A DNA stretch of 64,000 bases from contig CANFPP010000001.1 in NCBI GenBank assembly GCA_947449005.1, positions 8,442 to 72,441 of the forward strand, read 5' to 3'. The position numbers were made by a program, and so were the translations under genes. How positions within the stretch are numbered: the first letter of the stretch is position 1; every line of letters begins with the position of its first letter. Below the pieces are notes generated by a model. That model made no database searches. It was not told the DNA's origin and saw nothing but the letters and a program-made list of their open reading frames with translations. Below, piece by piece: positions 1-64,000 of the stretch. This DNA is from Holosporales bacterium. GTDB lineage: Bacteria; Pseudomonadota; Alphaproteobacteria; Paracaedibacterales; CANFPP01.

Positions 1-525
1 TAGTGAGCTGTCCACAAAAACTCTAGCAGGCTTTGGCACTACTTTTAAATTCGCTACTTCAGGCAATTGACGGCTAGAGGTACTACCAAAAAAATCCTCG
101 AAAGCTCCCAATGACAACAACGGTATTCCTTCACCTAACATTGCCTGCCGAACATGATCAGAAAGTTTTTCAGAAGGAGGAGAGGGCGGTGGAGAAGGCG
201 GTGGAGCAAAACAACGGAGCGCAGCAACTTCAGCATGCAAAGCATTTATCTCACACAAAGCTTCATGTTGTTGTTTCTTTAATATTTCAAGACCTTCAAG
301 CATACGAGACTTCCCACCTGAACTTGATAATTTTCCTACAACAGACTCAAAACCTGCAGTCACGAAAAATGAATCAACATCACTCGGTGACATTGATGTA
401 GTCGCTAATGCTTTTCCATCTGCAAGTTCCAAATCGCTTCCAACGATTTCAGCAGCGAATGTAAAGTCAGTTGATATTGTAAAGAAAGTTGCAATCACCA
501 GATTTTTGAAAACATTTCTTTTCAC
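1..525 (-). CDS. Partial (3' end off-window) secreted hypothetical protein with a proline-rich PPPSPPPSPPS tract
   Basis: Absent from the ORF track because no stop lies inside the window. Reading the reverse complement by hand gives GTG at 525-523, then 175 sense codons with no stop down to position 1. The N-terminus VKRNVFKNLVIATFFTISTDFTFA/AE is signal-peptide-like. This ORF supersedes the antisense ORF 111-401. Confidence 0.45.
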   Translation of the reverse strand, partial: MKRNVFKNLVIATFFTISTDFTFAAEIVGSDLELADGKALATTSMSPSDVDSFFVTAGFESVVGKLSSSGGKSRMLEGLEILKKQQHEALCEINALHAEVAALRCFAPPPSPPPSPPSEKLSDHVRQAMLGEGIPLLSLGAFEDFFGSTSSRQLPEVANLKVVPKPARVFVDSSL

Positions 526-774
526 TTACATACTCCATAATTATATTTCGTTGTTCTTAGATAAAAACTAATTCTCTATTTGATTTCATACATATAAGTA
601 CAAAATGAATATAAAACAAGATGTTTTTCTAAGTTATAACTACTATTTTTTTTATAAAGAGACCCTGCATAAGTGGCTCGCTATCCAAGATAAAACTTGG
701 ATTCGCCTACTTTCCAGGACTGACAAGCGGAGGATGGATAGATGCAAAAGAAGAGTTTGCGCTGAATATTGAAA

Positions 775-868
775 TGGCGGAGGGAGAGGGATTCGAACCC
801 TCGATACGACTTTAAGGTCGTATAACGGTTTAGCAAACCGGCGCCTTCAGCCTCTCGGCCACCCCTCC
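775..868 (-). tRNA. tRNA-Ser (anticodon GCU), CCA encoded
   Basis: The reverse complement folds as a cloverleaf. Acceptor stem GGAGGGG/TCCCTCC, T-arm GAGGG-TTCGAAT-CCCTC, 3-bp D stem, 7-bp long variable arm (ATACGAC/GTCGTAT), anticodon loop TTGCTAA. Confidence 0.9.
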
Positions 869-992
869 AGCTACATACCTCTCAAAAGCAAAGGCTGAGA
901 GATATCTTCCTTATCTAATAGATGAATATGTACTCTGTCAATTCGATAATTTTAAAAATCAATGACTAGCAGCTTTTTGTTGACTTCAACAT

Positions 993-1646
993 CTATATTT
1001 TATAGACGTTTCCCTCTAGGTCAGCCGAGCCCTTTCTCTCAATTTTAAAGCTTTTTCCATCGACAATGACTTCATTGCCTTTAATAGAAATATTATTAAT
1101 GGAGCCTAGGCGTATTTGAAAATAACTTTTAAGGACGAGACGATTATAGAGTTTAAAGTCTTTATGAGAAAGACCTTGCTCTATTTTGAACTCAAACGCG
1201 TGAAGCGTATAATTGAGCAAAAAACCATCTCTTACATTTTGAGAGATAACAATACTAAGTTCATTTTCTAAAGACCCAATAAATTTGTACTGATAAGTCG
1301 TCAAAGCTTTTTCGTCGAGAATGATATTCCAACCATCATCCACACTCGTTACATCTGAATTCGGATACTCATTGCTGTCAAACCCCATATTGAGATCATA
1401 AGAAATTCTGCACGGCTCCATTGAATTATCTTCACAAAATTCGAAATCTTTGATTATTCTCGGATGAATAGGCTTATTTCTAAAGGTGAACGATTTTTTT
1501 GCCTCAACCAGAAGCTTATCAAGCTCTATAAGATTTCTTGATAGATTAAGTTTTTCGTCATATCTAAACTTTTGAGCACTGGTTTCTGCCAAAATAATCT
1601 GACAAAAACTTAACGAGATTACAGCTATAAGGGATAATTTTGTCAT
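993..1646 (-). CDS. Hypothetical secreted protein (217 aa)
   Basis: Long ORF. N-terminus MTKLSLIAVISLSFCQIILA/ETS is signal-peptide-like. No recognisable domain. Confidence 0.6.
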   Translation of the reverse strand: MTKLSLIAVISLSFCQIILAETSAQKFRYDEKLNLSRNLIELDKLLVEAKKSFTFRNKPIHPRIIKDFEFCEDNSMEPCRISYDLNMGFDSNEYPNSDVTSVDDGWNIILDEKALTTYQYKFIGSLENELSIVISQNVRDGFLLNYTLHAFEFKIEQGLSHKDFKLYNRLVLKSYFQIRLGSINNISIKGNEVIVDGKSFKIERKGSADLEGNVYKI

Positions 1647-1833
1647 ACTTCATCTCCTCATCATAAAATGCTTGATTTGATTAAGTTGATTTTTTATTTT
1701 CTTAGTTTTCAAAGGTCTTGTTGAAGAATATTTTCCGAAGACGCTCTTTCGACGACATGGCTGATTATATTTTAGAGTTTTTTATAAAGCAACCTAAACC
1801 CACCTTAAGCTTAATATAATTTCAATTAACAGG

Positions 1834-1862
1834 TTGACACAGCCATTAAGGATGTCCATAAT
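1834..1862 (+). promoter_or_regulatory. Sigma70-like promoter, copy 1 (drives only a gene remnant)
   Basis: TTGACA (1834-1839), 17-nt spacer, CATAAT (1857-1862). Paralogous to the promoter at 2024-2052. Confidence 0.5.
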
Positions 1863-1950
1863 GCCGCCAGATAAAAACTTATCTATTAATGTCATATTGA
1901 CATTGCGTTTCTTCTACTATTTAGACAACTATTTAGAAAGGAAAAATATA

Positions 1951-2004
1951 ATGAACGAAGTTAAAATCTCCCCCACAATACAAAAACCTTTCTTTAAATT
2001 TTAG
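1951..2004 (+). pseudogene. Truncated 5' remnant (17 codons) of the LEA-like gene, within a tandem duplication
   Basis: MNEVKISPTIQKPFFKF-stop aligns with MNKVKITSPQYKKLSLI of the intact gene at 2143. The upstream 120 bp is also duplicated. Confidence 0.5.
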
Positions 2005-2023
2005 AACAATTCCACCTAAATTA

Positions 2024-2052
2024 TTGACAAAATCACTAAGAATAGCCATAAT
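2024..2052 (+). promoter_or_regulatory. Sigma70-like promoter of the LEA-like cluster
   Basis: TTGACA (2024-2029), 17-nt spacer, CATAAT (2047-2052). It is followed at the predicted transcription start by the perfect palindrome CAGATAA-AAAC-TTATCTG (2058-2075). Confidence 0.55.
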
Positions 2053-2142
2053 TCCGGCAGATAAAAACTTATCTGTTAATGTCAGCTTGGCATCATGTTT
2101 CTTCTACTATCTAGACAACCATTTAGAAAAGGGAAAGACACA

Positions 2143-2541
2143 ATGAATAAAGTCAAAATTACTTCTCCTCAATACAAAAAACTTTCTTTAATTAGCGCGC
2201 TTGCTTTAGGCATGCTTTTACCATGCGTTCATGCCTCACAAAGCACAAAAGAAAAAGCTGAAGAAATGAAGGATACAGCCGAACAAAAACTGGAAACGAA
2301 TAAAGACAGAGCACAAGTAAAAATTGATGAAGCAAAAGTAAAAGTAGATGAGGCAAAGGAGGAGGCAGGAACTCTAAAAGAAAAAGCAGCAGAGAAAACA
2401 AAGGAAATGACAGAGAAAGCAAAAGAACTCTATGAAAGCGGCAAAGAAAAAGCTGCTACTACATATGGAAATGTTAAAGAAGCAGTTAAGGAAAAAGTAG
2501 GAAACGCCGAAGCTAAAGAAAGCGATAGAAAAGACCAATAA
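2143..2541 (+). CDS. Secreted K/E/A-rich LEA-like (group-3 LEA / LEA_4-type) protein
   Basis: The track start is 2095. ATG 2143 (MNKVKIT) is preferred because a purine-rich stretch lies upstream. Signal peptide ...LLPCVHA/SQ. The mature part shows 11-residue periodicity (EKAAEKTKEMT EKAKELYESGK EKAATTYGNVK EAVKEKVGNAE). Confidence 0.65.
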   Translation: MNKVKITSPQYKKLSLISALALGMLLPCVHASQSTKEKAEEMKDTAEQKLETNKDRAQVKIDEAKVKVDEAKEEAGTLKEKAAEKTKEMTEKAKELYESGKEKAATTYGNVKEAVKEKVGNAEAKESDRKDQ

Positions 2542-2577
2542 AAAAGGCCGAATTATCTAAAATAAATAGAGAAAATG

Positions 2578-2602
2578 GTTAAGCTAAGCCTCTTAGCTTA
2601 AC
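2578..2602 (+). terminator. Hairpin after the LEA-like gene (no U-tract)
   Basis: GTTAAGCTAAG-cct-CTTAGCTTAAC, an 11-bp perfect stem. Confidence 0.3.
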
Positions 2603-2639
2603 TAGACAACGTGGATTGACTTTATTAAGGAGATAAACG

Positions 2640-3191
2640 ATGGAAAAACTATATTTAGCAGTAGCTTTGGGCCTAGGATTGTCTGCCTGTGTAGATAGAG
2701 TAGATAGCATAAGGCCAAAATATGAGACAAAATCTCCAATTCCAATCAATGCTAATGCAATTTTAGTAACTCAGGATTTTAACCCCTACCCAAAACCATC
2801 TAACTCAGACCAACTCTTCTCTAGAACATTAGTGCAAAATGTTGAAAAGTGGGCTAAAAAACGTCTATATCCTTTGAATCAATATGGCGTAGCTCAGCTC
2901 ACAATTCGAGATGCATCGTTCATTCTAATTCCGAACACGCAGATCCCAGAAGCGATGGAAGGACATTTAGATGTTGTACTTTCAGTATTGGATGATAAAA
3001 AAGCTGTCTTATCAACCACAGAAGCGAGAGTAAGACAAAAAGTCTCAGTGCCTGTAGGTATGACAGACGATGAACGTAAAACTCTGACACAAACTCTAAG
3101 TACTAAACTTATTGATGCGTTAGATATTGAGATGGAAGGACTACTTGCAAAAACAGCAAATTTTATCCCCTATCCAAAAAAGTACTCTTAA
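2640..3191 (+). CDS. Lipoprotein, unknown function (183 aa)
   Basis: Lipobox LGLGLSAC near the N-terminus. RBS aaggag lies 6 nt upstream of the ATG. Confidence 0.65.
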   Translation: MEKLYLAVALGLGLSACVDRVDSIRPKYETKSPIPINANAILVTQDFNPYPKPSNSDQLFSRTLVQNVEKWAKKRLYPLNQYGVAQLTIRDASFILIPNTQIPEAMEGHLDVVLSVLDDKKAVLSTTEARVRQKVSVPVGMTDDERKTLTQTLSTKLIDALDIEMEGLLAKTANFIPYPKKYS

Positions 3192-3268
3192 GTAAATAGC
3201 TATGAGACGGCAGTTATTTTTACAATAAAACGAAAAAATAATAGTGCCCATAAACAAGGAGAATCCCT

Positions 3269-3541
3269 ATGACTAGTTTAAAAGAAAAGACTCAAGACCT
3301 TATTCACAAAGCACGTGAAAAAGGAGATCAAATAGCGGATGCAGCTAAAGAAAAAATTAGCGAAGTAAAAGAGTATGCAGAAAACTTAAAGGATAAGGCG
3401 ACAGACAAAGCAACACATCTTAAAGACTCGGCAAAAGTAGATGTGGACAAAGCAAAGGTAAAAGCAGACGAAGCAAAAGTAGAACTAGATAAAGCAAAAG
3501 AAAAAGCCAAAGAGGCTTATGACAAGAAAATAAATCATTAA
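3269..3541 (+). CDS. Cytoplasmic K/E/A-rich LEA-like protein (90 aa), paralog of 2143-2541
   Basis: 11-mer periodicity (AAKEKISEVKE YAENLKDKATD KATHLKDSAKV DVDKAKVKADE AKVELDKAKEK). Shares a D-[EK]-A-K-V-K-x-D-E-A-K core with the upstream gene (IDEAKVKVDEAKEE versus VDKAKVKADEAKVE). RBS aaggag. No signal peptide. Confidence 0.6.
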   Translation: MTSLKEKTQDLIHKAREKGDQIADAAKEKISEVKEYAENLKDKATDKATHLKDSAKVDVDKAKVKADEAKVELDKAKEKAKEAYDKKINH

Positions 3542-3555
3542 AGTAGGAGAAATAT

Positions 3556-3855
3556 ATGGTTGATTTCCAAAGCGTAATACTGCCAGCGTTAGTTGGTGTT
3601 TTTGGTGGTTTCTTGGGGCCTCTGCTCTTAGAAAAATGGAAGGGGAGTGAGAGTAGATCCACCAAGCAAATATACATGGAGGCAGAACTTCAAAAAATAG
3701 AGGAGAGATTGAATAGCATATCGTCTGATATGGGAGAACGTGTAAATTCTCTAGACAATCGATTCAAAAGCTTGGAATTAACATTCACTCATAATACAGG
3801 AATACTAAAAGGAAAACTTCCAGATGCTCCACTGGAGTTACCCTCCTCTAACTAA
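3556..3855 (+). CDS. Small membrane-anchored coiled-coil protein (99 aa)
   Basis: N-terminal hydrophobic helix VILPALVGVFGGFLGPLLL. RBS aggag. Starts 15 nt after the previous stop. Confidence 0.5.
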   Translation: MVDFQSVILPALVGVFGGFLGPLLLEKWKGSESRSTKQIYMEAELQKIEERLNSISSDMGERVNSLDNRFKSLELTFTHNTGILKGKLPDAPLELPSSN

Positions 3856-3870
3856 GTTAAAATAAGTATT

Positions 3871-3940
3871 TTCTGAAACAATCCCCCTTTTGCACCAGCT
3901 GTCAGTTTTTGTCTCTGAAGGTGTAAAAGGGGATTCAGAA
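3871..3940. terminator. Long hairpin between convergent genes (possible bidirectional terminator)
   Basis: TTCTGAA-aca-ATCCCCCTTTTGCACC ... GGTGTAAAAGGGGAT-TCAGAA. Confidence 0.5.
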
Positions 3941-3980
3941 CTTTTGAAGACCCCTCAATAAATCATCAAGAGAAATTTCT

Positions 3981-4385
3981 TTAGTTAATTGTCACTGATT
4001 GATAAGGACTGTCTAAAGAAAATGCAGGTATCGCGACGTCAAACGATTCACCATTTTCTTTTTCCATTTTATAAGATCCAACCATTATACCTGAAGGGGT
4101 TGTAAGAGGCGTTGCGCTTGTGTATTCAAAATTTTTACCTGGCAATAGCTCGGGCTCTTCGCCAACGACTCCATCTCCCCTCACCTCATGAACGTGACCG
4201 AGAGCGTCAATTATTTTCCAATACCTGGTTTTTAAACGAATTTTTTCTGTTCCGAGATTTTCAATGTAAACATGATACGCCCAGAGATAATGACTCTTCT
4301 GTGGATCAGATTGGGTCTCGAGATAAATAGGAAAAATAGTCACTCTGATGGGACCGGTAGTCTCTGAATATTGACTTTGAATCAT
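3981..4385 (-). CDS. apaG: ApaG (DUF525) protein
   Basis: 134 aa. Family-typical segments ...YLWAYHVYIENLG...RYWKIID..G....V.G.GVVGE.P.L.PG..F.Y.S...L.TP.G.M.G.Y. Confidence 0.85.
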   Translation of the reverse strand: MIQSQYSETTGPIRVTIFPIYLETQSDPQKSHYLWAYHVYIENLGTEKIRLKTRYWKIIDALGHVHEVRGDGVVGEEPELLPGKNFEYTSATPLTTPSGIMVGSYKMEKENGESFDVAIPAFSLDSPYQSVTIN

Positions 4386-4483
4386 TCGGACCTCCTATTT
4401 TTCAGATAAGCATACTTTTTTATACTGAAATGTTGTAGGTATTGCTATAGTGCATTAAAGAAATAAATCAGGATAGAGAGAGC

Positions 4484-5194
4484 ATGGCTGAGCAATTTGA
4501 TGAATTTTTAGAAGAAGTAGAAAGTGATATCCGCCAAGAACGGTTTCTGAAACTTTGGCAAACATACGGTAAAATGGCTTCAATTGTCGTTGTTTTGTTG
4601 TTTGCAAGTTTTGCAGCTTATACATTTTGGCAAAAACATCAAGCAACACAAAGAGCACATCTGGCAGAAATGTTTCTTGGAGCTCAAGAGATGATTGCTC
4701 AAGGAAAAGTTAATGAAGCGATTAGCGTTATGCAATCTCTACATGATTCTTCTCACAGTGCATACCCAGTCCTAGCTAAACTTGTGACGGCAACTTTATT
4801 ATCAGAAGAAGGCCCACAACGTGACATGACTAAGGCAATCCAAACTTATGAATCCTTGGTAAATGACACGAGTGCAGAAAAGAACATGCGTGATTTAGCA
4901 AGAGTTTTGCTTGTTAACTTAAAATTAAATCAGATTCCGGCAGAACCGAATCAAGAGAAAACTTTCCTTAAAGGGCTATTAACTGATTTGTCCCCTCTCT
5001 TAAATACTGAGAACCCATGGTATCACCTTGCATTAGAGTTCAAAGGTATTATACAAAAGCAAAATGGTGACATCGCGGCTGCTGTAGAAACATTTACGAC
5101 CTTAGCTCAGGACCCAAGAACTCCTGAAGGGATTCGGATGAGAATACAATTATTGTCGCAACTGATTGTTAACCAGCTTGAAGATCATAAATAA
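4484..5194 (+). CDS. YfgM-like membrane-anchored TPR protein (TPR_21 type)
   Basis: Acidic N-terminus, one TM helix (ASIVVVLLFASFAAYTFW), then a helical-repeat region. The yfgM-bamB-der gene order is conserved. Confidence 0.7.
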   Translation: MAEQFDEFLEEVESDIRQERFLKLWQTYGKMASIVVVLLFASFAAYTFWQKHQATQRAHLAEMFLGAQEMIAQGKVNEAISVMQSLHDSSHSAYPVLAKLVTATLLSEEGPQRDMTKAIQTYESLVNDTSAEKNMRDLARVLLVNLKLNQIPAEPNQEKTFLKGLLTDLSPLLNTENPWYHLALEFKGIIQKQNGDIAAAVETFTTLAQDPRTPEGIRMRIQLLSQLIVNQLEDHK

Positions 5195-6519
5195 TGAAAA
5201 CACGTGCAATGAATTTACGTCAAAAAAGCAAAACTCTGCTCGGTATTTTAGCCTCTTTACTTTTAAGTAGCTGCGATACCTTTCAAGAAAAAGATCCACT
5301 TCCAGGAACGAGAGAGTCTATTATCGTTCTTGATGAAGCGCTACAACCAGATCCTGTATTGCTTCACCAAAAGGTTGTTATTGGCGCTGCAGTGAAGAAT
5401 AAAGATTGGCCACAAGTTGGTGGATCCGCTTCTCACGTTATGCCACCACTTGCTTTAGGTCAGGATCTTAAGGTCGTTTTACAAAAGAACATAGGCCTTG
5501 GATCCAATGAGGGGCAAAAACTAATCTCTGGCCCTATCGTTGTTAATGGCTGTGTTTATGCTATGGATGCAGGGGGTATTGTCAACGCAATTGATATCCA
5601 GAAACAAGAAATCCTTTGGACACAAACAACTGCTACAGAGAATGAACCAGCTGATGCTTTGGGCGGAGGTCTTGCCTTTGAAGAGGGAATGCTTTACGCA
5701 ACGACTTCATTTGGAGAAGTTATTGCTCTTCATCCAAAAGATGGAAAAATTATCTGGCGCAAATCTATTGGGACCCCTATTCGCTCCGCTCCTACGGTAA
5801 AGGACGGTCGAATCTATACAGTTACGATTAATAACGAACTTCATACTTTGAGCACAAAAACTGGTGAATCTCTTTGGATGCATTCAGGTATTACGGAGCC
5901 TGCTATTTTACTAGGGGGATCAAATCCTGCGGTAACGAGCAATGCAGTTGTAGTCACGTATTCATCGGGTGAAATCTATGCACTTCATGTTGAAAATGGT
6001 CATCCCCTGTGGTCAGATATTTTAACGTCGGCGTTGCGGGTTGACTCTGTTACGAGTATCCCTCACATTCGCGCACGTCCGATTATAGATGGAAATTTCG
6101 TTTACGTTATTAGCCATGGCGGACGCATGACAGCAATTGATATGCAAACAGGCATTCGAGCTTGGCAAAAAGATGTTGGCGGAACGCGCACGCCTGCGGT
6201 GATTGGTGATTCAATCTTCGTTCTAACGAATCAAGGCGATGTTATGTGCTTGAAAAAGGATACAGGACAGGTTCACTGGGCTGCAGCACTGCCTAAGCTT
6301 AGCGAAGAGAAAGAGCCGATCTTTTGGGCTGGGCCTGTTGTTGCTGGAGATGCTCTGCTTTTCACAAGTTCCAAGGGAGAAGTAAAATTCTTATCTCCTC
6401 AGGATGGCAAAACTTTAAAATCTTTAAAGTTTGAAGGAAGCAGCTATTTATCTGCAGTTATCGCAGATTCAACTCTATTTGTTTTAACGGATAATGCCGA
6501 TCTTATCGCATGGCGTTAA
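5194..6519 (+). CDS. bamB: Outer-membrane assembly lipoprotein BamB (PQQ-like beta-propeller)
   Basis: Lipobox LLLSSC. Repeated G.vyA.d..tG...W blades. Start overlaps the upstream stop (ATAATG). Sits upstream of der. Confidence 0.78.
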   Translation: MKTRAMNLRQKSKTLLGILASLLLSSCDTFQEKDPLPGTRESIIVLDEALQPDPVLLHQKVVIGAAVKNKDWPQVGGSASHVMPPLALGQDLKVVLQKNIGLGSNEGQKLISGPIVVNGCVYAMDAGGIVNAIDIQKQEILWTQTTATENEPADALGGGLAFEEGMLYATTSFGEVIALHPKDGKIIWRKSIGTPIRSAPTVKDGRIYTVTINNELHTLSTKTGESLWMHSGITEPAILLGGSNPAVTSNAVVVTYSSGEIYALHVENGHPLWSDILTSALRVDSVTSIPHIRARPIIDGNFVYVISHGGRMTAIDMQTGIRAWQKDVGGTRTPAVIGDSIFVLTNQGDVMCLKKDTGQVHWAAALPKLSEEKEPIFWAGPVVAGDALLFTSSKGEVKFLSPQDGKTLKSLKFEGSSYLSAVIADSTLFVLTDNADLIAWR

Positions 6520-6539
6520 TCTTTTTTGGTGTAAAGTAA

Positions 6540-7934
6540 GTGACCATTTCCTCATCTTTTACTGTAGCTCTTGTCGGGCGTCCAAATGTTGGGAAATCAA
6601 CACTTTTTAACCGATTAACTAAAAAATGTTTAGCCTTGGTGCACGAAACCCCCGGGCTAACGCGTGATCGCCGTGAAGGCGACGCGGAGCTTTACGGCCT
6701 TAACTTTACGGTTATTGATACACCTGGTTTGATTGATCCCGATACAACCTCTGCAGCGCCAGAACTGGCAGAAGGCATGAAAGAACAGACGTTGGCTGCA
6801 ATTAGGCAAGCAAATGTTGTTGTGTTTGTGGTTGATGGCAGAGAAGGCTGTACGCCTTATGACACTGATTTGGCTAATCTTTTGCGCAAACAAAAAAAGC
6901 CACTCATTGTTGTTGCCAACAAGTGTGAAGGAAAGCATGGATACCATGGTATTGCGGATGCTCTCGCGTTAGGCCTTGGAGATGTCACGGCTATTTCTGC
7001 TGAGCATGGCGAAGGCTTAGTTGATCTTCACGAGATGCTGATTGCTCATCTTCCAGAAAGCTTAAAAAAAGCTATGCAAGAAGAAGATGATGAAGATAAA
7101 GCATGGGATCGGCCATTGCATTTGGCAATTATGGGCCGTCCGAATGTTGGAAAATCAAGCATAATCAATAAAATACTTGGTGAAGAGAGACAATTAACGG
7201 CAGACATGCCTGGCGTCACGCGTGACTCTATTACAATCAAATGGGAATATGAAGGACGGCAGTTTAATCTTGTTGATACGGCAGGAATTCGTCGTCAAAG
7301 CCGTGTTGATAAACGAGATTTAGAGAAACTTGCGGTTATGGATGCTGAGCGGACTCTGAAGTATGCCGAAGTTGTCGTTTTGGTTGTTGATGGAACTGTG
7401 CCACTTAGTCAACAATTTGAAAAGCAAGATTTAAGCCTAGCAAGTGACGTCATTAAAGAAGGACGCGGCTTGATTATCGCCGTTAATAAATGGGATCTCG
7501 TTAAAGAAAAAACAGCTCTTTTGAAACACTTACAGCAAGAACTTGATTTGCATTTAACGCAGGCTAAGGGTGTGACTTGCCTTCCTATTTCAGCTGAGAC
7601 AGGATTTAATTTACCAAAACTTCTTGATGAAGTTTTAAGAGTTGAAAGAACCTGGAATAAAAGGCTGACGACGGGCGAGTTAAACCGTTGGTTGGAATAT
7701 ACAGTTACTGCTCATCCACCACCAATCTCGTGCGGTAGACGCATTCGTATTAAATATATTACGCAGATAAAAAGTCGACCGCCGACTTTCATTGCTTTTT
7801 GCTCAAAATCAGCCGATGTGCCGGATTCTTATCGCCGTTATTTGATTAATAATTTGCGTCAAGATTTCAAGCTGCCGGGCATTCCGATTCGCCTTACTTT
7901 CCGTAGCAGTGAAAATCCTTATAAGAAGAAGTAG
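6540..7934 (+). CDS. der: GTPase Der (EngA), double G-domain
   Basis: GTG start. Two P-loops GRPNVGKS (aa 13 and about 199), DTPG/DTAG and NKCE/NKWD motifs, KH-like C-terminus. Confidence 0.95.
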   Translation: MTISSSFTVALVGRPNVGKSTLFNRLTKKCLALVHETPGLTRDRREGDAELYGLNFTVIDTPGLIDPDTTSAAPELAEGMKEQTLAAIRQANVVVFVVDGREGCTPYDTDLANLLRKQKKPLIVVANKCEGKHGYHGIADALALGLGDVTAISAEHGEGLVDLHEMLIAHLPESLKKAMQEEDDEDKAWDRPLHLAIMGRPNVGKSSIINKILGEERQLTADMPGVTRDSITIKWEYEGRQFNLVDTAGIRRQSRVDKRDLEKLAVMDAERTLKYAEVVVLVVDGTVPLSQQFEKQDLSLASDVIKEGRGLIIAVNKWDLVKEKTALLKHLQQELDLHLTQAKGVTCLPISAETGFNLPKLLDEVLRVERTWNKRLTTGELNRWLEYTVTAHPPPISCGRRIRIKYITQIKSRPPTFIAFCSKSADVPDSYRRYLINNLRQDFKLPGIPIRLTFRSSENPYKKK

Positions 7935-7948
7935 ATACTCAATTTTCT

Positions 7949-7974
7949 TACAGTCATCCCCAGAGATGACTGTA
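7949..7974 (+). terminator. Hairpin after der (no U-tract)
   Basis: TACAGTCATC-cccaga-GATGACTGTA, a 10-bp perfect stem. Confidence 0.35.
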
Positions 7975-8063
7975 GAGGGCTACTTGTCATGACACTTGGT
8001 CAAAAAAAAACCCTCATTACATACATTTGGCTTATGTAATCAGAAATATTATCTTTATTATTC

Positions 8064-8092
8064 TTGAAATTAATTACATAAATTACTATATG
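8064..8092 (+). promoter_or_regulatory. Conserved promoter of the IQ/helical-repeat paralog family (copy 1)
   Basis: TTGAAA, 17-nt spacer, TATATG. The same architecture and flanks (ATCTTTATTATTCTTGAAATTA..., ...AATAAAAGAATAA before the ATG) recur at 11780-11808 and 15244-15272. Confidence 0.5.
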
Positions 8093-8131
8093 TGTAAAAT
8101 ACCCCAAATTAATTAAAGAATAACGTTCTTC

Positions 8132-9994
8132 ATGAAAAAATCTTCAGTAAAGCTAACTTTAACATTATTGATGCTGGGCTTAATGTGCACCAGTCTTAAT
8201 GCATCAACGTTATCTTCTGAGGAAGCTGCCACTATAATTCAAAGAAAAGTAAGGCTTTATTTTGATAGAAATATAGATAGAAAACTCAGTAAAATGGACG
8301 GTGAATTTTCTAAAGAAGAAATTGATATTACTGCTTTAAGTAAACTGGTGTGTGCTAGGCTTCTTTTCTTAGTATATCCTAGCATTCAAGATGGAAGCAG
8401 AGCTATCCGATTTTGCAAAAAAGGACTTTTAAATCATCCCGTCTTCAGATTTCTCGGCTTAGATTATTTGGCTACTATTTACAGTTCTAATTCAGTTCAT
8501 AAAAATTTACCAGAAGCGGCTGAATGCTACCTGGAGCTTGTGGAGTTGTATGCGGACCAGCCATTAGAGCAACTCAAAGTATTAGTAGCGTTATTGAATC
8601 TTTATAAAACTGAAGGTGATGATGATCAAACAAAAACAAAGAGCATTATTCAAAGAATTGTAGAAATGCAAATCAGTGATTCGACTGAATATTTAGAAGC
8701 TCTTCAATCATCGTCTCAACTTTTAACTGATGGAAGCGATAAAATTAAAGACATCGGAAGAGCAATACAAATTCAAGAAAGACTTCGTGAACACAGCGAA
8801 TACAAGTTATCAAGTTTGCAAAAACTATCTAGTATTTACGAACATAATCCGGATCATAAAAATCCAGAAAAATTGGTTGAATGCTACCTTGAGTTTATGG
8901 AGTTGTATGCGGACCAGCCATTAGAGCAACTCAAAGTATTAGTGAGTTTATTGAAACTCTATAACACTGAAGGAGAGACATTTAATCCAGAAGAAGCGAA
9001 TAATATTGTTCAAAGAATATTAGAAATGCAAGCTCACGAAGGACTTCGTGGAAATAATGAGTTCAAGCTACCAAGCTTACAACAATTATCTTATATTTAT
9101 GAACATGATCCGGTTCATAAGAATCCAGAAAAATTAGCTGAATGCTACCTGGAGCTTGTGGAGTTGTATGCGGGCCAGCCGTTAGAACAACTAAACATAT
9201 TAGCGCGTTTATTGAAGCTCTATATAGCTGAAGAAGCGGCATTTAATACTGAAGAAGCAAAGGCTAGAGCTCATATAATCTTGATAGATTTCGCTGCAGA
9301 TCCGACTCCATCTTTGAAAGCGCAGGTTGCCTTATCAGACTTATATTTCCTTCATTCAGACCTTTCAACACCTGAAGAAATAATACGTATAAATACGAAA
9401 ATTGTTGAGAGAGCCTCAGAATTAGAAGCGGGATCATCGGATTTGATTAATGCTCATCGACGTTTAATAGAAGTCTATAAAGCACAGCAAGATATTGAAG
9501 CAGAAAGAACAACATACCTGAGTTTATTCAATTATTGTGAAAATGCCTCTATAGCGACTGAGTGTTATCATGAGCTTGTAAAGGCAGACCAACCGTTAAT
9601 GAAACTCAATATATTAGCGCGTTTATTGAAGATTTATATAGCTAAAGAAGCGGCATTTAATACTGAAGAAGAAAAAACGACGGCTCAAGGTTTTTTGAAT
9701 TCTTTAACTGTAGATCCGACTGCATATTTGGAAACGCAGGTTGCTTTATCAGATTTATATTACCTTCATCCAGACCTTTCAACTTCTGAAGAGATAATTC
9801 GTATAAATACAGAGATTAACCGCCATGAGGAGTTAAAAGCAGGATCACAAGCCGTGATTAATGCACATAAACGTCTAATAATGGCCCATAATAAAAAAAT
9901 ACAAAAAATATACATAAGTCTGATCAAACGTTGCGGATCAGATAATAGGGCTCCTATTCTTCAAGAATACAATAAGTTCATTAAAAACAAATAA
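8132..9994 (+). CDS. Secreted IQ-motif / alpha-helical (TPR-like) repeat protein, paralog 1 (620 aa)
   Basis: Signal peptide ...LMLGLMCTSLNA/S. IQ-like IIQRKVRLYFDR at 8237-8269. Repeated module of about 120 aa (AECYLELVELYADQPLEQLKVLV.LL.LY.TEG...). C-terminal cap is shared with paralog 4. Confidence 0.8.
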   Translation: MKKSSVKLTLTLLMLGLMCTSLNASTLSSEEAATIIQRKVRLYFDRNIDRKLSKMDGEFSKEEIDITALSKLVCARLLFLVYPSIQDGSRAIRFCKKGLLNHPVFRFLGLDYLATIYSSNSVHKNLPEAAECYLELVELYADQPLEQLKVLVALLNLYKTEGDDDQTKTKSIIQRIVEMQISDSTEYLEALQSSSQLLTDGSDKIKDIGRAIQIQERLREHSEYKLSSLQKLSSIYEHNPDHKNPEKLVECYLEFMELYADQPLEQLKVLVSLLKLYNTEGETFNPEEANNIVQRILEMQAHEGLRGNNEFKLPSLQQLSYIYEHDPVHKNPEKLAECYLELVELYAGQPLEQLNILARLLKLYIAEEAAFNTEEAKARAHIILIDFAADPTPSLKAQVALSDLYFLHSDLSTPEEIIRINTKIVERASELEAGSSDLINAHRRLIEVYKAQQDIEAERTTYLSLFNYCENASIATECYHELVKADQPLMKLNILARLLKIYIAKEAAFNTEEEKTTAQGFLNSLTVDPTAYLETQVALSDLYYLHPDLSTSEEIIRINTEINRHEELKAGSQAVINAHKRLIMAHNKKIQKIYISLIKRCGSDNRAPILQEYNKFIKNK

Positions 9995-10017
9995 ATAACA
10001 CAGTGTGCAAGCTTTAG

Positions 10018-10163
10018 TAAGAGAACAGTCTGGATCCCCGCCTGCGCGAGGATGACAGGGGGGGGGAAAACGAGCGGAATTCACTCGCACAATTTTTATT
10101 GCTTTCCTCATAATCTTCGCTCTCTCCATCGTCATGCTCGCGAGGGCGGAGATCCAGGTTGTT
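10018..10163. mobile_element. MITE-like palindromic element, family A (full copy)
   Basis: Hairpin-containing terminal inverted repeats AACAGTCTGGATCCCCGCCTGCGCGAGGATGAC ... GTCATGCTCGCGAGGGCGGAGATCCAGGTTGTT. The internal part is homologous to the copy at 30008-30192. No coding capacity. Confidence 0.75.
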
Positions 10164-10324
10164 TATGGTTGAGCAGTTAAAAATGATTTCCTAGAAATCT
10201 TCACACTTTATTGAGTAAAGTTTTATTATTATTAGTGATAACTTTAAGATTGAATTTTCCATTTCTGTTTAATACATTGAATTTCCACCCTTATAAAGGG
10301 TTATTATTATTGAAAGAGAAATGA

Positions 10325-11506
10325 ATGTTTATTAAAAATACTACAATAAAATTAGCTTCAACATTCCTAACACTTAGCTTAATGTGCACATGTCTTCATG
10401 CAGCAGAATTTACTGAAGAGCACCGAGATACAGCCGCTGTTAAAATTCAAAGGCATTATAGAGGTGAAAAAGTCAGGAAACTATTTCAAGAGATTGACAC
10501 AGAAGCAGAGATCATAGCTCAAAATATGCAACAAAATCCTAACTTGGCCAAAGTAGCTTTCACTACTCATATAAAATCATTAGGAGAAAACAGCACTATT
10601 AATGATATTTTGACAGCAGAAGTGTGGTGCCAAATTGCTAGAGATCTAGCGCCAGAAAATGTAGAAGTATTTAACACTTACCTTGAGACATTGAGGATTT
10701 GTGAAGACCCAATTAAACGACAGATTGCCTCACTCATAAAAAGTTTGACCATTCAAAATATAGATAAGAAAAAAGAAGTGCTCCGGGAAATAGAAACTTC
10801 CAATTATCCTGTTTTTAAAAACGCTTACTATGGAATATTGGCTAGAGCTCTTAGGGATTCCAAAGATATAGATCAAGCTCAAGAATATCTAATGAGATTA
10901 TTGGAATTACCTAAGCAGTATCACGTCAGAGCATATAAAAACCTAGCAGATCTTAATACTTCAGATGCTGAGCGAAAATTTTATTTAAGAAGGATTATTA
11001 AAATTGGCAGACCTGAACAAGCAGTAGCAGAAGCCAAATCTGACCTTGAACAAATGGCAAAAAAAAGCCTTGAGCTTGCTGATTCATATGATAATGGATC
11101 CGACTCCAATTTTTACAACCCACAAGAAGCTTTAAGAATATACAGATCCCTTTTAGAGGACCCACAAACACTAAATACCGATGATATTAATTTTCGTATA
11201 GCTTCTATCTTGACTTCTGGTCCAGCTGACGTACAAGACAAAAGTAAAGCCATAGAAATTTATAAGGCAATTCGAAATCGAGAAGGTAATAAAGGTTCTA
11301 GCTATTATTGGAGTGCTGCATACTATCTTATAGATAACTATATAGGTCAAAATCAATATTCTGAAGCACTTGGTCTAGTAACAGAAGATTTAAATGATCC
11401 AGAATGGCAATTTAGTGAGGAATTAAAAACGATTTATCAAAATGGATCAGACGAAATTCGTGAGGCCATTGATAGTTCTGAGGCTTTAAGAAGTAAGCTT
11501 CCCTAG
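10325..11506 (+). CDS. Secreted IQ-motif protein, paralog 2 (393 aa; N-domain-only version)
   Basis: Signal peptide ...LSLMCTCLHA/A. Canonical IQ motif IQRHYRGEKVRKLF (10445-10486). The N-domain is homologous to the N-terminal 330-350 aa of paralogs 3 and 4 (DPIKRQIASLI, SNYPVFKNAYY, FYNPQEALRIYRSLL). Confidence 0.8.
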   Translation: MFIKNTTIKLASTFLTLSLMCTCLHAAEFTEEHRDTAAVKIQRHYRGEKVRKLFQEIDTEAEIIAQNMQQNPNLAKVAFTTHIKSLGENSTINDILTAEVWCQIARDLAPENVEVFNTYLETLRICEDPIKRQIASLIKSLTIQNIDKKKEVLREIETSNYPVFKNAYYGILARALRDSKDIDQAQEYLMRLLELPKQYHVRAYKNLADLNTSDAERKFYLRRIIKIGRPEQAVAEAKSDLEQMAKKSLELADSYDNGSDSNFYNPQEALRIYRSLLEDPQTLNTDDINFRIASILTSGPADVQDKSKAIEIYKAIRNREGNKGSSYYWSAAYYLIDNYIGQNQYSEALGLVTEDLNDPEWQFSEELKTIYQNGSDEIREAIDSSEALRSKLP

Positions 11507-11590
11507 CCAACAGGTGATAGAGGAATCGAATATGGATCAGATAGCGACTAGAGAAACGATACGGATCTACTGATATTTATTCATTCTCTG

Positions 11591-11682
11591 TCGTCATTCC
11601 AGCAAAAGCGGAAATCCACATAAAACACGGATTGCATTAACCTAATTAAGAAACCTGAATCCCCGCCTCCGCGGGGATCACG
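11591..11682. repeat. Two family-A hairpin arms in outward orientation
   Basis: CGTCATTCCAGCAAAAGCGGAAATCCA (11591-11617) and CCTGAATCCCCGCCTCCGCGGGGATCAC (11653-11680). Confidence 0.6.
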
Positions 11683-11779
11683 GTTAAATCCACCATATTT
11701 GCGGGATTGATCTTAAAGCCCTTCATTACGTTATATATATTTAATTTATGTAACGTATGGGAGGTTATCTTTATTATTC

Positions 11780-11808
11780 TTGAAATTATTAATACAAATA
11801 CATATATG
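11780..11808 (+). promoter_or_regulatory. Conserved promoter of the IQ/helical-repeat family (copy 2)
   Basis: TTGAAA, 17-nt spacer, TATATG. Flanks are shared with 8064-8092. Confidence 0.5.
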
Positions 11809-11845
11809 TGTAAAATATCTAAAATTAATAAAAGAATAATATCCT

Positions 11846-14800
11846 ATGAAAATGTCTATAGTCAAAACAACGTCAACGGTATTAATGCTGAGCTTAATAG
11901 GCACCAGCGTTCATGCAGCAACTACATATTTTGATGAAAAGACTACTATTAAGATTCAAAGACTTTATCGTGATAGAAAACTCAACCAAACTTTTGAAAC
12001 GTTAAACCAAACATCAAAAAATATAAAGAGAGGTGTTGTTCCTGCACCTACTGAAGCAGATTTAGAAGAAAGCATCGCATCTTTAAACGAACACAGTGAT
12101 TTTAAAAGCATGGGATTGCCTGCTGTATACTTCATCAACGCAAAGAAGGATTTAGATATCAGACCTTTTATAGAACGTTATCAAGGATATATTCAAAGTC
12201 AAATGGCAAGTCGCGATCCAATCAGGAGACAGATAGCCTCCCTTATCATGGCGGAGCTTGCAACTAAAGCTGCTGCAGAAAATGATAAATTCAATACAGC
12301 GCAGTATTTTTTGCAAGAAGCTATAAGTTCTGACTATCCATTTTTTAAACACAATGCTTATCTACAATTATCTGGGTTGGCTAGAGATTATGCGGATAAA
12401 AACCAAGCCATTAACTGTTTAAGAAAAGGACTAATTTTACCCAACAGATATCATGCTAGCATTTACAGGAAGTTAGCTTACGTTGTTGATTCTGAAGAGT
12501 ACAAACCTTCGCGGGAACGCTACTTGAAGCAGATTATTGAAATTGGAACTCCGACAGAGAAAATAAAAGCACTCATGAGTCTTGCTTATTTGTATGGTCG
12601 CAATCAATCGAATTCAGCATTTTACAGACCAAGCGAAGCTCTAGATATTTATGATTCTCTTTTAGCTAATCCACAGCTGATTTCTTTTTTAGACACAGAT
12701 AATGTTCACATACAAATTGCAATTATTCGTGCGTTTTCTCCTGATGAAGAAATAAAAAACGTAGATAGAGCAGTAGAGATTTTAGATGGTATTCTTTTAA
12801 ATAGACCTAATGACTGGAATTATTCAAATGCTGCAACCCAACTGATAAGTATTTTTATTACAAAAGATCCCGCTAGAGCTTTTAGCTTAGCACGAGAAGC
12901 TTTAAGCAATCCAAATCTTCAACAACCCTTCAAAATATACATAGAAAAAGCATTAGCGGATTTATATAGACATGGTCCGGAAGGAATTAAAAACCCTCAA
13001 GCAGCTTTGCAAATCTTAGAAAATCTAGCGGCTATGACTTTTGGCCCAACTTTTGCTCCCGATTATCATTCAATTGTGCTTTTGTCGCTGACTCATCATT
13101 TGGTGTATGGAGATGCTACAGTTAAAAACGCAGCAAGAGCAATACAGATTCACGAAGAACTTCGTAAAGACAGTAAAGTGAAGCTGGCAGCTTTAATCGA
13201 CTTAGCTCATATTTATCAACATGATGCAGAGCATAAAAATCTATTAAAAGCAATTGAATACTTTGAAGAAATTTTGCTATTGCACGAGGGTAAACCGGTA
13301 GAACAATTCAACACTTTAATCCGTTTATTATCTCTCTATACGACTGAAGGAGAGACACTTAATCTGGAAAAAGCACAAATTATCCAGCAAAGAATTTCAG
13401 AAATGCAACCTATTATTGAATCCAATAATTCGAAGGAAAGTTTCGTGGCCCTTCAAAGCCTGGCTAGTCTTTTGACATTTGGAAACGATAGAGTTAAAGA
13501 CAGAGGAAGAGCAATACAAATCCTCGAAGAACTTTCTAAACACAGAGAATCTAAACTATTAAGCTTACCGATCTTAGTTTATATTTACGAGCATATTGCA
13601 GAGCATAAAAATCCAGTAAAAGTGACTGAATGCCTTAATAAGCTTGTAGAGTTGTATGCTGACAAACCATTAGAGCAACTAAAAGCATTAACAAAATTAT
13701 TGAAGATTTATACAACTGAAGGAACAGCGTTTAGCATTGAAGAAGCGAAGGCTGCTGTTCAAAGAATTTTGACTCATTCCGCTGTCGACGGTACAGCACG
13801 TTTGGAAGTACAAGTTGCTTTATCAAAGCTTTTTCATCTACATCCTGAATCAGGCTCAACCGCAGAAATAATTGATGTAAATAATGAGCTGGCACATAAC
13901 CCTATGGCAACTCCATCGGATGTGGGAGATGCTCATCGTCGTTTGATAGCAGCTTACTTGACACAACGGAGTTTTGAACAAGTTGTTACAACATATGAGC
14001 ATTTTTTAACACGTGCTGTAGATTGGCAACGTACTGGTGTTATCCTAGATTTTATCTCCTTTCTTGAAAATCCAGATCATGCAACTGTACAAAACCCTGC
14101 ACGTGTGACTGAGCTTCGAGCGCTTCTCCCGCAACCTGCAGTATTTATGACAGAAGAACTTGTGCAGTTACCTGGTATTGTTGCTGGATTTGGTGGAGCG
14201 GGTCACGTTGATCCTTATTTTTCACCAGAGATGATTGCAAATAGAAAAGCATCACTGCTTGCATTAAGTGGAGATCATTTTGACCAAGTGAACTATCAAA
14301 CAAACTTAGAAAGAACGATAGCTGAAGTTAAAGAAGCCATTGCACAATATGGTGCACGTGACGCTGAATTTGCTGCTACAGCCGTCGTAGCTACTGAGGT
14401 TTTTGAAACAGGGAATACTCATCCTTATAGCTATCGTCCTACTGTTCAAGATCTTGATTATCAATTTTCCATTGATGATTTGGGCAGGGAGATGGCATAT
14501 GGAGAAGCTTTGGTTCGTATCTGGGCACGCATTACTCACCATCCTGATGTAAATCATTTAAAGGATTTAATAGTGTTGCAACTTGCAGCAGCGATTGATC
14601 CTGATGGCCACATTGTCTGTCCCGTTGGAAAAATAATGCGTCATTTCCAAGCAATGGAAGGTACTTTTCCTGACGTTCGTGCTGTGACATTATCGTTGGA
14701 GAATGCTTTTTCAGGTTTTGCAAAAAATGAGCAAAAACTCATTGATGCACTACCAGGAGAGCATCCTTTAAAAATCCTCGAATCCAAAATTGGAGAAATA

Positions 14801-15037
14801 AGAAAGGCAGCAGAATATAAAGTAAATACTGATACTTGGGTTAGTCCAGAGTACCAAGGAAAATTTGAATTCTTATCGAGCGATGATCAAATCTTGCTAA
14901 AGAATCATTACGAGCAGATGGTTTTGAAATTTGAACAAGATTTATTGAAATCAAGAGATACGCTTTCTGAAACTGAGAAGGCATTTGCGAGGAGAGAAGT
15001 TGGTGAATATCTGAGTGTGACTTGGTTTGTGGGATAG
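11846..15037 (+). CDS. Secreted IQ-motif / helical-repeat protein, paralog 3 (1,063 aa), with a unique C-terminal domain of about 360 aa
   Basis: Signal peptide ...LMLSLIGTSVHA/A. IQ-like IQRLYRDRKLNQTF (11954-11995). Family N-domain plus repeat modules. From about aa 700 (nt about 13943) the sequence is non-repetitive and is absent from the other three paralogs. Confidence 0.8.
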   Translation: MKMSIVKTTSTVLMLSLIGTSVHAATTYFDEKTTIKIQRLYRDRKLNQTFETLNQTSKNIKRGVVPAPTEADLEESIASLNEHSDFKSMGLPAVYFINAKKDLDIRPFIERYQGYIQSQMASRDPIRRQIASLIMAELATKAAAENDKFNTAQYFLQEAISSDYPFFKHNAYLQLSGLARDYADKNQAINCLRKGLILPNRYHASIYRKLAYVVDSEEYKPSRERYLKQIIEIGTPTEKIKALMSLAYLYGRNQSNSAFYRPSEALDIYDSLLANPQLISFLDTDNVHIQIAIIRAFSPDEEIKNVDRAVEILDGILLNRPNDWNYSNAATQLISIFITKDPARAFSLAREALSNPNLQQPFKIYIEKALADLYRHGPEGIKNPQAALQILENLAAMTFGPTFAPDYHSIVLLSLTHHLVYGDATVKNAARAIQIHEELRKDSKVKLAALIDLAHIYQHDAEHKNLLKAIEYFEEILLLHEGKPVEQFNTLIRLLSLYTTEGETLNLEKAQIIQQRISEMQPIIESNNSKESFVALQSLASLLTFGNDRVKDRGRAIQILEELSKHRESKLLSLPILVYIYEHIAEHKNPVKVTECLNKLVELYADKPLEQLKALTKLLKIYTTEGTAFSIEEAKAAVQRILTHSAVDGTARLEVQVALSKLFHLHPESGSTAEIIDVNNELAHNPMATPSDVGDAHRRLIAAYLTQRSFEQVVTTYEHFLTRAVDWQRTGVILDFISFLENPDHATVQNPARVTELRALLPQPAVFMTEELVQLPGIVAGFGGAGHVDPYFSPEMIANRKASLLALSGDHFDQVNYQTNLERTIAEVKEAIAQYGARDAEFAATAVVATEVFETGNTHPYSYRPTVQDLDYQFSIDDLGREMAYGEALVRIWARITHHPDVNHLKDLIVLQLAAAIDPDGHIVCPVGKIMRHFQAMEGTFPDVRAVTLSLENAFSGFAKNEQKLIDALPGEHPLKILESKIGEIRKAAEYKVNTDTWVSPEYQGKFEFLSSDDQILLKNHYEQMVLKFEQDLLKSRDTLSETEKAFARREVGEYLSVTWFVG

Positions 15038-15243
15038 AGATTTACCATTCGTCATTTTTTCAAACATCATCTTGATTGTTGTCTCCCCTCTCTCTGACAT
15101 TCTCACGAGGTGGGGGGATAGAGGGTAGAGATGTGAAAAACAACACTCTCCTTAGCGTGCCCCCAAGATTATCCTGGAGACCTCCCCCACACTGAATTGA
15201 ATGATTAAATAGAATAGAGGGTAAGATTATTACAGTTTCATCC

Positions 15244-15272
15244 TTGAAATCATTTTCACAAGTAATTATATA
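15244..15272 (+). promoter_or_regulatory. Conserved promoter of the IQ/helical-repeat family (copy 3)
   Basis: TTGAAA, 17-nt spacer, TATATA. Followed by ...CTAATAAAAGAATAATATCCCTATG, as in copy 2. Confidence 0.5.
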
Positions 15273-15311
15273 TGTAGAATATTCCAGCCCTAATAAAAGA
15301 ATAATATCCCT

Positions 15312-18300
15312 ATGAAGAAACCTATAATCAAAATCACGTCAACGGTATTAATGCTAAGTTTAATGAGCACTGCTCTTAATGCAGCAACGTCATTTATTAG
15401 GGATGAGGAGAGAGAAGCTGCGGCTTCTAAAATTCAGGTATTTTATTGGGACAAGAAACTACGTAGCTTAGCGGATGAATTATCTACAGAAGCACAGGAG
15501 ATGGGGAAAAGAACTGCGGGTAATCTAGCGTTGATTGCAGAAGAAATGCAAAAAAACATAGATTCGTTAAATAACTCCAATCGTTTTACAAGTACCGCCA
15601 TGCTTATGGGTATATTGCTTTCTAACCTAGAAGGTCTAGATACAGCACCTCTTTTGCAAAAATATCAAGCCTATCTTGAAAGACAAATAGCGAATGGAAG
15701 CTCCATCCAGAAACAACAAGCTTCTCTTATGAAAGTAATTATTAAAAACAAGAAGAGTAATAAAGAGGCTGAATTAAACGAGATGAGAGAGTTATTACAA
15801 GAAACAATGAATTCTCCTTACCCCGTTTTTCGGCTCTATGCTTATCATCTGCTCTTTGATGCGGCTAAAGACTCGGGAGATAAAGAAGCAGCTCTTCACT
15901 ATTTATATAAAGGAATGTTGTCATCTAAAAGAAATCACGCTCGTATTTATGAGGAATTAGCTGATTTTGACAATTCAGAAGATTATAAGCCTAAGAAGGA
16001 ACGCTATTTAAAGAAAATTATTAAAATTGGCACCCCAAAAGAAAAAGCGGAAGCACTCACTAAGCTTATTGTTTTATACGCCAATCAAAACTCAGCATTT
16101 TACAGACCGAGTGATGCTCTAAAACACTATCAAGATCTTATAAGTGATCCACAACTTGTTCGTTTTCTAGGTACAGATAATGATATTCATATACGGATTG
16201 CATGTCTCTTTGCATTTTCTCCTGATGAAACAGTAAAAAACGTAGAGAAAGCAATAGAGACTTTAGACGACATACTGTCAAAAGAACCTAATCACTGGAA
16301 TTATTCATATGCTACAAGTAGTTTGATAAGTATTTACGTTTCAAAAGATCCTGCTAGAGCGCTTAGATTAGCATTAGAAGCTCGAGAAAACCCAAATCTT
16401 CCAGAACCTTTCAAAACCTATATAGAAAGATCATTAGCAGATTTATATAGGGATGGTCCGGAAGGAATTAAAGACCCTCAAGCAGCTTTGCAAATTTTAG
16501 AAAATCTAGCGGCTATGACTTTTGGCCCAGTTTTTGCTTCCGATTATCATTCAAATGTGCTTTTGTCGCTGACTCATCTTTTGGTGTACGGAGATGCTAC
16601 AGTTAAAAACGCAGCAAGAGCAATACAGATTCACGAAGAACATCGCGAGAACGAGGCATTGAAGTCACGAAGACTGGCGGATTTAGCGTATATTTACAAT
16701 TATGATGCAGTTCATAAAAGTCCAGTGAAATTGGCTGAATGCTACCTGGAGCTTATAGAGTTCTATGCGGACCAGCCGTTAGAGAAACTCAAAGTTTTAG
16801 TAAATCTATTGAATCTCTATGACACTGAAGGAGAGACATTTAATCCAGAAGAAGCGAATAGTATTGTTCGAAGAATTTTAGAAATCCAAAGTGGTGATTC
16901 AGTGGAAGCTTTGGAAGCTCTTCAATCATGGGGTCAGCTTTTGACACAGGGGACTATTGTCGTTAAAAACATAGAAAGAACCATTCAATTTTACGAAAGG
17001 GTTCGTAGGCAGAGTGAGTTTAAATTATCAAGCTTACAAAAATTATCTTATATTTACGAACATGATTCAGTTCATAAAAATCCAGTAAAATTAGCCGAAT
17101 GCTATCTGGAACTTATAGAGTTCTATGCAGACCAGCCGTTAGAGAAGCTCAAAGTTTTAGTAAATCTATTGAATCTCTATGACACTGAAGGAGAGACATT
17201 TAATCCAGAAGAAGCGAATAGTATTGTTCGAAGAATTTTAGAAATCCAAAGTGGTGATTCAGTGGAATCCCTAGAAGCTCTTCGAGGATTAATTCAGCTT
17301 TTAGCAGACGGAACTATTGCAGTTAGAAGTGTAGAAAGAAATATTCAGCTTTACGAAGGGCTTCTTGAAAATAGTGAATTCAGGGCATTAAGTTTGAAAA
17401 AGCTTTCTAATATTTACACCACTGATCCAGTCCATAGAAATCGATCAAGAGCACTTGAATATTATCTAGAGCTTGTAGAGCTGTATGCAGATCAACAGAT
17501 AGAGCAACTCAAAGTTTTAGAGAATTTATTAGGTCTCTATGAAACTGAAGGTGATGATGATCAGGAAAAAACGAAGAGTATCATTGAAAATATTTTAGGA
17601 ATGCAATCTAGGAATTCGGTTGAATATCTAGAAACTCTTCAAAGACTTGTTCACAGTTTGATGTATGGAAACGCTAAAATTAGAGATATCGGAAAAGCAA
17701 TACAAATCCTAGAAGAGCTTTGTACGCACACCAATTTCAAAATATTAAATTTAAAGAAATTATCTAGTATTTACGAGTATTATCCTATCCACAGAAATCT
17801 ATCAAAAGCACTTGAATGCCAATTAGAGCTTGTGGAGTTGTATGCAGACCAACCGGTAGAGCAGCTTAAAGTTTTAGTAAACCTATTGAATCTCTATGAC
17901 ACTGAAGGAGAGACATTTAATCAAATCGAAGCGGATAATATTGTTCAAAAAATTATACAAATGCAAACTGGTGATTCAGTGGAAGCTTTGGAAGCTCTTC
18001 AATCATGGGGTCAGCTTTTGACACAGAGTACTATTGTCGTTAAAAATACAGAAAGAACCATTCAATTTTACGAAAGGGTTCGTAGGCAGAGTGAATTTAA
18101 ATTATCAAGCTTACAAAAATTATCTTATATTTACGAACATGATTCAGTTCATAAAAATCCAGTAAAATTAGCCGAATGCTATCTGGAACTTATAGAGTTG
18201 TATGCGGACCGCCGACTAGAACAATTGGATATCTTGGCGCGTTTATTGAAGCTCTATATAGCTGAAGGTATGACATTTAATACTGAAGAAACAAAGGCTA

Positions 18301-19121
18301 ACGCTCACAGAATTTTGACAGATTTACCTGCAGAGCCGGCTCCACTTTTAAATGTGAAAATTGCTTTATCAAACTTATATTACCTTTATCCTGACCTTTC
18401 AACACCTGAGGACATAACCAGTATAAATACGGAAATTCTTAGTCGGTCTTCAGAATTGGAAGCAAACTCATCGGACTTAATTAATGCCCATAAAAGTCTA
18501 ATAGAAAACTATCACAGACAAGGAAATGTTGAAGAAGAAAAAACAACATATCTACGTCTATTCAACAGTTGTGAAAATATTTCTATACTGACTGAATGTT
18601 ATCAACAACTTATAATATTATATGCAGATCAACCCTTAGAGCAACTCAACGTATTAGCACGCTTATTAAAGAGGTATATAACTGGAGAAACGACGTTTAA
18701 TACTGAAGAAGAAAAAGCAAGAGCTCAAGAAATCTTGACCGGTTTGTCTACAGATCAAAATGTTTTAGCCGCGGACCCGACCGCATCTTTGAAAGTACAG
18801 ATTGCTTTATCGGACTTATATTATCTTCATCCTGATCTTTCAACAATTGAGGAAATAACGAGTATAAACACAGAAATAAGTCGTTGTGAAGAATTAGAAC
18901 GAGGATCAGCAGAAGTAATTAATGCTCACCAACGTTTAATAAATATTTACAAAGCACAGCAAGACTTTGTAGCTGTTCGAAAAACATACATAAGTCTCCT
19001 CAAACGCAGTAGAGGAGATAATCAAGCCTCGGCTCTTGCAGAATACAACACCTTCATTAGGGAAAATCTTACGTTAAAAAGCACACTTACAACATCTACA
19101 GAACAGAATTTGGTCTCTTGA
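15312..19121 (+). CDS. Secreted IQ-motif / helical-repeat protein, paralog 4 (1,269 aa)
   Basis: Signal peptide ...LMLSLMSTALNA/A. IQ-like IQVFYWDKKLRSLA (15432-15473). Family N-domain, then roughly six or seven copies of the 120-aa module, two with near-identical DNA. C-terminal cap is homologous to paralog 1. Confidence 0.85.
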   Translation: MKKPIIKITSTVLMLSLMSTALNAATSFIRDEEREAAASKIQVFYWDKKLRSLADELSTEAQEMGKRTAGNLALIAEEMQKNIDSLNNSNRFTSTAMLMGILLSNLEGLDTAPLLQKYQAYLERQIANGSSIQKQQASLMKVIIKNKKSNKEAELNEMRELLQETMNSPYPVFRLYAYHLLFDAAKDSGDKEAALHYLYKGMLSSKRNHARIYEELADFDNSEDYKPKKERYLKKIIKIGTPKEKAEALTKLIVLYANQNSAFYRPSDALKHYQDLISDPQLVRFLGTDNDIHIRIACLFAFSPDETVKNVEKAIETLDDILSKEPNHWNYSYATSSLISIYVSKDPARALRLALEARENPNLPEPFKTYIERSLADLYRDGPEGIKDPQAALQILENLAAMTFGPVFASDYHSNVLLSLTHLLVYGDATVKNAARAIQIHEEHRENEALKSRRLADLAYIYNYDAVHKSPVKLAECYLELIEFYADQPLEKLKVLVNLLNLYDTEGETFNPEEANSIVRRILEIQSGDSVEALEALQSWGQLLTQGTIVVKNIERTIQFYERVRRQSEFKLSSLQKLSYIYEHDSVHKNPVKLAECYLELIEFYADQPLEKLKVLVNLLNLYDTEGETFNPEEANSIVRRILEIQSGDSVESLEALRGLIQLLADGTIAVRSVERNIQLYEGLLENSEFRALSLKKLSNIYTTDPVHRNRSRALEYYLELVELYADQQIEQLKVLENLLGLYETEGDDDQEKTKSIIENILGMQSRNSVEYLETLQRLVHSLMYGNAKIRDIGKAIQILEELCTHTNFKILNLKKLSSIYEYYPIHRNLSKALECQLELVELYADQPVEQLKVLVNLLNLYDTEGETFNQIEADNIVQKIIQMQTGDSVEALEALQSWGQLLTQSTIVVKNTERTIQFYERVRRQSEFKLSSLQKLSYIYEHDSVHKNPVKLAECYLELIELYADRRLEQLDILARLLKLYIAEGMTFNTEETKANAHRILTDLPAEPAPLLNVKIALSNLYYLYPDLSTPEDITSINTEILSRSSELEANSSDLINAHKSLIENYHRQGNVEEEKTTYLRLFNSCENISILTECYQQLIILYADQPLEQLNVLARLLKRYITGETTFNTEEEKARAQEILTGLSTDQNVLAADPTASLKVQIALSDLYYLHPDLSTIEEITSINTEISRCEELERGSAEVINAHQRLINIYKAQQDFVAVRKTYISLLKRSRGDNQASALAEYNTFIRENLTLKSTLTTSTEQNLVS
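16716..18198 (+). repeat. Intragenic 360-bp (120-aa) module repeats with near-identical stretches
   Basis: 16789-16908 is identical by eye to 17149-17268. 16894-17121 is nearly identical to 17971-18198. Confidence 0.8.
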
Positions 19122-19362
19122 TTTCGTAGGCGACAATGATACCTAAATGACAAGCCCAGAGTGATGATTAAATTGCACGATGTCATCATCCTGGGTCTTG
19201 ACACCTCCACAAAGCCCCTCATTTAACTGATGACAGTGATAGAAACAATTCAATCAATAAGATAAGTAATAAAATTGGTTATAAATTGAAATAAACTCTT
19301 GTCATTTAAAATAGAAAGATTATGATCTCGTCTAAATGTAACAATTTACCTTTGAAGAGAAA

Positions 19363-20145
19363 ATGTTCGCTGGAGCTATTGATCATAACAAAACTGAGCA
19401 AATGGTTGAAAGCTTGGGGGAAAGTAGCGATCTGAACGAGCTTAATATAAACATCAAAAAGATTTTTGAATCCTTTGATATAGAGAAATTTTCAATCGCA
19501 GGATACTGCGATAATGAGTTTCAAATTTTTGATACTTATCCCCCCGATTGGATGTCACATTACATTTCAAGCCAATATCATTTCCATGACCCAATCCTCT
19601 CATGGAATAAAATTCGACTCCCTTTTAGCTGGAGCAGCAATAAAATAAAAAATCTAACGCCAACACAGGAGCGTTTATTTTCAGAAGCTCATGATTTTGG
19701 AATTAATACAGGCATAACCTTATCTGTTCCCAGCCAGACTGGGCAAATATTTCTTACACTCTTGGATCATGAAAATCATCATCCTTTCGCACTGTATGCG
19801 CTTTCTTTAGCGGCTCAATCTTATTGGCACTTTACACAAATAACAAAAGCAAAGACTTTATTAAGCTTATTAACAGCGCGTGAACGTGAGATTATTTTTT
19901 TAAAAACAAAAGGATTGGCCATGAAGACCGTGGCCACAACTCTGAACATATCTGAATCAACTGTCGTTTTTCATTTAACAAATATCAAAAAAAAACTAAA
20001 AGTTTCAAATAGTGAACAAGCCCTTTTTCTTATTGGATTAGCAGTTAGCCAGTTACCAGGAAGTAATTTTCAAAACTTAGATAAAGAAAACTTTAATAGT
20101 AATGTTCACCCAGCTGCTCTTCGCTCTTCATTATTATCTTCTTGA
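19363..20145 (+). CDS. luxR: LuxR-family AHL-responsive transcription regulator
   Basis: Autoinducer-binding-domain residues (PPDWMSHYISSQYHFHDPIL...W). C-terminal HTH LTAREREIIFLKTKGLAMKTVATTLNISESTVVFHLTNIKKKL. Confidence 0.85.
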   Translation: MFAGAIDHNKTEQMVESLGESSDLNELNINIKKIFESFDIEKFSIAGYCDNEFQIFDTYPPDWMSHYISSQYHFHDPILSWNKIRLPFSWSSNKIKNLTPTQERLFSEAHDFGINTGITLSVPSQTGQIFLTLLDHENHHPFALYALSLAAQSYWHFTQITKAKTLLSLLTAREREIIFLKTKGLAMKTVATTLNISESTVVFHLTNIKKKLKVSNSEQALFLIGLAVSQLPGSNFQNLDKENFNSNVHPAALRSSLLSS

Positions 20146-20783
20146 GTATATGCGTAGATTGGTTTTACGTAAGATAGGAGAGGCTTTGTAAAATCATAAC
20201 CTAATTGTGCAAGTAGTTTTTCATAGCTTTGCCAAGAAAACACGTAGCTCGTTACCAACAACTGATTTCCATTGAAATTTCTTTCCACAACAGGTTCCCC
20301 AGAATATCCATACCGACTATACAGTTTTTTAAACGCAGGGAATGAAACAACAAGACACATTTTTACATTCTTTAACTCTAAAGAAAAATGTGCATAAGCC
20401 GCAGAAATACTGGCTGTAACGTGGCTGACCATTTGAGGCGTATAATTTTCATCAAAATTGTGATCAACAGCTAGTCTACTTTGTTCCCAGCACCCAACTT
20501 TCTTAAAATTTTCTAAGTTAGGGAGCAGAAACCTAAAGGGACCATCGAACATGCATGGATTTATCATCTCAATAAGACGAATACAACCTCTTACAATCCC
20601 GCGTTCATCTTTATAAATTATGTACGTGGCATGTTTCTCGTCATATTCATCTTTTTCCATACCGTGGTTACTTGTAACATCCCACTTTAGTTTTTCGAAA
20701 AAAACTTTATGCCGTAGACGATACATATTATCAAGGTCGTGCCTATGAAATTCATAATTACTTGGATCAATGAGAATTAGCAT
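20106..20783 (-). CDS. luxI: LuxI-family acyl-homoserine-lactone synthase
   Basis: MYRLRHKVFFEKLKWDV...EKDEYD...ATYIIY...RGCIRL...CWEQSRLAV matches conserved LuxI blocks (R..VF...L.W.V, E.D.YD, WE.SR). Convergent with luxR, and the 3' ends overlap by 40 nt. Confidence 0.85.
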   Translation of the reverse strand: MLILIDPSNYEFHRHDLDNMYRLRHKVFFEKLKWDVTSNHGMEKDEYDEKHATYIIYKDERGIVRGCIRLIEMINPCMFDGPFRFLLPNLENFKKVGCWEQSRLAVDHNFDENYTPQMVSHVTASISAAYAHFSLELKNVKMCLVVSFPAFKKLYSRYGYSGEPVVERNFNGNQLLVTSYVFSWQSYEKLLAQLGYDFTKPLLSYVKPIYAYTQEDNNEERRAAG

Positions 20784-20841
20784 CTTTATTTCCTTAAAAC
20801 ATATTATCTAATGGATATATCTGTATAAAAAAAACAAATTC

Positions 20842-20856
20842 AAGTACGCGGTACTT
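20842..20856. promoter_or_regulatory. Candidate lux-type box upstream of luxI
   Basis: Palindrome AAGTAC-gcg-GTACTT, extendable to 8-bp arms with one mismatch. Its centre lies 66 nt upstream of the luxI ATG. Confidence 0.3.
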
Positions 20857-21083
20857 TATTTTTATTCTCTAGAACAAATTCTTTAATTAATAATTATTGA
20901 TATGTTTTATATACTTTAAGGGGAACTTATCTGATATTGATTCATAATTCCACGCGAAAGTTCTAGAATAATTCGCATCTGATATCTCTTAAGTAGAAGA
21001 TAAACCCTTGACGAATTGGTCGTTTTTCGGGTAGGAAAGAACTAAATATAATGAATTTTAAGATGATCTAGGAGAGAATTAAC

Positions 21084-21389
21084 ATGGCTAAACGTTGCGC
21101 CATTACTGGCAAGGGTGTTTTATCAGGAAATAACGTAAGTCACGCAAACAATAAAACACGTCGTCGTTTTTTGCCAAACCTTCAAGAAGCATCTTTTATG
21201 AGTGATTCTTTGGGAAGAATGGTTCGTTTACGTCTAAGTACTAGAGGAATTCGCACGATTGAATTTCATGGTGGTATTGATGCTTACCTTTTAAAGGCAA
21301 AGACTGCACGCCTTGCTCCTGAAATTGTAAAGCTAAAAAAAGTTATTAAAAAGCGTACTATTGCAGTTGCTGCAGCTGCTACAGCTTAG
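21084..21389 (+). CDS. rpmB: 50S ribosomal protein L28
   Basis: [34 protein letters not shown] is the canonical L28 N-terminus. RBS aggagag. Confidence 0.95.
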
Positions 21390-21414
21390 TTTAAGCTTAT
21401 AAAGCTATTTAAAA

Positions 21415-21520
21415 GATCCCCGAATCAAGTTCGGGGATGATAAGAATGAAGAGTGGATTCCCGCCTACGCGGGAATGACGATAGGGTGTATCGTCATCCT
21501 GTTTCTTAATATCAGATCTC
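21415..21520. repeat. Cluster of palindromic-element arms (families A and B)
   Basis: GATCCCCGAATCAAGTTCGGGGATGAT, GTGGATTCCCGCCTACGCGGGAATGACG and CGTCATCCTG...CAGATCTC. Confidence 0.6.
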
Positions 21521-21567
21521 AAAAGTAAAAAAATACCATTGATGACTCCGAAAGTTTAGTCCTTCTC

Positions 21568-22362
21568 ATGGATAATATTATCTTTTCCATTATACATTAT
21601 CTACAAAGCCTCTCAGCTGAACTTTTATCGCTTATTTTATTCCTTACCTGCTCTGTTATCATTTTAGCTATGCTGCGCTTTTTTGGCGCTGTGGGATTAT
21701 ATGCCTACAGCACGATTGCCATTATTATGGCAAACATCCAGGTCTTAACTGTGGCAGAGTTTTCATTTTCCTCAAGGCCCATTGCCTTAGGAACAGTTGT
21801 GTTTGCAACTACTTTCCTAGTAAGCGATATCTTAACAGAGCACTATAATAAAAAAACTGCACAGACAGCTTTATGGCTAAGCGTCTGGGGGCAAATCGTT
21901 GTAACGATAGTAATGGTATTAGCTTTAGGCTATAAACCGATAGAATGTAACTCATTACCGTCTGAAGTGAGTGCCGTTTGCACAACAAACGCTTTGGCAA
22001 TGTTAAAATTGTTTTCTCCCTCCCCTCGTCTGTTAATTGCAAGTTTGCTGGCCTATGCTATCAGTCAACTTTTTGACATTTGGGTATTTCAAAAAATTAA
22101 AGATTTGAGTCATAATCGTTGGTTATGGCTGCGAGTCAATACATCAACTCTCTTGTCAGGTTTATTAGACAACACCGTCTTTAGTGTAATTGCATGGGTT
22201 ATTTTAAGCTCCACTCCTGTTGATTTTTCAACCTTAGTCTTTACGTTTATCTTAGGAACGTATCTAATGCGCGTTGTCATTAGCTTTCTTTCAACGCCGA
22301 TCATTTATTTAAGTTATTATTTTCTTCCAAAAACAGAAACATTTTATGAACACAAATTTTAA
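21568..22362 (+). CDS. yhhQ: Queuosine-precursor transporter YhhQ (VUT/DUF165 family)
   Basis: Polytopic membrane protein with family-like segments (FLVSDILTEHY, AYAISQLFDIWVFQKIK, LLDNTVFSVIAW). Overlaps tgt by 17 nt. Confidence 0.7.
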   Translation: MDNIIFSIIHYLQSLSAELLSLILFLTCSVIILAMLRFFGAVGLYAYSTIAIIMANIQVLTVAEFSFSSRPIALGTVVFATTFLVSDILTEHYNKKTAQTALWLSVWGQIVVTIVMVLALGYKPIECNSLPSEVSAVCTTNALAMLKLFSPSPRLLIASLLAYAISQLFDIWVFQKIKDLSHNRWLWLRVNTSTLLSGLLDNTVFSVIAWVILSSTPVDFSTLVFTFILGTYLMRVVISFLSTPIIYLSYYFLPKTETFYEHKF

Positions 22363-23530
22363 ATTTACAAGCCACACACCTGGTAAAACAAAGGCACGCT
22401 TAGGGACGATTACAACCCCGCACGGCACCATTGAGACACCTGCTTTTATATTCTGCGCAACCAAAGCTGCTATGAAGGCGTTAACGCCTGATGACATGGT
22501 TAATGGTGATACGCAAATCATCCTTTCAAACACCTATCACCTTCTTTTGCAACCAGGACCAGAGATTGTTGAGAAAATGGGCGGACTACATCGTTTTATG
22601 GGATGGAGTGGTCCGATGCTGACGGACTCTGGTGGTTTTCAAATCTTTAGTTTGGGACACGGATCAGTTGCGTCTGAAATCAAAGGCAGGAGAATGTCAA
22701 ATCGCAATCAAACTCTTTTAAAAATTACGGAAGACGGTGCGAGATTTAGGTCCTACATTGATGGAAATGAGCACGTTTTAACACCTGAAAAATCGATTGA
22801 TACACAGCGAAAGTTAGGCGCTGATCTTATTGTGGTTCTTGACGAATGCACTCCTTTTCACGTTGATAAGGCCTATACACAAAAATCAATGGAAATGAGT
22901 CATCGCTGGGCGGCTCGAAGCTTAGCAGAGTTCAAACGCGGAGATACGGGCGATCAACAACTCTATGGAATTATCCAAGGTGGCATTTATCCTGATTTGC
23001 GCAAAGACAGCTGCGATTTTGTAAATTCGCAAGAGTTTTTTGGACATGCGATTGGCGGCTCCTTGGGCGCAGATAAAAGCCAAATGCATGATGTGATTGC
23101 AATTGCGACTGAACACTTGTGTCCTGATCGCCCGATTCATCTCCTCGGTATTGGGGGAATTAGTGATATTTTTGTTGGCGTAGCGCAGGGCATTGATACC
23201 TTTGACTGCGTTCATCCAACGCGCATTGCACGTCACGGCAGCGCTTTGGTTAGAATGGAAAATTCAGGTTCAAGAGAGAGTGAACATATAAATCTGCGCA
23301 ATAGTCAATTCAGAGAAGACCCGACTCCTATTGAGCCAGATTGTGGATGTGCAACGTGCAAAAAATATTCAAAGGCTTACTTGCACCATCTTTTAAAGGC
23401 AAAAGAACTTTTGGCATTTACGTTGATATCGATTCATAACATAACCTTTATGAACCGCTTAATGACGGCAATCCGCCGCGCGATAAAAGATGATACGTTA
23501 GAGCAGGAGCGGAAGCATTGGTTGGGCTAG
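22346..23530 (+). CDS. tgt: tRNA-guanine transglycosylase
   Basis: TPAFIFCATKAA..., NTYHLLLQPG, LTDSGGFQIFSL, VLDECTP and the Zn site CGCATCKKYSKAYLHHL. Confidence 0.93.
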   Translation: MNTNFKFTSHTPGKTKARLGTITTPHGTIETPAFIFCATKAAMKALTPDDMVNGDTQIILSNTYHLLLQPGPEIVEKMGGLHRFMGWSGPMLTDSGGFQIFSLGHGSVASEIKGRRMSNRNQTLLKITEDGARFRSYIDGNEHVLTPEKSIDTQRKLGADLIVVLDECTPFHVDKAYTQKSMEMSHRWAARSLAEFKRGDTGDQQLYGIIQGGIYPDLRKDSCDFVNSQEFFGHAIGGSLGADKSQMHDVIAIATEHLCPDRPIHLLGIGGISDIFVGVAQGIDTFDCVHPTRIARHGSALVRMENSGSRESEHINLRNSQFREDPTPIEPDCGCATCKKYSKAYLHHLLKAKELLAFTLISIHNITFMNRLMTAIRRAIKDDTLEQERKHWLG

Positions 23531-23548
23531 GAGAGTTAAGTCTCCCCC

Positions 23549-24004
23549 CTATTCACCAGCTAATCCAGAACAAACAACTCGATTATTTTTTGGATAATAT
23601 TTGAGCACATAACTACCCTTTAAACTTTTTGTTTTTTGTACTCTTTTATTAATCAAATCAATTTGTTTGTAAACTTGAGCGATAATCAGATCGTCATGGT
23701 TTCTAATTTTAGTAAATAAATCACCTTTTATAACTAAATGGTCTTCGAAATAGACTGACTCAGTAAGATTAATATCTTGTATAGACTTAACAATCTGATC
23801 TGCTGAATAGCGAGGTGAAACATTTTCCAGCTGCATTTCCTCCGCATGCAAAGGAGAAGACAATACCCCCCCCATACTCTGAAGCATCCATGAAAACGAA
23901 AATCTAGAACCTGGTTCTGGCTTTAGTAAATCATTAGTTGCTGCTTGGCATTGCCCCATAGCTATAATAAAAAAGACGAATACACCAACTTTTCTTATTT
24001 CCAT
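23549..24004 (-). CDS. Hypothetical secreted protein (151 aa)
   Basis: Signal-peptide-like N-terminus VGVFVFFIIAMGQCQA/AT. No recognisable domain. Confidence 0.55.
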   Translation of the reverse strand: MEIRKVGVFVFFIIAMGQCQAATNDLLKPEPGSRFSFSWMLQSMGGVLSSPLHAEEMQLENVSPRYSADQIVKSIQDINLTESVYFEDHLVIKGDLFTKIRNHDDLIIAQVYKQIDLINKRVQKTKSLKGSYVLKYYPKNNRVVCSGLAGE

Positions 24005-24090
24005 TAACAGCTCCTTTACTTAATTTTCTATTTATTATACCACAAATAATAATCAAACAACATCTTTCAATAGATTTACTAAAAACTTAT

Positions 24091-25542
24091 TTATGATAGT
24101 ACGCAACAATCTCTATCACTTGCCTCTTCAATTTCTTGGCGCATTGCGATTAATCCTTTAAATGAGACATGACCAGTCTCTTGAACCAAATTAATTCCGT
24201 GCGCAACACCTAATAATCTACACCTAACTTGTGTGTTTTCTATTTGGCATTGCAGAACAGGCCCCCCACTCATCCCAGGGGCCATAGGAATTGATACCCC
24301 CAGCTTGTTAGCTAACAATGTAGCTCCATGAATATTTCCAGACATCTCCGGTGAAGGGTCATACCTATACAGTTGTTCCGAGTAATCTAATCTTCGTAGG
24401 GGATGAACCAGATTAGGGTTATTTAATATCACAGCATTTCCATTGGAAACATCTGAAACAAGACAAAAAGAATCCTTATCTGGTAAAAGTGCTTCAAAAA
24501 AATCAGCAAGCGGTTTGCCAAAAGCAAGAATACGATTTGGATTAAAATTTTCTACCCCATGATCTTCTCCTTGCAGATTTATAACCTCAGCACCTAATAA
24601 TAAATCTCTATCTCTCAAAATATCATTTAAGCTGTTATTTCTTCCTCCAGCTGCTGGTCTCTCTACTGCGATATTATTGACTTGCATGATGGCATAATCA
24701 TCTTGCTGAAATAATGCGCCCCATTCAAAACTATTCCATCTTCCAGATAAATTGTTAAGATGTCTTTGATTTAAAAGGCCAACATGTTCTCTTACCCTAA
24801 TACTGCGAACTTGAAAAAGGTTTTCACGCAATGGATCTTCACCTTTAGGAAGAAAAAACAAACTGTTAAGCTGTTTATTCCAAAATCCGTGAAAGCAACT
24901 TATGACGTTGACTACTGTGCTCCCACCTACAATTCTTTGGCCAGGCTGAATCATTCCAGAAAATTGTTCAACAAACATGCCATTATCCCACTCTCCAAAG
25001 GTTCCTGAAAGTCCACGTACCTTTAATAGGTCGTTCGATTCCACATCACCTATATCAAAAAGAGTGTTTGTAATTGGTTGTTGGCGAATAATATCCATAG
25101 TTTCCAGAATCCAACCTGCAGTCCATCTATGATCTCTGGCATGATGACGATATTCCTGTTTTATAGGTATAATCCCCGACTCCAATACTTCTCTCATATC
25201 AACATTTGTCCATTGCCAAACAAGTTCATTATTTAGGTAATTTAGATCAATGTTATTGTTCGGAATTTGAATGCCTAGATCAGGATGCCCCTCTTGATCT
25301 AGATCAGTAATTAAATCTAAATCAGTTGTTCTCCCTCGACCTTGAGAAAATCTTTCTAAGACTTTATTTCGTTGCTCTTCGGTTAACTCATGTGGCCCTT
25401 CCATTTTTTGAAGTGCTTCTAACCAATGTGTACGCCAACTCATCTGGACAAGTGCACTATGATCCCACCCTGCAGAATAAGAACCGCTAATCACAACCCA
25501 GAATAGAAAAATAATTTTGAAAAGATTCATAAAGCACAACAT
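24091..25542 (-). CDS. Secreted protein (483 aa) with a possible trypsin-fold (S1-like) serine peptidase domain
   Basis: Signal peptide (true start may be M5). The motifs QR-IVGGS, DDYAIMQV and PGMSGGPV resemble the S1 IVGG / DIAL / GDSGGP blocks, but their spacing is atypical. Confidence 0.6.
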   Translation of the reverse strand: MLCFMNLFKIIFLFWVVISGSYSAGWDHSALVQMSWRTHWLEALQKMEGPHELTEEQRNKVLERFSQGRGRTTDLDLITDLDQEGHPDLGIQIPNNNIDLNYLNNELVWQWTNVDMREVLESGIIPIKQEYRHHARDHRWTAGWILETMDIIRQQPITNTLFDIGDVESNDLLKVRGLSGTFGEWDNGMFVEQFSGMIQPGQRIVGGSTVVNVISCFHGFWNKQLNSLFFLPKGEDPLRENLFQVRSIRVREHVGLLNQRHLNNLSGRWNSFEWGALFQQDDYAIMQVNNIAVERPAAGGRNNSLNDILRDRDLLLGAEVINLQGEDHGVENFNPNRILAFGKPLADFFEALLPDKDSFCLVSDVSNGNAVILNNPNLVHPLRRLDYSEQLYRYDPSPEMSGNIHGATLLANKLGVSIPMAPGMSGGPVLQCQIENTQVRCRLLGVAHGINLVQETGHVSFKGLIAMRQEIEEASDRDCCVLS

Positions 25543-25609
25543 TAATTTTGATCCTATACAACTATTCTAGGAGTTGAAAATTAATAGAGCCTTAAATATA
25601 CCTGGCATA

Positions 25610-25642
25610 ATAAAAAACCCAGCCTAGAAAACTAGGCTGGGT
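25610..25642 (-). terminator. Rho-independent terminator of the 236-aa gene
   Basis: On the minus strand: CCCAGCCTAG-tttt-CTAGGCTGGG followed by TTTTTTATT. Confidence 0.8.
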
Positions 25643-25669
25643 CTGCAGAAATTAATATGAGTTTATTAA

Positions 25670-26380
25670 TTAATGGGCAGTAGCTTTTGGAGCATTCGTA
25701 ACAATTGCTTTTACTTCTTTAGCTGATTTGTAGCAAGCAGTACTAAGATGTCCGATTTGACGTTTATTGTCTGGAGCAGCTAGGTCAGTTAAAGCTTTTT
25801 TAAATGAGTTAGCTACAGTCAAATAAGCATCAGAAAGTGTTTTCCAGTTTCCTGAAAGGTTTGCAGCTGTAGCTGCTGCTGTCGCTTTCTCAATGTCTTT
25901 TGTACATTTTTCAACAGCAGAAGCTCTCTTTTTCGCAAGCTTTTCAGCTTTAGCAGCTGGCAACGGAGCAGCAGCAGTTTTTGGAGCATGCTTAACAAGT
26001 GACTCTACTTCTTTAGCTGATTTTTTACATGCAGTTTCAAGATGTCCGATTTGCGGTTTGTTGTCTGGAGTTGTTAGGCCAGTTAAAGTTTGCTTCAATA
26101 AATTTGCTGCATCCAAGTAAGTACCAGCAAGCATCTTCCAATTTCCAGTAAGATTTGCAGCGGTAAGTGCAGTTGTCGCTTTACCAACGACTTGAGCACA
26201 ATGCTCTAGAGCCGCAGTTCTTTTTTTCTCAAGTTTTGCTGCTTTAGGATTTACAGCAGGAGCTACAGCAGCTGGAGTTGCAGCTGAAACTGGAGCCGTT
26301 GTTGTGGATGCTGCATAGCTTGGAAGAGCAATTGCTGTGGATAAAAGAAGAGTATAAATAGCTTTTTTCATTAAAATCAC
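25670..26380 (-). CDS. Secreted Ala-rich protein built from two tandem repeats of about 95 aa (236 aa)
   Basis: Signal peptide ...AIALPSYA/AS. Halves align: ...AANLTGNWKMLAGTYLDAANLLKQTLTGLTTPDNKPQIGHLETACKKSAKEV... versus ...AANLSGNWKTLSDAYLTVANSFKKALTDLAAPDNKRQIGHLSTACYKSAKEV... Confidence 0.65.
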   Translation of the reverse strand: MILMKKAIYTLLLSTAIALPSYAASTTTAPVSAATPAAVAPAVNPKAAKLEKKRTAALEHCAQVVGKATTALTAANLTGNWKMLAGTYLDAANLLKQTLTGLTTPDNKPQIGHLETACKKSAKEVESLVKHAPKTAAAPLPAAKAEKLAKKRASAVEKCTKDIEKATAAATAANLSGNWKTLSDAYLTVANSFKKALTDLAAPDNKRQIGHLSTACYKSAKEVKAIVTNAPKATAH

Positions 26381-26522
26381 CTTTGTTTTTTGGTCAATAC
26401 GCTGCTTTTTAGAGGATAACAGCTTTTACTTAAAATTTATCATAAACTATTTTTTTTAGGTTACAATGGTATAAATGAATCAAATTCTACTTTTGTAATT
26501 TTTTAGCCTCAAAGCGAAAAAG

Positions 26523-26537
26523 TTAATAATATATTAA
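26523..26537. promoter_or_regulatory. CtrA-box-like motif TTAA-N7-TTAA upstream of ctrA
   Basis: TTAATAATATATTAA, about 105 nt upstream of the ctrA GTG. A chance match is possible in AT-rich DNA. Confidence 0.3.
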
Positions 26538-26634
26538 TTAGGCTAAAATTTTATTAAAATATTAAATTAGTGATTGTCAGATTTCTTTGATATCATGACA
26601 GATAAATGAGGAATAAATCCGTTGGAGACTTGAT

Positions 26635-27372
26635 GTGCGTATATTACTAATAGAAGATGATTCTGCAACTGCAAAAGGCCTTGAGGTTATGTTGCGTTCC
26701 GAAGGCTTTGTCTGTGACTCAACAGATCTTGGTGAAGATGGCTTGGAAATTGGAAAGTTGTATGAATACGACATCATTCTTCTTGATTTAATGCTTCCTG
26801 ATATAGACGGCTATGAAGTTTTAAGACGTCTGCGCGCAGCACAAATAAAAACCCCTATTCTTGTGCTGTCAGGCCTAAGTGAAACTGAAGATAAGGTAAA
26901 AGGACTTGGTTTTGGTGCTGATGACTATATAACCAAACCTTTTAGCAAAGTTGAGTTACTAGCCAGAATTCATGCGGTTGTACGTCGATCTAGAGGGCAC
27001 TCTGATTCGATGATTCGCACGGGTAGACTCGTTGTTAATCTTCAAAACCGCACAGCAAATGCAGATGGAATTACAATCAACTTAACAAGTAAAGAATATG
27101 CAATTCTTGAATTACTCTCCCTTCGCAAAGGAACAACGCTCACCAAAGAAATGTTTTTAAACCATCTCTATGGCGGCATGGACGAACCAGAATTAAAAAT
27201 TATAGATGTCTTTATTTGCAAACTTAGACGCAAAATTGGTGAAGCAATAGGTGATGACAGCTGTATTGAAACAGTTTGGGGCAGAGGTTATGTGCTGCGT
27301 GATCCGTCCGATATTCCAGTAACGACAGCTCCAGTCAATAGAGAGACAGCTCTCGCCTTCGGTCCAGCTTAA
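26635..27372 (+). CDS. ctrA: Cell-cycle response regulator CtrA (OmpR family)
   Basis: GTG start with GGAG RBS. Near-identical to blocks recalled from Caulobacter CtrA: [65 protein letters not shown]. Confidence 0.92.
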
Positions 27373-28070
27373 GCGCAATCCTCAATCTTTGGTTGGCCCT
27401 TGCGCTTTTTTAAACTCATCATGTTTTTAAATCGAGTAATCTTATTTACTTTTTTAAGAACGAGAGGGGAAGCACTAAGAGGAGATTGACGCCAATAACG
27501 CCAAACAACAGCTGGAGGAATGTTTAAAAAAATATGACCAAGTCTTTTTTTACGCAACCCCAGTTTCTTTGACGATAAAGGAGACATAGGACCATAGGTA
27601 AATTGCAATAAACTGCCGGTTTCTGACAATATACTAAAACAAGCCTCTGCTACACCTATTTGCTCGTCCGCTGATAGGTTTATCATTGGAATACCGGAAA
27701 TAATTGTTGTTACTGAACCAACAATTTGTGCTGGCAGTAAATTCTTTAAATCCTTTGCATCACCCTCAACAACCATCACATTCGGAAAATTCTTTCTCAA
27801 AAACACACACATTGCAGGGTCTAGCTCAACAATTACAAGCTTATCAGGAGTTACACCTGCACGCAGCAATGCCTGAGTAAAGCGCCCCGTCCCTGCTCCT
27901 ATTTCTACAATGAGATAATCAGCAACTAAATCAACGTGGCTGGTGATAAAATTAGCAAGCATATTAGAGCTAGGGAAAAGTGCCCCAAGAGATTTTGGAT
28001 TTTTCATAAGTTGACGTAGAAAAAGCAGGTTTTCGTCTCGTTTGCGAATTACTGGCTCTGGAACATTCAT
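27369..28070 (-). CDS. Class I SAM methyltransferase, phospholipid N-methyltransferase-like (COG3963 type), copy B
   Basis: Track ORF runs to 28226. The internal start MNVPEPV at 28070 is preferred because it removes the overlap with the upstream gene. Motifs [19 protein letters not shown] and [15 protein letters not shown]. Confidence 0.6.
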
Positions 28071-28080
28071 TCTGCAATCC

Positions 28081-28707
28081 TTAAGAATGAGCGTCTTGTT
28101 TATGATAACGCCAAACAAATCCTGGAGGAATATTAACCCACAAGGAGCCTTCACGAATCCCATAATAACTTGAAAGCGTCGATAAAGGAGACTTTGGGCT
28201 ATAGGTAACATGTAATATTGTGCCATCTGGCTGCATCACATCAAAGCACGCATTAATAATGTTCGAACGCACCTGCTTATCTAAGTACATCAAGGGAACA
28301 ACAGAAACAACGGTTGTAACAGCACCACTCCACCCAGAAGGTAAAAGATCGGGCAAACATGCAGCATCACCGTTAATAACAGTTAAATCAGGCAAGCTTT
28401 TACTCAAGAAATCACAAAGATCGGGATCAAGTTCAACAACAATTAGATTTTCAGGAAGCACACCAGCAGCCAACAGTGCTCGTGTAAGCCTGCCTGTTCC
28501 AGCGCCTATCTCAACGATTCGTTGCTGAGCAGGGTTTTTTAAAAGACTTGCCGCAAGCGCAGCTAAACGAGGTGTAATCGGCGCCAGGGTCCCTAACCTT
28601 GTAGGGTTAGCCAACCAACGACGAAAAAACAAACGATTCTCACGACTTCGAATGTCACGTTCCTGGACGTTTGCTAAACCCATCAAATCCCTGCAATAAA
28701 ATTTCAA
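28081..28707 (-). CDS. Class I SAM methyltransferase, phospholipid N-methyltransferase-like, copy A
   Basis: [47 protein letters not shown]. Paralog of the downstream gene. Confidence 0.6.
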   Translation of the reverse strand: MKFYCRDLMGLANVQERDIRSRENRLFFRRWLANPTRLGTLAPITPRLAALAASLLKNPAQQRIVEIGAGTGRLTRALLAAGVLPENLIVVELDPDLCDFLSKSLPDLTVINGDAACLPDLLPSGWSGAVTTVVSVVPLMYLDKQVRSNIINACFDVMQPDGTILHVTYSPKSPLSTLSSYYGIREGSLWVNIPPGFVWRYHKQDAHS

Positions 28708-28824
28708 TGCCCAATCTTACACAATCAGAGACAAAATCGCAACAAACTCTTTTTGACAAGAATCCCTTATTGCGTTTCAGTCTTGATTGTTACATCTATG
28801 TTAGGTTGAGAGATTGTAAAATTA

Positions 28825-28937
28825 TAACTACTCAGCATTTTTTTGAGATCCTGCATCAGTGGCTCGTACACCTAAGCTAAAGCTTGGATAACGAAACCAT
28901 TTATCCAGGATCTCATGTAGATTTGCTCAGTGGTTAC
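28825..28937. mobile_element. MITE-like element, family C (short copy)
   Basis: Outer inverted repeats TAACTACTCAGCAT / ATTTGCTCAGTGGTTA. The inner segment TTTTTTTGAGATCCTGCATCAGTG.CTCGT.C.C.AAGCTAAAGCTTGGA is shared with 63073-63286. Confidence 0.65.
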
Positions 28938-28957
28938 CTAAACTTAAGGTATTCAAG

Positions 28958-29983
28958 ATGGAAAAGAAAAAAGACTGTAAAATAGCTGTTGTTGGCGCCA
29001 CGGGAAATGTTGGTCAAGCAATGCTTTCTATTCTAGCAGAACGCGAATTTCCTATAGAAAACATTGCTGCTGTTGCTTCAAGCCAATCAAATGGCCGCCA
29101 AATTTCCTATGGTGAAGTAGGTGTTTTGAAAGTGCAATCTCTCGATACATTTAATTTCCAAGGTTATCAAATCGCCTTGTTTTCTCCTGGTGGAGATGTT
29201 TCAGCAATCTATGCACCAAGAGCAGCGGCTATGGGCTGCATTGTCATTGACAACACCTCTCACTTTCGCATGGATGCTGATGTCCCCCTTATTGTGCCTG
29301 AGGTCAATCTAAGTGATCTTGCCAATTTCAGAAAACGTAACATCATTGCCAACCCAAATTGCTCAACGATTCAGCTGGCTGTGGCTCTAAAGCCTTTGCA
29401 TGATTTAAGCCCAATTACGCGCGTTGTTGTTTCAACTTATCAGTCCGTATCTGGCGCAGGGAAAGAAGCGATGGATGAGTTGTTTGAGCAAACACGTGGT
29501 GTCTTGATGAACTCTTCATACGAACCGAAAAAATTCAATAAGCCAATTGCCTTTAATGTCATTCCACAGATAGATACGTTTTTAAAAGATGGTGAGACAA
29601 AAGAAGAGTGGAAAATGGCGGTAGAGATTAAAAAGATTTTATCACCCAAAATAGAACTGACAGCAACATGTGTACGTGTACCTGTGTTTATTGGCCATTC
29701 AATTGCAGCGAATATTGAATTTTCTGCGCCCATTACTTTAGAAAGCGCTTATAAAAAATTAAAATCTGCTCCTGGAATTACTATTGTGGACAATCCCGCT
29801 AAAAATATTTACACAACGCCTGTCGAATGTGTCAACGAAGACTCAGTCTTTATAAGCCGTCTTCGAATAGACAAAACCGTTCCCCACGGACTCGCCCTAT
29901 GGGTGGTTGCTGATAATATACGAAAAGGTGCAGCCTTAAATGCCATTCAAATTGCTGAGCATTTGATTAACAAGCAACTCTAA
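28958..29983 (+). CDS. asd: Aspartate-semialdehyde dehydrogenase
   Basis: VVGATGNVGQ, NPNCSTIQL (active-site Cys) and YQSVSGAG motifs. 341 aa. Confidence 0.93.
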   Translation: MEKKKDCKIAVVGATGNVGQAMLSILAEREFPIENIAAVASSQSNGRQISYGEVGVLKVQSLDTFNFQGYQIALFSPGGDVSAIYAPRAAAMGCIVIDNTSHFRMDADVPLIVPEVNLSDLANFRKRNIIANPNCSTIQLAVALKPLHDLSPITRVVVSTYQSVSGAGKEAMDELFEQTRGVLMNSSYEPKKFNKPIAFNVIPQIDTFLKDGETKEEWKMAVEIKKILSPKIELTATCVRVPVFIGHSIAANIEFSAPITLESAYKKLKSAPGITIVDNPAKNIYTTPVECVNEDSVFISRLRIDKTVPHGLALWVVADNIRKGAALNAIQIAEHLINKQL

Positions 29984-30007
29984 GATCGTACAGTATTCAA
30001 GTTTTTA

Positions 30008-30192
30008 TAAGAGAACAGCCTGGATCCCCGCCTTCGCGGGGATGACGAGGTGGGAAAACCGAGAAAAATGCACTCGCACATTTTTTGTTATTTTCTTCGC
30101 CATCTTTGTTTTCTCCATTGTCGTCCTTGCTCTCTATTGTTATCCAGCTCCCTCTACCGTCATTCCCGCGCAGGCGGGAATCCAGGCTGTTT
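30008..30192. mobile_element. MITE-like palindromic element, family A (full copy)
   Basis: TIRs AACAGCCTGGATCCCCGCCTTCGCGGGGATGACG ... CGTCATTCCCGCGCAGGCGGGAATCCAGGCTGTT. Shares the left flank AAGAGAACAG and the internal sequence with the 10018-10163 copy. Confidence 0.8.
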
Positions 30193-30228
30193 AAAATTAT
30201 ACAGCGAAGATTTTACCTGATTTCTCTT

Positions 30229-30360
30229 AGATCTCCGTCTCCACGGAGGTGACATCGATAAGAGAGATAACGACAATATTTGTTTCGTATAATCACCCTC
30301 AAGCACTCCGCTATTATGGCTATTTCGTCGTCACTCCCCTTCGTCACGCCTTATTCTCTC
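30229..30360. repeat. Degenerate family-A-like arms
   Basis: GATCTCCGTCTCCACGGAGGTGAC (hairpin) ... CGTCGTCACTCCCCTTCGTCACGCC. Confidence 0.4.
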
Positions 30361-30596
30361 TGGCCTCATTCATATCACAAAAAATCTATAAAAATTTAGT
30401 CAAAATTTAAGTTAAAAATAAATAAAATATTAGATATATTTAACTATAAAGTTTAAACATTAAATAATTGTTAACTTTATAAGAAAAATGTTGAATATCT
30501 TTGTTAATTTTACTAGTAAGTATGTAGTTGTTAACTATTACAGCTGACTTCAAGAACTAACATGAATGGGACAAATGAGATCTTTATCGACTAACT

Positions 30597-33500
30597 ATGT
30601 TTAAATATTTTTTATTCAACAGATCTTTAATATTGCTTTCAACTGTCTCTGTAGCTGCTCTCTACACTTCAGATGCGGCTGCTGCTATGCCTGCAAACGA
30701 ACCTCCGAAATGGTATCCTGAAGCGCATGTAGACCTGAAGCAGGGAACTAAACGCGGAATCGCGCAGGTTGGAACCATAACTCCTCTTGCCCAAAACGCT
30801 ACATCTCTTGCTTATCTTGATTTGCGTTTGATGTCTGACACAAACAAAGCAAAAGAAGGAAACTTTGGTGCGGGTGGAAGATGGCTAAAAGATGGTCGTT
30901 ATATCCTGGGAATGTATGCCTTTTATGATAGACGCTATACAGAGCTTAATAACGTTGTTAATCAGGTAACTGTTGGCTCTGAAATAATGAGTGATACCTG
31001 GGATTATCGCGTAAACGTGTATGTCCCTGAGAATCTTTCAAAAACAATAGTTAAAGAAACTAAGCCAGAACAGAAGACCACCTTTGCTGGTTATACCGAA
31101 ATTCAAAAAAGCACCCAATATTTAGTAAAAGAAGTTCCCCTAAGAGGTTTAGACCTTGAAATTGGGAGAGTCATCCCAGGATTCCCTGCCCTTAGAGTCT
31201 ATGGAGCTTATTATCATTTCCAAGGACGTGATGGTGTCGAGTCTGTAATTGGTGGACGTGTCCGAGCAAATCTAAAATTAAACAAATTTTTCTCATTCGA
31301 AACAGAAGTAAGTCGCGATAACGTCAGAAAAGAAGTTGCCTTCATTGGTATGAGACTGACGATTCCGCTTAGCAAAAATGGCTATAAACCATCAACACTA
31401 ACATCGCTTGAACAACGCATGGTCGAACAGCCAATGCGAGATATTGACGCTGTTACAAATACACAGAACAATACCCAAGTCAAAAAAGACGTGATTAAAG
31501 ATAATTTGCGCCACGTAAATGAAAAAGATGATCCCCTTGCCGATGGTAGCGCTGAACATCCATATCACATAGACAAAACAGATCATCTTGTAGAGTTAGG
31601 CGAGTCAAATGAAGGCGGAGGAACTCCAGAAACTATCGTATGGCAGAATGGAGTTTTAATAAGACGCGCAGACACCACAGATTTTCTTCATGAAAAATTT
31701 GGAACTTCAATAGAAACTGCTTTAGCACTTGGAAAGTTCAAGAAAATCCTAAACAGGATACGCCTCAACAAAGAGATTGAAGCGCGTAGACTGCAAGAAG
31801 TCAAATTTGCTAAAGAAGCAGCAGAACACGAAGCGTCAACAAAAACAAAAGCAGGCAGTTTTTATGAAGCTGCAAAAGCAGCAAAAGCTGCAAAGGATTT
31901 TGCTGAAGAAGAAGAGAAATTAAAATTTGAAAAAACAAAATACGAACACTTTGAAGCACAAGTAGACTTAGAAGCGGCAAAAGAAGCAACGCGAAAAGCA
32001 GCTAAAGATGCGGAACACAAGCAACAAGCTCAGGCAGAAGCAGCCGCTAAACATTGGAAAGAAACCACTAAGAAGAACCGTTTAGAGAAAGAAAGATTAG
32101 CTAGAGAGCAGGAAGAAGCTAGACACGTTAAAGAAGAAGATGAAGCAAGGCTCGCGGCGTTAAGAAAAGAATTTGCTGATGCTCAAAAAATTAAAGAAGC
32201 CGAACAAAAAGCAAGAGATTCTGCAGCAGCTGAACAAAGACTAAAAGATGAAGAAGCACAAAGAAAACTTGTTGAAGCTGCTCAAAAATTAAAAGCAGAA
32301 CAAGACGCTGAAAATATTAGACGTGCTAATGAAGCTGAAAGAATAAGACTTAAAAAAGAAGCTGATGCCCTTCAACTCGAAAAAGAAAAAGAAGTAGAAG
32401 CTCGCCGTCAAGAAATGATTCGTCGAGCAAAGAAAATTGCTGACGAAGAAGCACGAAGAGTTGAGCTGAAGAGAATCGCTGACAAACTTATTGAAGACGC
32501 GCGCATCGCTAAGGAAATCGAAGATAAGAGAATCGCTGATAAACTCATCGAAGATGCTCGTATCGCTAAGGAAATCGAAGACAAGAGAATCGCTGATAAA
32601 CTCATCGAAGATGCTCGTATCGCTAAGGAAATCGAAGACAAGAGAATCGCTGATAAACTCATCGAAGACGCACGCATCGCCAAGGAAATCGAAGATAAGA
32701 GAATCGCTGATAAACTCATCGAAGACGCCCGCATCGCCAAGGAAATCGAAGACAAGAGAATCGCTGATAAACTCATCGAAGATGCTCGTATCGCTAAGGA
32801 AATCGAAGACAAGAGAATCGCTGATAAACTCATCGAAGATGCTCGTATCGCTAAGGAAATCGAAGATAAGAGAATCGCTGACAAACTCATCGAAGATGCT
32901 CGTATCGCTAAGGAAATCGAAGACAAGAGAATCGCTGACAAACTCATCGAAGACGCTCGTATCGCTAAGGAAATCGAAGAAAAGAGAATCGCTGATAAAC
33001 TCATCGAAGACGCACGCATCGCCAAGGAAATCGAAGAAAAGAGAATCGCTGATAAACTCATCGAAGATGCTCGTATCGCCAAGGAAATCGAAGACAAGAG
33101 AATTGCTGATAAACTCATCGAAGATGCTCGTATCGCTAAGGAAATCGAAGATAAGAGAATCGCTGATAAACTCATCGAAGATGCTCGTATCGCTAAAGAA
33201 ATCGAAGATAAGAGAATCGCTGATAAACTCATCGAAGACGCACGCATCGCCAAGGAAATCGAAGAAAAGAGAATCGCTGATAAACTCATCGAAGACGCAC
33301 GCATCGCCAAGGAAATCGAAGATAAGAGAATCGCTGATAAACTCATCGAAGATGCTCGTATCGCTAAAGAAATCGAAGATAAGAGAATCGCTGATAAACT
33401 CATCGAAGACGCCCGCATCGCCAAGGAAATCGAAGATAAGAGAATCGCTGATAAACTCATCGAAGATGCTCGTATCGCTAAGGAAATCGAAGATAAGAGA

Positions 33501-36500
33501 ATCGCTGACAAACTCATCGAAGACGCTCGTATCGCTAAAGAAATCGAAGATAAGAGAATCGCTGATAAACTCATCGAAGATGCTCGTATCGCTAAGGAAA
33601 TAGAAGACAAGAGAATCGCTGATAAACTCATCGAAGATGCTCGTATCGCTAAAGAAATCGCTTCTAAAAAAACAATCGTCGATAACTTCAGATCTTTCAC
33701 TAAAGTTAAAAAAGCTAAAGCTAAACTTGCTGAGCTTAAAACGGCTGAAGTGTTAAGACTTGAAAACGTCAGAATTGAAAAAGAAACCGCAATTAATGCT
33801 CTAAAAGACAAAGTCCTTCAAGATGCTATCGCCGCAAATCTCCTTCATGAAGCTGACGAAGAGCGTAGAACTCAAATAGATCTGCAAGTCAAAGCTGAAA
33901 AAGCAAGACTCGTTGATCTCGAAGTGGCAGCCTTAGAACAACTAAGAGCAGATGAAGATAGACTCGCTAAACTTGATGCTCAAAATGAGAAAGAAACTGA
34001 ACTCGCTGAAATCGAAGATCAAAGGCTTAAAAACAAAAAACTCAAAAAAGCTGCTCAATTAGAGAGAAGAGCACAAAGAAGAGATGCTGCTGAAGCACAA
34101 AAACTCTCTCAAGAGCAAGCAAGAGAAGAACTTGAAAGAAATAATCTCGAAATTCAAGAAACACAACAAAAACAAACTGAGAAACTTAATACAGCTAAAA
34201 CAACTGTAGCTCAAAAATTACAAGATCTCATTAAAGTTAAAAAAGCCAGAAAACAACTTCAAACAGCTCGTGACGCAGCGACAACGATTCAATCCGCTTG
34301 GAGAATGAAGTCTGATCAATCTGCTTTCAGTGATCTCAAAGATGCGGTTAAAACCCTGCAAAACAAACAGAGAATGAGCTCAGCTAAAGCGGAACTTGCT
34401 AAACTTAAAGACACTAAACTCAAAGCTGACTCAGCCACAACCATCCAATCCGCTTGGAGAATGAAGTCAGACAAAACCGCTTTCAGCGATCTTAAAGATG
34501 CGGTTACAACCCTGCAAAATAAACAGAGATTGAGTACAGCTAAAGCAGATCTGAAAGCTAAGCGCGCAGAAGAGCAACAAGCATTTTTAGATTCTCTGCT
34601 CGGTGATGAAGAAACAAATACACCAGTAAGCGAAAGTCAGAGAAGACTTAGCGCTAGTCGTTCTGTAGACAAAGCAAACTTCGTTAATACCAGAAGAGGA
34701 AACAATCCCTCGATGAACTATGATGGTTCACCAATAACAAGGGGAGCAACTTTTGAAACTTTTGATTTTGGCACCGAGGATTTTGGCTATGATGGTACTT
34801 TTGGTGACGATATTGAAGGAGAAAGAGATTTTTCAGATAAGGGCACACCTAGAGATTTAAGTGATGATGAGATGTATGTAGGAGCATTACATCACGATGA
34901 TATCTACAGTGCGCCTGGTAACGAAGAATTTGCAGTTCCAAACATAATGAAAAAAGACGGTTCTAAAGAAGGTGCTGCAGAAGCTGAGATTAAAGGCACT
35001 CGCAGCGAAAAAGAAAAAACTGCTGTAGGAACGCGACGCAATTCGGTACCAGCAACACCTACTCAAGGTAAAAAGAAATTGCAAGTACGCCGTAAATCAG
35101 ATTCAACAACAATTGAGCAGCCAAGAGAACAACAAGCATCAACACCTAACACCTCAGGACAGGTTAGTGCGATGAAGAGCAAGTTGTTTGGGCCGAAATC
35201 AGTACGCAAATCTAAAGTGACTGGTAAAGACGAGGCAGCAATGTTTAAAGCTACATTGCCAGATCTTTCTACTATGGGAAGTCGTATCGCAGGAATCGAA
35301 AAATTGCCACTTGTGGACCGTCGTGCCGCGCTCACTAGACTTACTAATGAAATACACCGAGCTGAAGAAGTATTAGCCGTTGAGATAGAAACCCGGGCTT
35401 TTGAAAAGTCACTTCCTGCTGAACGAGCAGAGCTCGCTAAATTAAAAAGTGAAATCGAGAATCTGGAGAGAATAGCAAATGCAGAGGAACGCCGAGCTCT
35501 ATCTGCCGATATCCATAAAAGACTTGATGCAAAAGCAAAAGCAGTAGAGGGAACTGTAAAACGCAGAGAGAGTTTGGGTGCTCCTGCTGTTTCAAGTACC
35601 TCTATTGCTCAAAGTGCTAAACTTGCGGCTCAAACTTCTTCCGCGGAAGCGTCAATTTTTAGCCCAGGCACAGTAAAAGCAGCAGAAGATCTTGATAGAG
35701 CGGCAAAGCTCTATGATCTATCGTTGCAAGCTTATGAAGAGGCTCAACGTGTTGACGGTGAAGATCATGGAAGTCTACCGGCAGAAGGTCCTGTTACATC
35801 AAAATCATTACAGAGAGCAAAGAAAAGACTTCCACAGAATCGATTCACAAGCCCAGATGGTATTGTATTAAGCGATGCACCAACGCCAGATATGGATACC
35901 CCAAACCTCGATGATTTAACCCCTACCCCTGTTCACCAACAAAATGTTCAGAAGAGAAGAGAGTCAATAATCGGCAAAGGCTCAGCTTTAAAAGAAGCTC
36001 ATCAGGTGTTGCATCCTCAACAAGCTCCGGCGTTAAGCCTAAATGAAGAACTTGAGTTGGAAGAAGAACATTTAGAACAAGAAATTGCTGCACCTACTTC
36101 TAGGGCGAGACAACAAACACCTAGAAAACCACAGCATATTGAGGTTCGAAAAAGTATGCTCTCTCCTGATAGTCAGTTTTCTGGGCAAGTTGATGGTAGT
36201 TCAAGTGAGTCTGCTGATGAGAATGATGAATCTGGAATATTTGACCAAGGAGTGGATGATTCATTCACAAGCCCAGGTTCACTCGCAAGTCCGACTGAGG
36301 ATGTCAGATTTGGCGCCAAAGCAAGAGCTGGGTTAGCGAAAAGAAAAACATTATTTGGCCAACCTAAAACCCCAGGTCAGCACGGACAACAAGCTTCTAA
36401 TTCAGATGATGTGTACAACTATTCTCTAGGTAGTCCTGATTTTGTGATTGAAGGAACGCCCGTAAAATCAGTAGATTTTTCCGATAGCCCAAAGGTTGAA

Positions 36501-38021
36501 GAAAAGAAAAAATCAAGCATATCAAGAGCCCTGAAAGAAAAAGTTCGCGGACTCTTTTCTAACCTCGTAGGTGTTGTAAAAGAAGAAATTGCTGAGAGAG
36601 CTGCTGAAAGGGAAGCTGCTACACGTCGCGCTGAAGAGAACAGACGATATGATGCGGAAGAAATAATCCATCTACCTCTAAGTCAAGAAGTAATTGAAGC
36701 AGCTGCAAAAGCAAAAGAAAAAGGCATGACCCGTGATCAACAACTTAGAAAGCAAGGAGCTGATTTTGCAAGGCTTCATGCAGATAGTAAAATTGTTGAA
36801 AGAAAAGTTGGCTATTCTGAAGATCCAACTGATGGTCCTTTTTATAGTTTTTCTAAAGAACTTAGAGATAGTGGCGCTCAAGATAACTTTGAAGAAAGCA
36901 ATTTTCCAAGTAAAGAATTTACAGCTTCAGTATCATTTGATCCAACAGCTGAAATAGCAATAAAGCACTTTGAAAAAGCTATAGAACTTTCTCAACAAAC
37001 ACGTGAATTGTTTGAACAGCTGGCTGTGAGAGAAAAAGAATTGAAAAAAACAATGAAGACACTTCCTCCGCTTGAACAGACTAAGTTACTTATGACCATC
37101 TTGGATGAAAGAGAAGAAGTTCGGAGAACAATCAATCAAGCATACTTAGAATATGATAGAATTAAAAGCTCAATACCTACTGAGCAAAATAATCCATTTT
37201 CTTCAAACAGCAAGGCAGACGCTAGAAGAATCTCGATCATGGGAATCCCAAGTAATGGAGTAAGTTCAGATGCACAATCTACGTCATTCTCATCAGTGTC
37301 TGAAGCGGAAGAACGAGTGAATGAATTGGATAATATTGTAACTGGCTTAAGTCACTCCAGAGCTGAAACTCATGCTCCAACAGTTCGAGCTAAAGATAGA
37401 AATGATGATGCAACTTCATCAGCTTCCAGCAAACAAGAAGAACAAGTAGATGAATTGGGTGATATTGTAACTGGTTTAAATCAACACAGAGTTCAAGCTC
37501 CTTTTCCAACAGTTCATCATCAAAAAACCAAATCTACAGATGATGATGCAGCATCATCCGTTTCTAGCATACAAGAAGAACAAGTGAATGAATTGGATGA
37601 TATTGTAGCTCACTCAAATCAACACAGAGTGCAAGCTCCTGCTGCAATAGCTCATCATCAAGCAAGCAATGATGCAGATGATGATGCTTCATCCGTTTCT
37701 AGCAAAGGAGAAGAGCAGGTAGATGAATTGGGCGATATTATAACTGGCTTAAATCAACACAGAGTGCAAGCTCATGCTGCAACATCTCCTCATCAAACAA
37801 CCCAAGAAGCAGATGATGACACCTCATCTGCTTCCAGCATAGGAGAAGAACAAGTAAATGAATTGGATGACATTGTAACTCACTCAAATCAACACAGAGT
37901 GCAAGCTCCTACTCCAACGGTTCATCATCAAAAAACTGAAGATGCAGACGATGATGATGCCTCATCTGCTTCCAGCATAGGAGAAGAACAAGTAAATGAA
38001 TGGGATGATATTGTAACTTAA
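30597..38021 (+). CDS. Giant (2,474 aa) surface protein: N-terminal inverse-autotransporter-type beta-barrel plus a coiled-coil/repeat passenger
   Basis: Signal peptide ...ALYTSDAAA/A. aa about 40-290 match recalled intimin/invasin beta-domain blocks (FGAGGRWL...ILGMYAFYDRRY...VTVGSEIMSDTWDYRVNVYVP; ...RVYGAYYHFQG; linker LTSLEQRMVEQPMRDID). The remainder is K/E/A-rich coiled coil, 21 x 19-aa repeats, two IQ-like motifs, a long low-complexity region and C-terminal 45-aa repeats. Confidence 0.85.
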   Translation: MFKYFLFNRSLILLSTVSVAALYTSDAAAAMPANEPPKWYPEAHVDLKQGTKRGIAQVGTITPLAQNATSLAYLDLRLMSDTNKAKEGNFGAGGRWLKDGRYILGMYAFYDRRYTELNNVVNQVTVGSEIMSDTWDYRVNVYVPENLSKTIVKETKPEQKTTFAGYTEIQKSTQYLVKEVPLRGLDLEIGRVIPGFPALRVYGAYYHFQGRDGVESVIGGRVRANLKLNKFFSFETEVSRDNVRKEVAFIGMRLTIPLSKNGYKPSTLTSLEQRMVEQPMRDIDAVTNTQNNTQVKKDVIKDNLRHVNEKDDPLADGSAEHPYHIDKTDHLVELGESNEGGGTPETIVWQNGVLIRRADTTDFLHEKFGTSIETALALGKFKKILNRIRLNKEIEARRLQEVKFAKEAAEHEASTKTKAGSFYEAAKAAKAAKDFAEEEEKLKFEKTKYEHFEAQVDLEAAKEATRKAAKDAEHKQQAQAEAAAKHWKETTKKNRLEKERLAREQEEARHVKEEDEARLAALRKEFADAQKIKEAEQKARDSAAAEQRLKDEEAQRKLVEAAQKLKAEQDAENIRRANEAERIRLKKEADALQLEKEKEVEARRQEMIRRAKKIADEEARRVELKRIADKLIEDARIAKEIEDKRIADKLIEDARIAKEIEDKRIADKLIEDARIAKEIEDKRIADKLIEDARIAKEIEDKRIADKLIEDARIAKEIEDKRIADKLIEDARIAKEIEDKRIADKLIEDARIAKEIEDKRIADKLIEDARIAKEIEDKRIADKLIEDARIAKEIEEKRIADKLIEDARIAKEIEEKRIADKLIEDARIAKEIEDKRIADKLIEDARIAKEIEDKRIADKLIEDARIAKEIEDKRIADKLIEDARIAKEIEEKRIADKLIEDARIAKEIEDKRIADKLIEDARIAKEIEDKRIADKLIEDARIAKEIEDKRIADKLIEDARIAKEIEDKRIADKLIEDARIAKEIEDKRIADKLIEDARIAKEIEDKRIADKLIEDARIAKEIASKKTIVDNFRSFTKVKKAKAKLAELKTAEVLRLENVRIEKETAINALKDKVLQDAIAANLLHEADEERRTQIDLQVKAEKARLVDLEVAALEQLRADEDRLAKLDAQNEKETELAEIEDQRLKNKKLKKAAQLERRAQRRDAAEAQKLSQEQAREELERNNLEIQETQQKQTEKLNTAKTTVAQKLQDLIKVKKARKQLQTARDAATTIQSAWRMKSDQSAFSDLKDAVKTLQNKQRMSSAKAELAKLKDTKLKADSATTIQSAWRMKSDKTAFSDLKDAVTTLQNKQRLSTAKADLKAKRAEEQQAFLDSLLGDEETNTPVSESQRRLSASRSVDKANFVNTRRGNNPSMNYDGSPITRGATFETFDFGTEDFGYDGTFGDDIEGERDFSDKGTPRDLSDDEMYVGALHHDDIYSAPGNEEFAVPNIMKKDGSKEGAAEAEIKGTRSEKEKTAVGTRRNSVPATPTQGKKKLQVRRKSDSTTIEQPREQQASTPNTSGQVSAMKSKLFGPKSVRKSKVTGKDEAAMFKATLPDLSTMGSRIAGIEKLPLVDRRAALTRLTNEIHRAEEVLAVEIETRAFEKSLPAERAELAKLKSEIENLERIANAEERRALSADIHKRLDAKAKAVEGTVKRRESLGAPAVSSTSIAQSAKLAAQTSSAEASIFSPGTVKAAEDLDRAAKLYDLSLQAYEEAQRVDGEDHGSLPAEGPVTSKSLQRAKKRLPQNRFTSPDGIVLSDAPTPDMDTPNLDDLTPTPVHQQNVQKRRESIIGKGSALKEAHQVLHPQQAPALSLNEELELEEEHLEQEIAAPTSRARQQTPRKPQHIEVRKSMLSPDSQFSGQVDGSSSESADENDESGIFDQGVDDSFTSPGSLASPTEDVRFGAKARAGLAKRKTLFGQPKTPGQHGQQASNSDDVYNYSLGSPDFVIEGTPVKSVDFSDSPKVEEKKKSSISRALKEKVRGLFSNLVGVVKEEIAERAAEREAATRRAEENRRYDAEEIIHLPLSQEVIEAAAKAKEKGMTRDQQLRKQGADFARLHADSKIVERKVGYSEDPTDGPFYSFSKELRDSGAQDNFEESNFPSKEFTASVSFDPTAEIAIKHFEKAIELSQQTRELFEQLAVREKELKKTMKTLPPLEQTKLLMTILDEREEVRRTINQAYLEYDRIKSSIPTEQNNPFSSNSKADARRISIMGIPSNGVSSDAQSTSFSSVSEAEERVNELDNIVTGLSHSRAETHAPTVRAKDRNDDATSSASSKQEEQVDELGDIVTGLNQHRVQAPFPTVHHQKTKSTDDDAASSVSSIQEEQVNELDDIVAHSNQHRVQAPAAIAHHQASNDADDDASSVSSKGEEQVDELGDIITGLNQHRVQAHAATSPHQTTQEADDDTSSASSIGEEQVNELDDIVTHSNQHRVQAPTPTVHHQKTEDADDDDASSASSIGEEQVNEWDDIVT
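32463..33659 (+). repeat. Perfect-register tandem repeat, 21 x 57 bp (19 aa: E[DE]KRIADKLIEDARIAKEI)
   Basis: Counted directly: 1,197 bp = 21 x 57. The units differ at nine third-codon positions. Unit 1 also differs non-synonymously in codons 1-3 (ELK). Confidence 0.95.
37299..38018 (+). repeat. C-terminal tandem repeat of about 135 bp (45 aa), about 5.3 copies
   Basis: Unit EEQV[ND]EL[DG]DI[VI]T[GH].NQHRVQAP....HHQ....DDD.SS.SS.G. The last partial unit reads EEQVNEWDDIVT-stop. Confidence 0.85.
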
Positions 38022-38087
38022 TTAAAAGAATTCAAGAATAAAATTAAATACAGAATAGATTTAAAAACACAGAATGGAGAACTAAAA

Positions 38088-39572
38088 ATGAAAATTAAAA
38101 ATTTAATATTATTGATGTTATTGAGTTTAAGTTGCTCAATTGCCTCAGATGAGGATGACTCAGGGACTGAAATTGAAGGAGGAAAAGGTCATAATAGATT
38201 AGTAGCTAGAAAAGCTGCATCATCTTCATTTGATGCAGTTGACTTAACAGCGAAATCTAAAACTACATCAAAAATTAGAGGCATTGGCTTTACAAGTCCA
38301 GGGGTAAAGGTACCAAAAGCCGAAGTAACTATAGAGGAACTTGTTGAAACTATTAACTCCAATAATAGCATTCAAAGAAGATACCAACTGGCTCTTTTAA
38401 AAATATTAAAACAAAGCCGCTCAGCAGAAACTGATTGCAGAGGCATTAGATCTGAACTTCAAGCAATACAAGAAGACAATGAAAGAAAATCTGTTGAAAT
38501 AACAATGTTAAGAAAGACACAATCTGAGCATTTTCAGCTAAAGATGAAAGTAAAAGAGTTAGAAGCAAATAGCGCTAGTAATCAATCATTTTTAGATAGT
38601 CTTAAACAATCTTTAGAAGACGTGACAGAAACAAAGATAAGACTGCAGCAAGAGATATCCCAGCTAGAAATAAGAAATGCATTTCTTGAAACTAATTCTC
38701 AAGACCAACAAAAACTTATTCAACAGATAGATTTACTAAGAGGAAGAGTTGAAGAAGATGATGATGGCGAGGAAGACGGAGAAGCAATGTTTGGTTTTGA
38801 AGCTGATAGAATGTCTAATTCTACTGCTTCACGTTCCATTGCTCGCTCTCATTTCACTACTGGCCAATCTTCAAAAAAAGCTACGTTACTTTCTAATATC
38901 ACATATAGAGAGAGCTCTGTAAAACACAGAGAAGGTTCTATAAAACCTCCACGACCAGTAGCTCGTAATTTGGATGGATTTTTTGAAAGCATTATTACAC
39001 ATAGACCAGATTTATTTAATATACATAGAAAAGCAAGTGATTTATTTACAGGAGTTACTGATAGAAGAACCTTTGTATTAGAAACAGCACGAGGAATATC
39101 AGATACATCCAAAGCGACTTTACAAACAGCACTAACTGGTATTTCTGTGAACTTTTTTTCATCAAAAGGAAAACCAGAACTTTCAGGAGATGCAAAGAAA
39201 AAAGTCAAATCATTTACGGAGGCTTTACCAAGTTATCTATCAGGGGCTGATCTAGAATTCGCCACAAAATGTGTGGATCATGTTATTACATACTTCCTCA
39301 CGCAACAACAAAAAGACACAAGAATTACTCTCGATGACTTATATGACATACAAAAAAGTTCAGCAGGTTACACTCTTACTAATAGTGCAGTGCAGAATAA
39401 AGTATTTATGATATCATCAGGATCTATTAGAGAAAACATAATTTTCCAATTGTTTACTAACTCAGATTCGATGACTAGCTCTGAAACATTAAGTCGTTAT
39501 TGGGCTGATACAGCTTATCGCTTTTCAACACCGCAGCCTCAATCTGCCTCATCCGCTAAGGCAGACCTATAA
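38088..39572 (+). CDS. Secreted coiled-coil protein (494 aa), operon partner of the giant protein
   Basis: RBS ggagaa. Signal peptide MKIKNLILLMLLSLSCSIA/S. Central heptad-rich region, acidic EEDDDGEEDGE patch, C-terminal domain of about 230 aa with no recognisable motif. Followed by a strong terminator. Confidence 0.7.
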   Translation: MKIKNLILLMLLSLSCSIASDEDDSGTEIEGGKGHNRLVARKAASSSFDAVDLTAKSKTTSKIRGIGFTSPGVKVPKAEVTIEELVETINSNNSIQRRYQLALLKILKQSRSAETDCRGIRSELQAIQEDNERKSVEITMLRKTQSEHFQLKMKVKELEANSASNQSFLDSLKQSLEDVTETKIRLQQEISQLEIRNAFLETNSQDQQKLIQQIDLLRGRVEEDDDGEEDGEAMFGFEADRMSNSTASRSIARSHFTTGQSSKKATLLSNITYRESSVKHREGSIKPPRPVARNLDGFFESIITHRPDLFNIHRKASDLFTGVTDRRTFVLETARGISDTSKATLQTALTGISVNFFSSKGKPELSGDAKKKVKSFTEALPSYLSGADLEFATKCVDHVITYFLTQQQKDTRITLDDLYDIQKSSAGYTLTNSAVQNKVFMISSGSIRENIIFQLFTNSDSMTSSETLSRYWADTAYRFSTPQPQSASSAKADL

Positions 39573-39592
39573 TATATATAGATCTTTAAAAA

Positions 39593-39622
39593 GATTCCCT
39601 CTCATTTGAGGGAATCTTTTTT
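39593..39622 (+). terminator. Rho-independent terminator of the giant-protein operon
   Basis: GATTCCCTC-tcattt-GAGGGAATC followed by TTTTTT. Confidence 0.8.
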
Positions 39623-39783
39623 CTTATCACAACCATTCATCCCCCCTCTAAAAAGCATCGTTTTGCGGGTTGACATATTGTGGCAAACTTGTCACTATTA
39701 CGAAATATTACAAAATTATCATTTTATTAATCATTTTAATATTTACTAAAATGATATTAAAAACCTAAGTTGGAAGGAAAGTT

Positions 39784-41184
39784 TTGGCGCGGCATTCTCA
39801 TTACGTTAGTATTATCTGCCTTTCGCTCGCAATTATTATATCTGTGCGAGAGTACTATATTGAGCATCAGCTTCAAAATTCACTAGAAGCTCTGGCCAGT
39901 GAGTCTATTGTTTATAACGATTCTGACTACTCTGATTATGAGCCAAATTTCTCTTCTGAACCTGCCCCTGTTAGCGTTCCTGCACCTACTCCAACTGTTA
40001 ATGTTGTTCAAACTGTTTCTGCAAATCAAACTTCTGAAAAGCAGCAACTTTTGCAAGTTGGCAAAGGTGACACACTAGGGTCATTGCTAACAAATATTGG
40101 CATCACTCGCGAGGAAGCTGACAAGGCAACAAAAGCATTAAAAAAAGTTGTTAATTTGACCTCGCTTAAAATTGGCCAGGCAATCGATGTGCGATTTAAA
40201 CAAGAGAGTGACCAAGAGAACTCACACCTAATTTCCATTAGCATTAAACCTAATCTGGAGCACGAAGTTGTCTTGCAAAAAAACACGCAAGGACAATTTA
40301 ATGCAATAAAAAACACTGTGCCTCTCACTAGAACCTTGAAGCGAATCGAAGGAAATGTTCAATCTAATTTTTATTCTGCTGCCTTAAAAAGCGGTGCTCC
40401 TTCAAGCATCGTCAAAGAAGCTGTTAGCGCGCTAAGCTTCAGCATGAATTTCCAACACGGTATTCAAAAAAGTGCACCTTATGAAATCTTATTTGAAGTC
40501 TTTCACGACAAAGAAGGTAATTTTGTTAAAACTGGTGACTTGAAATATGTCGCATTAGCTTCTTCAGGAACTTTGCATCGCGTTTATCACTATAAAACAA
40601 AATCGAGCGCTGGGTATTATAATGCTAAAGGTGAAAGCGTCGCCCGTAGTCTTCTTCAAACACCTATTGATCCTTCCAAAATGCGTGTCACATCCAAATT
40701 TGGCCTTAGGCAACATCCTATAATGGGATACACATGCCAACATAAAGGTGTTGATTTTGGAGCAGCAGCAGGAACAGAAGTTATGTCTGCTGGAGATGGC
40801 GTTGTCACCAAAGCTGGATATTCAGGTAATTACGGCTTGTTAGTAAGAATTAAACATAGTGGTGGGTATGAAACTGTCTATGCTCACTTAAGTAAACTGG
40901 GAACTGGAATACGTCCTGGCGCAGTGGTTCGACAAAAACAAATTATTGGAAAAGTTGGCTCCACCGGTAGAGCGACAGGCCCTCACCTTCACCATGAAGT
41001 TATTCTCAATAATGTGCATATTAATCCACAAAGCATTAAACAACTCCCAACCTTTAAACTAGCTGGAAAAGAACTAGCGCAATTCAATCTTGTGAAAAAA
41101 GAGATCGAAACACAGATCGTTGGAATTCCTTTGAAAAATCAAATTGTTGGACAGCTTACGGATTCAGTAGTTACCGCTGGTTAA
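39784..41184 (+). CDS. M23-family (LytM-type) peptidoglycan endopeptidase with an OapA/LysM-like segment
   Basis: TTG start per track. N-terminal TM helix. VGKGDTLGSLL...IGQAIDV. Catalytic blocks HKGVDFGAAAGTEV, YAHLS, GSTGRATGPHLHHEV. Confidence 0.85.
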   Translation: MARHSHYVSIICLSLAIIISVREYYIEHQLQNSLEALASESIVYNDSDYSDYEPNFSSEPAPVSVPAPTPTVNVVQTVSANQTSEKQQLLQVGKGDTLGSLLTNIGITREEADKATKALKKVVNLTSLKIGQAIDVRFKQESDQENSHLISISIKPNLEHEVVLQKNTQGQFNAIKNTVPLTRTLKRIEGNVQSNFYSAALKSGAPSSIVKEAVSALSFSMNFQHGIQKSAPYEILFEVFHDKEGNFVKTGDLKYVALASSGTLHRVYHYKTKSSAGYYNAKGESVARSLLQTPIDPSKMRVTSKFGLRQHPIMGYTCQHKGVDFGAAAGTEVMSAGDGVVTKAGYSGNYGLLVRIKHSGGYETVYAHLSKLGTGIRPGAVVRQKQIIGKVGSTGRATGPHLHHEVILNNVHINPQSIKQLPTFKLAGKELAQFNLVKKEIETQIVGIPLKNQIVGQLTDSVVTAG

Positions 41185-41236
41185 GGACTTCTTTTCCTAA
41201 TAAAACGAACCCCTCAGTTGTTTTATGCCTTTATAA

Positions 41237-41374
41237 AACAGAGCCTGAATCCCCACCTACGCGTGGATGATGAGTGTAGAGGCTGAAAATAGTTAGCTGG
41301 TGTAACATACGTTATACTCACCATTCTTATTTCACATCGTTCTCATTCTTCGCGAAGGCGGTGTCCAGACTGTT
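41237..41374. mobile_element. MITE-like palindromic element, family A (full copy, divergent core)
   Basis: AACAGAGCCTGAATCCCCACCTACGCGTGGATGATG ... CTCATTCTTCGCGAAGGCGGTGTCCAGACTGTT. Confidence 0.7.
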
Positions 41375-41488
41375 AATAAGTCCAGACCAAAGAAATGTGA
41401 GTCGTTACAGAAAAACAATATTTTCATTTAAGAAATACAAATACATATGGTAAACTTATCAAAATACTTTTAAAGGAGAACTTTCAAC

Positions 41489-42214
41489 ATGAGCGAAAAC
41501 TATAATGACGGACCTGTCTGGCATGTAAATAGCCAACAAGCAGCGTTCAGAGATATTGATCAAGGCTTACGTAGTTACATGGTAAGTGTTTACAACTTCA
41601 TGGCTCTTGGCTTAGCACTCACTGGCTTAGTGGCTTATGGAATGTCATCTTCTCCTGAAATTATGCGTGCAATATTTGGAACGCCTCTATTTTGGGTTGC
41701 AATGATAGCTCCATTTGGTTTGGTTATGTATATTGGCGCCAGGATAAACACTCTATCCTTCGCGAAAGCACAAACTCTTTTCTGGATATATTCCGCATTG
41801 ATGGGAGTTTCTCTCTCTTCGATTTTCTTAATTTACACAGGAGAAAGCATTGCGCGCTTATTCTTCATAACAGCGTCTATCTTTGCAAGTATGAGTTTAT
41901 ACGGTTATACAACAAAGCGCGATTTAACCAGCTTTGGGTCCTTCTTAACAATGGGACTATTTGGCATCATCATCGCCAGTGTTGTGAACTTATTCCTACA
42001 TAGCAGTGCTATGCAGTTCATGATTTCTTGTATTGGTGTTTTGGTTTTCACAGGTCTAACAGCTTATGATACTCAAAAAATTAAAGAGATTTACTCCGCC
42101 AATGATAATTCTGAAACATTAGGTAAAAAGGCACTATTTGGAGCTCTACAGCTTTATCTAGACTTCGTTAATCTTTTCGTTATGTTGCTTCAAATGTTTG
42201 GCAACCGCCGCTAG
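41489..42214 (+). CDS. BAX-inhibitor-1/YccA family membrane protein
   Basis: 241 aa with about 7 TM helices. Family-typical N-terminus (...LRSYMVSVYNFMALGLALTG) and C-terminus (GALQLYLDFVNLFVMLLQMFG). Confidence 0.85.
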   Translation: MSENYNDGPVWHVNSQQAAFRDIDQGLRSYMVSVYNFMALGLALTGLVAYGMSSSPEIMRAIFGTPLFWVAMIAPFGLVMYIGARINTLSFAKAQTLFWIYSALMGVSLSSIFLIYTGESIARLFFITASIFASMSLYGYTTKRDLTSFGSFLTMGLFGIIIASVVNLFLHSSAMQFMISCIGVLVFTGLTAYDTQKIKEIYSANDNSETLGKKALFGALQLYLDFVNLFVMLLQMFGNRR

Positions 42215-42239
42215 ATTATTACACCGAAAACTTCAAGGT

Positions 42240-42268
42240 CCCCCTCTCACTTGAGGGGGTTTTTATTT
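42240..42268 (+). terminator. Rho-independent terminator
   Basis: CCCCCTC-tcactt-GAGGGGG followed by TTTTTATTT. Confidence 0.8.
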
Positions 42269-42335
42269 CACTTGACACTTCTATCAAATATATGATTCAT
42301 CAACATAATAAGATGGAATGCAATAAGGAAATAAA

Positions 42336-42851
42336 ATGGCAAACTACATTGCGCCAATCATCATAGGTTTATTAATCTGTTCTCCCGTTACTTTTGCAGA
42401 ACAAAATATCTCCTCACCAAAATTTTCTCCCGAAGCAGGTATTAGCAATATTGAGCATAAGCATGCAGATCTTGAAGAAATTAATGCAACAGGGATAGTA
42501 TCGCTTACATCGTGCACAATTAAAAAAGACCTTATCGTGAATGGCTCAGCTTCTTTAGAAAGCTCAAAAGTATATGGAAATACTGTCATTAATGGATCTT
42601 TAAATGCTAAAGGTTCGCGTTTCCAAAACATTGATATGACTGGAAGTAAGCTAACAATAGAGAATTCAGATGCAAGCGATATAGTAGTGCATAAGACTGA
42701 AGATGATTCTGCTTACACAATTGTTCATATAAAAGGCACCACTCACATCAGAGGCAACATTACCTTTAAAGGTAAGGGTGAAGCCATTGTAGATAAAACA
42801 TCAAGTCACGAAGGAAATATTATTGGGGCGCTAAAGATTACTAAGCAGTAA
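42336..42851 (+). CDS. Secreted protein with short beta-helix/bactofilin-like repeats (171 aa)
   Basis: Signal peptide ...LICSPVTFA/EQ. Repetitive V.G...L..S.V.GN..ING.L.A.GS pattern. Function unknown. Confidence 0.5.
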   Translation: MANYIAPIIIGLLICSPVTFAEQNISSPKFSPEAGISNIEHKHADLEEINATGIVSLTSCTIKKDLIVNGSASLESSKVYGNTVINGSLNAKGSRFQNIDMTGSKLTIENSDASDIVVHKTEDDSAYTIVHIKGTTHIRGNITFKGKGEAIVDKTSSHEGNIIGALKITKQ

Positions 42852-42860
42852 TAAGAAAGT

Positions 42861-43254
42861 GTCAAATGGCCTATAAGCCGGGTTTTGTCCATGAGGGTTT
42901 ATTCTCACTGGATGATCATTCATCTGGGACGTTTGTTACCAAACGCCTCTAGCAACCAACCCGAGTAATAGTACACAAACATACTTGATAAACATAAATG
43001 CCTATCGCTTACTCCTATTTGGTCTTGCTCCAGGTGGGGTTTACCCTGCCACGCCTGTTACCAGTCGTGCGGTGCGCTTTTACCGCCCCATTTCACCCTT
43101 ACCTACACTTGCGTATAGGCGGTATATTTTCTGTGGCACTTTCCCTAAAGCCGGCCTTTTGAGCCAACCCCGCCGGACGTTATCCGGCACCTTGTTTGTA
43201 TGGAGCCCGGACTTTCCTCCAGGTTTACACCCAGCGATCATCCAGCCATTTGAC
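42861..43254 (-). ncRNA. rnpB: RNase P RNA (bacterial type A)
   Basis: The reverse complement contains GGAGGAAAGTCCGGGCTCC (43202-43220) and ACAAAACCCGGCTTAT (about 42872-42887). P1 pairs GTCAAATGGC (5') with GCCATTTGAC (3'). The track ORF 42985-43350 is the familiar spurious antisense translation. Confidence 0.88.
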
Positions 43255-43345
43255 GACTTTATAACGCGTCCATTTGTACTTCTTTGTCAATGTTTATTTA
43301 TGGATTGGCAGAGCTATCATTGCTCTGCTATACATTATGTGAGGG

Positions 43346-43432
43346 GTTGAGTGGTGGACGAGTTTTTCGCCAATCCGGTCAGATTCGGAAGGAAGCAGCC
43401 GTAACGATTACAAACTCGGGTTACTGCTCAAT
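43346..43432 (+). ncRNA. ffs: Signal recognition particle RNA (4.5S)
   Basis: CCGGTCAGATTCGGAAGGAAGCAGCCGTAACG matches the conserved SRP domain IV (E. coli CCAGGTCAGGTCCGGAAGGAAGCAGCC). The flanks pair (GAGTGGTGGACGAGTTT / AAACTCGGGTTACTGCTC). Position just upstream of dnaX is typical. Ends are approximate. Confidence 0.75.
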
Positions 43433-43484
43433 CTCTCATAACAGACTCATCTAAAATGAAGATGAGCATAGAGTATATAAATTA

Positions 43485-45107
43485 ATGACTTTAGCTATTT
43501 CTTACCGCGTTCTTGCACGCAAATATCGTCCAAAAACTTTATCAGAGTTAGTTGGGCAAGATACACTCGTACAAACGCTCACGCAGAGCATTCAGCAAAA
43601 TAGAATTCCGCATGCTTTCTTGCTACATGGCATTCGCGGTGTTGGTAAAACCACCACAGCCCGTATTATCGCTAAAGCTCTTAATTGTCTAGGTGTTGAT
43701 GGCAAAGGAGAAATCACCCCTGAACCATGTGGCGTATGCTCGTCCTGCACAAGTATTACTGAAGATCGCCATCTCGATGTTATTGAAATGGATGCAGCAA
43801 GCCGAACAGGTGTTGATGATATTCGTGAAGTTATTGAATCATCACGCTATAAGGCAGTAAATGGCCGATTTAAAGTCTTTATCATCGACGAAGTTCACAT
43901 GCTTTCAAAGAGTGCGTTTAATGCGCTTTTAAAAACATTAGAAGAGCCTCCTCCTCATGTAAAGTTTATCTTTGCAACTACTGAGATTCGTAAAATCCCA
44001 GATACAATAATTTCTCGCTGCATGCGCTTTGATTTAAAACGCATGGAACCATTGACGCTTGTAAAACATTTTCAAAAAATTGCAGCACAAGAGAACATAG
44101 TCGTTGAAATCGAGGCTATGGCAGCGATTGTTCGAGCAGCTGACGGGTCTGTCAGAGATGGTTTATCTTTGCTTGACCAAGCAATTGCCCTTAGTGGTGA
44201 TCACGTAACAAGCGAGGCCGTATGCGGCATGTTAGGCCTGATGGATCGCAATTGTCTCTATCAATTAGTTCAGGCTTTATTTTCTGGAGATGTCACCAAG
44301 TCCCTTACTTTAATTCGTGACTTATTGAATCAAGGTGCAGATGCAACAACACTTCTCTTAGATATTCTTGACCTTATTTATTGGCTTACGTGCTTTAAAT
44401 CATCACCGCAGCTTGGCTTTGACCCCACATGGCCTGAAAGTGAACGTCAACAAAGCAACAAGATAGCTGCGCAATTGTCCCTGCCCGCCCTAATGCGTGC
44501 CTGGCAAATTCTATCAAAGGGATATGAAGAAGTTTCACGCGCCCCTCTCCCCAACCAAGCATTAGAAATGGTATTAGTCAGACTTTGCTATATTAGTGAT
44601 ATGCCTTCTGTTGAAGAAATTGTCCAATCTTTACAATCTTCACATAGTGATAAAGCACGCAGCGGAGCACCTACACCAACTTTTAGCTCGCCGCCTCCAC
44701 CAACACCTCCTCAGAGACAACAATCTGTTGAACCTATTCTTGCGGCGCCTGCGGTGTTACCTCAATCTTTTCAAGAGATGATAAAGTTGGTTGAGGGTGC
44801 TAAAGAGCCCCTGATGTATTCACACCTTTTGCATGACATACACCTTGTTAGCTTTAGCCCAGGTCATTTGACTATACGACTGAGCTCTCACGCACCTCAA
44901 AATTTCCCTCAATCTTTACAAAGTATTTTGGTGAAAGTGACCAAAACACCTTGGAAAATTGATGTTGTAACAACTGGCGGAAACGCTACAATGACGGAGC
45001 AAAAACAGGAACATGAGCAAAAACAAACAGAAGAAAGCTTAAACCATCCCGTTGTCAAAGAAATTATGGCTGCATTTCCAGAGGCCACTATTATTAAGAA
45101 AAACTAA
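43485..45107 (+). CDS. dnaX: DNA polymerase III subunits gamma/tau
   Basis: YRVLARKYRPKTLSELVGQ, HAFLLHGIRGVGKTTTARI, Zn module CGVCSSC, IIDEVHMLS. Confidence 0.95.
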   Translation: MTLAISYRVLARKYRPKTLSELVGQDTLVQTLTQSIQQNRIPHAFLLHGIRGVGKTTTARIIAKALNCLGVDGKGEITPEPCGVCSSCTSITEDRHLDVIEMDAASRTGVDDIREVIESSRYKAVNGRFKVFIIDEVHMLSKSAFNALLKTLEEPPPHVKFIFATTEIRKIPDTIISRCMRFDLKRMEPLTLVKHFQKIAAQENIVVEIEAMAAIVRAADGSVRDGLSLLDQAIALSGDHVTSEAVCGMLGLMDRNCLYQLVQALFSGDVTKSLTLIRDLLNQGADATTLLLDILDLIYWLTCFKSSPQLGFDPTWPESERQQSNKIAAQLSLPALMRAWQILSKGYEEVSRAPLPNQALEMVLVRLCYISDMPSVEEIVQSLQSSHSDKARSGAPTPTFSSPPPPTPPQRQQSVEPILAAPAVLPQSFQEMIKLVEGAKEPLMYSHLLHDIHLVSFSPGHLTIRLSSHAPQNFPQSLQSILVKVTKTPWKIDVVTTGGNATMTEQKQEHEQKQTEESLNHPVVKEIMAAFPEATIIKKN

Positions 45108-45123
45108 TTAGGAGAGAGACTCA

Positions 45124-45447
45124 GTGAAGAATATTAATCAAATGATGAAGCAAGCTCAACAATTGCAAACGCAAATGGCTGATATGCAACAGAAGCTTCA
45201 ACAAGTTGAAATGAGCGGAATATCCGGAGGTGGTATGGTAACAATTTCAATCAATGGCAAAGGAGAGATGAAATCTATAAAGATTGACCCAGCTCTGGCT
45301 AATGCTGAAGAAGTTGATATCCTAGAAGATCTTATCATTGCTGCATTTAATGATGCAAAAGCAAAGATTGATAATCATACAGCTGAAGAAATGAGCAAAG
45401 TGACGGGCGGTTTAAATCTTCCTGGTGGCCTTAAGCTTCCTTTTTGA
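45124..45447 (+). CDS. ybaB: Nucleoid-associated protein YbaB/EbfC
   Basis: GTG start. MMKQAQQLQTQM...GGGMVTISINGKGE...I.ID. Follows dnaX, as is typical. Confidence 0.9.
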   Translation: MKNINQMMKQAQQLQTQMADMQQKLQQVEMSGISGGGMVTISINGKGEMKSIKIDPALANAEEVDILEDLIIAAFNDAKAKIDNHTAEEMSKVTGGLNLPGGLKLPF

Positions 45448-45507
45448 GGTAGGGACGATTTAAAACTCCAGAATAGTTTTTGATCTTCATCTGAAGAAGC
45501 AGAAATA

Positions 45508-46914
45508 CTAACAACGTCCATATAGATCATCGATGCGCACAATATCATCTTCCCCAAGGTAAGATCCCGCTTGAACTTCAATTAAATGGAGCGGGATTTT
45601 TCCTGGATTTTCAACACTATGCGTACAACCAATTGGCAGATAAACAGATTCATTTTCATGAAGCATGAGAATTTCATCGTCGCGCGTCACTTTGGCTGTT
45701 CCATTAACAACGACCCAATGCTCTGCTCTATGATGGTGCATCTGTGTCGATGTTTTTGCTCCAGGATGCAGCATCAACCTTTTAACCTGAAAGCGTTCTC
45801 CTGCATCAACACTTTGGTAATAGCCCCAAGGACGATAAATGCGACTATGCATATCTAACTCTACGCGATTATTATTCTTAAGTTGATGCACAACTTCTTT
45901 AACACGCTGAGATTCACTTTTCTTCGCGATCAAAACAGCATCATCATGAACAATCACAATAAGATCATCCAATCCAATGACAGAAACTAATTTTTGATCA
46001 CTTCGAATATAGGAACCGCTAACATCTTGTATAACAACGTCACCGATTAAAACATTATCAGCATTATCTTTAACTGAAATATCCCAGAGCGCTTTCCATG
46101 ATCCAACATCTGACCATCCCATATCAACTGGAATAACAGCAGCATGGGGAGTGTGTTCCATAATCGCATAATCAATTGAGGCTTCTTGAATTTTTTCAAA
46201 AGCAACGGGATCAAGCCTCAGAAAATCTAAATCCTTCTCAGCAGCATTAAAGGCAGTTTCAGTTTGCTTCAATAAATCTGGTTGTAGTCGTTTTAACTCT
46301 TCAAGCATAACCTTCGCTTTACAGAGGAAAATTCCACTATTCCAAGAGTACTCACCGCTCGACACTAATTCTTTTGCTAATTCAAGAGTTGGTTTTTCTT
46401 GAAATTTTTGCACACAATAAATACCATATTCTATGAGAGTACCTTTTTGGATATAACCATAGCCTGTTTCAGGTTGAGTGGGATTAATACCAAATGTAAT
46501 AATTTTACCTTGTCGTGCTATCTTCTCAGCCTTAAAAACAGCCTTTAAAAAGGCCTCTTCATTCTCTATCACATGATCCGCTGGTAAAATTAGTAATAAA
46601 TCATCATCGTCTGGCCCGTGCGCCAAGCAAGCAGTCGCTACAGCTGGGGCCGTATTTCGACCAGCCGGCTCTAAAATTAAATGCTGCGGCACAATGTCAA
46701 GATGCCGTAATTGTTCTGCCACTAAAAAACGATGTTCTACATTGCAAATTACAATGGGTTGTTTAAACCGTGATTGATCGCCAACACGCAAGGCAGTTTC
46801 TTGCAGAAGCGTTTTATCACTTACAAGCGGTAAAAGTTGTTTGGGGAAAGCAGTTCGAGACATTGGCCATAAACGTGACCCACCGCCGCCACATAAAAGA
46901 ACAGGTGTAATCAT
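45508..46914 (-). CDS. manC: Bifunctional mannose-1-phosphate guanylyltransferase / mannose-6-phosphate isomerase (type II PMI-GMP)
   Basis: PVLLCGGGGSRLWPMSR N-terminus. C-terminal cupin HHRAEHWVVVNGTA. 4-nt overlap with fcl. Confidence 0.9.
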   Translation of the reverse strand: MITPVLLCGGGGSRLWPMSRTAFPKQLLPLVSDKTLLQETALRVGDQSRFKQPIVICNVEHRFLVAEQLRHLDIVPQHLILEPAGRNTAPAVATACLAHGPDDDDLLLILPADHVIENEEAFLKAVFKAEKIARQGKIITFGINPTQPETGYGYIQKGTLIEYGIYCVQKFQEKPTLELAKELVSSGEYSWNSGIFLCKAKVMLEELKRLQPDLLKQTETAFNAAEKDLDFLRLDPVAFEKIQEASIDYAIMEHTPHAAVIPVDMGWSDVGSWKALWDISVKDNADNVLIGDVVIQDVSGSYIRSDQKLVSVIGLDDLIVIVHDDAVLIAKKSESQRVKEVVHQLKNNNRVELDMHSRIYRPWGYYQSVDAGERFQVKRLMLHPGAKTSTQMHHHRAEHWVVVNGTAKVTRDDEILMLHENESVYLPIGCTHSVENPGKIPLHLIEVQAGSYLGEDDIVRIDDLYGRC

Positions 46915-47846
46915 AAGTTTCTCGCTAAAAAATCTTGATGTGCTATTTTAATGCCGTCCTTCAGCTTTGTTGTTGCGGTCCAACCGAGATTATTGATTCG
47001 TGTCGTGTCTAATAGCTTTCTTGGAGTTCCATCTGGTTTCGTACTATCATAAACAAAATCTCCCTGATACCCAACGACCTCTGCGATAATGTTTGCCAGA
47101 ACAGCTATAGAAATATCCTGCCCTACTCCGACATTAATTGGTAATCCATCTGAATAATTCTGCATCAAGAATACACACGCATCAGCGAGATCATCTACAT
47201 ACAAAAACTCACGCAGAGCTTTGCCTGTTCCCCATAAGATAACTTCTTTATATCCGCTTTTATGAGCTTGGGTAATTTTTCGAATCAATGCCGGAACAAC
47301 GTGACTATTCTCAGGGTGATAGTTATCAGCCGGTCCATATAAATTAGTCGGCATACAACTGATAAAATCGCATCCATACTGCTGGCGATACGCCTGTATC
47401 AATTTGATCCCAGCAATTTTTGCAATCGCATACCATTGATTAGTAGGCTCAAGTGGCCCGCTTAGAAGCTCTTCTTCTGAAATTGGCTGTGTTGCCTCTC
47501 TTGGATAGATGCAGGATGAACCAAGAAACAAAAGTTTTTGAACACCAACAGCATGAGCCCCACTAATAATGTTGGTCTGAATCATTAAATTATTGTAAAT
47601 AAAATCAACAGGACGCACAGAGTTTGCAAGAATTCCACCAACAGTAGCTGCTGCCAAAAATACGACTTCTGGCTTGTTGTGATTCATCCATTCATAAACT
47701 TCTGCTTGATTTTCAAGATTAACTTGAGCACGGCCCACATTCAAAATCGTACAATTTTCTCTAGATAATCGACGTACAATTGCACTGCCAACCATACCTT
47801 TGTGTCCAGCAACCCAAACACGTTTACCTTGAAGAGAATATATCAT
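46911..47846 (-). CDS. fcl: GDP-L-fucose synthase
   Basis: KRVWVAGHKGMVGSAIVRRL, SSCIYP, YAIAKIAG (catalytic Y..K). Confidence 0.9.
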   Translation of the reverse strand: MIYSLQGKRVWVAGHKGMVGSAIVRRLSRENCTILNVGRAQVNLENQAEVYEWMNHNKPEVVFLAAATVGGILANSVRPVDFIYNNLMIQTNIISGAHAVGVQKLLFLGSSCIYPREATQPISEEELLSGPLEPTNQWYAIAKIAGIKLIQAYRQQYGCDFISCMPTNLYGPADNYHPENSHVVPALIRKITQAHKSGYKEVILWGTGKALREFLYVDDLADACVFLMQNYSDGLPINVGVGQDISIAVLANIIAEVVGYQGDFVYDSTKPDGTPRKLLDTTRINNLGWTATTKLKDGIKIAHQDFLARNL

Positions 47847-48868
47847 TATAAGCTCAACTCTGATTGCATCATTTCCATCACAAGCTCATCAAAAGAAATT
47901 TTCGGAACCCATCCCATTTTTTCTTTAGCTTTCGTTGCATCCCCTAATAACAATTCAACTTCTGTCGGACGGAAATACTTGGAATCAATTGCGACGAGTT
48001 TTTTTCCTGTCTTTTCATCAACACCTATCTCATCAACGCCCTGTCCTTGCCATATAATTTTTATCTTTACATGTTCGAAACAACGCTCAACAAACTCTCT
48101 AACGGAATGCATTTCACCTGTTGCTAAAACAAAATCATCAGGAGTCGATTGTTGTAACATTAGCCACATACCATAGACATAATCCTTAGCATGACCCCAA
48201 TCACGTTTTGCATCCAGATTTCCTAGGAAAAGGCAATCTTGCTTATTCGCAATAATATTAGCAACTGCTTTGGTTATTTTACGGGTTACAAAAGTTTCAC
48301 CACGAATTGGACTTTCATGATTAAATAAAATTCCATTACATGCATACATATCATAAGCTTCACGATAATTTACGGTTATCCAATATGCGTATAACTTGGC
48401 TGCTGCATAGGGACTACGTGGATAAAATGGTGTGGTTTCTTTTTGAGGAATTTCTTGAACTTTTCCATAAAGTTCTGATGTTGATGCCTGATAAAAACGT
48501 GTGTGCTTTTCCATCTTTAAAATGCGGATTGCCTCTAATAATCTAAGCGTTCCAACACCATCAGCATTAGCTGTATATTCAGGCGTCTCAAAACTTACAG
48601 CTACATGACTTTGCGCTGCCAAGTTATAAATTTCAGTAGGTCTAATTTCACTCATTAATCGAATAAGGTTTGTTGAATCTGTCATGTCACCATAATGAAG
48701 GTGCAATTGATCAGAAAGAGAATCAATACGACCTGTATTCGGCAGTGACGATCGACGTTGAAGTCCATGAACCTCATACCCTTTATTCAATAAAAGCTCT
48801 GCAAGGTAAGCTCCATCTTGCCCTGTTATACCGGTTATAAGAGCAACTTTATTAGATTCTTGGGACAC
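47846..48868 (-). CDS. gmd: GDP-mannose 4,6-dehydratase
   Basis: [47 protein letters not shown]. Confidence 0.93.
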
Positions 48869-50639
48869 GACTAGACTCCAATAAATGATGAGATTTAACG
48901 ACTTGAGGAAGAACTGGAGAAAGAGGGTTATTCACTGCGCAAAAACATAATGTTTTTCCTTTGCTTTCTTCAAGTGCTACTTGAAACTCTTTTTTAGAAT
49001 ACACAATCATAGACTGTCCTTTGTTTAAGAAATTAAGGACAGAAGCAACAGTTACGATTCTATCGTTCTTGTTGATGTCGTTTGCTAACAAAGTCCATTC
49101 GTTAACTAACTCATTGGATGATTTTTTAAAAACCTCAAGAAAGCGAGAAATCTTAATATTAGGAGCAAGCAATGCTGAAGCCTCATCAACACGATCAGAT
49201 GAAAGATGAAAATAAGGTGAGCCAGAAAGACTTCTGACAATAAGTGCTGTTTCCCCTTCTGCACAACCATAATTATTTTTGTAATCATTGGCAGCTATCT
49301 GAGAATAACTATTTCGCAAACATGAGGGGCCAATTAGAATAATTGCCATTAAAATCAAAGAGAGAATAACTGATGGGCATCGACAAATTCTTTGAGAAAT
49401 TGCGTCCTCATCAAAACATCCTGCTTTTGATTCTTTGAAAAAACCAGAAAAAACGATCCCGGCAGCAGCGGCAATAAAAGGAAAAATTGTAACAAAAACT
49501 CGAACCTGTCCATCTTGCCAGATAACAGGAATGGACAACAAAGCTCCTGCAAAAACTGCCCACAGCAACCCTATTTTTTTGTCATTCTGACCAATTTTTC
49601 TTAAACGATTTAAACCTATAAATAGTCCACAAAAACCAATTACAGAAAAAAGCCCTTTTAAAGTGCGATTGCTTACTAAGCCTAATGAAAAAGATCGTCC
49701 TAATCCTTCAATAAACAGCCATAATCCCTTTAACAGCCCCAATACTAAGTTAAAGGGATTGCTCACAATAAGTTTAAAGGCTTCTTGATAGATAAACTGT
49801 GCACGATCCGATTGCGCACCGGGAACATTATGGACTATATAAACATAATTCCAAGATTTTCCTCCAGCAGCTAAACCGTAAAGAGTCTCTGAGAAATTTG
49901 CATGTGCAACACCGCTGCCCAACGGGTCTCCATATATTTTTAATAAGATAGAATTAAAAACAAATCCGAAAATAATAGAGAATGTAACTATCGCCATAGC
50001 TTTTAAATTTAATCGCTCTGAAGATCTAAAATGATATCCTCCCCAAAGAATTAAACAAGGTAGAATAAAAAATGGTCCTGCGCGTGTATTTAAAGCAATT
50101 GAAAAGATCAGTGCGCCAAAAGAAAATAGCCTGAGATTATTTAAAGCCGCTCCTTGCCATAAAATAGCAAAAGCTAAAGCTCCCCAAACAAACCCTAAAG
50201 ACTCAGAAAGAGTGATTGCAAGATAGGGCGAAACCGCAAAGAACAAACCAAAAAAAACAACAATAGCCGCTATTTTTCCATGCGTTCGTAAAACTGCTAA
50301 AGACGCTAATCCGCAACAAATGCCGGCTAAAATGGTTTGAATTATCAAAGCTGCATAAAAATTAAGCCCTGTAATCCCTAAACGAAAAGCATAGAAAAGC
50401 GCATTAATAGGCCTTCGCATATTCCAGCCATTAAGGTGACCTACTTCTAAAAAATTATAAGCTCCTTCGTAATACCCATTCGCGTCACTATGAGGTATAA
50501 TGCCGCCTATTGCTGAATATGCAGTCGGAAAACAATCACCAAGGGGGAAATAAGCCCAAGCATTCCAAAGAGGAACCATAAAAACAAGGCCTACCAAAAG
50601 CCACAGAAAAAATGGCCGAGAAATGCAAAGCTTCATCAA
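48852..50639 (-). CDS. Large polytopic membrane protein (595 aa), putative GT-C-type glycosyltransferase
   Basis: Roughly 11-13 hydrophobic helices, then a C-terminal soluble domain of about 170 aa. The first extracytoplasmic loop carries [14 protein letters not shown] at about aa 50, where GT-C enzymes place catalytic acidic residues. Starts immediately after the GT2 stop (TAA-TTG-ATG). The functional call is inference. Confidence 0.7.
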
Positions 50640-52079
50640 TTAGAAAGCCTTTAGTTTACGGAAAGCAAAAACAACCATTTTCAATAAGAGCCAACCATGC
50701 TGAAAGCGAGAAATGTTTGTTGTGCCATAAGTTCTCGCTGCATACCGAACAGGTATTTCAACTACTTTTAGATTTAATTTTGCCGCACCAAAAATTAAAT
50801 CAAAATCACCGAAAGGATCAAAGTCACCAAAATAATGACGGTTACGTGCAATTTCCAAATAATGTCTTTTATACAAAACCTTCGTACCACAAAGCGTATC
50901 AGTAAATCGTTGATTAAGCAGATAACTGAAAATCCAAGAAAATGCTTTATTCGCCAAGAAATTCAAAAACTGCATTGCCTGATTTTCCATCGGGTAAATA
51001 AGGCGTGTTCCATTAATAAACTCACCCTTTCCGCTAGCTAAAGCATGATAGAATTTTGGCATATCTTCTGGTGGAGTTGTCAAATCTCCATCTAAAATCA
51101 TTAAAATATCATTTTTCGCCGCATCAAAACCACAACGAACAGCATCCCCCTTACCCTTGCCTGGTTGAACAAGAACTTTAATATCGTACTGAGGGTAAGC
51201 GGAAATCACTCGGTTAATTTCTGCAAGGGTATTATCCTTACTGTGCCCTTCTACGAATAAGATTTCTAAGTCATCACAAAATCTTGGCAGGCGCTGAATT
51301 GCAGCTTCAATGTTACCCTCTTCATTTCTGCAGGTGATTAACACTGTCGTAGATGGCATTTTTTTAGCCGGCTTTGGATCAGGCCTGGCAACAATATAAT
51401 TACGCAGACATAAACGGCGAATTCCTGGCAAAGTCCCGATATAGCGGTTAATAAGCGTTCCTATTCCAAAAAAACTCTTTGGAACGAGTTGTCGCCATTC
51501 TCGTTTTATTGTTTCATAACCAGATAGATCTAATAGACCTATAATATCAGCCGTTGATAAAGAGTTTTGATTACCCGCTGCCAGCTGAGGCATCTTTTTT
51601 CCAGCTTTCTCTGCAAGCCTTAACAGAGGTTCCCAGCCTTTTGCGTAATAAGATATGATAATCCGTGTATCAGGAGTACAAAGAGAAAGTAGATTCGTAA
51701 GTGTTTGTTGGCAATCTTCAAGAAATCCTATCGTGTCCGAAAGCACAATAATATCAAAGGGTCCACTAAGTGACTCTACGAAGCTTTTATCTTCGATATC
51801 CCCTTGGTGAAACTTTAAATGAGGGAAACGTTTTTGTGAAATTTCCACCATTTTTGGACTAATATCAACACCAACACCAACGGAAGGCTCAAGAGCATTG
51901 AGGACATCTCCAGCACCACAGCCTAGATCAAGAACTCTTAGATTTTTCGGAGCTAAGAATTTCAAATACTCCCAATCTTGCTCATGAAAATATTTGTTTT
52001 TCTGAATCCAAGCTTCTCTAATTCCTGCTAACCCATTGTTAACATCGATAATTTTTTGCTTTCTTAAAGATTGTTCCAT
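50640..52079 (-). CDS. Fusion protein: class I SAM methyltransferase (N-terminal) plus family-2 glycosyltransferase (C-terminal, polyprenyl-phosphate-sugar synthase-like)
   Basis: VLDLGCGAGDVL (SAM motif I) at about aa 50. GT2 blocks TTVLITCRNEEGNI, EILFVEGHSKDNT, MILDGDLTTPPED (DxD). Confidence 0.8.
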   Translation of the reverse strand: MEQSLRKQKIIDVNNGLAGIREAWIQKNKYFHEQDWEYLKFLAPKNLRVLDLGCGAGDVLNALEPSVGVGVDISPKMVEISQKRFPHLKFHQGDIEDKSFVESLSGPFDIIVLSDTIGFLEDCQQTLTNLLSLCTPDTRIIISYYAKGWEPLLRLAEKAGKKMPQLAAGNQNSLSTADIIGLLDLSGYETIKREWRQLVPKSFFGIGTLINRYIGTLPGIRRLCLRNYIVARPDPKPAKKMPSTTVLITCRNEEGNIEAAIQRLPRFCDDLEILFVEGHSKDNTLAEINRVISAYPQYDIKVLVQPGKGKGDAVRCGFDAAKNDILMILDGDLTTPPEDMPKFYHALASGKGEFINGTRLIYPMENQAMQFLNFLANKAFSWIFSYLLNQRFTDTLCGTKVLYKRHYLEIARNRHYFGDFDPFGDFDLIFGAAKLNLKVVEIPVRYAARTYGTTNISRFQHGWLLLKMVVFAFRKLKAF

Positions 52080-52094
52080 TAAATATTTCCAGTT

Positions 52095-52295
52095 CTAGTC
52101 ACGCTCTTGTAACCAAGCCATTTGAATAGCTTCAAGAACTTTCTCATTGCTACGCAGAGGATCATCGATGAAACCTGGTAATTCTTGTACCCATTTCCAT
52201 AAATCAGTAAAGCGAATACTTAAAATATCCACGTCTGGGTACTTTTCTTCCATCGCTATCGCAATATCGTAAGTATCTGTCCACTGAAGTGACAT
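52095..52295 (-). CDS. iscX: Fe-S assembly protein IscX
   Basis: MSLQWTDTYDIAIAMEEKYPDVD...RFTDLWKWV...DDP..SNEKVLEAI...W parallels E. coli IscX. Confidence 0.85.
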   Translation of the reverse strand: MSLQWTDTYDIAIAMEEKYPDVDILSIRFTDLWKWVQELPGFIDDPLRSNEKVLEAIQMAWLQERD

Positions 52296-52299
52296 TTGG

Positions 52300-52629
52300 C
52301 TAGACCATCATGTTCCGCGTTGCAGAGGGAAGACGAACAACTAAACCATCTAGCTCGTCTGTGACAATAATCTGGCATCCCAAACGTGATGTGTGCGTTA
52401 AGCCAAAAGCTAAATCAAGCATGTCTTCTTCATCTTCAGTAGCTGTAGGCAATAGATCGTACCATTCAGAATCAACAACAACATGACAAGTTGAACAAGC
52501 TAAAGATCCTTCGCAAGCTCCCTCTAAATCAATATTATTTTGATGAGCGACTTCTAAAATTGATAGTCCAACTGGCGCATCAATCTCAATGTTTTTCCCC
52601 TCAGGGTTTATAAAATTTATTTTTGGCAT
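52300..52629 (-). CDS. fdx: [2Fe-2S] ferredoxin (ISC-type, adrenodoxin-like)
   Basis: [14 protein letters not shown] ... SRLGCQI cysteine pattern. 109 aa. Confidence 0.9.
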
Positions 52630-52669
52630 AATACTCTCTTTGTTGTTAGTAATTACTTAGCTCTTTTTT

Positions 52670-52783
52670 GAGATCCTGGTGTCTAGCACCAGGATGACAA
52701 TGCAGGAGGTGTCATCCTATGACCAAACTTTTATGTCATCCTTAACCCCGCAGTGTCATCCTAGTGCTTGACACTAGGATCTC
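52670..52783. mobile_element. MITE-like element, family B, inserted between hscA and fdx
   Basis: GAGATCCTGGTGTCTAGCACCAGGATGAC ... GTCATCCTAGTGCTTGACACTAGGATCTC. Each end is itself a hairpin. Extra GTCATCCT half-sites lie inside. Confidence 0.7.
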
Positions 52784-52851
52784 ATACATCGGATTGGCTC
52801 TTATCACACTTATGCAGGATCTCTAACAAAACTTAATAGCTACAATCATTC

Positions 52852-54576
52852 TTAAATAGTTTTACCAACTAATTGCTGATAAATGGAAGAGTTTAATCTC
52901 ATTGCAGCAAAATTTTGACTATTCTCAGATAGTTTTTTAGACGCTAATTCAATTTGATCGCGATCGTTCGTTTTCACTGTTTCTTTTAACACTTCCAGCT
53001 CTTGCCGTAAAACAGCAATTTCTTCCAGTTTTAGTAAATGGCTGTCAACTTTAAGAGCAGACTCGAGGGACATTATTAATCCTTCTGCCTCAACTCTAGC
53101 TTCAACTAGCAAACGCTGTTGCATATCCGCCGCACCTTGTTCTGAGTTATCCTTCAGCATTCTGATTAAATCATCCTCGGTAAGACCATAAGAAGGCTTA
53201 ACCTCAACTTTTTGAGAAATACCTGTCATCTTTTCTTGCGCTGATACTGTTAATAAGCCATCCGCATCAACAGCAAACATAATTTCAACACGCGCAGCGC
53301 CCGCTACCATAGAAGGAATGCCAGATAGAATAAACTCACCTAGGGATCGGCAATGATCAACAAGCTCTCTCTCTCCCTGTAACACATGAATTTTAAGAGC
53401 TGTTTGTCCCTCTTGATAGGTTGTAAATTCTTGCGCCAAAGTAATTGGGATTGGTGTATTGCGCGGAATAATTTTTTCCACAATTCCACCCATGGTTTCA
53501 ATTCCTAAAGACAGCGGGATAACATCCAACAAAAGGGTATTCGACCCTCTCGTTAGCCCATCAGCTTGCAAAGCAGCGCCTAACGCTACAATCTCATCTG
53601 GATTCATATCAGTTAAAGGATCAGTCTTAAAAAACTCTGCAACATGAGCACGAACAAGTGGCATCCGCGTTGAACCACCAACCATGACAACACCTTTAAT
53701 CTCATCTGGCCCTAAATTTGCATCGAGAAGAACTTGACTACAAATCTGAGTAGTTTTCTCAATCAAAGAAAGGCTTAGATTTTCAAGAGTTTGGAGATCT
53801 AAATGCAACTTTCCATCTGACCAAGTCTCATGATTTGACAAAGCTTCTTTAGCTTGTCGAGCGATCAATTGATGCTGCCTCCAGTTTTCTGAAGGACCAA
53901 ACCAATGATTTACAATTTTCTCATCAATATCATCACCGCCAAGGTTAGTATCACCACCCGTTGCCAGAACTTGGAACACACCATGAGTCAATTTTAATAA
54001 GGAAATATCAAACGTACCGCCACCAAAATCATAAATGGCGTAAATACCTTCTATTCCTTGATCAAGGCCATAAGCCAATGCTGCTGCCGTTGGTTCATTG
54101 ATCAATCTTAAAACCGTTAAGCCAGCGATTTTAGCAGCATCTTTTGTTGCCTGACGCGCCGTATCATCAAAATAAGCCGGCACAGTAATAACGGCATGCG
54201 TAACAGATTGTCCCAAAGATTGTTCTGCTTGTGCTTTTAAAAAGGTTAAAATATCAGCAGATATCTCAACTGGAGTTTTATCTTGATAGACAGGTTTTGA
54301 AGGAGTTGCCATAAATCGTTTAACTGAGCTGATAGCGCTTTTTGGATCCTGCTTTAATTGATCCAAGGCATCAACACCAACCGTTATTCCTTCATTATAA
54401 GAAACCACAGAAGGGATTAAACTAACCCCATTTCGCGTTTTAATAACTATAGGTTGTCCGTTTTCTGAATAAGCGACCACAGAGTTTGTCGTTCCTAAAT
54501 CAATCCCAATTGCCTTATGCACATCCTCAGCATGAGGGAGAGACGTCATTCCTGGCTCAGTTAATTGTAAAAGCAT
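52852..54576 (-). CDS. hscA: Fe-S cluster chaperone HscA (Hsp70 family)
   Basis: [21 protein letters not shown]-like [19 protein letters not shown]. Confidence 0.93.
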
Positions 54577-54588
54577 TATAAGGGCACT

Positions 54589-55095
54589 CTAATTTAGTGA
54601 GGATTGTCTTTGAGGTGTTTTTATTTCATCTTGGATTTTTGATAAATAGCTAAGACGTAAATATAATTTCATAAGTTCCTTTGAATCCTGTTGAGTCCAA
54701 GCAGTTGAAAATTGCTTGCACGCCTCATTAAATCGTTCCTTAATAACTTGATGAAAACTATTTAACTCACTCCTACCTTGAAGCGCTTCTAATTCTTCTC
54801 GCAACTCCATGATTTCCATTAAAGCCTCTGGATCTTGTACATCTGATTCACCAGACGCAGAGATATTCGCGATAGACAAAAGCGTCTCTGCCCGTTTTAA
54901 AGGATGCTTTAAGTTTTTGTAGGCTTGATTAATCTCAGCTGCCTTTGTTTGAGCAAGCTGTTTCTCTTTTTCTATTTTTAAAACAAAACGATCTGGATGA
55001 AGTGTTGATTGCAGAAAAAAATAATTCCTATCTAAAATCTCTAAATCTAAATCAAACGTGGGCTCCAGATTAAACAAAAAAAACAAGTTAGACAT
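54589..55095 (-). CDS. hscB: Co-chaperone HscB (J-domain)
   Basis: Track ORF starts at 55194. The start MSNLFFLFNLEPTFDLD (55095) is preferred because it overlaps the iscA stop by only 8 nt. HPD tripeptide in LHPDRF. Confidence 0.8.
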   Translation of the reverse strand: MSNLFFLFNLEPTFDLDLEILDRNYFFLQSTLHPDRFVLKIEKEKQLAQTKAAEINQAYKNLKHPLKRAETLLSIANISASGESDVQDPEALMEIMELREELEALQGRSELNSFHQVIKERFNEACKQFSTAWTQQDSKELMKLYLRLSYLSKIQDEIKTPQRQSSLN

Positions 55096-55423
55096 GGAAG
55101 GATTTGCCACACCCACAGCGTCCTTTTTCATTAGGATTTGTAAATACAAAACCTGACTGCATCTTATCCTCGACGAAATCCATTTCGGTTCCAAGAATGA
55201 ACATAATTGCTTTGGGATCGATCATAACGGTAATGCCCTCGTGCTCAACCAACTCATCATAAGGATTTTTCTCATCCGCATATTCAAACGTATAGGACAT
55301 TCCTGAACACCCCTTGGTGCGAATGCCGATTCGAATTCCAGCTGATGGTTTTCCGCGTTGATCAAGCAATATCTTAATACGCTCAACAGCAGCCTGAGTC
55401 ATTGTTAAAGGGGCATTCATCAT
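55088..55423 (-). CDS. iscA: Fe-S carrier IscA
   Basis: GCSGMSY ... NPNEKGRCGCGKSF C-terminal Cys motif. Confidence 0.9.
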   Translation of the reverse strand: MMNAPLTMTQAAVERIKILLDQRGKPSAGIRIGIRTKGCSGMSYTFEYADEKNPYDELVEHEGITVMIDPKAIMFILGTEMDFVEDKMQSGFVFTNPNEKGRCGCGKSFHV

Positions 55424-55430
55424 TTAGTTC

Positions 55431-55817
55431 CTAAGCTGCTTTTTGCTTCAAGCGATAATCCTGTATTGCCGCTTTGATAGCATCTTCCGCTAGAATCGAA
55501 CAATGAATTTTAACAGGAGGGAGTGCTAGGTGAGTCGCGATCTCAGTATTTCGAATTTGCTGCGCCTCGTCCAAACTTTTTCCCTTAACCCACTCTGTTA
55601 CCAAAGAGGACGAAGCAATTGCAGAACCACAACCGAAAGTTTTAAATTTAGCATCAAGAATAATACCATCATCACTAACTTGAATTTGAAGCTTCATAAC
55701 ATCACCGCACGCTGGCGCGCCAACCAATCCAGTTCCAACGTTATCTGCATTTTTATCAAGCGCCCCTACATTACGAGGATTCTCATAATGATCAACTAAT
55801 TTAGTACTGTAAGCCAT
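55431..55817 (-). CDS. iscU: Fe-S scaffold IscU
   Basis: GAPACGDVMKLQI, FKTFGCGSAIASSS, LPPVKIHCS. Confidence 0.95.
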   Translation of the reverse strand: MAYSTKLVDHYENPRNVGALDKNADNVGTGLVGAPACGDVMKLQIQVSDDGIILDAKFKTFGCGSAIASSSLVTEWVKGKSLDEAQQIRNTEIATHLALPPVKIHCSILAEDAIKAAIQDYRLKQKAA

Positions 55818-55838
55818 AATTATTTATCCCTCTTAATA

Positions 55839-57065
55839 TTAATGTGCTGCCCATTGAATTGATTTCAGATCAATTCCTTCTTGTGCCATTTCCCAAAGTG
55901 GACTCATCTCTCTTAAACGCTCCACTGCCGCCACCATTTTCTCTATCGTTTGATCGACTTCATCTATTGTTGTAAATCTTCCCAGACCAAACCGAATCGA
56001 TGTATGGGCAAGCTCAATCTCAACCCCAAGTGCCCGCAAAACATAAGATGGTTCAAGAGATGAAGATGTGCATGCTGAACCAGAAGAAACTGATAATTCT
56101 TTAATCCCCATCATCAATCCTTCTCCCTCAACATAAGCAAAGCTCAAGTTAAGATTGCCAGGAACACGTTGATCTTTATCTCCATTTAAGAAAACATCTG
56201 GCAAACGTTGCATAATTCCTTGATACAAACGATCCCTAAGTGCGCTTAGCTTAATGTTCTCATCGACCATTTCTTTTTGAGCAATTTCACAAGCCTCCCC
56301 AAGTCCAACGCACAAAGGTGTTGGCAATGTTCCTGAACGCATTCCTCGTTCTTGGCCGCCGCCATTAATAATCGCTTGCAATCGAACTCTTGGTTTGCGC
56401 CTAACGAATAACGCACCAATTCCCTTTGGACCATAAATTTTATGCCCAGAAATGCTCAATAAATCAATGTTCATTTCATTAACATCAATCGCGATTTTTC
56501 CGATAGCTTGCGCAGCATCTGTATGGAAAAATACACCTTTTTCCCGGCAAATTTTTCCGATTTCTTTTAACGGCTGGATGACCCCAATTTCATTATTCAC
56601 CGCCATAATTGAAACCAAAATCGTCTGATCCGTAATTGAGTCCTGCAGCAGATTTAAATCAATAATACCATTTTGTTGCACGGGTAAGTAGGTTATCCGA
56701 AACCCTTGTTGCTCCAGATGACGACAACTATCTAACACGCATTTATGTTCCGTAACGCACGTAATGATATGCTTTTTACGATCTTGATAAAACTGCGCCA
56801 CACCTTTGATCGCAAGGTTATTAGACTCTGTTGCACCGCTGGTAAAAACGATCTCTCTTTCATCAGCACCAATAATATTTGCAACTTGTAAGCGCGCTTT
56901 ATCTACTGCTGACTCTGCAAGCCAACCATGCGGGTGACTGCGAGAATGCGGATTCCCAAAAATCTCCGTAAAATAAGGCAACATCTTATCAAGCACTCTC
57001 GGATCACATGGAGTTGTTGCTTGATAATCTAAATAGATCTGTTGTGTCATTTCAGGTGTTGGCAT
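55839..57065 (-). CDS. iscS: Cysteine desulfurase IscS
   Basis: [20 protein letters not shown] (PLP Lys), SSGSACTS (active-site Cys). Confidence 0.93.
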
Positions 57066-58191
57066 AAATCCCCTCTTGCGTAGATTTTAAAAGGCGCTGT
57101 GGAGCGCATCTACTATAAATTTGTTTCCACATATCAATCATTGTTTCTATTTCAAAGGACCGCGTTTGCCATCCCAAACTTACGCGAATCGCAGAATTTG
57201 TCTTTGATGACGGCAATCCCATTGCCTGTAAAATTCGAGACGTTTTTACTTTACCCGAAGAACATGCAGACCCTGCACTAACAGCAATTCCACTTAAATC
57301 AAAATTCATTAATTGAACATCACTTTTAACGCCTGGCATTGTTAAATTAGAAGTGTTTGGCAGCCTTGGAATATTCTTACCAAAAACATCAACATCCAAG
57401 CAAAAAGCTTGAATTTCATCCTCGAATCGATCTCGAAGCAAGCGAATTTCATCCCATGGGTCCTTCAAACATTCTTTCAAGGCTGCTTCAAATCCCATAA
57501 TTCCTAAAATATTCTCTGTTCCTCCACGGTTAGATCTCTCCTGCCCGCCACCAATAATTTGAGCTTTTAGAGCAAGATTTGGAGAAACAATAAGCGCCCC
57601 AACGCCAGCCGGCCCGCCAATTTTATGGCTAGAAATTGACAACATATCAAAAGAAATTTGAGACCAGTCAAGTTTCAGTTTTCCAACCGCTTGCGTTGCA
57701 TCACAATGAAAAAACGCCTGATGCTTTTTTACTAAAGCTGCAATCTCTGAAATGGGCTGAATAACTCCTGTTTCATTATTAGCAGCCATAACAGACACCA
57801 AAACTTTTTCATCATGATGACTCTGCAACAAAGACTCAAGTTTTTCTAAGCTGACAACTCCATCTTCATCAACAGGGCAGCTGAGAGCATCACTACAGAC
57901 TTGATGAATAGAATCATGCTCAACCGCAGAAATAATCTTTATTCCGTCAAATCCTTTTAAGGCCAAGTTATTGGCTTCTGTCGCTCCGCTGGTAAAAACA
58001 ATCTGCTTTGGTTCTGCACTGAAGAAATCAGCGATAGTATGACGAGCCGACTCCAGATGCTGGCGAACCTTTCTGCCCCAGGCATGCACTGAAGATGGAT
58101 TCCCTGTCATATCCATAGCCTTAATCATAGCCACCTTAGCCTCTAATCGAAGAGGCGTTGTCGCATTATAATCAAGATAAATTTTTGACAT
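57052..58191 (-). CDS. Second cysteine desulfurase (NifS-like paralog)
   Basis: Start moved to [13 protein letters not shown] (58191), 2 nt after the iscR stop. [10 protein letters not shown] (PLP Lys), SAGSACSSG (Cys). Confidence 0.88.
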
Positions 58192-58193
58192 AA

Positions 58194-58679
58194 TTATAAC
58201 GACCTTGAAATTTTTGAAAGCCCTGCATCTTGAGGCATCATCCAAAAACGCCCCATTCCCATCACTCGCTGATTACAAACATCAGCCAAGGTGACTCTCG
58301 CTAAAAAAAGCTGAACAACAGCACCAAGTTCATCCCAAAGATCATGCGTCATACACCGACCACCGCCTGGCTGACATCCTACTGGCGATCCATTTTCACA
58401 GCGGGTTGCCTTCAAAGACGTATCAACAGCTGTAATAATATCAAGAATACGTATTTCTTCAGGCGTGCGAACTAAATTATAGCCTCCAGCAGCGCCTCTT
58501 GAGCTTTTCACTAAATTCGCTTTACGGAGCTTTAAAAATAATTGTTCCAAATATGCAAGAGGAAGGTTCTGGCGTTCTGCAATTGTTGTTAAAGCTACGG
58601 GGTGACCACTCGACAATATATTTTGAGAAATATCAGCCATGGCCATTACAGCGTATCTTGCTTTTGTTGTTAGCCGCAT
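58194..58679 (-). CDS. iscR: Rrf2-family Fe-S regulator IscR
   Basis: MRLTTKARYAVMAMADI N-terminal wHTH. Three-Cys cluster-ligand region CENGSPVGCQPGGGRCMTH. Confidence 0.85.
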   Translation of the reverse strand: MRLTTKARYAVMAMADISQNILSSGHPVALTTIAERQNLPLAYLEQLFLKLRKANLVKSSRGAAGGYNLVRTPEEIRILDIITAVDTSLKATRCENGSPVGCQPGGGRCMTHDLWDELGAVVQLFLARVTLADVCNQRVMGMGRFWMMPQDAGLSKISRSL

Positions 58680-58793
58680 ATTTACTCACTTTATATTTAT
58701 ATAGCTCTTAGAACAATGTCGTGCTATTCTCCCAGGAAGCCTTGAAAAAGAGGCTTACAAAGCTATTTTTCTTAAGGTTAATGAAAATTAATC

Positions 58794-58818
58794 TATCCCG
58801 ACTAATCTAGTCAAGTAT
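58794..58818. promoter_or_regulatory. Candidate IscR type-1 binding site
   Basis: TATCCCGACTAATCTAGTCAAGTAT versus the recalled consensus ATASYYGACTRWWWYAGTCRRSTAT. GACT-N5-AGTC core intact, 21 of 25 positions match. Lies in the iscR / hydrolase divergent intergenic region. Confidence 0.45.
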
Positions 58819-58907
58819 TATTTAGGGAACATCAAAAGAAAGAGGCAAATTGCAGGGATTTATTCCTACAATTTTAGTCGGAATTAATGGGTAGGAAAGG
58901 ATAAAGA

Positions 58908-59570
58908 ATGCCAGAGGTAATTTTTAACGGAGCTGCAGGTCGAATTGAAGGTCGCTATCATCAGAGCAAGCAACCTAACGCACCGATTGCTTTAGTTCTA
59001 CATCCCTACCCACCTCATGGTGGCACAATGAATAATAAAATTGTTTATGCTATTTACCGCTCTTTTATCGACAGAGGATTTAGCGCTTTGCGTTTTAACT
59101 TCCGAGGCGTTGGACGTTCAGAAGGAGTTTTCGGTGATGGCGAGGGGGAACTGAGTGATGCAGCATCAGCTTTAGACTGGCTACAATCCTTTAACCCAAA
59201 TGTGAACTCATATTGGGTGGCTGGATTTTCTTTTGGCGCCTGGATTGCCATGCAGCTTCTTATGAGGCGCCCTGAACTTGCTGGTTTCATTTCTGTAAGC
59301 CCTCCAGCTGATCGTTATGACTTTAACTTTCTTGCCCCCTGCCCTGTTTCAGGACAGATCATTCAAGGTAACCAAGATAAAACTGTTTCACACACCTCTG
59401 TAGGCAACCTAGTTACAAAATTACGCAACCAACGCGGTATTAAAATTGATTATGAAGTTATAGACGGAGCGGATCATTTCTACAAAGATCAGCTTCCAAT
59501 TCTTTGCCGTCACATAGACAATTACCTAGAAACCAATACGTCCCACCTCTCAAGACCTATTGCTGTTTAA
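58908..59570 (+). CDS. Alpha/beta-fold hydrolase (COG2945-like)
   Basis: LVLHPYPPHGGTMNNK, RFNFRGVGRSEG, nucleophile elbow GFSFGA. Confidence 0.75.
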   Translation: MPEVIFNGAAGRIEGRYHQSKQPNAPIALVLHPYPPHGGTMNNKIVYAIYRSFIDRGFSALRFNFRGVGRSEGVFGDGEGELSDAASALDWLQSFNPNVNSYWVAGFSFGAWIAMQLLMRRPELAGFISVSPPADRYDFNFLAPCPVSGQIIQGNQDKTVSHTSVGNLVTKLRNQRGIKIDYEVIDGADHFYKDQLPILCRHIDNYLETNTSHLSRPIAV

Positions 59571-59584
59571 ATAAGCACTTCGCT

Positions 59585-59621
59585 GAGATCCTGGATGGCC
59601 CCATGGCGTCACCAGGATCTC
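59585..59621. repeat. Solo family-B hairpin between convergent genes
   Basis: GAGATCCTGG-atggccccatggcgtca-CCAGGATCTC. Confidence 0.6.
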
Positions 59622-59650
59622 AAACAACTTAGTGTGAAAAACATCGCACC

Positions 59651-60577
59651 TTAAAACACATAAGTCATAGACTCAGGATTTAACTTAATAACGCTCGTTT
59701 TAATCTCACCTTCTTTAGAAAGCTTACTTAAGATAGGTAAGAAATTTGGATGAATTTTAATAGGTTCTTTATCAGGGCTTTCTGAACCATCTTTAATAAG
59801 ATACCCTTTTGCCGTTAAAATAGTTCCATTTACCATATCGATTTCAGATAGTTTGACAAATCGGCACCAAGAAATTTCTTGTTCTTCAAGCTTAATGTTA
59901 GCCACATCATTATCCGTTATGGGATGAATAAAAATGAAACTAGACAAACTAACGGGTTGCTTCTCCCCGCGATTAATCTTATGAAGAACCCCAATCAATT
60001 GCAGTTGGCTTGGGTCAATTGTTAAATTGATTTCTTCCTTGCATTCTCGAATTGCTGCAGCCTCTACAGTCTCACCGCGATCAAGATAACCGCCTGGAGG
60101 TATCAAAACAGTTTTATCAACGTCCTTAGTTAACAAAACTTCCTTTTCCCCATTGTGCGTTCGAAAGAAAATTACATTTGTTGCTAAAGATGTTGTATCT
60201 GGCTCAGGGACTTTCCTGCCATTTTTAAAAATCCATTCAATTTTTCTCTGTGAATTATCAACGTGATACATATCAAATTGAAAAACCTTCATAACTTTCA
60301 ATAATGCCGAATGATTTTTATCAACAGATAAGGAAATAATAATTGGCTTCAAATAATGATGTTGTTGCACGTGATGAATAAACTGTTCAAACTTCTTCGT
60401 GAAATTAGAAACACTCTCAAGAGTATCTCCATTAACAACAAATTTTCCATAGGCATCACGATCGACAGGGATTGTTAAAATACTATCAGGCTGTTTTTCT
60501 GGGTTTATTGCACAAGAAATCAGTACAATTCCAAAAAGAAACAGAGAAAATAATCTTAATACCCTTTTACAAGACAC
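59651..60577 (-). CDS. Lipoprotein with a C-terminal Nudix hydrolase domain (308 aa)
   Basis: Lipobox FGIVLISC at aa 15-22. Nudix box GGYLDRGETVEAAAIRECKEEINL (G-x5-E-x7-REUxEE). N-terminal domain of about 130 aa is of unknown type. Confidence 0.75.
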   Translation of the reverse strand: MSCKRVLRLFSLFLFGIVLISCAINPEKQPDSILTIPVDRDAYGKFVVNGDTLESVSNFTKKFEQFIHHVQQHHYLKPIIISLSVDKNHSALLKVMKVFQFDMYHVDNSQRKIEWIFKNGRKVPEPDTTSLATNVIFFRTHNGEKEVLLTKDVDKTVLIPPGGYLDRGETVEAAAIRECKEEINLTIDPSQLQLIGVLHKINRGEKQPVSLSSFIFIHPITDNDVANIKLEEQEISWCRFVKLSEIDMVNGTILTAKGYLIKDGSESPDKEPIKIHPNFLPILSKLSKEGEIKTSVIKLNPESMTYVF

Positions 60578-60592
60578 TAAAACACTCTATTT

Positions 60593-63016
60593 CTACATCA
60601 CCGAAGGATGAGTGGGAACATGTTTTGGATGAGTAATAACATTAATGTCTTCCTCTTCAGCATGCCATTCAATCGGCTGTGGCATTTTTACCAACGTAAC
60701 CTTTAAAACATCATCTATGGTTATCATTGGAATAATTTTCAAACCAGATTTAACATTCTCAGGAATTTCTGCCAGATCTTTTTCATTATCAAGAGGGATG
60801 AGAACTGTTTTAATTCCACCTCGATGCGCTGCCAATAGCTTTTCTTTTAAACCACCAATTTGAAGAATTCTGCCACGCAGGGTAATTTCCCCTGTCATCG
60901 CAACATCTTTTCTAACAGCTATACCAGTTAGCGCTGAAACGATCGATACACACATTGCAACACCTGCAGAAGGGCCATCTTTTGGAGTCGCTCCCTCTGG
61001 AACATGAATGTGAATATCGCGTTTTTCAAACAAGGTTGGATTAATTCCAAATTGCAAAGCTCTCGTTCGAACATAACTCAGAGCAGCCTGAATTGATTCC
61101 TGCATTACATCACCTAACTTACCGGTGATCATTGTCTTGCCTTTACCCGGCAACACAACAGCTTCGATGGAGAGTAATTCACCACCAACTTCTGTCCATG
61201 CCAAACCAGTTACGACACCAACAATATCTTCTTCTGATGCCTGACCATAATGATAACGAGGAATACCAGCATAGTCTTTTAAGTTTTCTATTGTAATGTG
61301 CACATATTTTGAGCCAGTTAACAAAATCTCTTTGATTGCTTTACGAGCAAGCTTAGCAACTTCACGTTCAAGATTTCTAACACCCGCTTCGCGTGTATAG
61401 GTGCGAATAATCATGCGAAGAACTTCATCATCAATTGTAATTTCTTCCGGTTTAAGACCATGCATCTCAAGCTGCTTAGACAACAAATGATTCTTAGCAA
61501 TCTCTAGCTTTTCATCTTCTGTATAGCCTGGAAGACGAATAATCTCCATACGATCCAATAAAGGTTGCGGCATATTCAAAGTATTCGCTGTCGTAACGAA
61601 CATCACATCAGAAAGATCATAATCAACTTCAAGATAGTGATCATTAAAGGTTGCGTTCTGCTCCGGATCCAAAACCTCTAAAAGGGCTGAAGATGGATCG
61701 CCGCGCCAGTCGCTTCCAAGTTTATCAATTTCATCAAGCAAGAATAATGGATTAGATGTTTTTGCTTTGCGCATGCCTTGGATAATTTTTCCAGGCATTG
61801 AACCAATATATGTGCGTCTATGTCCACGAACCTCTGCTTCATCACGCACGCCACCTAAGGAAATACGAACGAAATTACGGCCTGTAGCCTGCGCAATCGA
61901 TTTTCCAAGTGATGTTTTACCCACACCTGGAGGACCAACTAAGCAAAGAATTTGCCCTTTAACTTTACCAACTCGTGATTGAACAGCAATATACTCTAAT
62001 ATCCGTTCTTTAACTTTTTCCAAGCCATAATGATCGTTATTTAGAATTCCTTCAGCCTGACTTAGGTCGCGCTTAACTTTACTGCGATGTTGCCAAGGAA
62101 TGCTGATAATCCAATCCAAATAATTACGAACTACTGTAGCTTCAGCCGAAGCTTGATTCATTGTCCGTAATTTCTTAACTTCTGCATTTGCTTTTGCACG
62201 AACTTCTTTGGTTAGCTTTAGTTTTTTAAGTTTTTCTTCAATTTCTGAAACTTCATCACGACCATCTTCACCTTCTCCAAGTTCTTTATGAATCGCTTTT
62301 AATTGCTCGTTCAGATAATATTCTCTTTGAGTCTTTTCCATTTGTCGTTTTACGCGCGTACGAATGCGCTTCTCAACTTGCAAGACACTGCTTTCACTTT
62401 CTATAAACGCTAAAATCTTTTCTAGACGCTTGGTTGTATCTATAGTTTCTAGCAATTCCTGTTTTTCAGAAATTTTTAAAGTAAAATAAGAGGAGATTGT
62501 ATCAGCAAGCTTACCTGGATCACTAAGTTGATTGATAGTAACTAATACATCTGGAGGGATTTTTCTATTTAGTTTGATGTACTGTTCAAATTGAGCAACA
62601 ACAGTTCTAACCATTGCTTCAATCTCAATTTCGTCAGGTGTAACTTCTTCAATTTCCTCTGCATCTGCCTGGAAATAGTGGCTGTCTTCATAATAATGCA
62701 GGATACGAACACGCTTCACTCCCTCAACTAATACCTTAACAGTACCGTCAGGTAGTTTGAGTAGTTGGAGAATAGTTCCTAAAGTCCCAAGTGTGTAGAG
62801 ATCCTGTTTATCAGGATCATCTTGCGTAGAACTTTTCTGAGTCACAAGAATAATATGCTTCTGATCCCCACGCATTACATCTTCAAGGGCAGAAACAGAT
62901 TTCTCGCGCCCGACAAACAAAGGAACGATCATATGAGGAAATACCACAATATCGCGCAATGGCAGCACTGGGTATCTTTTTCCTGTTTTTAAAGTCAGCA
63001 TTTTTTTAATCTCCAC
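60593..63016 (-). CDS. lon: ATP-dependent Lon protease
   Basis: LPLRDIVVFPHM, Walker A GPPGVGKTS, catalytic DGPSAG...K dyad. 807 aa. Confidence 0.97.
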   Translation of the reverse strand: MEIKKMLTLKTGKRYPVLPLRDIVVFPHMIVPLFVGREKSVSALEDVMRGDQKHIILVTQKSSTQDDPDKQDLYTLGTLGTILQLLKLPDGTVKVLVEGVKRVRILHYYEDSHYFQADAEEIEEVTPDEIEIEAMVRTVVAQFEQYIKLNRKIPPDVLVTINQLSDPGKLADTISSYFTLKISEKQELLETIDTTKRLEKILAFIESESSVLQVEKRIRTRVKRQMEKTQREYYLNEQLKAIHKELGEGEDGRDEVSEIEEKLKKLKLTKEVRAKANAEVKKLRTMNQASAEATVVRNYLDWIISIPWQHRSKVKRDLSQAEGILNNDHYGLEKVKERILEYIAVQSRVGKVKGQILCLVGPPGVGKTSLGKSIAQATGRNFVRISLGGVRDEAEVRGHRRTYIGSMPGKIIQGMRKAKTSNPLFLLDEIDKLGSDWRGDPSSALLEVLDPEQNATFNDHYLEVDYDLSDVMFVTTANTLNMPQPLLDRMEIIRLPGYTEDEKLEIAKNHLLSKQLEMHGLKPEEITIDDEVLRMIIRTYTREAGVRNLEREVAKLARKAIKEILLTGSKYVHITIENLKDYAGIPRYHYGQASEEDIVGVVTGLAWTEVGGELLSIEAVVLPGKGKTMITGKLGDVMQESIQAALSYVRTRALQFGINPTLFEKRDIHIHVPEGATPKDGPSAGVAMCVSIVSALTGIAVRKDVAMTGEITLRGRILQIGGLKEKLLAAHRGGIKTVLIPLDNEKDLAEIPENVKSGLKIIPMITIDDVLKVTLVKMPQPIEWHAEEEDINVITHPKHVPTHPSVM

Positions 63017-63072
63017 CCTTTATTTTTAGCACATCCAGACAAGAATTCAAAGAATTGGTTCTTAGGAAAGCA

Positions 63073-63286
63073 GATACTCAGTATTTTTTTGAGATCCTGC
63101 ATCAGTGACTCGTTACCCAAGCTAAAGCTTGGAACTCGCCTGCTGTCAGGATGACAGCTGTGGAAGCAGTGTTTCTGCCTTTTATGAAGTTATCCTCCCC
63201 CTCCGTTCGTCATATCTTGGAAAGTCGGTTGACTCCAAGCTTATCTTGGATAATGAAGCTACTTATGTAGTCTTACTGAGTAGTTC
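63073..63286. mobile_element. MITE-like element, family C (long copy)
   Basis: GATACTCAGTATTTTTTTGAGATCCTGCATCAGTGACTCGTTACCCAAGCTAAAGCTTGGA ... CTTATGTAGTCTTACTGAGTAGTTC. Ends and inner segment are homologous to 28825-28937, with about 100 bp of extra internal sequence. Confidence 0.6.
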
Positions 63287-63316
63287 ATAAATATTAGAGG
63301 GGCTTCTCAGAGGTTT

Positions 63317-63349
63317 TGAAATCCTGGGGCCTAGCATCCAGGATTTCAA
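63317..63349. repeat. Solo family-B-like hairpin just downstream of clpX
   Basis: GAAATCCTGG-ggcctagcat-CCAGGATTTC. Confidence 0.55.
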
Positions 63350-63364
63350 GCAAAGAATACTTCT

Positions 63365-64000
63365 TTACCCTGCAGAAGAAACCGCTTCAGCAGGTTTCTG
63401 AACGACAATTTTCAAAGGGGGTTGCTGGCTATCAACAGTTTCTTTGTTGATGATAACTTCTTCAAACTTTTCACGGTAGGAAGGAAGCTCAAACATGGTA
63501 TCGAGTAGAATTGTCTCCATAATAGAGCGTAAACCTCTTGCCCCTGTCTTTCTTCCAATTGCTTTTAACGCAATCGCCTTTAGAGCCTCTTCTGTGAAGC
63601 TTAAATTAACATCTTCCATCTCAAAAAGTCGTTTGTATTGCTTAACTAACGCATTTTTTGGTTTACTTAAAATATCAACTAGCGCTGCTTCATCTAGGTC
63701 AACAAGTGTTGCAATAACTGGTAAACGGCCGATAAACTCAGGAATTAAACCAAATTTCAATAGATCTTCTGGTTCAACTTCACGAAGGATATCACCCATC
63801 ATCCGATCTTCAGGAGCACGAACATCAGCACCAAAGCCAATACCAACGCCACGTCCTCTAGCAGAAATTATTTTTTCTAAACCAGCGAAAGCTCCACCGC
63901 AGATAAAGAGGATGTTGGTTGTATCAACTTGCAAGAACTCTTGCTGTGGATGCTTGCGCCCACCTTGTGGAGGAACAGATGCAATCGTACCTTCCATGAT
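63365..64000 (-). CDS. clpX: ATP-dependent protease ATPase subunit ClpX (C-terminal part; 5' end off-window)
   Basis: ...[39 protein letters not shown]. The frame stays open to position 64000. Confidence 0.95.

Follow-up and report, generated by a model that had tools for sequence, protein, structure and literature searches.

The largest open reading frame (ORF) of the DNA analysed here encodes a protein whose N-terminus is, by profile match and predicted fold, a true inverse-autotransporter (type Ve) beta-domain, and whose domain order, in the sequence and in the AlphaFold model, is signal peptide, barrel, through-pore linker and C-terminal passenger. Barrel and linker are of the textbook kind, yet the 2,180-residue passenger consists of charged helix and predicted disordered sequence. 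The explanation that we consider reasonably probable, if far from certain, takes the protein to be a monomeric type Ve autotransporter from an uncultured, Holosporales/Paracaedibacteraceae-like protist symbiont, with a passenger that acts at the cell surface as a mimic of a myosin lever arm without the motor. The passenger looks made for engaging host-cell proteins. The lifestyle of the source organism is deduced from its relatives only, the closest of which are obligate protist symbionts. Coordinates are collected in Table 1; they refer to the window, by which we mean the whole stretch of 64,000 nucleotides (nt) that was analysed.

Table 1. Features of the inverse-autotransporter gene and of the adjoining DNA, in positions of the window and residues of the 2,474-aa protein.
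Feature	Position (nt)	Strand	Residues (aa)	Basis or description
MITE-like element in the intergenic region (613 bp) ahead of the gene	30014..30191	.		34-nt terminal inverted repeats, 91% complementary
Inverse-autotransporter gene, complete	30597..38021	+		Single frame, 2,474 codons plus stop
Predicted Sec signal peptide	30597..30686	+	1-30	K3/R9, hydrophobic core LILLSTVSVAAL, then SDAAAA at its end and M after it; judged by eye
Inverse-autotransporter beta-barrel	30708..31376	+	~38-260	Pfam IAT_beta, profile matches, AlphaFold, Foldseek
Barrel-traversing linker LTSLEQRMVEQPMRDIDAVTNT	31398..31463	+	268-289	AlphaFold: short plug helix aa 270-276, exit strand aa 286-293
Post-linker motif DG(S/T)(Y/A)E.PY, here DGSAEHPY	31542..31565	+	316-323	Alignment with relatives
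Helical rod (predicted)	31857..34601	+	421-1335	915 residues without Pro or Gly, 42-58% charged
Tandem 57-bp (19-aa) array, unit RIADKLIEDARIAKEIE(D/E)K	32469..33660	+		TRF, 20.9 copies
Five IQ-like motifs, including a 52-aa duplication	34218..34556	+	1208, 1231, 1254, 1283, 1306	Pfam IQ and pattern count
C-terminal 1,139 aa	34602..38018	+	1336-2474	Acidic and rich in Ser/Thr/Pro; disorder predicted for most of it
Six RRxS motifs (basophilic-kinase consensus)	34641..37235	+	1349, 1480, 1498, 1656, 1787, 2210	
135-bp (45-aa) acidic repeats, x 4.5	37402..38018	+		...DDDASSASS.GEEQV(N/D)EL(D/G)DIVT..NQHRVQAP...HHQ
Downstream 494-aa ORF	38088..39572	+		N-terminal signal-like sequence; no Pfam match

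The original prediction, made from the sequence without database searches, had placed a signal peptide and an intimin/invasin-type beta-domain in the first 290 residues or so, and both are borne out. The Pfam profile IAT_beta (PF11924) matches aa 45-211 with its positions 52-193 of 279 (E 8.5e-17; 62.1 bits, cut-off 22.3). The match needs a scan restricted to the N-terminal 368 aa; with the full-length protein, Pfam returned IQ only. A profile of 30 relatives, compared with the PDB, retrieves invasin (4E1T, 4e-8) and intimin (4E1S, 1.2e-4). In the AlphaFold model, the proposed 12-stranded barrel with its plug helix is recovered as 12 long strands at aa 42-257 (pLDDT ~90), with an extra extracellular hairpin region at aa 149-181 and a lone helix at aa 2-30 ahead of the first strand, which agrees with the signal peptide recognized by eye. 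The best Foldseek matches of this model are 4E1S (E 1.6e-14, target TM 0.80), 5G26 and 4E1T (target TM 0.74), all with E-values of 1e-13 to 1e-14 and target TM scores of 0.74-0.80, and the next match lies at 1e-7.

The linker (LTSLEQRMVEQPMRDID), predicted as L..LEQRMV..P.RD and located at aa 268-289, is conserved; M275, R281, D282 and D284 are conserved across the 30 relatives, and the last three of these are invariant. The motif behind the linker is common to Paracaedibacter, Finniella and metagenome-assembled genome (MAG) relatives, and the pLDDT is low over its residues. The protein thus shares with intimin (of EHEC, 4E1S) and invasin (of Yersinia, 4E1T) the signal peptide, the 12-stranded IAT_beta barrel, the plug-helix linker and the C-terminal passenger, at a sequence identity of only ~14-15% over the barrel. 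Unlike those two proteins, it has no LysM or other periplasmic domain: Pfam gives no LysM match, and the barrel begins ~8 residues past the predicted signal peptide. A periplasmic LysM/dimerization domain is optional in the inverse-autotransporter family.

The ORF is real and intact. It had been described as the largest gene of the window, at 7.4 kb, and this is so, the runner-up being 1,269 aa long; the two other frames of the same strand contain 123 and 307 stops over the same interval, and the probability that 2,474 codons of this composition would lack a stop is ~1e-72. Frame integrity was compared with four metagenome contigs. Independent contigs spanning nt 30597-32568 and 34271-38021 contain no frameshift and a single in-frame 18-bp indel, and the flanking parts of the gene are 99.5-99.9% identical in three independent contigs; the frameshift or pseudogene reading, which the original prediction had named as the finding that would overturn it, was accordingly rejected. 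For the central part of the gene (32568-34271), and with it for the copy number of the 57-bp repeat, this one assembly is the sole source. The array itself had been predicted to comprise 21 units, in agreement with the TRF count and with the 20 exact 19-aa units at aa 626-1005. Pairwise comparison of these units yields 647 synonymous and 51 nonsynonymous codon differences (the latter D/E only), a pattern that points to purifying selection as what holds them identical.

A decaying or mis-assembled gene, whether a repeat-driven assembly chimera or a pseudogene in the population, is in our judgement highly improbable. It would account for the ending of short-read contigs at the 57-bp array and the IQ duplication, for the ~275 bp of foreign AT-rich sequence with an N gap within the beta-domain of scaffold L004, and for the lack of any record of the exact full-length 2,474-aa product in the gene collection. 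It is opposed by the open 7.4-kb frame, by the agreement of the independent contigs, by repeat units that differ synonymously while being conserved as protein, and by a 57-bp unit length that is divisible by three, such that errors of copy number would keep the frame. The L004 interruption adjoins the N gap of the scaffold and is not usable as a verdict on the gene.

The passenger had been predicted to be all-helical, with a K/E/A/R-rich coiled coil at aa ~390-1180. The helical part of this claim stands for approximately aa 390-1335 and falls for the last 1,139 aa, which are mostly predicted disordered; the coiled coil is not supported, as the rod shows no heptad signal. Power at period 3.5 has z-scores of -0.9 to +0.9 in all four rod segments, and the best occupancy of a/d positions (0.50-0.59) lies below that of shuffled sequences (0.58-0.61), with 0.8 reached in no sub-window. 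Attractive-minus-repulsive charge pairs over aa 421-1205 are in excess at i+3 (z 5.5) and i+4 (z 6.5), near zero at i+1 (z ~0) and depleted at i+5 (z -3.3); the i+4 excess extends to the non-repeat residues 421-625 (z 4.1), and aa 1006-1205 give only a weak signal. Because heptad periodicity is absent and the i/i+3 and i/i+4 salt-bridge signature is strong, a single alpha-helix of the ER/K type is likelier than a coiled coil, a call made from our own charge and periodicity statistics, and the coiled coil was dropped as the default reading.

A related alternative, which we regard as unlikely, is that the passenger forms the surface fibre of the original prediction by homo-oligomeric coiled-coil pairing, either between neighbours or by folding back, and that its main role is adhesion or spacing during host attachment or uptake from outside, its IQ and RRxS motifs being by-products of a K/R/Q-rich helix. 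A K/E/A/R-rich rod without Pro and Gly would suit such a fibre, as would the 19-aa unit, in which large hydrophobic residues account for 26% and form two stripes, and which could still oligomerize; moreover, coiled-coil stalks are exported by trimeric autotransporters (PMC7247746), and adhesion is the function of the known inverse autotransporters (PMC6555100). Against these points stand a hydrophobic periodicity, heptad or other, that does not rise above shuffles, an a/d occupancy below the shuffled controls, a charge pattern of intrahelical salt bridges, and a barrel family that is monomeric. In addition, IQ motifs occur in at least six independent relatives with differing repeat designs, a recurrence that chance effects of composition would hardly produce.

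Two IQ-like motifs had been noticed in the original prediction. Pfam IQ (PF00612) indeed recognizes two stretches, at 25.8 bits in the whole protein and 31.0 bits in the segment against a gathering cut-off of 20.3, and a looser pattern finds five motifs, of which only two pass Pfam alone and four stem from the 52-aa duplication, so that the five are not independent. By this pattern, 0.2-0.6 motifs are expected, and none of 2,000-5,000 shuffles reaches five. The motifs follow each other at 23, 23, 29 and 23 residues. Compared with the consensus [ILV]Q...RG...[RK], their sequences (IQSAWRMKSD(Q/K) and LQNKQR(M/L)S(S/T)AK) retain I/L-Q and the central R, replace Gly with Met or Leu, and retain the last basic residue in three of four cases, some motifs deviating at that position (Q or K). 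The lever arms of myosin VI, myosin X and Dictyostelium MyoM have tandem IQ motifs at a spacing of ~23-25 residues beside a long ER/K-type helix. The IQ spacing and the charged helix measured here are like those of such lever arms; unlike them, the protein has no motor domain, runs from rod to IQ motifs instead of from IQ motifs to rod, and keeps the IQ consensus in part.

As a calmodulin binder, the IQ cluster is putative. Calmodulin-binding IQ motifs of bacteria are documented in Legionella SidJ (PMC6858067) and Chromobacterium CopC (PMC9239266), which bind host calmodulin; those proteins are soluble, calmodulin-activated enzymes that are injected through type IV or type III systems, whereas the motifs described here lie in what would be a non-enzymatic, membrane-anchored fibre.

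The tail is longer than had been thought: the low-complexity region, first put at ~700 aa, measures ~1,140 aa, and ~45% of the 2,474-aa protein is predicted to be disordered. In a single-sequence AlphaFold model of aa 1336-2474, a type of model in which a novel fold could be missed, 849 of the 1,139 residues have a pLDDT <50 (mean 44.8), strands are absent, and helical islands are predicted at approximately aa 1543-1720, 1975-2063 and 2116-2192. No homologue of this C-terminal half was found at E <= 0.001 in a database of 5.8 billion proteins. RRxS motifs are ~12-fold in excess in aa 1381-2474 (5 against 0.40 expected; 0 of 2,000 shuffles), and the C-terminal 45-aa repeats of the original prediction are present, the protein ending in ...EEQVNEWDDIVT.

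The 2,180-aa passenger had been called non-Ig, and in this respect the description holds, Ig-like and lectin domains being undetected by Pfam, by PDB search and in the AlphaFold model of the tail. Reviews and a family-wide survey (Meuskens 2019, PMC6555100; Heinz 2016, PMC4943183) portray inverse-autotransporter passengers as lectin-tipped arrays of domains of the Ig-like or fibronectin-like type. Pfam finds no Big_1, Big_2, Invasin_D3 or Intimin_C domain in the passenger, a PDB sequence search with aa 291-2474 returns no match, and no Ig-like or other known passenger domain is recovered by Pfam, NCBIfam, PDB sequence search or AlphaFold of aa 1336-2474; the place of the intimin and invasin domains is taken by the helical rod, the IQ motifs and the disordered tail. 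This composition is also the counter-point to export, since a passage of PMC6555100, citing Leo 2016, presents type Ve secretion as thought to be powered by the sequential folding of Ig-like domains, which the passenger lacks.

The neighbouring DNA bears on a further alternative, in which the C-terminal region is periplasmic and the barrel translocates a different protein, for instance the one encoded by the downstream ORF, in a topology of the ZirT/SinH type. Heinz et al. (2016) propose such a topology for some members of the family (PMC4943183), the downstream ORF has a signal-like N-terminus, and, with no terminator-like site between it and the giant gene, the two may share a transcript. 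The downstream protein, however, differs from ZirS/ZirU with respect to ZirT in having no similarity to the passenger. It shows no conservation at the matching locus of Ca. Paracaedibacter symbiosus, and in one metagenome contig a 13-bp indel shifts its reading frame; nor is a periplasmic role obvious for a passenger of 2,180 residues that is made up of rod and disordered tail and bears IQ and RRxS motifs. We therefore rejected a ZirT-like two-partner arrangement with this ORF and consider the periplasmic topology as a whole very improbable. On the other side of the gene, the 600-bp region that had been described as MITE-rich and AT-rich does include an AT-rich stretch but contains only one MITE-like element, the core motif of whose terminal inverted repeats occurs five times in the window (0 expected). 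Promoter and terminator scans of the upstream region yielded nothing exceeding background.

According to the lever-arm explanation that we prefer, the barrel would export the 2,180-residue passenger onto the cell surface. The first part of the passenger would be a rod of ~790-915 residues, a single ER/K-type alpha-helix that needs no partner chain and that, if continuous, would measure ~120-135 nm. The second part would be the five IQ-like motifs, spaced by 23-29 residues in the fashion of a myosin neck, and the third the acidic disordered tail of ~1,140 residues with its RRxS sites and acidic repeats. Since relatives live free in the host cytoplasm, as reported for a Paracaedibacter-like symbiont (PMC8163844), the passenger would face the host cytosol, where calmodulin or a light chain of calmodulin-like type would be recruited by the IQ cluster, and where host kinases or adaptors would meet the short linear motifs of the tail. 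The whole would amount to a motor-less myosin lever-arm mimic on the bacterial surface.

Rickettsia Sca2 (type Va) is an autotransporter that displays a host-cytoskeleton mimic. In concept, the protein is also like Shigella IcsA (Va) and Burkholderia BimA (Vc), both among the autotransporters in Table 1 of PMC6555100, in that a type V anchor would show eukaryote-like motifs to the host cytosol. Unlike this protein, IcsA, BimA and Sca2 belong to types Va and Vc, have a C-terminal barrel, and target actin nucleation rather than calmodulin or light chains.

The protein is not unique, as its non-Ig architecture recurs in public databases. The breadth of the family was taken from an exhaustive search of representatives (a profile search of a word-indexed protein database gave nine matches). 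The 126 nearest representatives are from Holosporales symbionts, Legionellales and alphaproteobacterial MAGs, and among them no Big domain is found, IQ motifs are found in 6, and beta-helices in 19. The suggestion of a new passenger class therefore stands with respect to the literature covered (PMC4943183, PMC6555100) and fails with respect to the databases, where the IAT and IQ combination is already present in these 6 of 126. Relative P0082 has ~35 IQ motifs (Pfam E 4.8e-88), the IQS..RM.SD subtype is also present in P0010, and canonical IQ...RG...R motifs are found in P0006 (of Finniella, with two), P0023 and P0005. The barrels of Ca. Finniella inopinata WP_130154023, Ca. Odyssella WP_083821265 and Ca. 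Paracaedibacter symbiosus P0003/P0004 are 44-51% identical to the barrel described here, and these Holosporales-symbiont proteins share with it the linker, the DG.YE.PY motif and charged, helical, low-complexity passengers, the sequences of which are unrelated to that of the query. None of these proteins has been studied, and relatives carry no annotation beyond 'inverse autotransporter beta domain-containing protein'.

The Ca. P. symbiosus counterpart that adjoins an M23 peptidase gene keeps the barrel and has a 263-aa passenger with poly-Pro, WH2-like and acidic-Trp sequences. In P0004 of that organism, the WH2 likeness is one seen by eye, Pfam giving no match even at E <= 1. No paper joining inverse autotransporters, or IQ motifs, with protist endosymbionts was found in a search that left subscription journals mostly uncovered and is weak evidence in this regard.

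More broadly, and only tentatively, we suggest that protist-associated intracellular bacteria (Holosporales, Legionellales and relatives) may possess an undescribed branch of type Ve proteins, the passengers of which would be host-mimicking scaffolds of linear motifs in place of adhesive Ig arrays. A recurrent subclass, with 2 to ~35 myosin-neck-like IQ motifs on a single-helix stalk, would give the bacterium a coat of calmodulin or myosin light chains from the host, and such a coat might have roles in, for example, cytoskeletal tethering or movement, the tuning of local Ca2+ signalling, or surface masking. The IQ arrays provide a concrete and cheaply testable hypothesis, the capture of calmodulin or light chains at the bacterial surface, for protist symbionts that are poorly studied. 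Should export of the passenger be real, type Ve secretion would not depend on Ig-like domains folding one after another as its driving force, its energy model would need widening, and type Ve would join types Va and Vc in showing eukaryote-like motifs to the host cytosol from intracellular bacteria.

The giant protein begins with a true inverse-autotransporter beta-domain. A full-length Pfam scan reported IQ only and missed IAT_beta; the first 368 residues, scanned alone, matched that family at E 8.5e-17 (62.1 bits, cut-off 22.3), as the original prediction had anticipated. A profile built from 30 relatives matched the invasin beta-domain 4E1T (4e-8) and intimin 4E1S (1.2e-4) in the PDB and nothing else there. 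The expected barrel and plug helix also appear in an AlphaFold model of aa 1-340 (alignment of 11 sequences), with the barrel at aa 42-257 (pLDDT about 90), after which come a short helix (LEQRMVE, aa 270-276) and, at aa 286-293, a strand. In a Foldseek comparison with the PDB, intimin 4E1S ranked best (E 1.6e-14, target TM 0.80), followed by 5G26 and invasin 4E1T, with all remaining barrels weaker by at least six orders of magnitude. A plausible Sec signal peptide ends about 8 residues before the barrel, and neither the Pfam scan nor the model shows LysM or any other periplasmic domain. Linker residues M275, R281, D282 and D284 are kept across relatives, and about 30 residues past the linker lies a motif, DG(S/T)YE.PY (DGSAEHPY, aa 316-323, in the giant protein), that is common to Paracaedibacter, Finniella and MAG proteins and is modelled with low confidence. 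The anchor is ordinary. It is not itself new, because NCBI's pipeline already gives the name ‘inverse autotransporter beta domain-containing protein’ to several relatives.

The gene exceeds all others in the window, as had been claimed. At its base composition, the probability of 2,474 stop-free codons is about 1e-72, and the remaining two same-strand frames contain 123 and 307 stops over the same stretch. Metagenome sequences bear on whether it could be an assembly artefact or a pseudogene. One of them, L003, matches window 25947-32568 with zero mismatches and differs from the giant gene solely by an 18-bp indel that lies in an AAKAAK run and keeps the frame; L005 (99.5% identical to window 34271-38308) and L006 (99.95% identical to 34452-38321) are gap-free within the gene, and none of the three carries a frameshift over the parts covered. 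This clean frame is the more telling because neighbouring genes carry frameshifting indels in the same contigs: an 11-bp deletion in L003 (window 26940) splits a response regulator gene, and a 13-bp insertion in L005 (window 38123) falls early in the downstream ORF. On the side of an artefact, a fourth metagenome sequence, L004, has at 2678-2962 (window 31124-31145), within the beta-domain, unrelated AT-rich sequence of about 275 bp and then an N gap; faulty scaffolding may explain it, or a mobile element inserted in a subpopulation. Short-read contigs end at two places, the 57-bp array and the IQ duplication, leaving nt 32568-34271 supported by the window's own assembly alone, so the array copy number rests on one assembly.

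Both repeat arrays of the original prediction were found (table). The 57-bp unit is divisible by three and encodes RIADKLIEDARIAKEIE(D/E)K in 20 exact peptide copies (aa 626-1005). Across these 20 units, 11 of 19 codons vary, in every case at the third position; comparing the units pairwise gives 647 synonymous and 51 nonsynonymous codon differences, all 51 being D/E at a single position. By this codon pattern, selection acts on the repeat, which is no assembly ghost. The 613-bp upstream spacer, described earlier as MITE-rich, proved to hold a single MITE-like element followed by an AT-rich stretch. The terminal motif of this element, containing GTCATYCCCGCGNAGGCGGGRATC, occurs 5 times in the window versus 0 expected. 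Its sites, three of them elsewhere, are always intergenic and adjoin genes for large exported proteins.

Features of the window discussed here, with positions on the forward strand
Feature	Position	Strand	Description
Tandem paralogue 1	8132-9994	+	signal peptide, IQ-type motif
MITE terminal motif	10033-10056		
Tandem paralogue 2	10325-11506	+	signal peptide, IQ-type motif
MITE terminal motif	11658-11681		
Tandem paralogue 3	11846-15037	+	signal peptide, IQ-type motif
Tandem paralogue 4	15312-19121	+	signal peptide, IQ-type motif
luxR-type gene	19363-20145	+	autoinducer-binding regulator
luxI-type gene	20106-20783	-	acyl-homoserine-lactone synthase
MITE terminal motif	21456-21479		
Response regulator gene	26635-27372		split in L003
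MITE-like element	30014-30191		34-nt inverted termini
Giant gene	30597-38021	+	one open frame, 2,474 codons
57-bp tandem array	32469-33660		20.9 copies
135-bp tandem repeats	37402-38018		4.5 copies
Downstream ORF	38088-39572		frameshifted in L005

The passenger is of a non-Ig kind, as proposed: in Pfam and NCBIfam scans the giant protein shows none of the Big, invasin or intimin passenger domains, and residues 291-2474 have no sequence relatives in the PDB. It was also described as all-helical; instead, about 37% of the protein is charged helix and about 45% is likely disordered. The helical part, a rod at aa 421-1335, is an unbroken run of 915 residues with zero Pro and zero Gly, 42-58% of them charged. 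The original prediction took it for a coiled coil, and an extracellular adhesin or coiled-coil fibre is a rival explanation of the whole protein. The 3.5-residue hydrophobic periodicity equals that of shuffles in four of four rod segments (z -0.9 to +0.9), and even in the best heptad register a/d occupancy (0.50-0.59) stays below that of shuffled sequence. Opposite-charge pairs outnumber like-charge pairs specifically at i+3 (z 5.5) and at i+4 (z 6.5); at i+1 they show no surplus and at i+5 they are depleted. When aa 421-625, outside the repeats, are taken by themselves, z at i+4 is 4.1. An i+3/i+4 excess of this kind is the intrahelical salt-bridge signature of ER/K single alpha-helices. The charge pattern thus points to a single helix rather than a coiled coil, an arrangement that suits a monomeric barrel, which provides no partner chain. 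A rod made of one unbroken helix would be about 120-135 nm long. Oligomerisation may still occur, because neither the heptad nor the salt-bridge signal shows in aa 1006-1205 and hydrophobic residues make up 26% of the 19-aa unit.

For the last 1,139 residues, a database of 5.8 billion proteins yielded no homologues. A single-sequence AlphaFold run gave this tail three helical islands (about aa 1543-1720, 1975-2063 and 2116-2192), zero beta strands and 849 residues with pLDDT below 50; ‘disordered’ is a prediction here, because a model built from one sequence may overlook a novel fold. Net charge is -17 (aa 1336-1900), -6 (aa 1901-2250) and -33 (aa 2251-2474). The passenger contains six RRxS sites, five of them in aa 1381-2474 versus 0.40 expected (five were reached in 0 of 2,000 shuffles). 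At the C-terminus are acidic 45-aa repeats, the final copy reading EEQVNEWDDIVT (window 38004-38018). Trp occurs in this copy alone, and the resulting acidic W-x-x-I looks by eye like an Atg8/LC3-interacting (LIR) motif.

Ahead of the tail, the IQ-like motifs of the original prediction exceed the Pfam gathering score of 20.3 (25.8 bits for the whole protein, 31.0 for the segment). A looser pattern finds five, at aa 1208, 1231, 1254, 1283 and 1306 (spacing 23, 23, 29 and 23 residues), versus 0.2-0.6 expected (0 of 2,000-5,000 shuffles reached five); they are not independent, because a 52-aa duplication accounts for four of them. Met or Leu stands in place of the consensus Gly. The relative P0010 has this IQS..RM.SD subtype beside canonical IQ..RGH.AR motifs, the Finniella protein P0006 has two canonical motifs, and P0023 has at least six IQ units in 46-49-aa repeats. 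In P0082 (1,927 aa, ENA metagenome contig), LysM and IAT_beta are joined to a passenger ending in about 35 tandem 26-aa IQ units (RDAATKIQAAERARQARKEADKRRGE; Pfam IQ E 4.8e-88). The bacterial proteins SidJ and CopC bind host calmodulin through documented IQ motifs (PMC6858067, PMC9239266).

Four tandem paralogous genes in the window each encode a Sec-type signal peptide (MKK..K.T.T.LMLSLM.T.LNA), within about 10 residues an IQ-type motif (IIQRKVRLYF, KIQRHYRGEKVRK, KIQRLYRDRKL, KIQVFYWDKKL), and then 350-1,200 residues without a Pfam domain; the second alone passes the Pfam IQ threshold (E 7.5e-5). Because these paralogues carry such motifs too, IQ motifs appear to be a general currency of the organism's exported proteins. 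Directly downstream lies a convergent luxR/luxI-type pair, unexpected in a symbiont-like reduced genome.

An exhaustive search of aa 1-300 against 1.84 billion cluster representatives returned 3,357 proteins at E <= 0.001, of which 156 reached E <= 1e-30. When the nearest 126 representatives were scanned with Pfam, IAT_beta was present in 114, Beta_helix in 19, NosD in 10, IQ in six, LysM in four, and Big_1, Big_2, Invasin_D3 or Intimin_C in none; families matched once include Ntox33 and DnaJ. Many of the closest passengers are rich in K/E/R/A/Q/L or in Ser/Pro. Right-handed beta-helix passengers (Beta_helix/NosD), a fold typical of classical type Va autotransporters, occur in 19 of the 126. 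By comparison, members without Pfam Big domains were modelled mostly as fibronectin-like or Big folds in the survey of Heinz et al. (PMC4943183). In Ca. Paracaedibacter symbiosus, an IAT gene (P0004; L002, NZ_JQAK01000001, 9827-11575) with a 48% identical barrel stands directly upstream of an M23 peptidase orthologue, much as the giant gene nearly adjoins an M23 peptidase gene, but its 263-aa passenger is unrelated. It has two poly-proline runs, a WH2-like LLNQIRERRPLTNV (Pfam gives no WH2 match) and a C-terminal acidic stretch with Trp, a layout that by eye is like WASP/RickA/BimA-type actin nucleation promoters. Judged from these sequences, closely related barrels in this lineage bear passengers of wholly different sequence.

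Around the giant gene lie housekeeping genes usual for an alphaproteobacterium (asd, tgt, dnaX with a DUF3646 tail, RNase P RNA and SRP RNA), and the window's housekeeping proteins have exact copies in several ENA metagenome assemblies. Because the downstream M23 peptidase is 52.7% identical to its Ca. P. symbiosus counterpart, the organism is an uncultured lineage related to, yet distinct from, that symbiont. The beta-domain's closest relatives belong to protist symbionts of Holosporales (Ca. P. symbiosus, Ca. Finniella inopinata, Ca. Odyssella, Paracaedibacteraceae MAGs) and to alphaproteobacterial and Legionellales MAGs. By analogy with these relatives, the organism would be intracellular; a Paracaedibacter-like symbiont has been imaged lying free in the host cytoplasm (PMC8163844).

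In silico, the protein combines a signal peptide, a type Ve barrel and linker, a helical charged rod, IQ motifs and a predicted-disordered, motif-rich tail. The passenger would be threaded outward through the barrel, and the rod would fold outside as a single helix, projecting the IQ cluster and tail into the host cytosol, where the former could capture calmodulin or a light chain and the latter could be read by host kinases or adaptors. Export of a disordered acidic passenger would be plausible in view of Kang'ethe and Bernstein (2013), who reportedly saw a classical autotransporter export an acidic, natively disordered polypeptide. Alternatively, the C-terminus could be periplasmic and the barrel a translocase for the downstream ORF, which has a signal-like start and no terminator before it but is neither related to the passenger nor conserved at the corresponding Ca. 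P. symbiosus locus. Periplasmic topology has been proposed for ZirT-type members (Heinz et al.; PMC4943183). Our search, in literature of incomplete coverage, found no papers linking inverse autotransporters or IQ motifs to protist endosymbionts.

The original observation thus stands with corrections, and its interpretation is partly supported: the giant protein is of type Ve, its passenger is of a rod/IQ/disordered make-up, and it falls within a recurrent, undescribed set from protist-associated bacteria. This passenger class and the recurrence of IAT with IQ, both directly testable, would surprise type V specialists, with export and calmodulin binding as predictions from sequence.

What the first reader, a model, noticed from the sequence alone, without database searches (positions are those of the whole stretch)
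32463..33659. 21 x 57-bp in-frame repeat whose copies differ almost exclusively at synonymous sites
I aligned all 21 units by eye. Variable positions are the third bases of codons 2 (GAT/GAC/GAA), 5 (ATC/ATT), 7 and 12 (GAT/GAC), 13 (GCT/GCA/GCC/GCG), 14 (CGT/CGC), 16 (GCT/GCC), 17 (AAG/AAA) and 19 (ATC/ATA). Among units 2-21 the only amino-acid change is D to E, in 3 units. Unit 1 additionally starts ELK instead of E[DE]K and has CTT for CTC at codon 9. Two linked haplotypes (GATGCTCGTATCGCT versus GACGC[AC]CGCATCGCC) are interleaved, implying block duplications. Perfect peptide conservation alongside silent diversification argues for strong selection on the 19-aa unit E[DE]KRIADKLIEDARIAKEI, an amphipathic helix with a 19-residue (non-heptad) period. 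Silent differences may also be retained because they damp recombinational instability.
Basis: seen in the sequence. Interest (0 to 1): 0.6.

Follow-up and report, generated by a model that had tools for sequence, protein, structure and literature searches.

The report
Helical stalk repeats in giant autotransporter
The 21 near-identical 19-residue repeats are real; they probably form a long, stiff, charged helical stalk in a giant outer-membrane protein (an intimin-type inverse autotransporter) of an uncultured relative of protist symbionts, and selection has kept the peptide constant while silent DNA changes accumulated.

Summary
Window 32463-33659 holds 21 in-frame 57-bp units. In units 2-21 every variable site is a third codon position, with 10 silent variant alleles and 1 replacement (D to E). 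dN/dS is about 0.02, and P is below 5e-5 even with strong transition bias.

The array lies in a 2474-aa ORF (30597-38021). Its N-terminus is an inverse-autotransporter (type Ve) beta-barrel: Pfam PF11924, and an AF2 model that best matches intimin 4E1S and invasin 4E1T. The array makes up 399 residues of a 915-residue stretch with no Pro or Gly. That stretch is predicted all-helical and is followed by two IQ calmodulin-binding motifs and an orphan, mostly disordered C-terminus.

The unit is not a continuous amphipathic helix. Only 6% of hydrophobic power sits at the 3.8-residue harmonic. It fits a charged single-alpha-helix-like spacer better than a coiled coil.

Close homologues in Ca. Paracaedibacter and Ca. 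Odyssella carry different charged helical repeats at the same place. A co-occurring strain with an identical asd gene carries a 17-aa RLEAE-type array instead.

Selection on the peptide is real but not statistically stronger than on the flanking helix. Copy number 21 is unverified, because short-read assemblies break inside the array. This is a new variant of a known kind, of moderate interest.

The parts
30597..38021 (+). Complete 2474-aa ORF: a giant inverse autotransporter (type Ve) that carries the array
   Evidence: ORF list and translation. The exact protein is present in NCBI on a 113,998-bp contig.
30597..30686 (+). Putative Sec signal peptide (aa 1-30: MFKYFLFNRSLILLSTVSVAALYTSDAAAA)
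   Evidence: Read from the sequence: basic n-region, hydrophobic core, AAA motif. The AF2 model is unstructured over residues 1-32. No dedicated signal-peptide predictor was run.
30708..31490 (+). Inverse-autotransporter beta-barrel plus linker (aa 38-298)
   Evidence: Pfam PF11924 IAT_beta at E 8.5e-17, 62 bits against a cut-off of 22.3. The AF2 barrel has pLDDT around 90 and pTM 0.67. The Foldseek top hits are intimin 4E1S (E 1e-12, TMt 0.75) and invasin 4E1T (E 4e-11), while other barrels score E of about 1e-5 and TM of about 0.3.
31857..34601 (+). Pro/Gly-free helical stalk of 915 residues (aa 421-1335), about 137 nm if it is one helix. It comprises an ER/K-like pre-array helix, the array and a post-array helix.
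   Evidence: Composition and the longest stretch free of Pro and Gly. AF2 of aa 560-1100 is all helix.
32463..33659 (+). The finding: 21 x 57 bp, encoding 21 x 19 aa of E[DE]KRIADKLIEDARIAKEI (aa 623-1021), about 60 nm as a helix
32463..32519 (+). Unit 1, the divergent edge or 'seed' unit (ELK..., CTT ATT). It is shared with the alternative allele in L012, where homology ends inside it.
   Evidence: The upstream sequence AKKIADEEARRV already resembles the unit.
34251..34562 (+). Two 52-aa duplicates, each carrying an IQ calmodulin-binding motif (cores at 34269-34310 and 34425-34466)
   Evidence: Pfam PF00612, 2 stretches, E 7e-8, 32 bits against a cut-off of 20.3. The duplicates have dN/dS 0.38.
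34602..37400 (+). Orphan middle region rich in S/T/P/G/D/E, mostly disorder-like with a few helical segments
   Evidence: Composition. The C-terminal 1200 aa have zero hits at E<=1e-3 among 1.84 billion representative proteins.
37401..38018 (+). About 4.5 C-terminal acidic 45-aa repeats (SSxSS..EEQVxELxDIVT..NQHRVQAP). They serve as an internal control, with the same dS as the array but dN/dS 0.55.
   Evidence: TRF; dN/dS and variant counts.

Best explanation
The array is the central part of a very long, rigid, charged alpha-helical stalk in the surface-exposed passenger of an inverse autotransporter.

**Shown**
- The gene encodes a signal peptide and an intimin/invasin-type outer-membrane barrel.
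- A 915-residue stretch free of Pro and Gly follows, and the 21 x 19-aa array makes up 44% of it.
- After that come two IQ motifs and an orphan C-terminal region.

**Inferred**
- The barrel exports the C-terminal passenger, as in other type Ve systems.
- The helix behaves like a charged single alpha-helix (SAH/ER-K-like) rod. It is stabilised by dense i+3/i+4 salt bridges and i/i+4 Ile/Leu contacts rather than by a coiled-coil seam.
- The rod holds the distal host-interaction modules (IQ motifs, acidic repeats) roughly 100 nm or more from the bacterial surface.

**Origin and evolution of the array**
- The array grew by duplication of a local 19-aa segment of the pre-existing helix. Unit 1 is the unhomogenised edge copy.
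- Copy number sets stalk length.
- Replacement mutations that would disturb the helix or its charge pattern are purged, at about the same intensity as in the flanking helix. Silent mutations persist and are shuffled among units by duplication or conversion. This produces the pattern of identical peptide with diverse codons.
- The reduction in perfect homology is most simply a by-product.

The organism is an uncultured alphaproteobacterium nearest to the Paracaedibacteraceae, which are symbionts of amoebae and other protists. The surface protein therefore probably faces a eukaryotic host.
For: **Barrel identity**: Pfam PF11924, and an AF2 model that best matches 4E1S and 4E1T.

**Helical nature**: 0% Pro and Gly over aa 421-1335, and an all-helix AF2 model.

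**No hydrophobic seam**: 6% of power at period 3.8 and a long-range moment of 0.10.

**SAH-type charge pattern**: 57% of residues are charged. Each unit has 10 attractive and 4 repulsive i+3/i+4 pairs. This matches the sequence criteria for SAHs in PMC5347031.

**Type Ve passengers are monomeric** (PMC6555100). This protein also lacks the periplasmic dimerisation domain, which disfavours a parallel coiled coil.

**Same architecture in relatives, with different charged helical repeats just after the barrel and linker**:
- L003: RLEAE-type 5-6-mers.
- L002: APLEVA/ARLEEV.
- L001: 21-aa EQEERVAKELREQQEREAKQR.
- L012 allele: 17-aa LRLEAERLEAERLEKER.

**Analogy**: small Clostridium-type proteins place IEDKRIADK(V/I) repeats between a TM anchor and a globular domain.

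**Purifying selection**: dN/dS is 0.02, with 10:1 silent to replacement. The C-terminal repeats of the same gene have the same dS but a 15:37 ratio.

**Local origin**: unit 1 is shared with the alternative allele, and the upstream sequence resembles the unit.

**Taxonomy**: CtrA and PmtA are encoded as neighbours. The nearest named asd is Ca. Finniella at 70%, then Ca. Paracaedibacter at 65%. Barrel homologues were found only in Ca. Paracaedibacter, Ca. Odyssella and a few MAGs.
Against: - Ile and Leu make up 26% of the unit. That is higher than in classical ER/K SAHs and similar to coiled coils, so lateral self-association or partner binding is possible.
- Asp (3 of 19 residues) is a weaker helix former than Glu.
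- A pure spacer would be expected to tolerate K/R, I/V/L and D/E swaps. Only D to E is seen, although with 11 events this is not significantly tighter than the flank.
- The AF2 single-sequence model has pTM 0.20 and says nothing about oligomeric state.
- Surface exposure, the host and calmodulin binding are all inferred.
- Copy number 21 is unverified.
Confidence: 0.55

Rival explanations
1. Non-heptad coiled-coil fibre. The units pair or bundle between neighbouring molecules, or fold back within one chain, to form a fibrous adhesin stalk like M proteins or trimeric-autotransporter stalks. Exact peptide identity is then needed for in-register packing.
For: - Ile and Leu make up 26% of the unit.
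- A local single-unit hydrophobic moment of 1.2-1.5 at 100-110 degrees.
- An all-helix prediction.
- Strict peptide uniformity.
Against: - The alpha-compatible harmonic (3.8) holds only 6% of hydrophobic power, and its moment of 0.63 compares with about 1.9 for an ideal heptad (the 1.9 is my own hand estimate, not a tool result).
- The hydrophobic face rotates by about 100 degrees per unit.
- By my own reading of the unit sequence, not a tool result, no heptad or hendecad register is sustained.
- Type Ve passengers are monomeric, and no periplasmic dimerisation domain is present.
- The AF2 helix breaks fall at arbitrary points.
Confidence: 0.2
2. Multivalent ligand array. Each 19-aa unit is a binding site for a host or bacterial partner, so 21 identical copies give avidity. 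Selection acts on the epitope itself.
For: Near-perfect peptide identity with dN/dS 0.02. The protein also carries other eukaryote-type motifs, namely IQ.
Against: - A co-occurring strain with an identical asd gene has a different 17-aa array at the same site.
- Paralogues and orthologues use unrelated charged repeats.
- The constraint is not significantly tighter than on the non-repeated flank.
- No homologous repeat was found elsewhere apart from convergent spacer-like proteins.
Confidence: 0.13
3. Assembly artefact or mis-estimated array. The 21-copy structure and the order of units are a product of assembling short reads from a mixed population.
For: - All six independent metagenome scaffolds of the same population stop before or inside the array or at the IQ duplicates, so none spans it.
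- At least two stalk alleles co-occur in samples of the same project, GROS21-1.
- The spanning contig could not be retrieved for inspection.
Against: - Units 1-4 are reproduced base for base in L009, and units 1-2 in L010.
- The reading frame is kept for 7.4 kb.
- All k-mers of 114 or longer are unique, so the array is resolvable at k=127.
- Variation is confined to third codon positions, which chimeric assembly would not create.
Confidence: 0.07
4. Silent-site diversity is itself selected, to stabilise copy number against RecA or slippage-mediated deletion.
For: Silent differences reduce the longest perfect tract from 1140 to 113 bp and the MEPS-weighted homology about 4-fold.
Against: - The order of units is no better than random permutations (P about 0.5).
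- 160 in-register tracts of 25 bp or more and 41 of 50 bp or more remain.
- Several silent sites never vary, namely GAA at codons 1, 11 and 18, AAG at codon 3 and AAA at codon 8.
- Neutral persistence of silent mutations under purifying selection explains the pattern without this extra assumption.
Confidence: 0.05

Closest known systems
Inverse autotransporters (type Ve secretion): intimin, invasin, FdeC, YeeJ
   Same: An N-terminal signal peptide is followed by a PF11924 beta-barrel and linker, then a C-terminal passenger. The barrel model superposes best on 4E1S and 4E1T. Passenger length is varied through the number of repeated modules.
   Different: Known passengers are strings of Ig-like (Big), FN3-like and lectin domains (PMC4943183, PMC6555100). 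Here no Big or lectin domain is detected. The passenger is instead a helix of about 915 aa free of Pro and Gly, followed by IQ motifs and an orphan, disorder-like tail. There is no LysM or periplasmic domain. Barrel identity to the nearest relatives is only 41-48%, and there is no sequence-level PDB hit.
Charged single alpha-helices (SAH / ER-K helices) of myosin VI/X, INCENP, drebrin and CAF-1; also TolA domain II in bacteria
   Same: The sequence is highly charged, lacks a hydrophobic seam and has dense i+3/i+4 opposite-charge pairs. Its role would be a stiff spacer or lever between functional modules (PMC5347031, PMC4183817). It adjoins IQ motifs, as in myosin necks (the myosin comparison is from my own knowledge).
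   Different: The unit has far more Ile and Leu (26%) and Asp than classical SAHs. It is an exact 19-aa tandem repeat rather than a degenerate sequence. It is anchored to a bacterial outer-membrane barrel. The order is helix then IQ, the reverse of myosins. A monomeric state has not been tested.
Tandem-repeat surface proteins whose units are peptide-identical but codon-diverse, such as the Plasmodium CSP NANP 'repeat allotypes' and the staphylococcal Clf/Sdr Ser-Asp repeats (own knowledge; the CSP literature was located but not read)
   Same: The repeats are conserved at the peptide level with silent nucleotide variants. These variants are shuffled by slippage or unequal exchange, and copy number varies among strains.
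   Different: Those units are short (2-4 aa) and disordered or turn-forming, and they are immunodominant. This unit is a 19-aa helical module in a protein of a bacterium related to protist symbionts.
Small Clostridium-type membrane-anchored proteins with IEDKRIADK(V/I) repeats (P0005, P0007, P0008, P0010)
   Same: They share almost the same 9-10-aa half-unit (IEDKRIADKx), placed as a linker between a membrane anchor and a distal domain.
   Different: The E-values are only 2.5e-8 to 8e-4. The repeats are 9-10 aa and degenerate, the proteins are from Firmicutes, and there is no barrel. This is most likely convergence on a simple helical design.

Membership tests
Inverse autotransporter (type Ve, intimin/invasin family) | PF11924 IAT beta-domain above Pfam's gathering score | tested here: met
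   E 8.5e-17, 62.1 bits against a cut-off of 22.3, at aa 45-211. Homologues P0001-P0004 carry a precomputed PF11924 annotation.
Inverse autotransporter (type Ve, intimin/invasin family) | Beta-barrel fold like the intimin and invasin translocators | tested here: met
   The AF2 model has pTM 0.67 and barrel pLDDT of about 90. The Foldseek top 3 hits are 4E1S, 5G26 and 4E1T, with E from 1e-12 to 4e-11 and TMt 0.74-0.75. The next barrels have E of about 1e-5 and TM of about 0.3. The strand count was not verified to be exactly 12.
Inverse autotransporter (type Ve, intimin/invasin family) | Inverted order: signal peptide, N-terminal barrel, C-terminal passenger | tested here: met
   The order is read directly from the translation: signal-like N-terminus at aa 1-30, barrel at aa 38-298, and 2170 further residues.
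Inverse autotransporter (type Ve, intimin/invasin family) | Passenger built of Ig-like (Big/FN3) domains, often with a lectin-like tip | tested here: not met
   There are no Big_1, Big_2, Intimin_C or FN3 hits in Pfam. Only IQ and a sub-threshold HTH_62 were found. The passenger is helical or disorder-like. This is a typical feature of the family rather than one that defines the secretion type.
Inverse autotransporter (type Ve, intimin/invasin family) | Periplasmic LysM or dimerisation domain (optional) | tested here: not met
   The barrel starts about 10 residues after the signal peptide, and there is no LysM hit.
Inverse autotransporter (type Ve, intimin/invasin family) | Passenger exported and displayed on the cell surface | not testable with these tools
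   This needs protease shaving or immuno-EM.
Charged single alpha-helix (SAH / ER-K) | Rich in E, K and R, with many i+3/i+4 opposite-charge pairs | tested here: met
   57% of residues are charged (E+D 31%, K+R 26%). Each 19-aa unit has 10 attractive and 4 repulsive i+3/i+4 pairs. The criteria are from PMC5347031. The caveat is that 3 of the 6 acidic residues are Asp.
Charged single alpha-helix (SAH / ER-K) | No hydrophobic seam | tested here: met
   6% of hydrophobic power lies at period 3.8, and the long-range moment is 0.10 at 100 degrees. However, Ile and Leu make up 26% of the unit, which is unusually high.
Charged single alpha-helix (SAH / ER-K) | Monomeric, highly helical, weakly cooperative melt | not testable with these tools
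   AF2 gives an all-helix model but carries no information on oligomeric state.
Alpha-helical coiled coil (heptad, hendecad or 19/5) | Periodic hydrophobic core positions at 3.5-3.8 residues per turn, sustained along the array | tested here: not met
   The harmonic analysis shows the dominant periods are 4.75 and 3.17.
IQ calmodulin/light-chain-binding motif (PF00612) | Match above the gathering score | tested here: met
   Two stretches at E 7.1e-8, 32 bits against a cut-off of 20.3. The sequence is IQSAWRMKSD[QK][ST]AF.
IQ calmodulin/light-chain-binding motif (PF00612) | Binds calmodulin or a myosin light chain | not testable with these tools
   This needs a pull-down or overlay assay.

The most novel reading that the evidence does not exclude
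The protein is a bacterial, outer-membrane-anchored mimic of a myosin neck. A single-alpha-helix tether of roughly 100-140 nm has its length set by repeat copy number. It presents IQ motifs, and possibly other short linear motifs, to capture host calmodulin or myosin light chains at a fixed distance from an intracellular symbiont. Several stalk alleles (19-aa and 17-aa arrays) would be maintained in one population. This would define a Paracaedibacteraceae-specific class of all-alpha 'effector-on-a-stick' inverse autotransporters. The syntenic Ca. Paracaedibacter symbiosus gene carries poly-proline tracts instead.
Probability: 0.15. Interest if true: 0.75.

Novelty: new variant of a known kind. 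Interest (0 to 1): 0.45.

Why it matters
**Secretion.** Type Ve autotransporters are described as exporters of Ig-like and lectin passengers whose sequential beta-sandwich folding drives secretion. A small clade in protist-symbiont relatives instead carries long, charged, all-helical tandem-repeat passengers. This widens what the pathway is thought to export and raises the question of how a helix of about 900 residues is threaded and folded.

**Host interaction.** The stalk sits next to IQ motifs. That gives a concrete, testable hypothesis for host-factor capture by an uncultured symbiont lineage with almost no characterised surface proteins.

**Evolution.** Peptide-identical, codon-diverse units, together with alternative stalk alleles in one population, make a clean natural example of length-modular helix evolution under purifying selection.

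**Limits.** The silent-only variation is itself an ordinary signature of purifying selection. It is not a new mechanism.

Tried and rejected
**Searches that found nothing useful**
- Homologues of the repeat peptide: only weak hits (E >= 2.5e-8) to convergent Clostridium-type spacer proteins.
- Exhaustive HMMER search with the C-terminal 1200 aa: zero hits.
- PDB sequence searches with the barrel profile and with the stalk: zero hits. A fold search was needed to link the barrel to intimin and invasin.
- Literature: no paper on Paracaedibacter autotransporters or on helical type Ve passengers was found.

**Searches for orthologues and copy number**
- Genome and metagenome scans for orthologues with the same array found only 8 distant loci, none with the 19-aa unit.
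- Copy-number comparison across assemblies failed. All independent scaffolds end at or in the array or at the IQ duplicates. The spanning NCBI contig could not be retrieved.

**Tests that came back negative**
- Higher-order block structure in the array: no significant lag.
- Selection on unit order to minimise homology: no signal.
- The 494-aa downstream ORF as a conserved partner, by analogy with ZirS and ZirU: no similarity to the ORFs downstream of the homologues.
- WH2 motif in the syntenic Ca. P. symbiosus passenger: not supported by Pfam. Only the poly-proline tracts are certain.
- The antisense and +2-frame ORFs across the array (32408-33811 on the minus strand, 32491-33603 on the plus strand) were rejected as by-products of a stop-free repeat. 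Variation is confined to third positions of the main frame.

**Uninformative**
- The 63-bp repeat in L001 is too short and is interrupted by an N run, so it was not usable for dN/dS.

Full report
**1.

Window 32463-33659 is exactly 21 units of 57 bp, in frame with the ORF at 30597-38021. TRF finds period 57, 20.9 copies, 94% matches and no indels.

Among units 2-21 there are nine variable columns, and all are third codon positions. They give 10 synonymous variant alleles and one replacement, GAT/GAC to GAA (D to E), in units 10, 11 and 15. Unit 1 is the outlier, with ELK, CTT, ATT and GCG.

Nei-Gojobori values for units 2-21 are pS 0.27, pN 0.006 and dN/dS 0.018. The chance of at most 1 replacement among 11 events is 9e-7 with equal rates and still 5e-5 with a transition bias of 10.

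These are T-T-T-T and C-[AC]-C-C at columns 36, 39, 42 and 48. Pairwise Fisher p values among columns 36, 42 and 48 are 2e-4 to 4e-3.

**2. What carries the array**

The ORF encodes 2474 aa.

- **Barrel.** Residues 45-211 match Pfam PF11924 (inverse-autotransporter beta-domain) at E 8.5e-17, well above the gathering score. An AF2 model of residues 1-330, built on five homologues, gives a confident barrel. Its best PDB matches are the intimin (4E1S, E 1e-12, TMt 0.75) and invasin (4E1T) translocators. These are far ahead of porins and classical autotransporter barrels, which score E of about 1e-5 and TM of about 0.3.
- **No periplasmic domain.** There is no LysM or other periplasmic domain.
- **Helical stalk.** After a linker, residues 421-1335 contain not a single Pro or Gly. 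This 915-residue stretch comprises an ER/K-like helix, the 399-residue array and a further helix. AF2 predicts all helix for residues 560-1100, but with pTM 0.20 and helix breaks at arbitrary places, so it says nothing about tertiary or quaternary structure.
- **IQ motifs.** Two 52-aa duplicates follow, each with an IQ calmodulin-binding motif (PF00612, E 7e-8, 32 bits against a cut-off of 20.3).
- **Orphan tail.** The remaining roughly 1100 residues are rich in S/T/P/G and acidic residues and end in about 4.5 acidic 45-aa repeats. The last 1200 aa have no detectable relative among 1.84 billion representative proteins.

**3. Organism and relatives**

The neighbouring genes encode CtrA, a PmtA-like methyltransferase, Asd and an M23 peptidase, which marks an alphaproteobacterium. 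GC content is about 39%.

The nearest named Asd proteins are Ca. Finniella inopinata (70%) and Ca. Paracaedibacter symbiosus (65%). Barrel homologues at 41-52% identity exist only in three Ca. P. symbiosus paralogues, a Ca. Odyssella MAG and a few metagenome fragments. From my own knowledge, these taxa are obligate symbionts of amoebae and other protists. That this organism shares the lifestyle is an inference.

**4. The family context is informative**

In the relatives, the region just after the barrel and linker is again a charged helical tandem repeat, but a different one each time:

| Locus | Repeat |
|---|---|
| L003 | RLEA[EAV]-type 5-6-mers |
| L002 | APLEVA / ARLEEV 6-mers |
| L001 | 21-aa EQEERVAKELREQQEREAKQR |

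The Ca. P. symbiosus gene that shares the downstream M23 peptidase (47% identity) has poly-proline tracts instead.

Scaffold L012 comes from another sample of the same project, GROS21-1.

- Its asd is identical to the window's, and the first 526 bp of the barrel differ at one base.
- Divergence rises toward the array, reaching dS 0.063 in the pre-array helix, with mismatches piling up in the last 500 bp.
- Homology ends inside unit 1.
- A 17-aa array follows, LRLEAERLEAERLE[NK]ER, encoded by 51-bp units. That array shows three silent variable sites and one replacement.

Alternative stalk alleles therefore co-occur in samples of the same project. Unit 1 is the ancestral edge copy, and the sequence just upstream (AKKIADEEARRV) already resembles the unit. 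The array is thus a local expansion of a pre-existing helix.

**5. Structure class**

- For an exact 19-residue repeat, the only alpha-compatible harmonic is 19/5 = 3.8. It carries 6% of hydrophobic power.
- The dominant periods are 4.75 (40%) and 3.17 (28%).
- The long-range hydrophobic moment at 100 degrees is 0.10.
- Locally each unit is moderately amphipathic, but the hydrophobic face rotates about 100 degrees per unit.
- The unit is two half-units, IEDKRIADKL and IEDARIAKE.
- It is 57% charged, with 10 attractive and 4 repulsive i+3/i+4 charge pairs.

These properties are the sequence criteria for single alpha-helices: charged, no seam, dense intrahelical salt bridges (PMC5347031). Type Ve passengers are monomeric (PMC6555100). 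The main reservation is the 26% Ile/Leu content, which leaves room for lateral association or a partner.

The only database relatives of the repeat are small Clostridium-type proteins with IEDKRIADK(V/I) repeats between a TM anchor and a globular domain. These are probably convergent spacers.

**6. How strong and how special is the selection?**

Within the same gene, the C-terminal 45-aa repeats have the same dS (0.34) but dN/dS 0.55, and the IQ duplicates have dN/dS 0.38. Counts of silent to replacement variants compare as follows:

| Region | Silent : replacement | Fisher p against the array |
|---|---|---|
| 19-aa array | 10:1 | - |
| C-terminal repeats | 15:37 | 2e-4 |
| IQ duplicates | 16:25 | 0.005 |
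| Pre-array helix, between strains | 17:9 (dN/dS 0.14) | 0.22 |

The array therefore differs significantly from the other repeats but not from the flanking helix. The simplest reading is ordinary purifying selection on a structural helix. It is made conspicuous because tandem duplication lays many copies side by side.

**7. Recombination damping**

Silent differences shorten the longest perfect in-register tract from 1140 bp, for a perfect array, to 113 bp. They cut MEPS-weighted homology about 4-fold. However, 160 tracts of 25 bp or more remain, and the observed unit order is no better than random orders (P about 0.5). Several silent sites never vary. No higher-order block periodicity is detectable. 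I treat damping as a by-product, not a demonstrated adaptation.

**8. Assembly status**

- Units 1-4 are reproduced exactly in L009, and units 1-2 in L010.
- Every independent scaffold of this population ends before or within the array or at the IQ duplicates.
- The spanning contig was not retrievable.
- All k-mers of 114 or longer are unique, so the array is assemblable at k=127.
- The figure of 21 copies still needs long reads.

**9. Verdict**

It is best explained as the length-modular core of a single-helix-like stalk in an atypical, all-alpha inverse autotransporter from an uncultured relative of the Paracaedibacteraceae. The pattern of identical peptide with silent DNA variation is a classical signature of purifying selection with unit turnover.

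Novelty lies in the passenger architecture, and possibly in the combination of stalk and IQ motifs. It does not lie in the repeat-evolution phenomenon.

Noticed in passing
window 34251-34562 (IQ cores 34269-34310 and 34425-34466): There are two eukaryote-type IQ calmodulin-binding motifs (IQSAWRMKSD[QK][ST]AF) in a bacterial outer-membrane protein, directly after the long helix. Pfam PF00612 scores 32 bits against a cut-off of 20.3. The arrangement recalls a myosin neck. From my own knowledge, Legionella SidJ also uses an IQ motif.
   Followed up: partly
L012 4280-4516 (ENA ERZ19565889 scaffold_6613), equivalent to window 32463 onward: A strain with an identical asd gene carries a different stalk allele. 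It has one unit-1-like copy, then 51-bp units encoding 17 aa (LRLEAERLEAERLE[NK]ER). Divergence from the window rises toward the array, which suggests recombination or allele replacement.
   Followed up: yes
L012 2678-2962: In that same scaffold the barrel is interrupted after residue ~175 by about 286 bp of AT-rich sequence that includes a run of 10 N. It could be a scaffolding artefact, an insertion or a pseudogene.
   Followed up: no
window 37401-38018: There are about 4.5 acidic 45-aa C-terminal repeats (SSxSS..EEQVxELxDIVT..NQHRVQAP), with dN/dS 0.55. Only the last copy, at the extreme C-terminus, reads NEWDDIVT. This is an acidic W-x-x-I pattern resembling an ATG8/LC3-interaction motif. 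That reading is a speculative resemblance and was not tested.
   Followed up: partly
L004 9827-11575 (Ca. Paracaedibacter symbiosus PRA9): The IAT gene that shares the downstream M23 peptidase has a passenger with two poly-proline tracts and a WH2-like stretch (LLNQIRERRPL). This hints at actin-machinery mimicry. Pfam does not call a WH2 domain.
   Followed up: partly
L001 9953-13374 (Ca. Odyssella MAG): The IAT barrel ORF (391 aa) stops, and a 743-aa ORF starts 15 bp later. That second ORF carries 21-aa ER/K repeats and an N-masked gap. It is either a split or frameshifted passenger or a two-gene arrangement.
   Followed up: no
window 19363-20783: There is a convergent, slightly overlapping LuxR-type and LuxI-type (autoinducer synthase) gene pair, identified from the Pfam calls on the identical metagenome scaffold. 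Quorum-sensing genes are unexpected in a symbiont-like genome.
   Followed up: no
window 15312-19121 (repeat at 16689-18214) and 11846-15037: Two further giant orphan ORFs of 1269 and 1063 aa lie here. The first contains a tandem repeat of 4.2 x 360 bp (120 aa) at 71% identity. Only weak TPR, Sel1 and HEAT-like hints were found.
   Followed up: no
window 25677-26247 (minus-strand ORF 25670-26380): There is a 294-bp tandem duplication (1.9 copies, 75% identity) inside a 236-aa ORF with no family assignment.
   Followed up: no
window 38088-39572: A 494-aa orphan ORF sits between the IAT gene and the M23 peptidase. It is absent from the syntenic Ca. P. symbiosus locus and has no similarity to the ORFs downstream of the homologous IATs in L001 and L002. 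Those two ORFs also looked similar to each other when I read their translations, but I did not align them.
   Followed up: partly
P0005, P0007, P0008, P0010 (Clostridium-type proteins): These small proteins have an N-terminal TM anchor, a run of degenerate IEDKRIADK(V/I) repeats and a C-terminal globular domain. The repeat is nearly the same half-unit as in the array. This apparent convergent helical spacer motif may deserve its own description.
   Followed up: partly

Follow-up and report, generated by a model that had tools for sequence, protein, structure and literature searches.

In the Agl pathway of Haloferax volcanii, where AglP provides an earlier example of a SAM-dependent methyltransferase acting on a lipid-linked sugar, a 6-deoxyhexose is associated with a dolichol phosphate carrier and the final sugar is delivered from its own Dol-P carrier. 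The Gtr systems of O-antigen glucosylation comprise a GtrA flippase, a GtrB Und-P-Glc synthase and a GtrC transferase of the GT-C type (Mann & Whitfield 2016; Kelly et al. 2024, PMC11127046), and among three-component systems GtrB is conserved and GtrC is variable (PMC11127046). A five-gene cassette in the 64,000-nucleotide stretch of DNA analyzed here (the window) is probably, though by no means certainly, of the same Gtr/Arn 'three-component' type, with a lipid-phosphate-sugar synthase and a GT-C periplasmic transferase. It most likely loads a GDP-derived sugar, possibly methylated, on a membrane lipid carrier and moves it to an extracytoplasmic cell-surface molecule. An earlier sequence-only reading of this region had likened it to ArnC/ArnT or GtrB/GtrC, and this logic is largely supported by the GT2 relatives and GT-C fold matches described below.

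The five tightly packed open reading frames lie on the minus strand at 45508-52079 (Table 1), and encode, in order, a methyltransferase::GT2 fusion, a 595-aa membrane protein, Gmd, Fcl and ManC. The ORF coordinates agree with the coupled operon, the gene order and the overlaps described in the sequence-only reading (membrane gene/gmd 17 nt; gmd/fcl 1 nt; fcl/manC 4 nt). The membrane gene does begin directly after the GT2 stop, with the TAA of the fusion followed without a gap by TTG-ATG; gene callers place its start at the ATG one codon after the TTG, giving a 594-aa product. The 15-nt gap reported between iscX and the operon is also present, with iscX ending at 52095 ahead of the fusion ATG. 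A consensus-based scan of low power found neither terminator-like nor promoter-like sites on the minus strand of this interval, and because there is no terminator-like site, transcription could plausibly read through from isc. Co-transcription with isc is plausible but incidental, since elsewhere the cassette occupies other genomic contexts. Here it is flanked by unrelated housekeeping genes, isc on one side and dnaX/ybaB on the other.

Table 1. Coordinates of the cassette genes and their features in the window.
Feature	Position	Strand	Details
Methyltransferase::GT2 fusion gene	50640..52079	-	479 aa
Class I SAM-methyltransferase domain	residues ~40-190; 51510..51962	-	Pfam; SAM motif I = VLDLGCGAGD
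GT2 (GT-A fold) domain	residues ~240-479; 50643..51362	-	PF00535; ArnC/Dol-P-Man synthase alignments
DxD motif D330-G-D332	51084-51092	-	fusion GT2 domain
Membrane-protein gene	48852..50639	-	595 aa from TTG start
Loop-1 motif, 14 residues (50-63)	50451..50492	-	between TM1 (7-30) and next TM helix
C-terminal alpha/beta soluble domain	residues ~445-595; 48855..49307	-	model secondary structure
gmd, GDP-mannose 4,6-dehydratase	47846..48868	-	GTG start; TIGR01472
fcl, GDP-L-fucose synthase (3,5-epimerase/4-reductase)	46911..47846	-	NF047922
manC, bifunctional mannose-1-phosphate guanylyltransferase / mannose-6-phosphate isomerase	45508..46914	-	TIGR01479
15-nt spacer, iscX stop to fusion start	52080..52094	-	sequence; promoter/terminator scan

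The three distal genes correspond to the de novo GDP-L-fucose pathway. In an NCBIfam search the gmd product scores 585 bits against TIGR01472 (cutoff 415) and the manC product 687 bits against TIGR01479 (cutoff 373); the fcl product matches NF047922 over its full length with 490 bits, marginally below the cutoff of 500, so that Gmd, Fcl and ManC equivalogs are all represented with this one marginal score. A manB gene was not found within the window, and ORF and domain searches of the cassette reveal no further glycosyltransferase able to use GDP-fucose.

The fusion of a SAM-methyltransferase to a GT2 domain, as first proposed, is evident from matches to the Pfam families Methyltransf_31/23/25/12/11 (E-values of 1e-17 to 3e-11) and to PF00535; the GT2 domain calls span residues ~245-467. 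Residues G53, C54, G55, G57 and D72 of the methyltransferase domain are invariant across the fusion family. The best solved relatives of this domain in a PDB profile search are phosphoethanolamine N-methyltransferases, with the alignment limited to the SAM-binding core; sugar O-methyltransferases are not its nearest solved relatives. The GT2 domain bears the DPM1/ArnC-type motifs DGDLTTPPED and EIPVRYAARTYG plus an amphipathic C-terminal tail, the motifs being near-invariant in 19 fusion-family members, and alignments show that DxDL..PPE and a C-terminal E-[IV]-P...R..G motif are common to this domain, ArnC and Dol-P-Man synthase. Its best NCBIfam matches are AglJ (E=3e-25), Dol-P-hexose transferase, ArnC and PgfS, all below cutoff, and a PDB profile search returns Dol-P-Man synthase (5mlz, 1.9e-19), ArnC (9e-14), PcManGT (1e-10) and GtrB (5ekp, 2e-8), with the glycan-elongating chondroitin and heparosan synthases scoring far lower. 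At the sequence level the GT2 domain groups with the polyprenyl-phosphate-sugar synthases and not with other GT2 enzymes, in keeping with its initial description as a DPM1/ArnC/GtrB-like enzyme with a DxD motif. The synthase motif 'GESK' is altered in the fusion, with ESK changed to TT(N/Q), i.e. G-T-T-(N/Q). No TM helices are predicted in the fusion protein, unlike GtrB, ArnC and archaeal Dol-P-Man synthase, and in place of the C-terminal TM anchor of the DPM1/ArnC/GtrB clade there is only a conserved amphipathic tail, GWLLLKMVVFAFRKLKAF. Human DPM1 and the catalytic domain of mycobacterial Ppm1 are likewise without TM helices and rely on a membrane partner. We propose that the fusion protein joins a polyprenyl-phosphate-sugar synthase to a SAM-dependent methyltransferase.

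Sequence searches of Pfam, NCBIfam and the PDB give no match for the membrane protein. Its AF2 model (pLDDT 89.3, pTM 0.92) is polytopic with about 11 TM helices and a C-terminal soluble domain, as the sequence-only reading had anticipated; the model and the positive-inside rule put the N-terminus in and the C-terminus out, and by that rule the C-terminal domain, in which C459 and C567 are near-invariant among 60 family sequences, is predicted to be periplasmic. GT-C enzymes make up nearly all of the 20 best Foldseek matches in the PDB (probability 0.82-1.00), with Pmt4 and ALG12 at the top and STT3, ArnT (5ezm, E=2.5e-2), PglB and Emb also present, all of them distant. Only one of these 20 is not a GT-C protein, an MFS transporter with a probability of 0.21; lower-ranked transporters have probabilities of 0.28 or less, i.e. 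background, and there are no WaaL, Wzy or SEDS structures among the fold matches. The sequence-only reading had suggested an AlphaFold/Foldseek comparison, and would have been refuted had the protein been classified as a non-glycosyltransferase such as a transporter; with GT-C enzymes matching a confident model and transporters only at background, it was not refuted on this point.

The loop between TM1 and the next TM helix contains the acidic motif that had been compared with PglB-type enzymes. D52 in this motif does not vary among 60 diverse family members, and conservation of P49 and A53 reaches 90% or more; G46, R76, G149, R186, G188, P295, S369 and R380 are also invariant, and the invariant polar residues fall on the predicted periplasmic face. 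D52, in the first periplasmic loop of the model, is a candidate catalytic or donor-binding acidic residue. A polytopic layout of 8-13+ TM helices and an acidic residue in the first extracytoplasmic loop are generic to GT-C enzymes, and this part of the comparison stands, but a relationship to PglB does not. The WWDYG motif is indeed absent, there being no WWD motif in the protein, and with no STT3 Pfam match and only distant fold similarity, membership of the PglB/STT3 family (GT66) is rejected. The window protein does not match PF13231/PF02366 (ArnT/PMT_2) at E<=0.01, nor PF04932 (O-antigen ligase/polymerase); weak PMT_2 matches occur in 5/60 relatives (best 7.6e-7) and a weak Wzy_C (PF04932) match in one (1.8e-4). 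It is related to ArnT/PMT_2 at the superfamily level only, and the model supports the view that it belongs to a distinct GT-C-fold family, as had been suspected, which is widespread (2119 cluster representatives) and unannotated. We propose that it may act as a periplasmic transferase using a lipid-linked sugar; its linkage to the synthase-like fusion indirectly supports a lipid-phosphate-linked donor.

Relatives of the fusion number more than 8000 at 65-70% identity, and the fusion is present in at least 582 species genomes. The cassette gene order recurs on unrelated contigs (L002, L095 and L098, with variants on L010, L015 and L008), and for this reason the arrangement is not due to chance. 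Of 13 metagenome loci with membrane-family members found independently of the fusion, six have a fusion gene within a few kb and most of the other seven are truncated; in protein-context look-ups the fusion gene was nearby in all three. The window's fusion falls in a clade of 10, all with the membrane family linked, and gmd-fcl is present in all eight of those with informative flanks. The membrane family is enriched beside gmd+fcl (9/16 vs 6/73, p=5e-5), and occurs at only 7 of 80 fusion loci. Many of the loci encoding fusions 55-70% identical to the window's are without gmd/fcl, and some have manC only, or gmd and manC. In 12-13 of 80 other genomes the gene immediately upstream of the fusion is of the MprF flippase-like type (PF03706); other neighbours encode PMT_2, PMT and YfhO GT-C proteins, GT87 or DedA/VTT, and some fusion loci are within O-antigen clusters containing ABC-transporter, Wzy_C and WecA-like genes. 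Within cassette pairs the fusion proteins share 56-68% identity and the GT-C proteins only 29-38%. The cassette is part of a very widespread modular system, not a one-off, with the fusion as its conserved core, and we infer that the fusion makes the donor and that the variable GT-C partner determines the acceptor. A literature search found no experimental data for any family member.

These observations suggest a four-step scheme. ManC, Gmd and Fcl, as judged by family assignment, would provide cytoplasmic GDP-mannose and GDP-L-fucose. The GT2 domain would move a GDP-linked sugar, most likely L-fucose in this clade, to polyprenyl phosphate, with amphipathic helices or its partner protein keeping the fusion at the membrane, and the fused methyltransferase probably methylating the sugar before or after loading. 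The lipid-linked sugar would be flipped by a protein encoded outside the cassette: neither the cassette nor the window contains a gene of the GtrA, PF03706 or small multidrug type, there is no dedicated flippase of the GtrA or ArnE/F type or an equivalent, and the window has no GtrA-like, LPG_synthase_TM-like, Wzy or ligase genes elsewhere, which extends the earlier remark that a flippase and an O-antigen polymerase or ligase are missing from the adjacent genes. Finally, the 595-aa GT-C-fold protein, encoded beside the synthase, would pass the sugar to a periplasmic acceptor, with D52 in periplasmic loop 1, together with R76, R186 and R380, which share its face, as candidates for catalysis and phosphate binding, and the C-terminal periplasmic domain would aid acceptor recognition. 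LPS or a different surface polysaccharide is the most likely acceptor; the giant adhesin had also been put forward, but nothing ties the acceptor to the giant secreted protein. Against the scheme stand the lack of TM helices in the fusion, the missing flippase gene, the canonical DxD of the GT2 domain, its altered 'GESK' motif, the presence of this membrane family at only 7 of 80 fusion loci and a methyltransferase domain whose nearest solved relatives are phosphoethanolamine N-methyltransferases.

Given this architecture, we rate L-fucose as the loaded sugar at somewhat better than an even chance; the assignment is probable rather than firm, since the canonical DxD, altered in known GT2 fucosyltransferases, is retained here. 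In the characterised enzymes this alteration arises because GDP-beta-L-fucose is equatorially linked, and GAD or N(A/S)GD replaces DxD in the WrtF/WbdO type, which is also marked by conserved WrtF active-site residues (PMC12595478). The window's fusion has DGD and is not of this type, and WrtF is absent among the best 60 PDB matches listed for the GT2 domain. Because DGD is canonical and the best solved relatives, Dol-P-Man synthase and PcManGT, use GDP-mannose, consistent with an axially linked GDP-alpha-D-sugar donor, mannose could be loaded instead. The same architecture would then carry mannose or O-methyl-mannose on the lipid, with Gmd and Fcl supplying GDP-fucose to a cytoplasmic fucosyltransferase whose gene lies at another genomic location, and the related fusions at loci without gmd/fcl fit this explanation. 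We nonetheless consider it rather unlikely, as gmd-fcl travels with the cassette in every informative clade member, enrichment of the membrane family is specific to gmd+fcl neighbourhoods, and the cassette has no alternative GDP-fucose-using transferase.

Glycan-capping methyltransferase-glycosyltransferase fusions such as WsaE exist, and the fusion could be a cytoplasmic chain-modifying or capping enzyme (WsaE-like; functionally WbdD-type) that glycosylates and methylates an Und-PP-linked glycan, with the membrane protein as a polymerase, ligase or export component. Although the lack of TM helices in the fusion, the location of some fusion loci in O-antigen clusters and the single weak Wzy_C match would suit such a role, this is improbable: the nearest GT2 relatives are the polyprenyl-phosphate-sugar synthases with motifs in common, with chondroitin and heparosan synthases far behind, the membrane protein resembles donor-lipid-using GT-C enzymes (PMT, ALG, STT3, Emb, ArnT) and not WaaL or SEDS, and the fusion pairs repeatedly with recognised GT-C families and flippase-like genes. 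The absence of a family annotation for the membrane protein and the housekeeping flanks could also be read as a chance juxtaposition, in which the gene of a transporter or unrelated protein has come to lie between a glycosyltransferase gene and a sugar-nucleotide operon. This is scarcely credible and is already contradicted by conserved synteny, since the adjacency and order recur in distant lineages, transporters match the model at background only and the gmd+fcl association is significant.

The synthase/GT-C architecture that we favor has likenesses to several described systems but is identical to none. As in Gtr, a membrane protein with a GT-C fold accompanies a GT2 synthase related to GtrB (the family profile matches 5ekp at E=2e-8); this partner evolves fast and is swappable, whereas the synthase is conserved, and the module is often inside polysaccharide clusters. 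Unlike Gtr, it has no GtrA (the flippase candidate of its relatives, where present, being MprF-type, PF03706), its synthase lacks the two C-terminal TM helices and is fused to a SAM-methyltransferase, the GT-C protein is from an unannotated family, and the cassette brings GDP-sugar genes whereas Gtr relies on UDP-glucose. Operon coupling of sugar-nucleotide synthesis, lipid loading and periplasmic transfer is shared with the ArnC/ArnT pathway of lipid A aminoarabinose addition and with RgtD/RgtA-F, the galacturonic acid system of rhizobia. Of the solved GT2 relatives ArnC is one of the closest (E=9e-14), with motifs in common, and ArnT (5ezm) is among the fold matches; however, ArnT matches by fold only (E=2.5e-2), with no PMT_2 Pfam match, the sugar here would be a GDP-6-deoxyhexose or mannose, unlike in Arn and Rgt, ArnE/F-type flippase genes are absent and a methyltransferase domain stands in place of the Arn formyl and deformylase steps. 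Dol-P-Man synthases (P. furiosus 5mlz, eukaryotic DPM1, mycobacterial Ppm1) provide the best solved GT2 match (E=1.9e-19) and use a GDP-sugar donor; DPM1 and the Ppm1 catalytic domain share the lack of TM helices, and the PMT/ALG/Pim-type GT-C mannosyltransferase partners of these synthases are mirrored in Pmt4 and ALG12 as top fold matches. The cassette synthase differs in its fused methyltransferase, its genetic coupling to GDP-fucose synthesis and the replacement of 'GESK' by G-T-T-(N/Q), and its GT-C partner is of a separate family. Finally, the GT2 domain finds its top, though sub-cutoff, NCBIfam match (E=3e-25) in AglJ, the Dol-P-hexose synthase of the H. volcanii Agl pathway, but Agl is an archaeal N-glycosylation pathway of separate enzymes with no fusion and a protein-bound glycan acceptor.

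The cassette lies between the isc operon on one side and ybaB/dnaX on the other, and its five minus-strand ORFs are positioned exactly as the earlier sequence-only reading gave them. The leading gene encodes a fusion in which Pfam and NCBIfam place a class I SAM-methyltransferase ahead of a GT2 glycosyltransferase. The TTG start of the membrane protein gene directly abuts the TAA of the fusion gene (gene callers start one codon later, at an ATG), and the ORF coordinates give successive overlaps of 17, 1 and 4 nt along the cassette; these overlaps, and the 15 nt separating the end of iscX from the fusion ATG, agree with the same reading. A low-power scan of the minus strand of the iscX-fusion interval found neither a terminator-like nor a promoter-like site. 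Because the cassette is found in other contexts elsewhere, co-transcription with the isc genes is plausible but incidental. The five-gene cassette is self-contained except for a flippase and manB.

Coordinates of the cassette genes and other features in the window and, where a locus is named, in related loci
Feature	Location	Strand	Evidence and remarks
Fusion, SAM-methyltransferase + GT2	50640-52079	-	479 aa; Pfam + NCBIfam
Methyltransferase domain of fusion	51510-51962	-	Family profile vs solved structures
Membrane protein	48852-50639	-	595 aa from TTG; no match in Pfam + NCBIfam
gmd	47846-48868	-	585 bits vs cutoff 415
fcl	46911-47846	-	Full length, 490 bits vs cutoff 500
manC	45508-46914	-	687 bits vs cutoff 373
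RNase P RNA, class A	42858-43253	-	305 bits; just upstream of dnaX
SRP RNA	43344-43437	+	Just upstream of dnaX
Large secreted proteins (620, 393, 1063, 1269, 2474 aa)	8132-19121 and 30597-38021	+	Near-identical signal peptides
Two tandem overlapping isc-operon ORFs	55839-57065 (408 aa); 57052-58245 (397 aa)	-	ORF translations
PF03706 MprF-type 'LPG_synthase_TM' flippase-like gene	L029 8970-9944; L012 4751-5698; L088 8984-9955		Adjoins fusion upstream
DedA/VTT-domain gene	L010 14440-15177; L011 11320-12057		Directly after manC in a related cassette

Elsewhere in the window, a 121-aa ORF (42985-43350, plus strand) overlapping the RNase P gene is almost certainly not a real gene. The C-terminus of DnaX carries a DUF3646 domain, whose known distribution points to an alphaproteobacterium. 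In an unrelated metagenomic contig (L010 1-1478, minus strand), dnaX is likewise found within a few kb of the cassette, probably by coincidence. Upstream of iscU-hscB-hscA-fdx-iscX, the two tandem ORFs open with similar motifs, one of them IYLDYNATT, suggesting from their translations two cysteine-desulfurase paralogues. The large secreted proteins (signal peptide, for example, MKK..K.TSTVLMLSLM.T..NA) match no Pfam family, with weak matches to the IQ calmodulin-binding motif in two of them, and have the look of paralogous effectors or adhesin-like proteins from a host-associated bacterium. The A-over-T skew is very strong at 31-37 kb (0.25-0.44). The window GC content of ~39%, together with many large secreted proteins that have no Pfam match, suggests a host-associated organism.

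The closest solved relatives of the GT2 domain in a single-sequence search are ArnC and an archaeal Dol-P-mannose synthase. Comparison of a 19-sequence family profile with the PDB ranks Dol-P-Man synthase first (1.9e-19), followed by ArnC (9e-14), the GDP-Man user PcManGT (1e-10) and GtrB (2e-8), and glycan-elongating GT2 enzymes fall far below the polyprenyl-phosphate-sugar synthases. The best NCBIfam matches are AglJ, Dol-P-hexose transferase, ArnC and PgfS, each scoring under its equivalog cutoff. In the alignment the fusion motif LMILDGDLTTPPEDMPKFY corresponds to DADLQNPPEEIP in ArnC and DADLQHPPEVIP in DPMS, a second motif, EIPVRYAARTYG, corresponds to EIPVHHAEREFGESK and EVPFTFGIRARGESK (ArnC, DPMS), and both are almost invariant across the fusion family. 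No TM helix is predicted in the fusion, which ends in a conserved amphipathic tail; it resembles in this respect human DPM1 and the catalytic domain of mycobacterial Ppm1, both of which depend on a membrane partner.

The SAM-binding motifs of the N-terminal domain are intact and invariant in the family. Among solved structures, phosphoethanolamine N-methyltransferases from plants and parasites come closest to this domain (E about 3e-15) and rank above generic methyltransferases, but the alignment covers the SAM-binding core only; we therefore reject this specific assignment and draw no substrate from these matches. At other loci the fusion gene is usually followed by a free-standing second SAM-methyltransferase of ~242 aa (30 loci in one cluster; 37 of 80 loci; for example L002 13082-13810) that is absent from the cassette in the window. 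Its presence suggests a double methylation of the sugar, or methylation at another position, in these related systems.

A word-indexed search finds six relatives of the membrane protein, and the same six when the 60-sequence alignment is used; a single-protein scan of GTDB species representatives finds none, and an exhaustive profile search recovers 2119 cluster representatives, 1305 of them with E≤1e-30. Nine residues (G46, D52, R76, G149, R186, G188, P295, S369 and R380) are invariant in the 60-sequence alignment and E146, N248, F249, Y254, D376, C459 and C567 are at least 90% conserved. Neither the protein nor its profile has a meaningful sequence match in the PDB. The AlphaFold model computed with the 60-sequence alignment has a pLDDT of 89.3 and a pTM of 0.92 (a six-sequence input gave a pLDDT of 57), and nearly all of its top 20 Foldseek matches in the PDB are GT-C enzymes, including Pmt4, ALG12, STT3, ALG9, EmbA/B/C, Pmt1/2, ArnT and PglB (probability 0.82-1.00, E 4e-4 to 3e-2, TM scores near 0.35). 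We conclude that the protein has a predicted GT-C fold and belongs to a family without a representative in Pfam, NCBIfam or the PDB, as had been anticipated in the proposal of a distinct GT-C family lacking WWDYG. A transporter, the class named as contradicting that proposal, is rejected, with fold probabilities of no more than 0.28. A PglB-type oligosaccharyltransferase is likewise rejected since the WWDYG motif (searched for as WWD) and the STT3 signature are both absent, as is a Wzy protein or ligase, as Pfam gives a single weak Wzy_C match among 60 family members; five of the 60 have a weak PMT_2 match. Model helices, hydrophobicity and the positive-inside rule together predict about 11 TM helices with the N-terminus inside and the C-terminus outside. 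This topology would place D52 and R76 in periplasmic loop 1, E146 and R186 at periplasmic helix ends, and the conserved ANFSxTLYG..GGKxW segment within a large loop on the periplasmic side, where the C-terminal alpha/beta domain and its conserved Cys pair are also predicted to lie.

Orthologues of the fusion are widespread, with more than 8000 matches scored, proteins of Burkholderiales and Rhodocyclales at 65-70% identity, and at least 582 loci among species-representative genomes; the loci listed include Bradyrhizobium, Afipia, Nitrospira, Legionella and Holosporales MAGs, CPR bacteria and an archaeal MAG. The fusions of an archaeon MAG (L084), Candidatus Magasanikbacteria (L081), Omnitrophota (L083/L087) and Elusimicrobiota (L054) are 52-58% identical to that in the window. 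This unusually high conservation across phyla argues for strong constraint and horizontal spread. Within cassette pairs the fusions share 56-68% identity and the membrane proteins 29-38%.

The two genes are also linked. A methyltransferase and GT2 adjoin the membrane gene in all three distant homologues with readable context, and among 13 loci found through the membrane protein the fusion lies within a few kb in six, most others being truncated and one (L104) clearly lacking it. The locus L002 has the five genes of the window plus the second methyltransferase, L004 has gmd, fcl, fusion, methyltransferase and membrane gene, in L005 a large polysaccharide cluster encloses the fusion and the membrane gene, and the gene order of the window recurs in L095 and L098. 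Unannotated membrane proteins of 586 aa and 683 aa beside two fusion orthologues belong to the same family (hhalign probability 100%); a GT87 protein adjoining the Sulfuricella orthologue does not (0.3%). A survey of 80 genomes out to 10 kb from the fusion finds the membrane family in seven, the 242-aa methyltransferase in 37, gmd in 10, fcl in 11 and manC in nine, and other polytopic neighbours include PMT_2 (9), PMT (3), YfhO (3) and Wzy_C (7) proteins. A neighbour-joining tree places the window fusion in a 10-member clade in which every member is linked to the membrane family and each of the eight with informative flanks is accompanied by gmd-fcl. The membrane family is enriched next to gmd and fcl (9/16 versus 6/73, Fisher p=5e-5), a rough figure given that the two sets were collected in different ways.

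Candidates for accessory functions are seen in related loci. DedA proteins are implicated in recycling of undecaprenyl/polyprenyl phosphate, and a DedA/VTT gene following manC fits a carrier-lipid pathway. The PF03706 gene, found near the fusion in 12-13 of 80 genomes, usually directly upstream, and absent from the window, is a flippase candidate for the lipid-linked sugar; HexSDF of C. difficile, in which a GT2 is reported to work alongside an MprF-like flippase (PMC10128005), offers a precedent.

The sugar loaded by the fusion is probably, by a modest degree of confidence, fucose or a methylated derivative, as the cassette is self-contained and moves with gmd-fcl, and contains no other transferase able to use GDP-fucose. 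However, the GT2 domain retains a canonical DxD (D330-G-D332), whereas in characterised GT2 fucosyltransferases the DxD is altered because GDP-beta-L-fucose is equatorially linked (PMC12595478), and its closest relatives are GDP-mannose users. Mannose is thus the rival, which we regard as unlikely though worth retaining.

A tentative reading, which we hold at rather less than even confidence, is that the cassette supplies polyprenyl-phosphate-L-fucose (or O-methyl-fucose) for periplasmic surface fucosylation by an unrecognised GT-C family, and that the fusion is the universal donor core of a 'methyl-sugar decoration' system with interchangeable GT-Cs, present in at least 582 species that range from Proteobacteria and Nitrospira through CPR bacteria to an archaeal MAG. 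In the literature searched, itself incomplete, we found no description of polyprenyl-phosphate-fucose, the present methyltransferase::GT2 fusion, a GT-C fucosyltransferase or the GT-C family of the window. Should the overall glycosylation model hold, it would define a new GT-C family of ~2100 sequence clusters that is blank in current databases, explain what a glycosyltransferase fusion that is among the most conserved yet uncharacterised in bacteria does, and predict lipid-linked donors of a new class in which polyprenyl phosphate carries a 6-deoxyhexose, possibly methylated. Decorations of this type in the periplasm alter serotype, phage receptors and immune recognition, and methylated or deoxy sugars raise surface hydrophobicity. 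Being compact and nearly self-contained, the cassette lends itself to direct testing in a heterologous host and could be of use in glycoengineering.

The overall pattern, in which a donor synthase that is conserved is paired with a GT-C that varies and optionally with a flippase, often inside a polysaccharide cluster, corresponds to the three-component logic of periplasmic glycosylation set out in the review of Mann and Whitfield and broadened by Kelly et al. (PMC11127046). We propose on this basis that the fusion would make the polyprenyl-phosphate-sugar in the cytoplasm, with its N-terminal domain performing the methylation, that an unlinked protein would flip the lipid-linked sugar, and that the GT-C membrane protein would transfer the sugar in the periplasm. 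The location of related loci inside O-antigen-like clusters suggests LPS or another surface polysaccharide as the acceptor; the giant secreted protein is set aside, with evidence neither way. The sequence-only interpretation of a polyprenyl-phosphate-(deoxy)hexose glycosylation operon holds overall, with corrections: an acidic residue in loop 1 is a general GT-C trait and no sign of kinship with PglB, the system is widespread and modular, and fucose as the transferred sugar is likely but less than secure. In working logic the cassette is likened to the Gtr, Arn and DPMS-PMT systems, but it departs from several defining features of each. No flippase is linked to it, its synthase lacks a TM anchor, and neither a PMT_2 nor an STT3 signature is present in its membrane protein; a methyltransferase fused to the synthase and genes for GDP-sugar supply come in addition.
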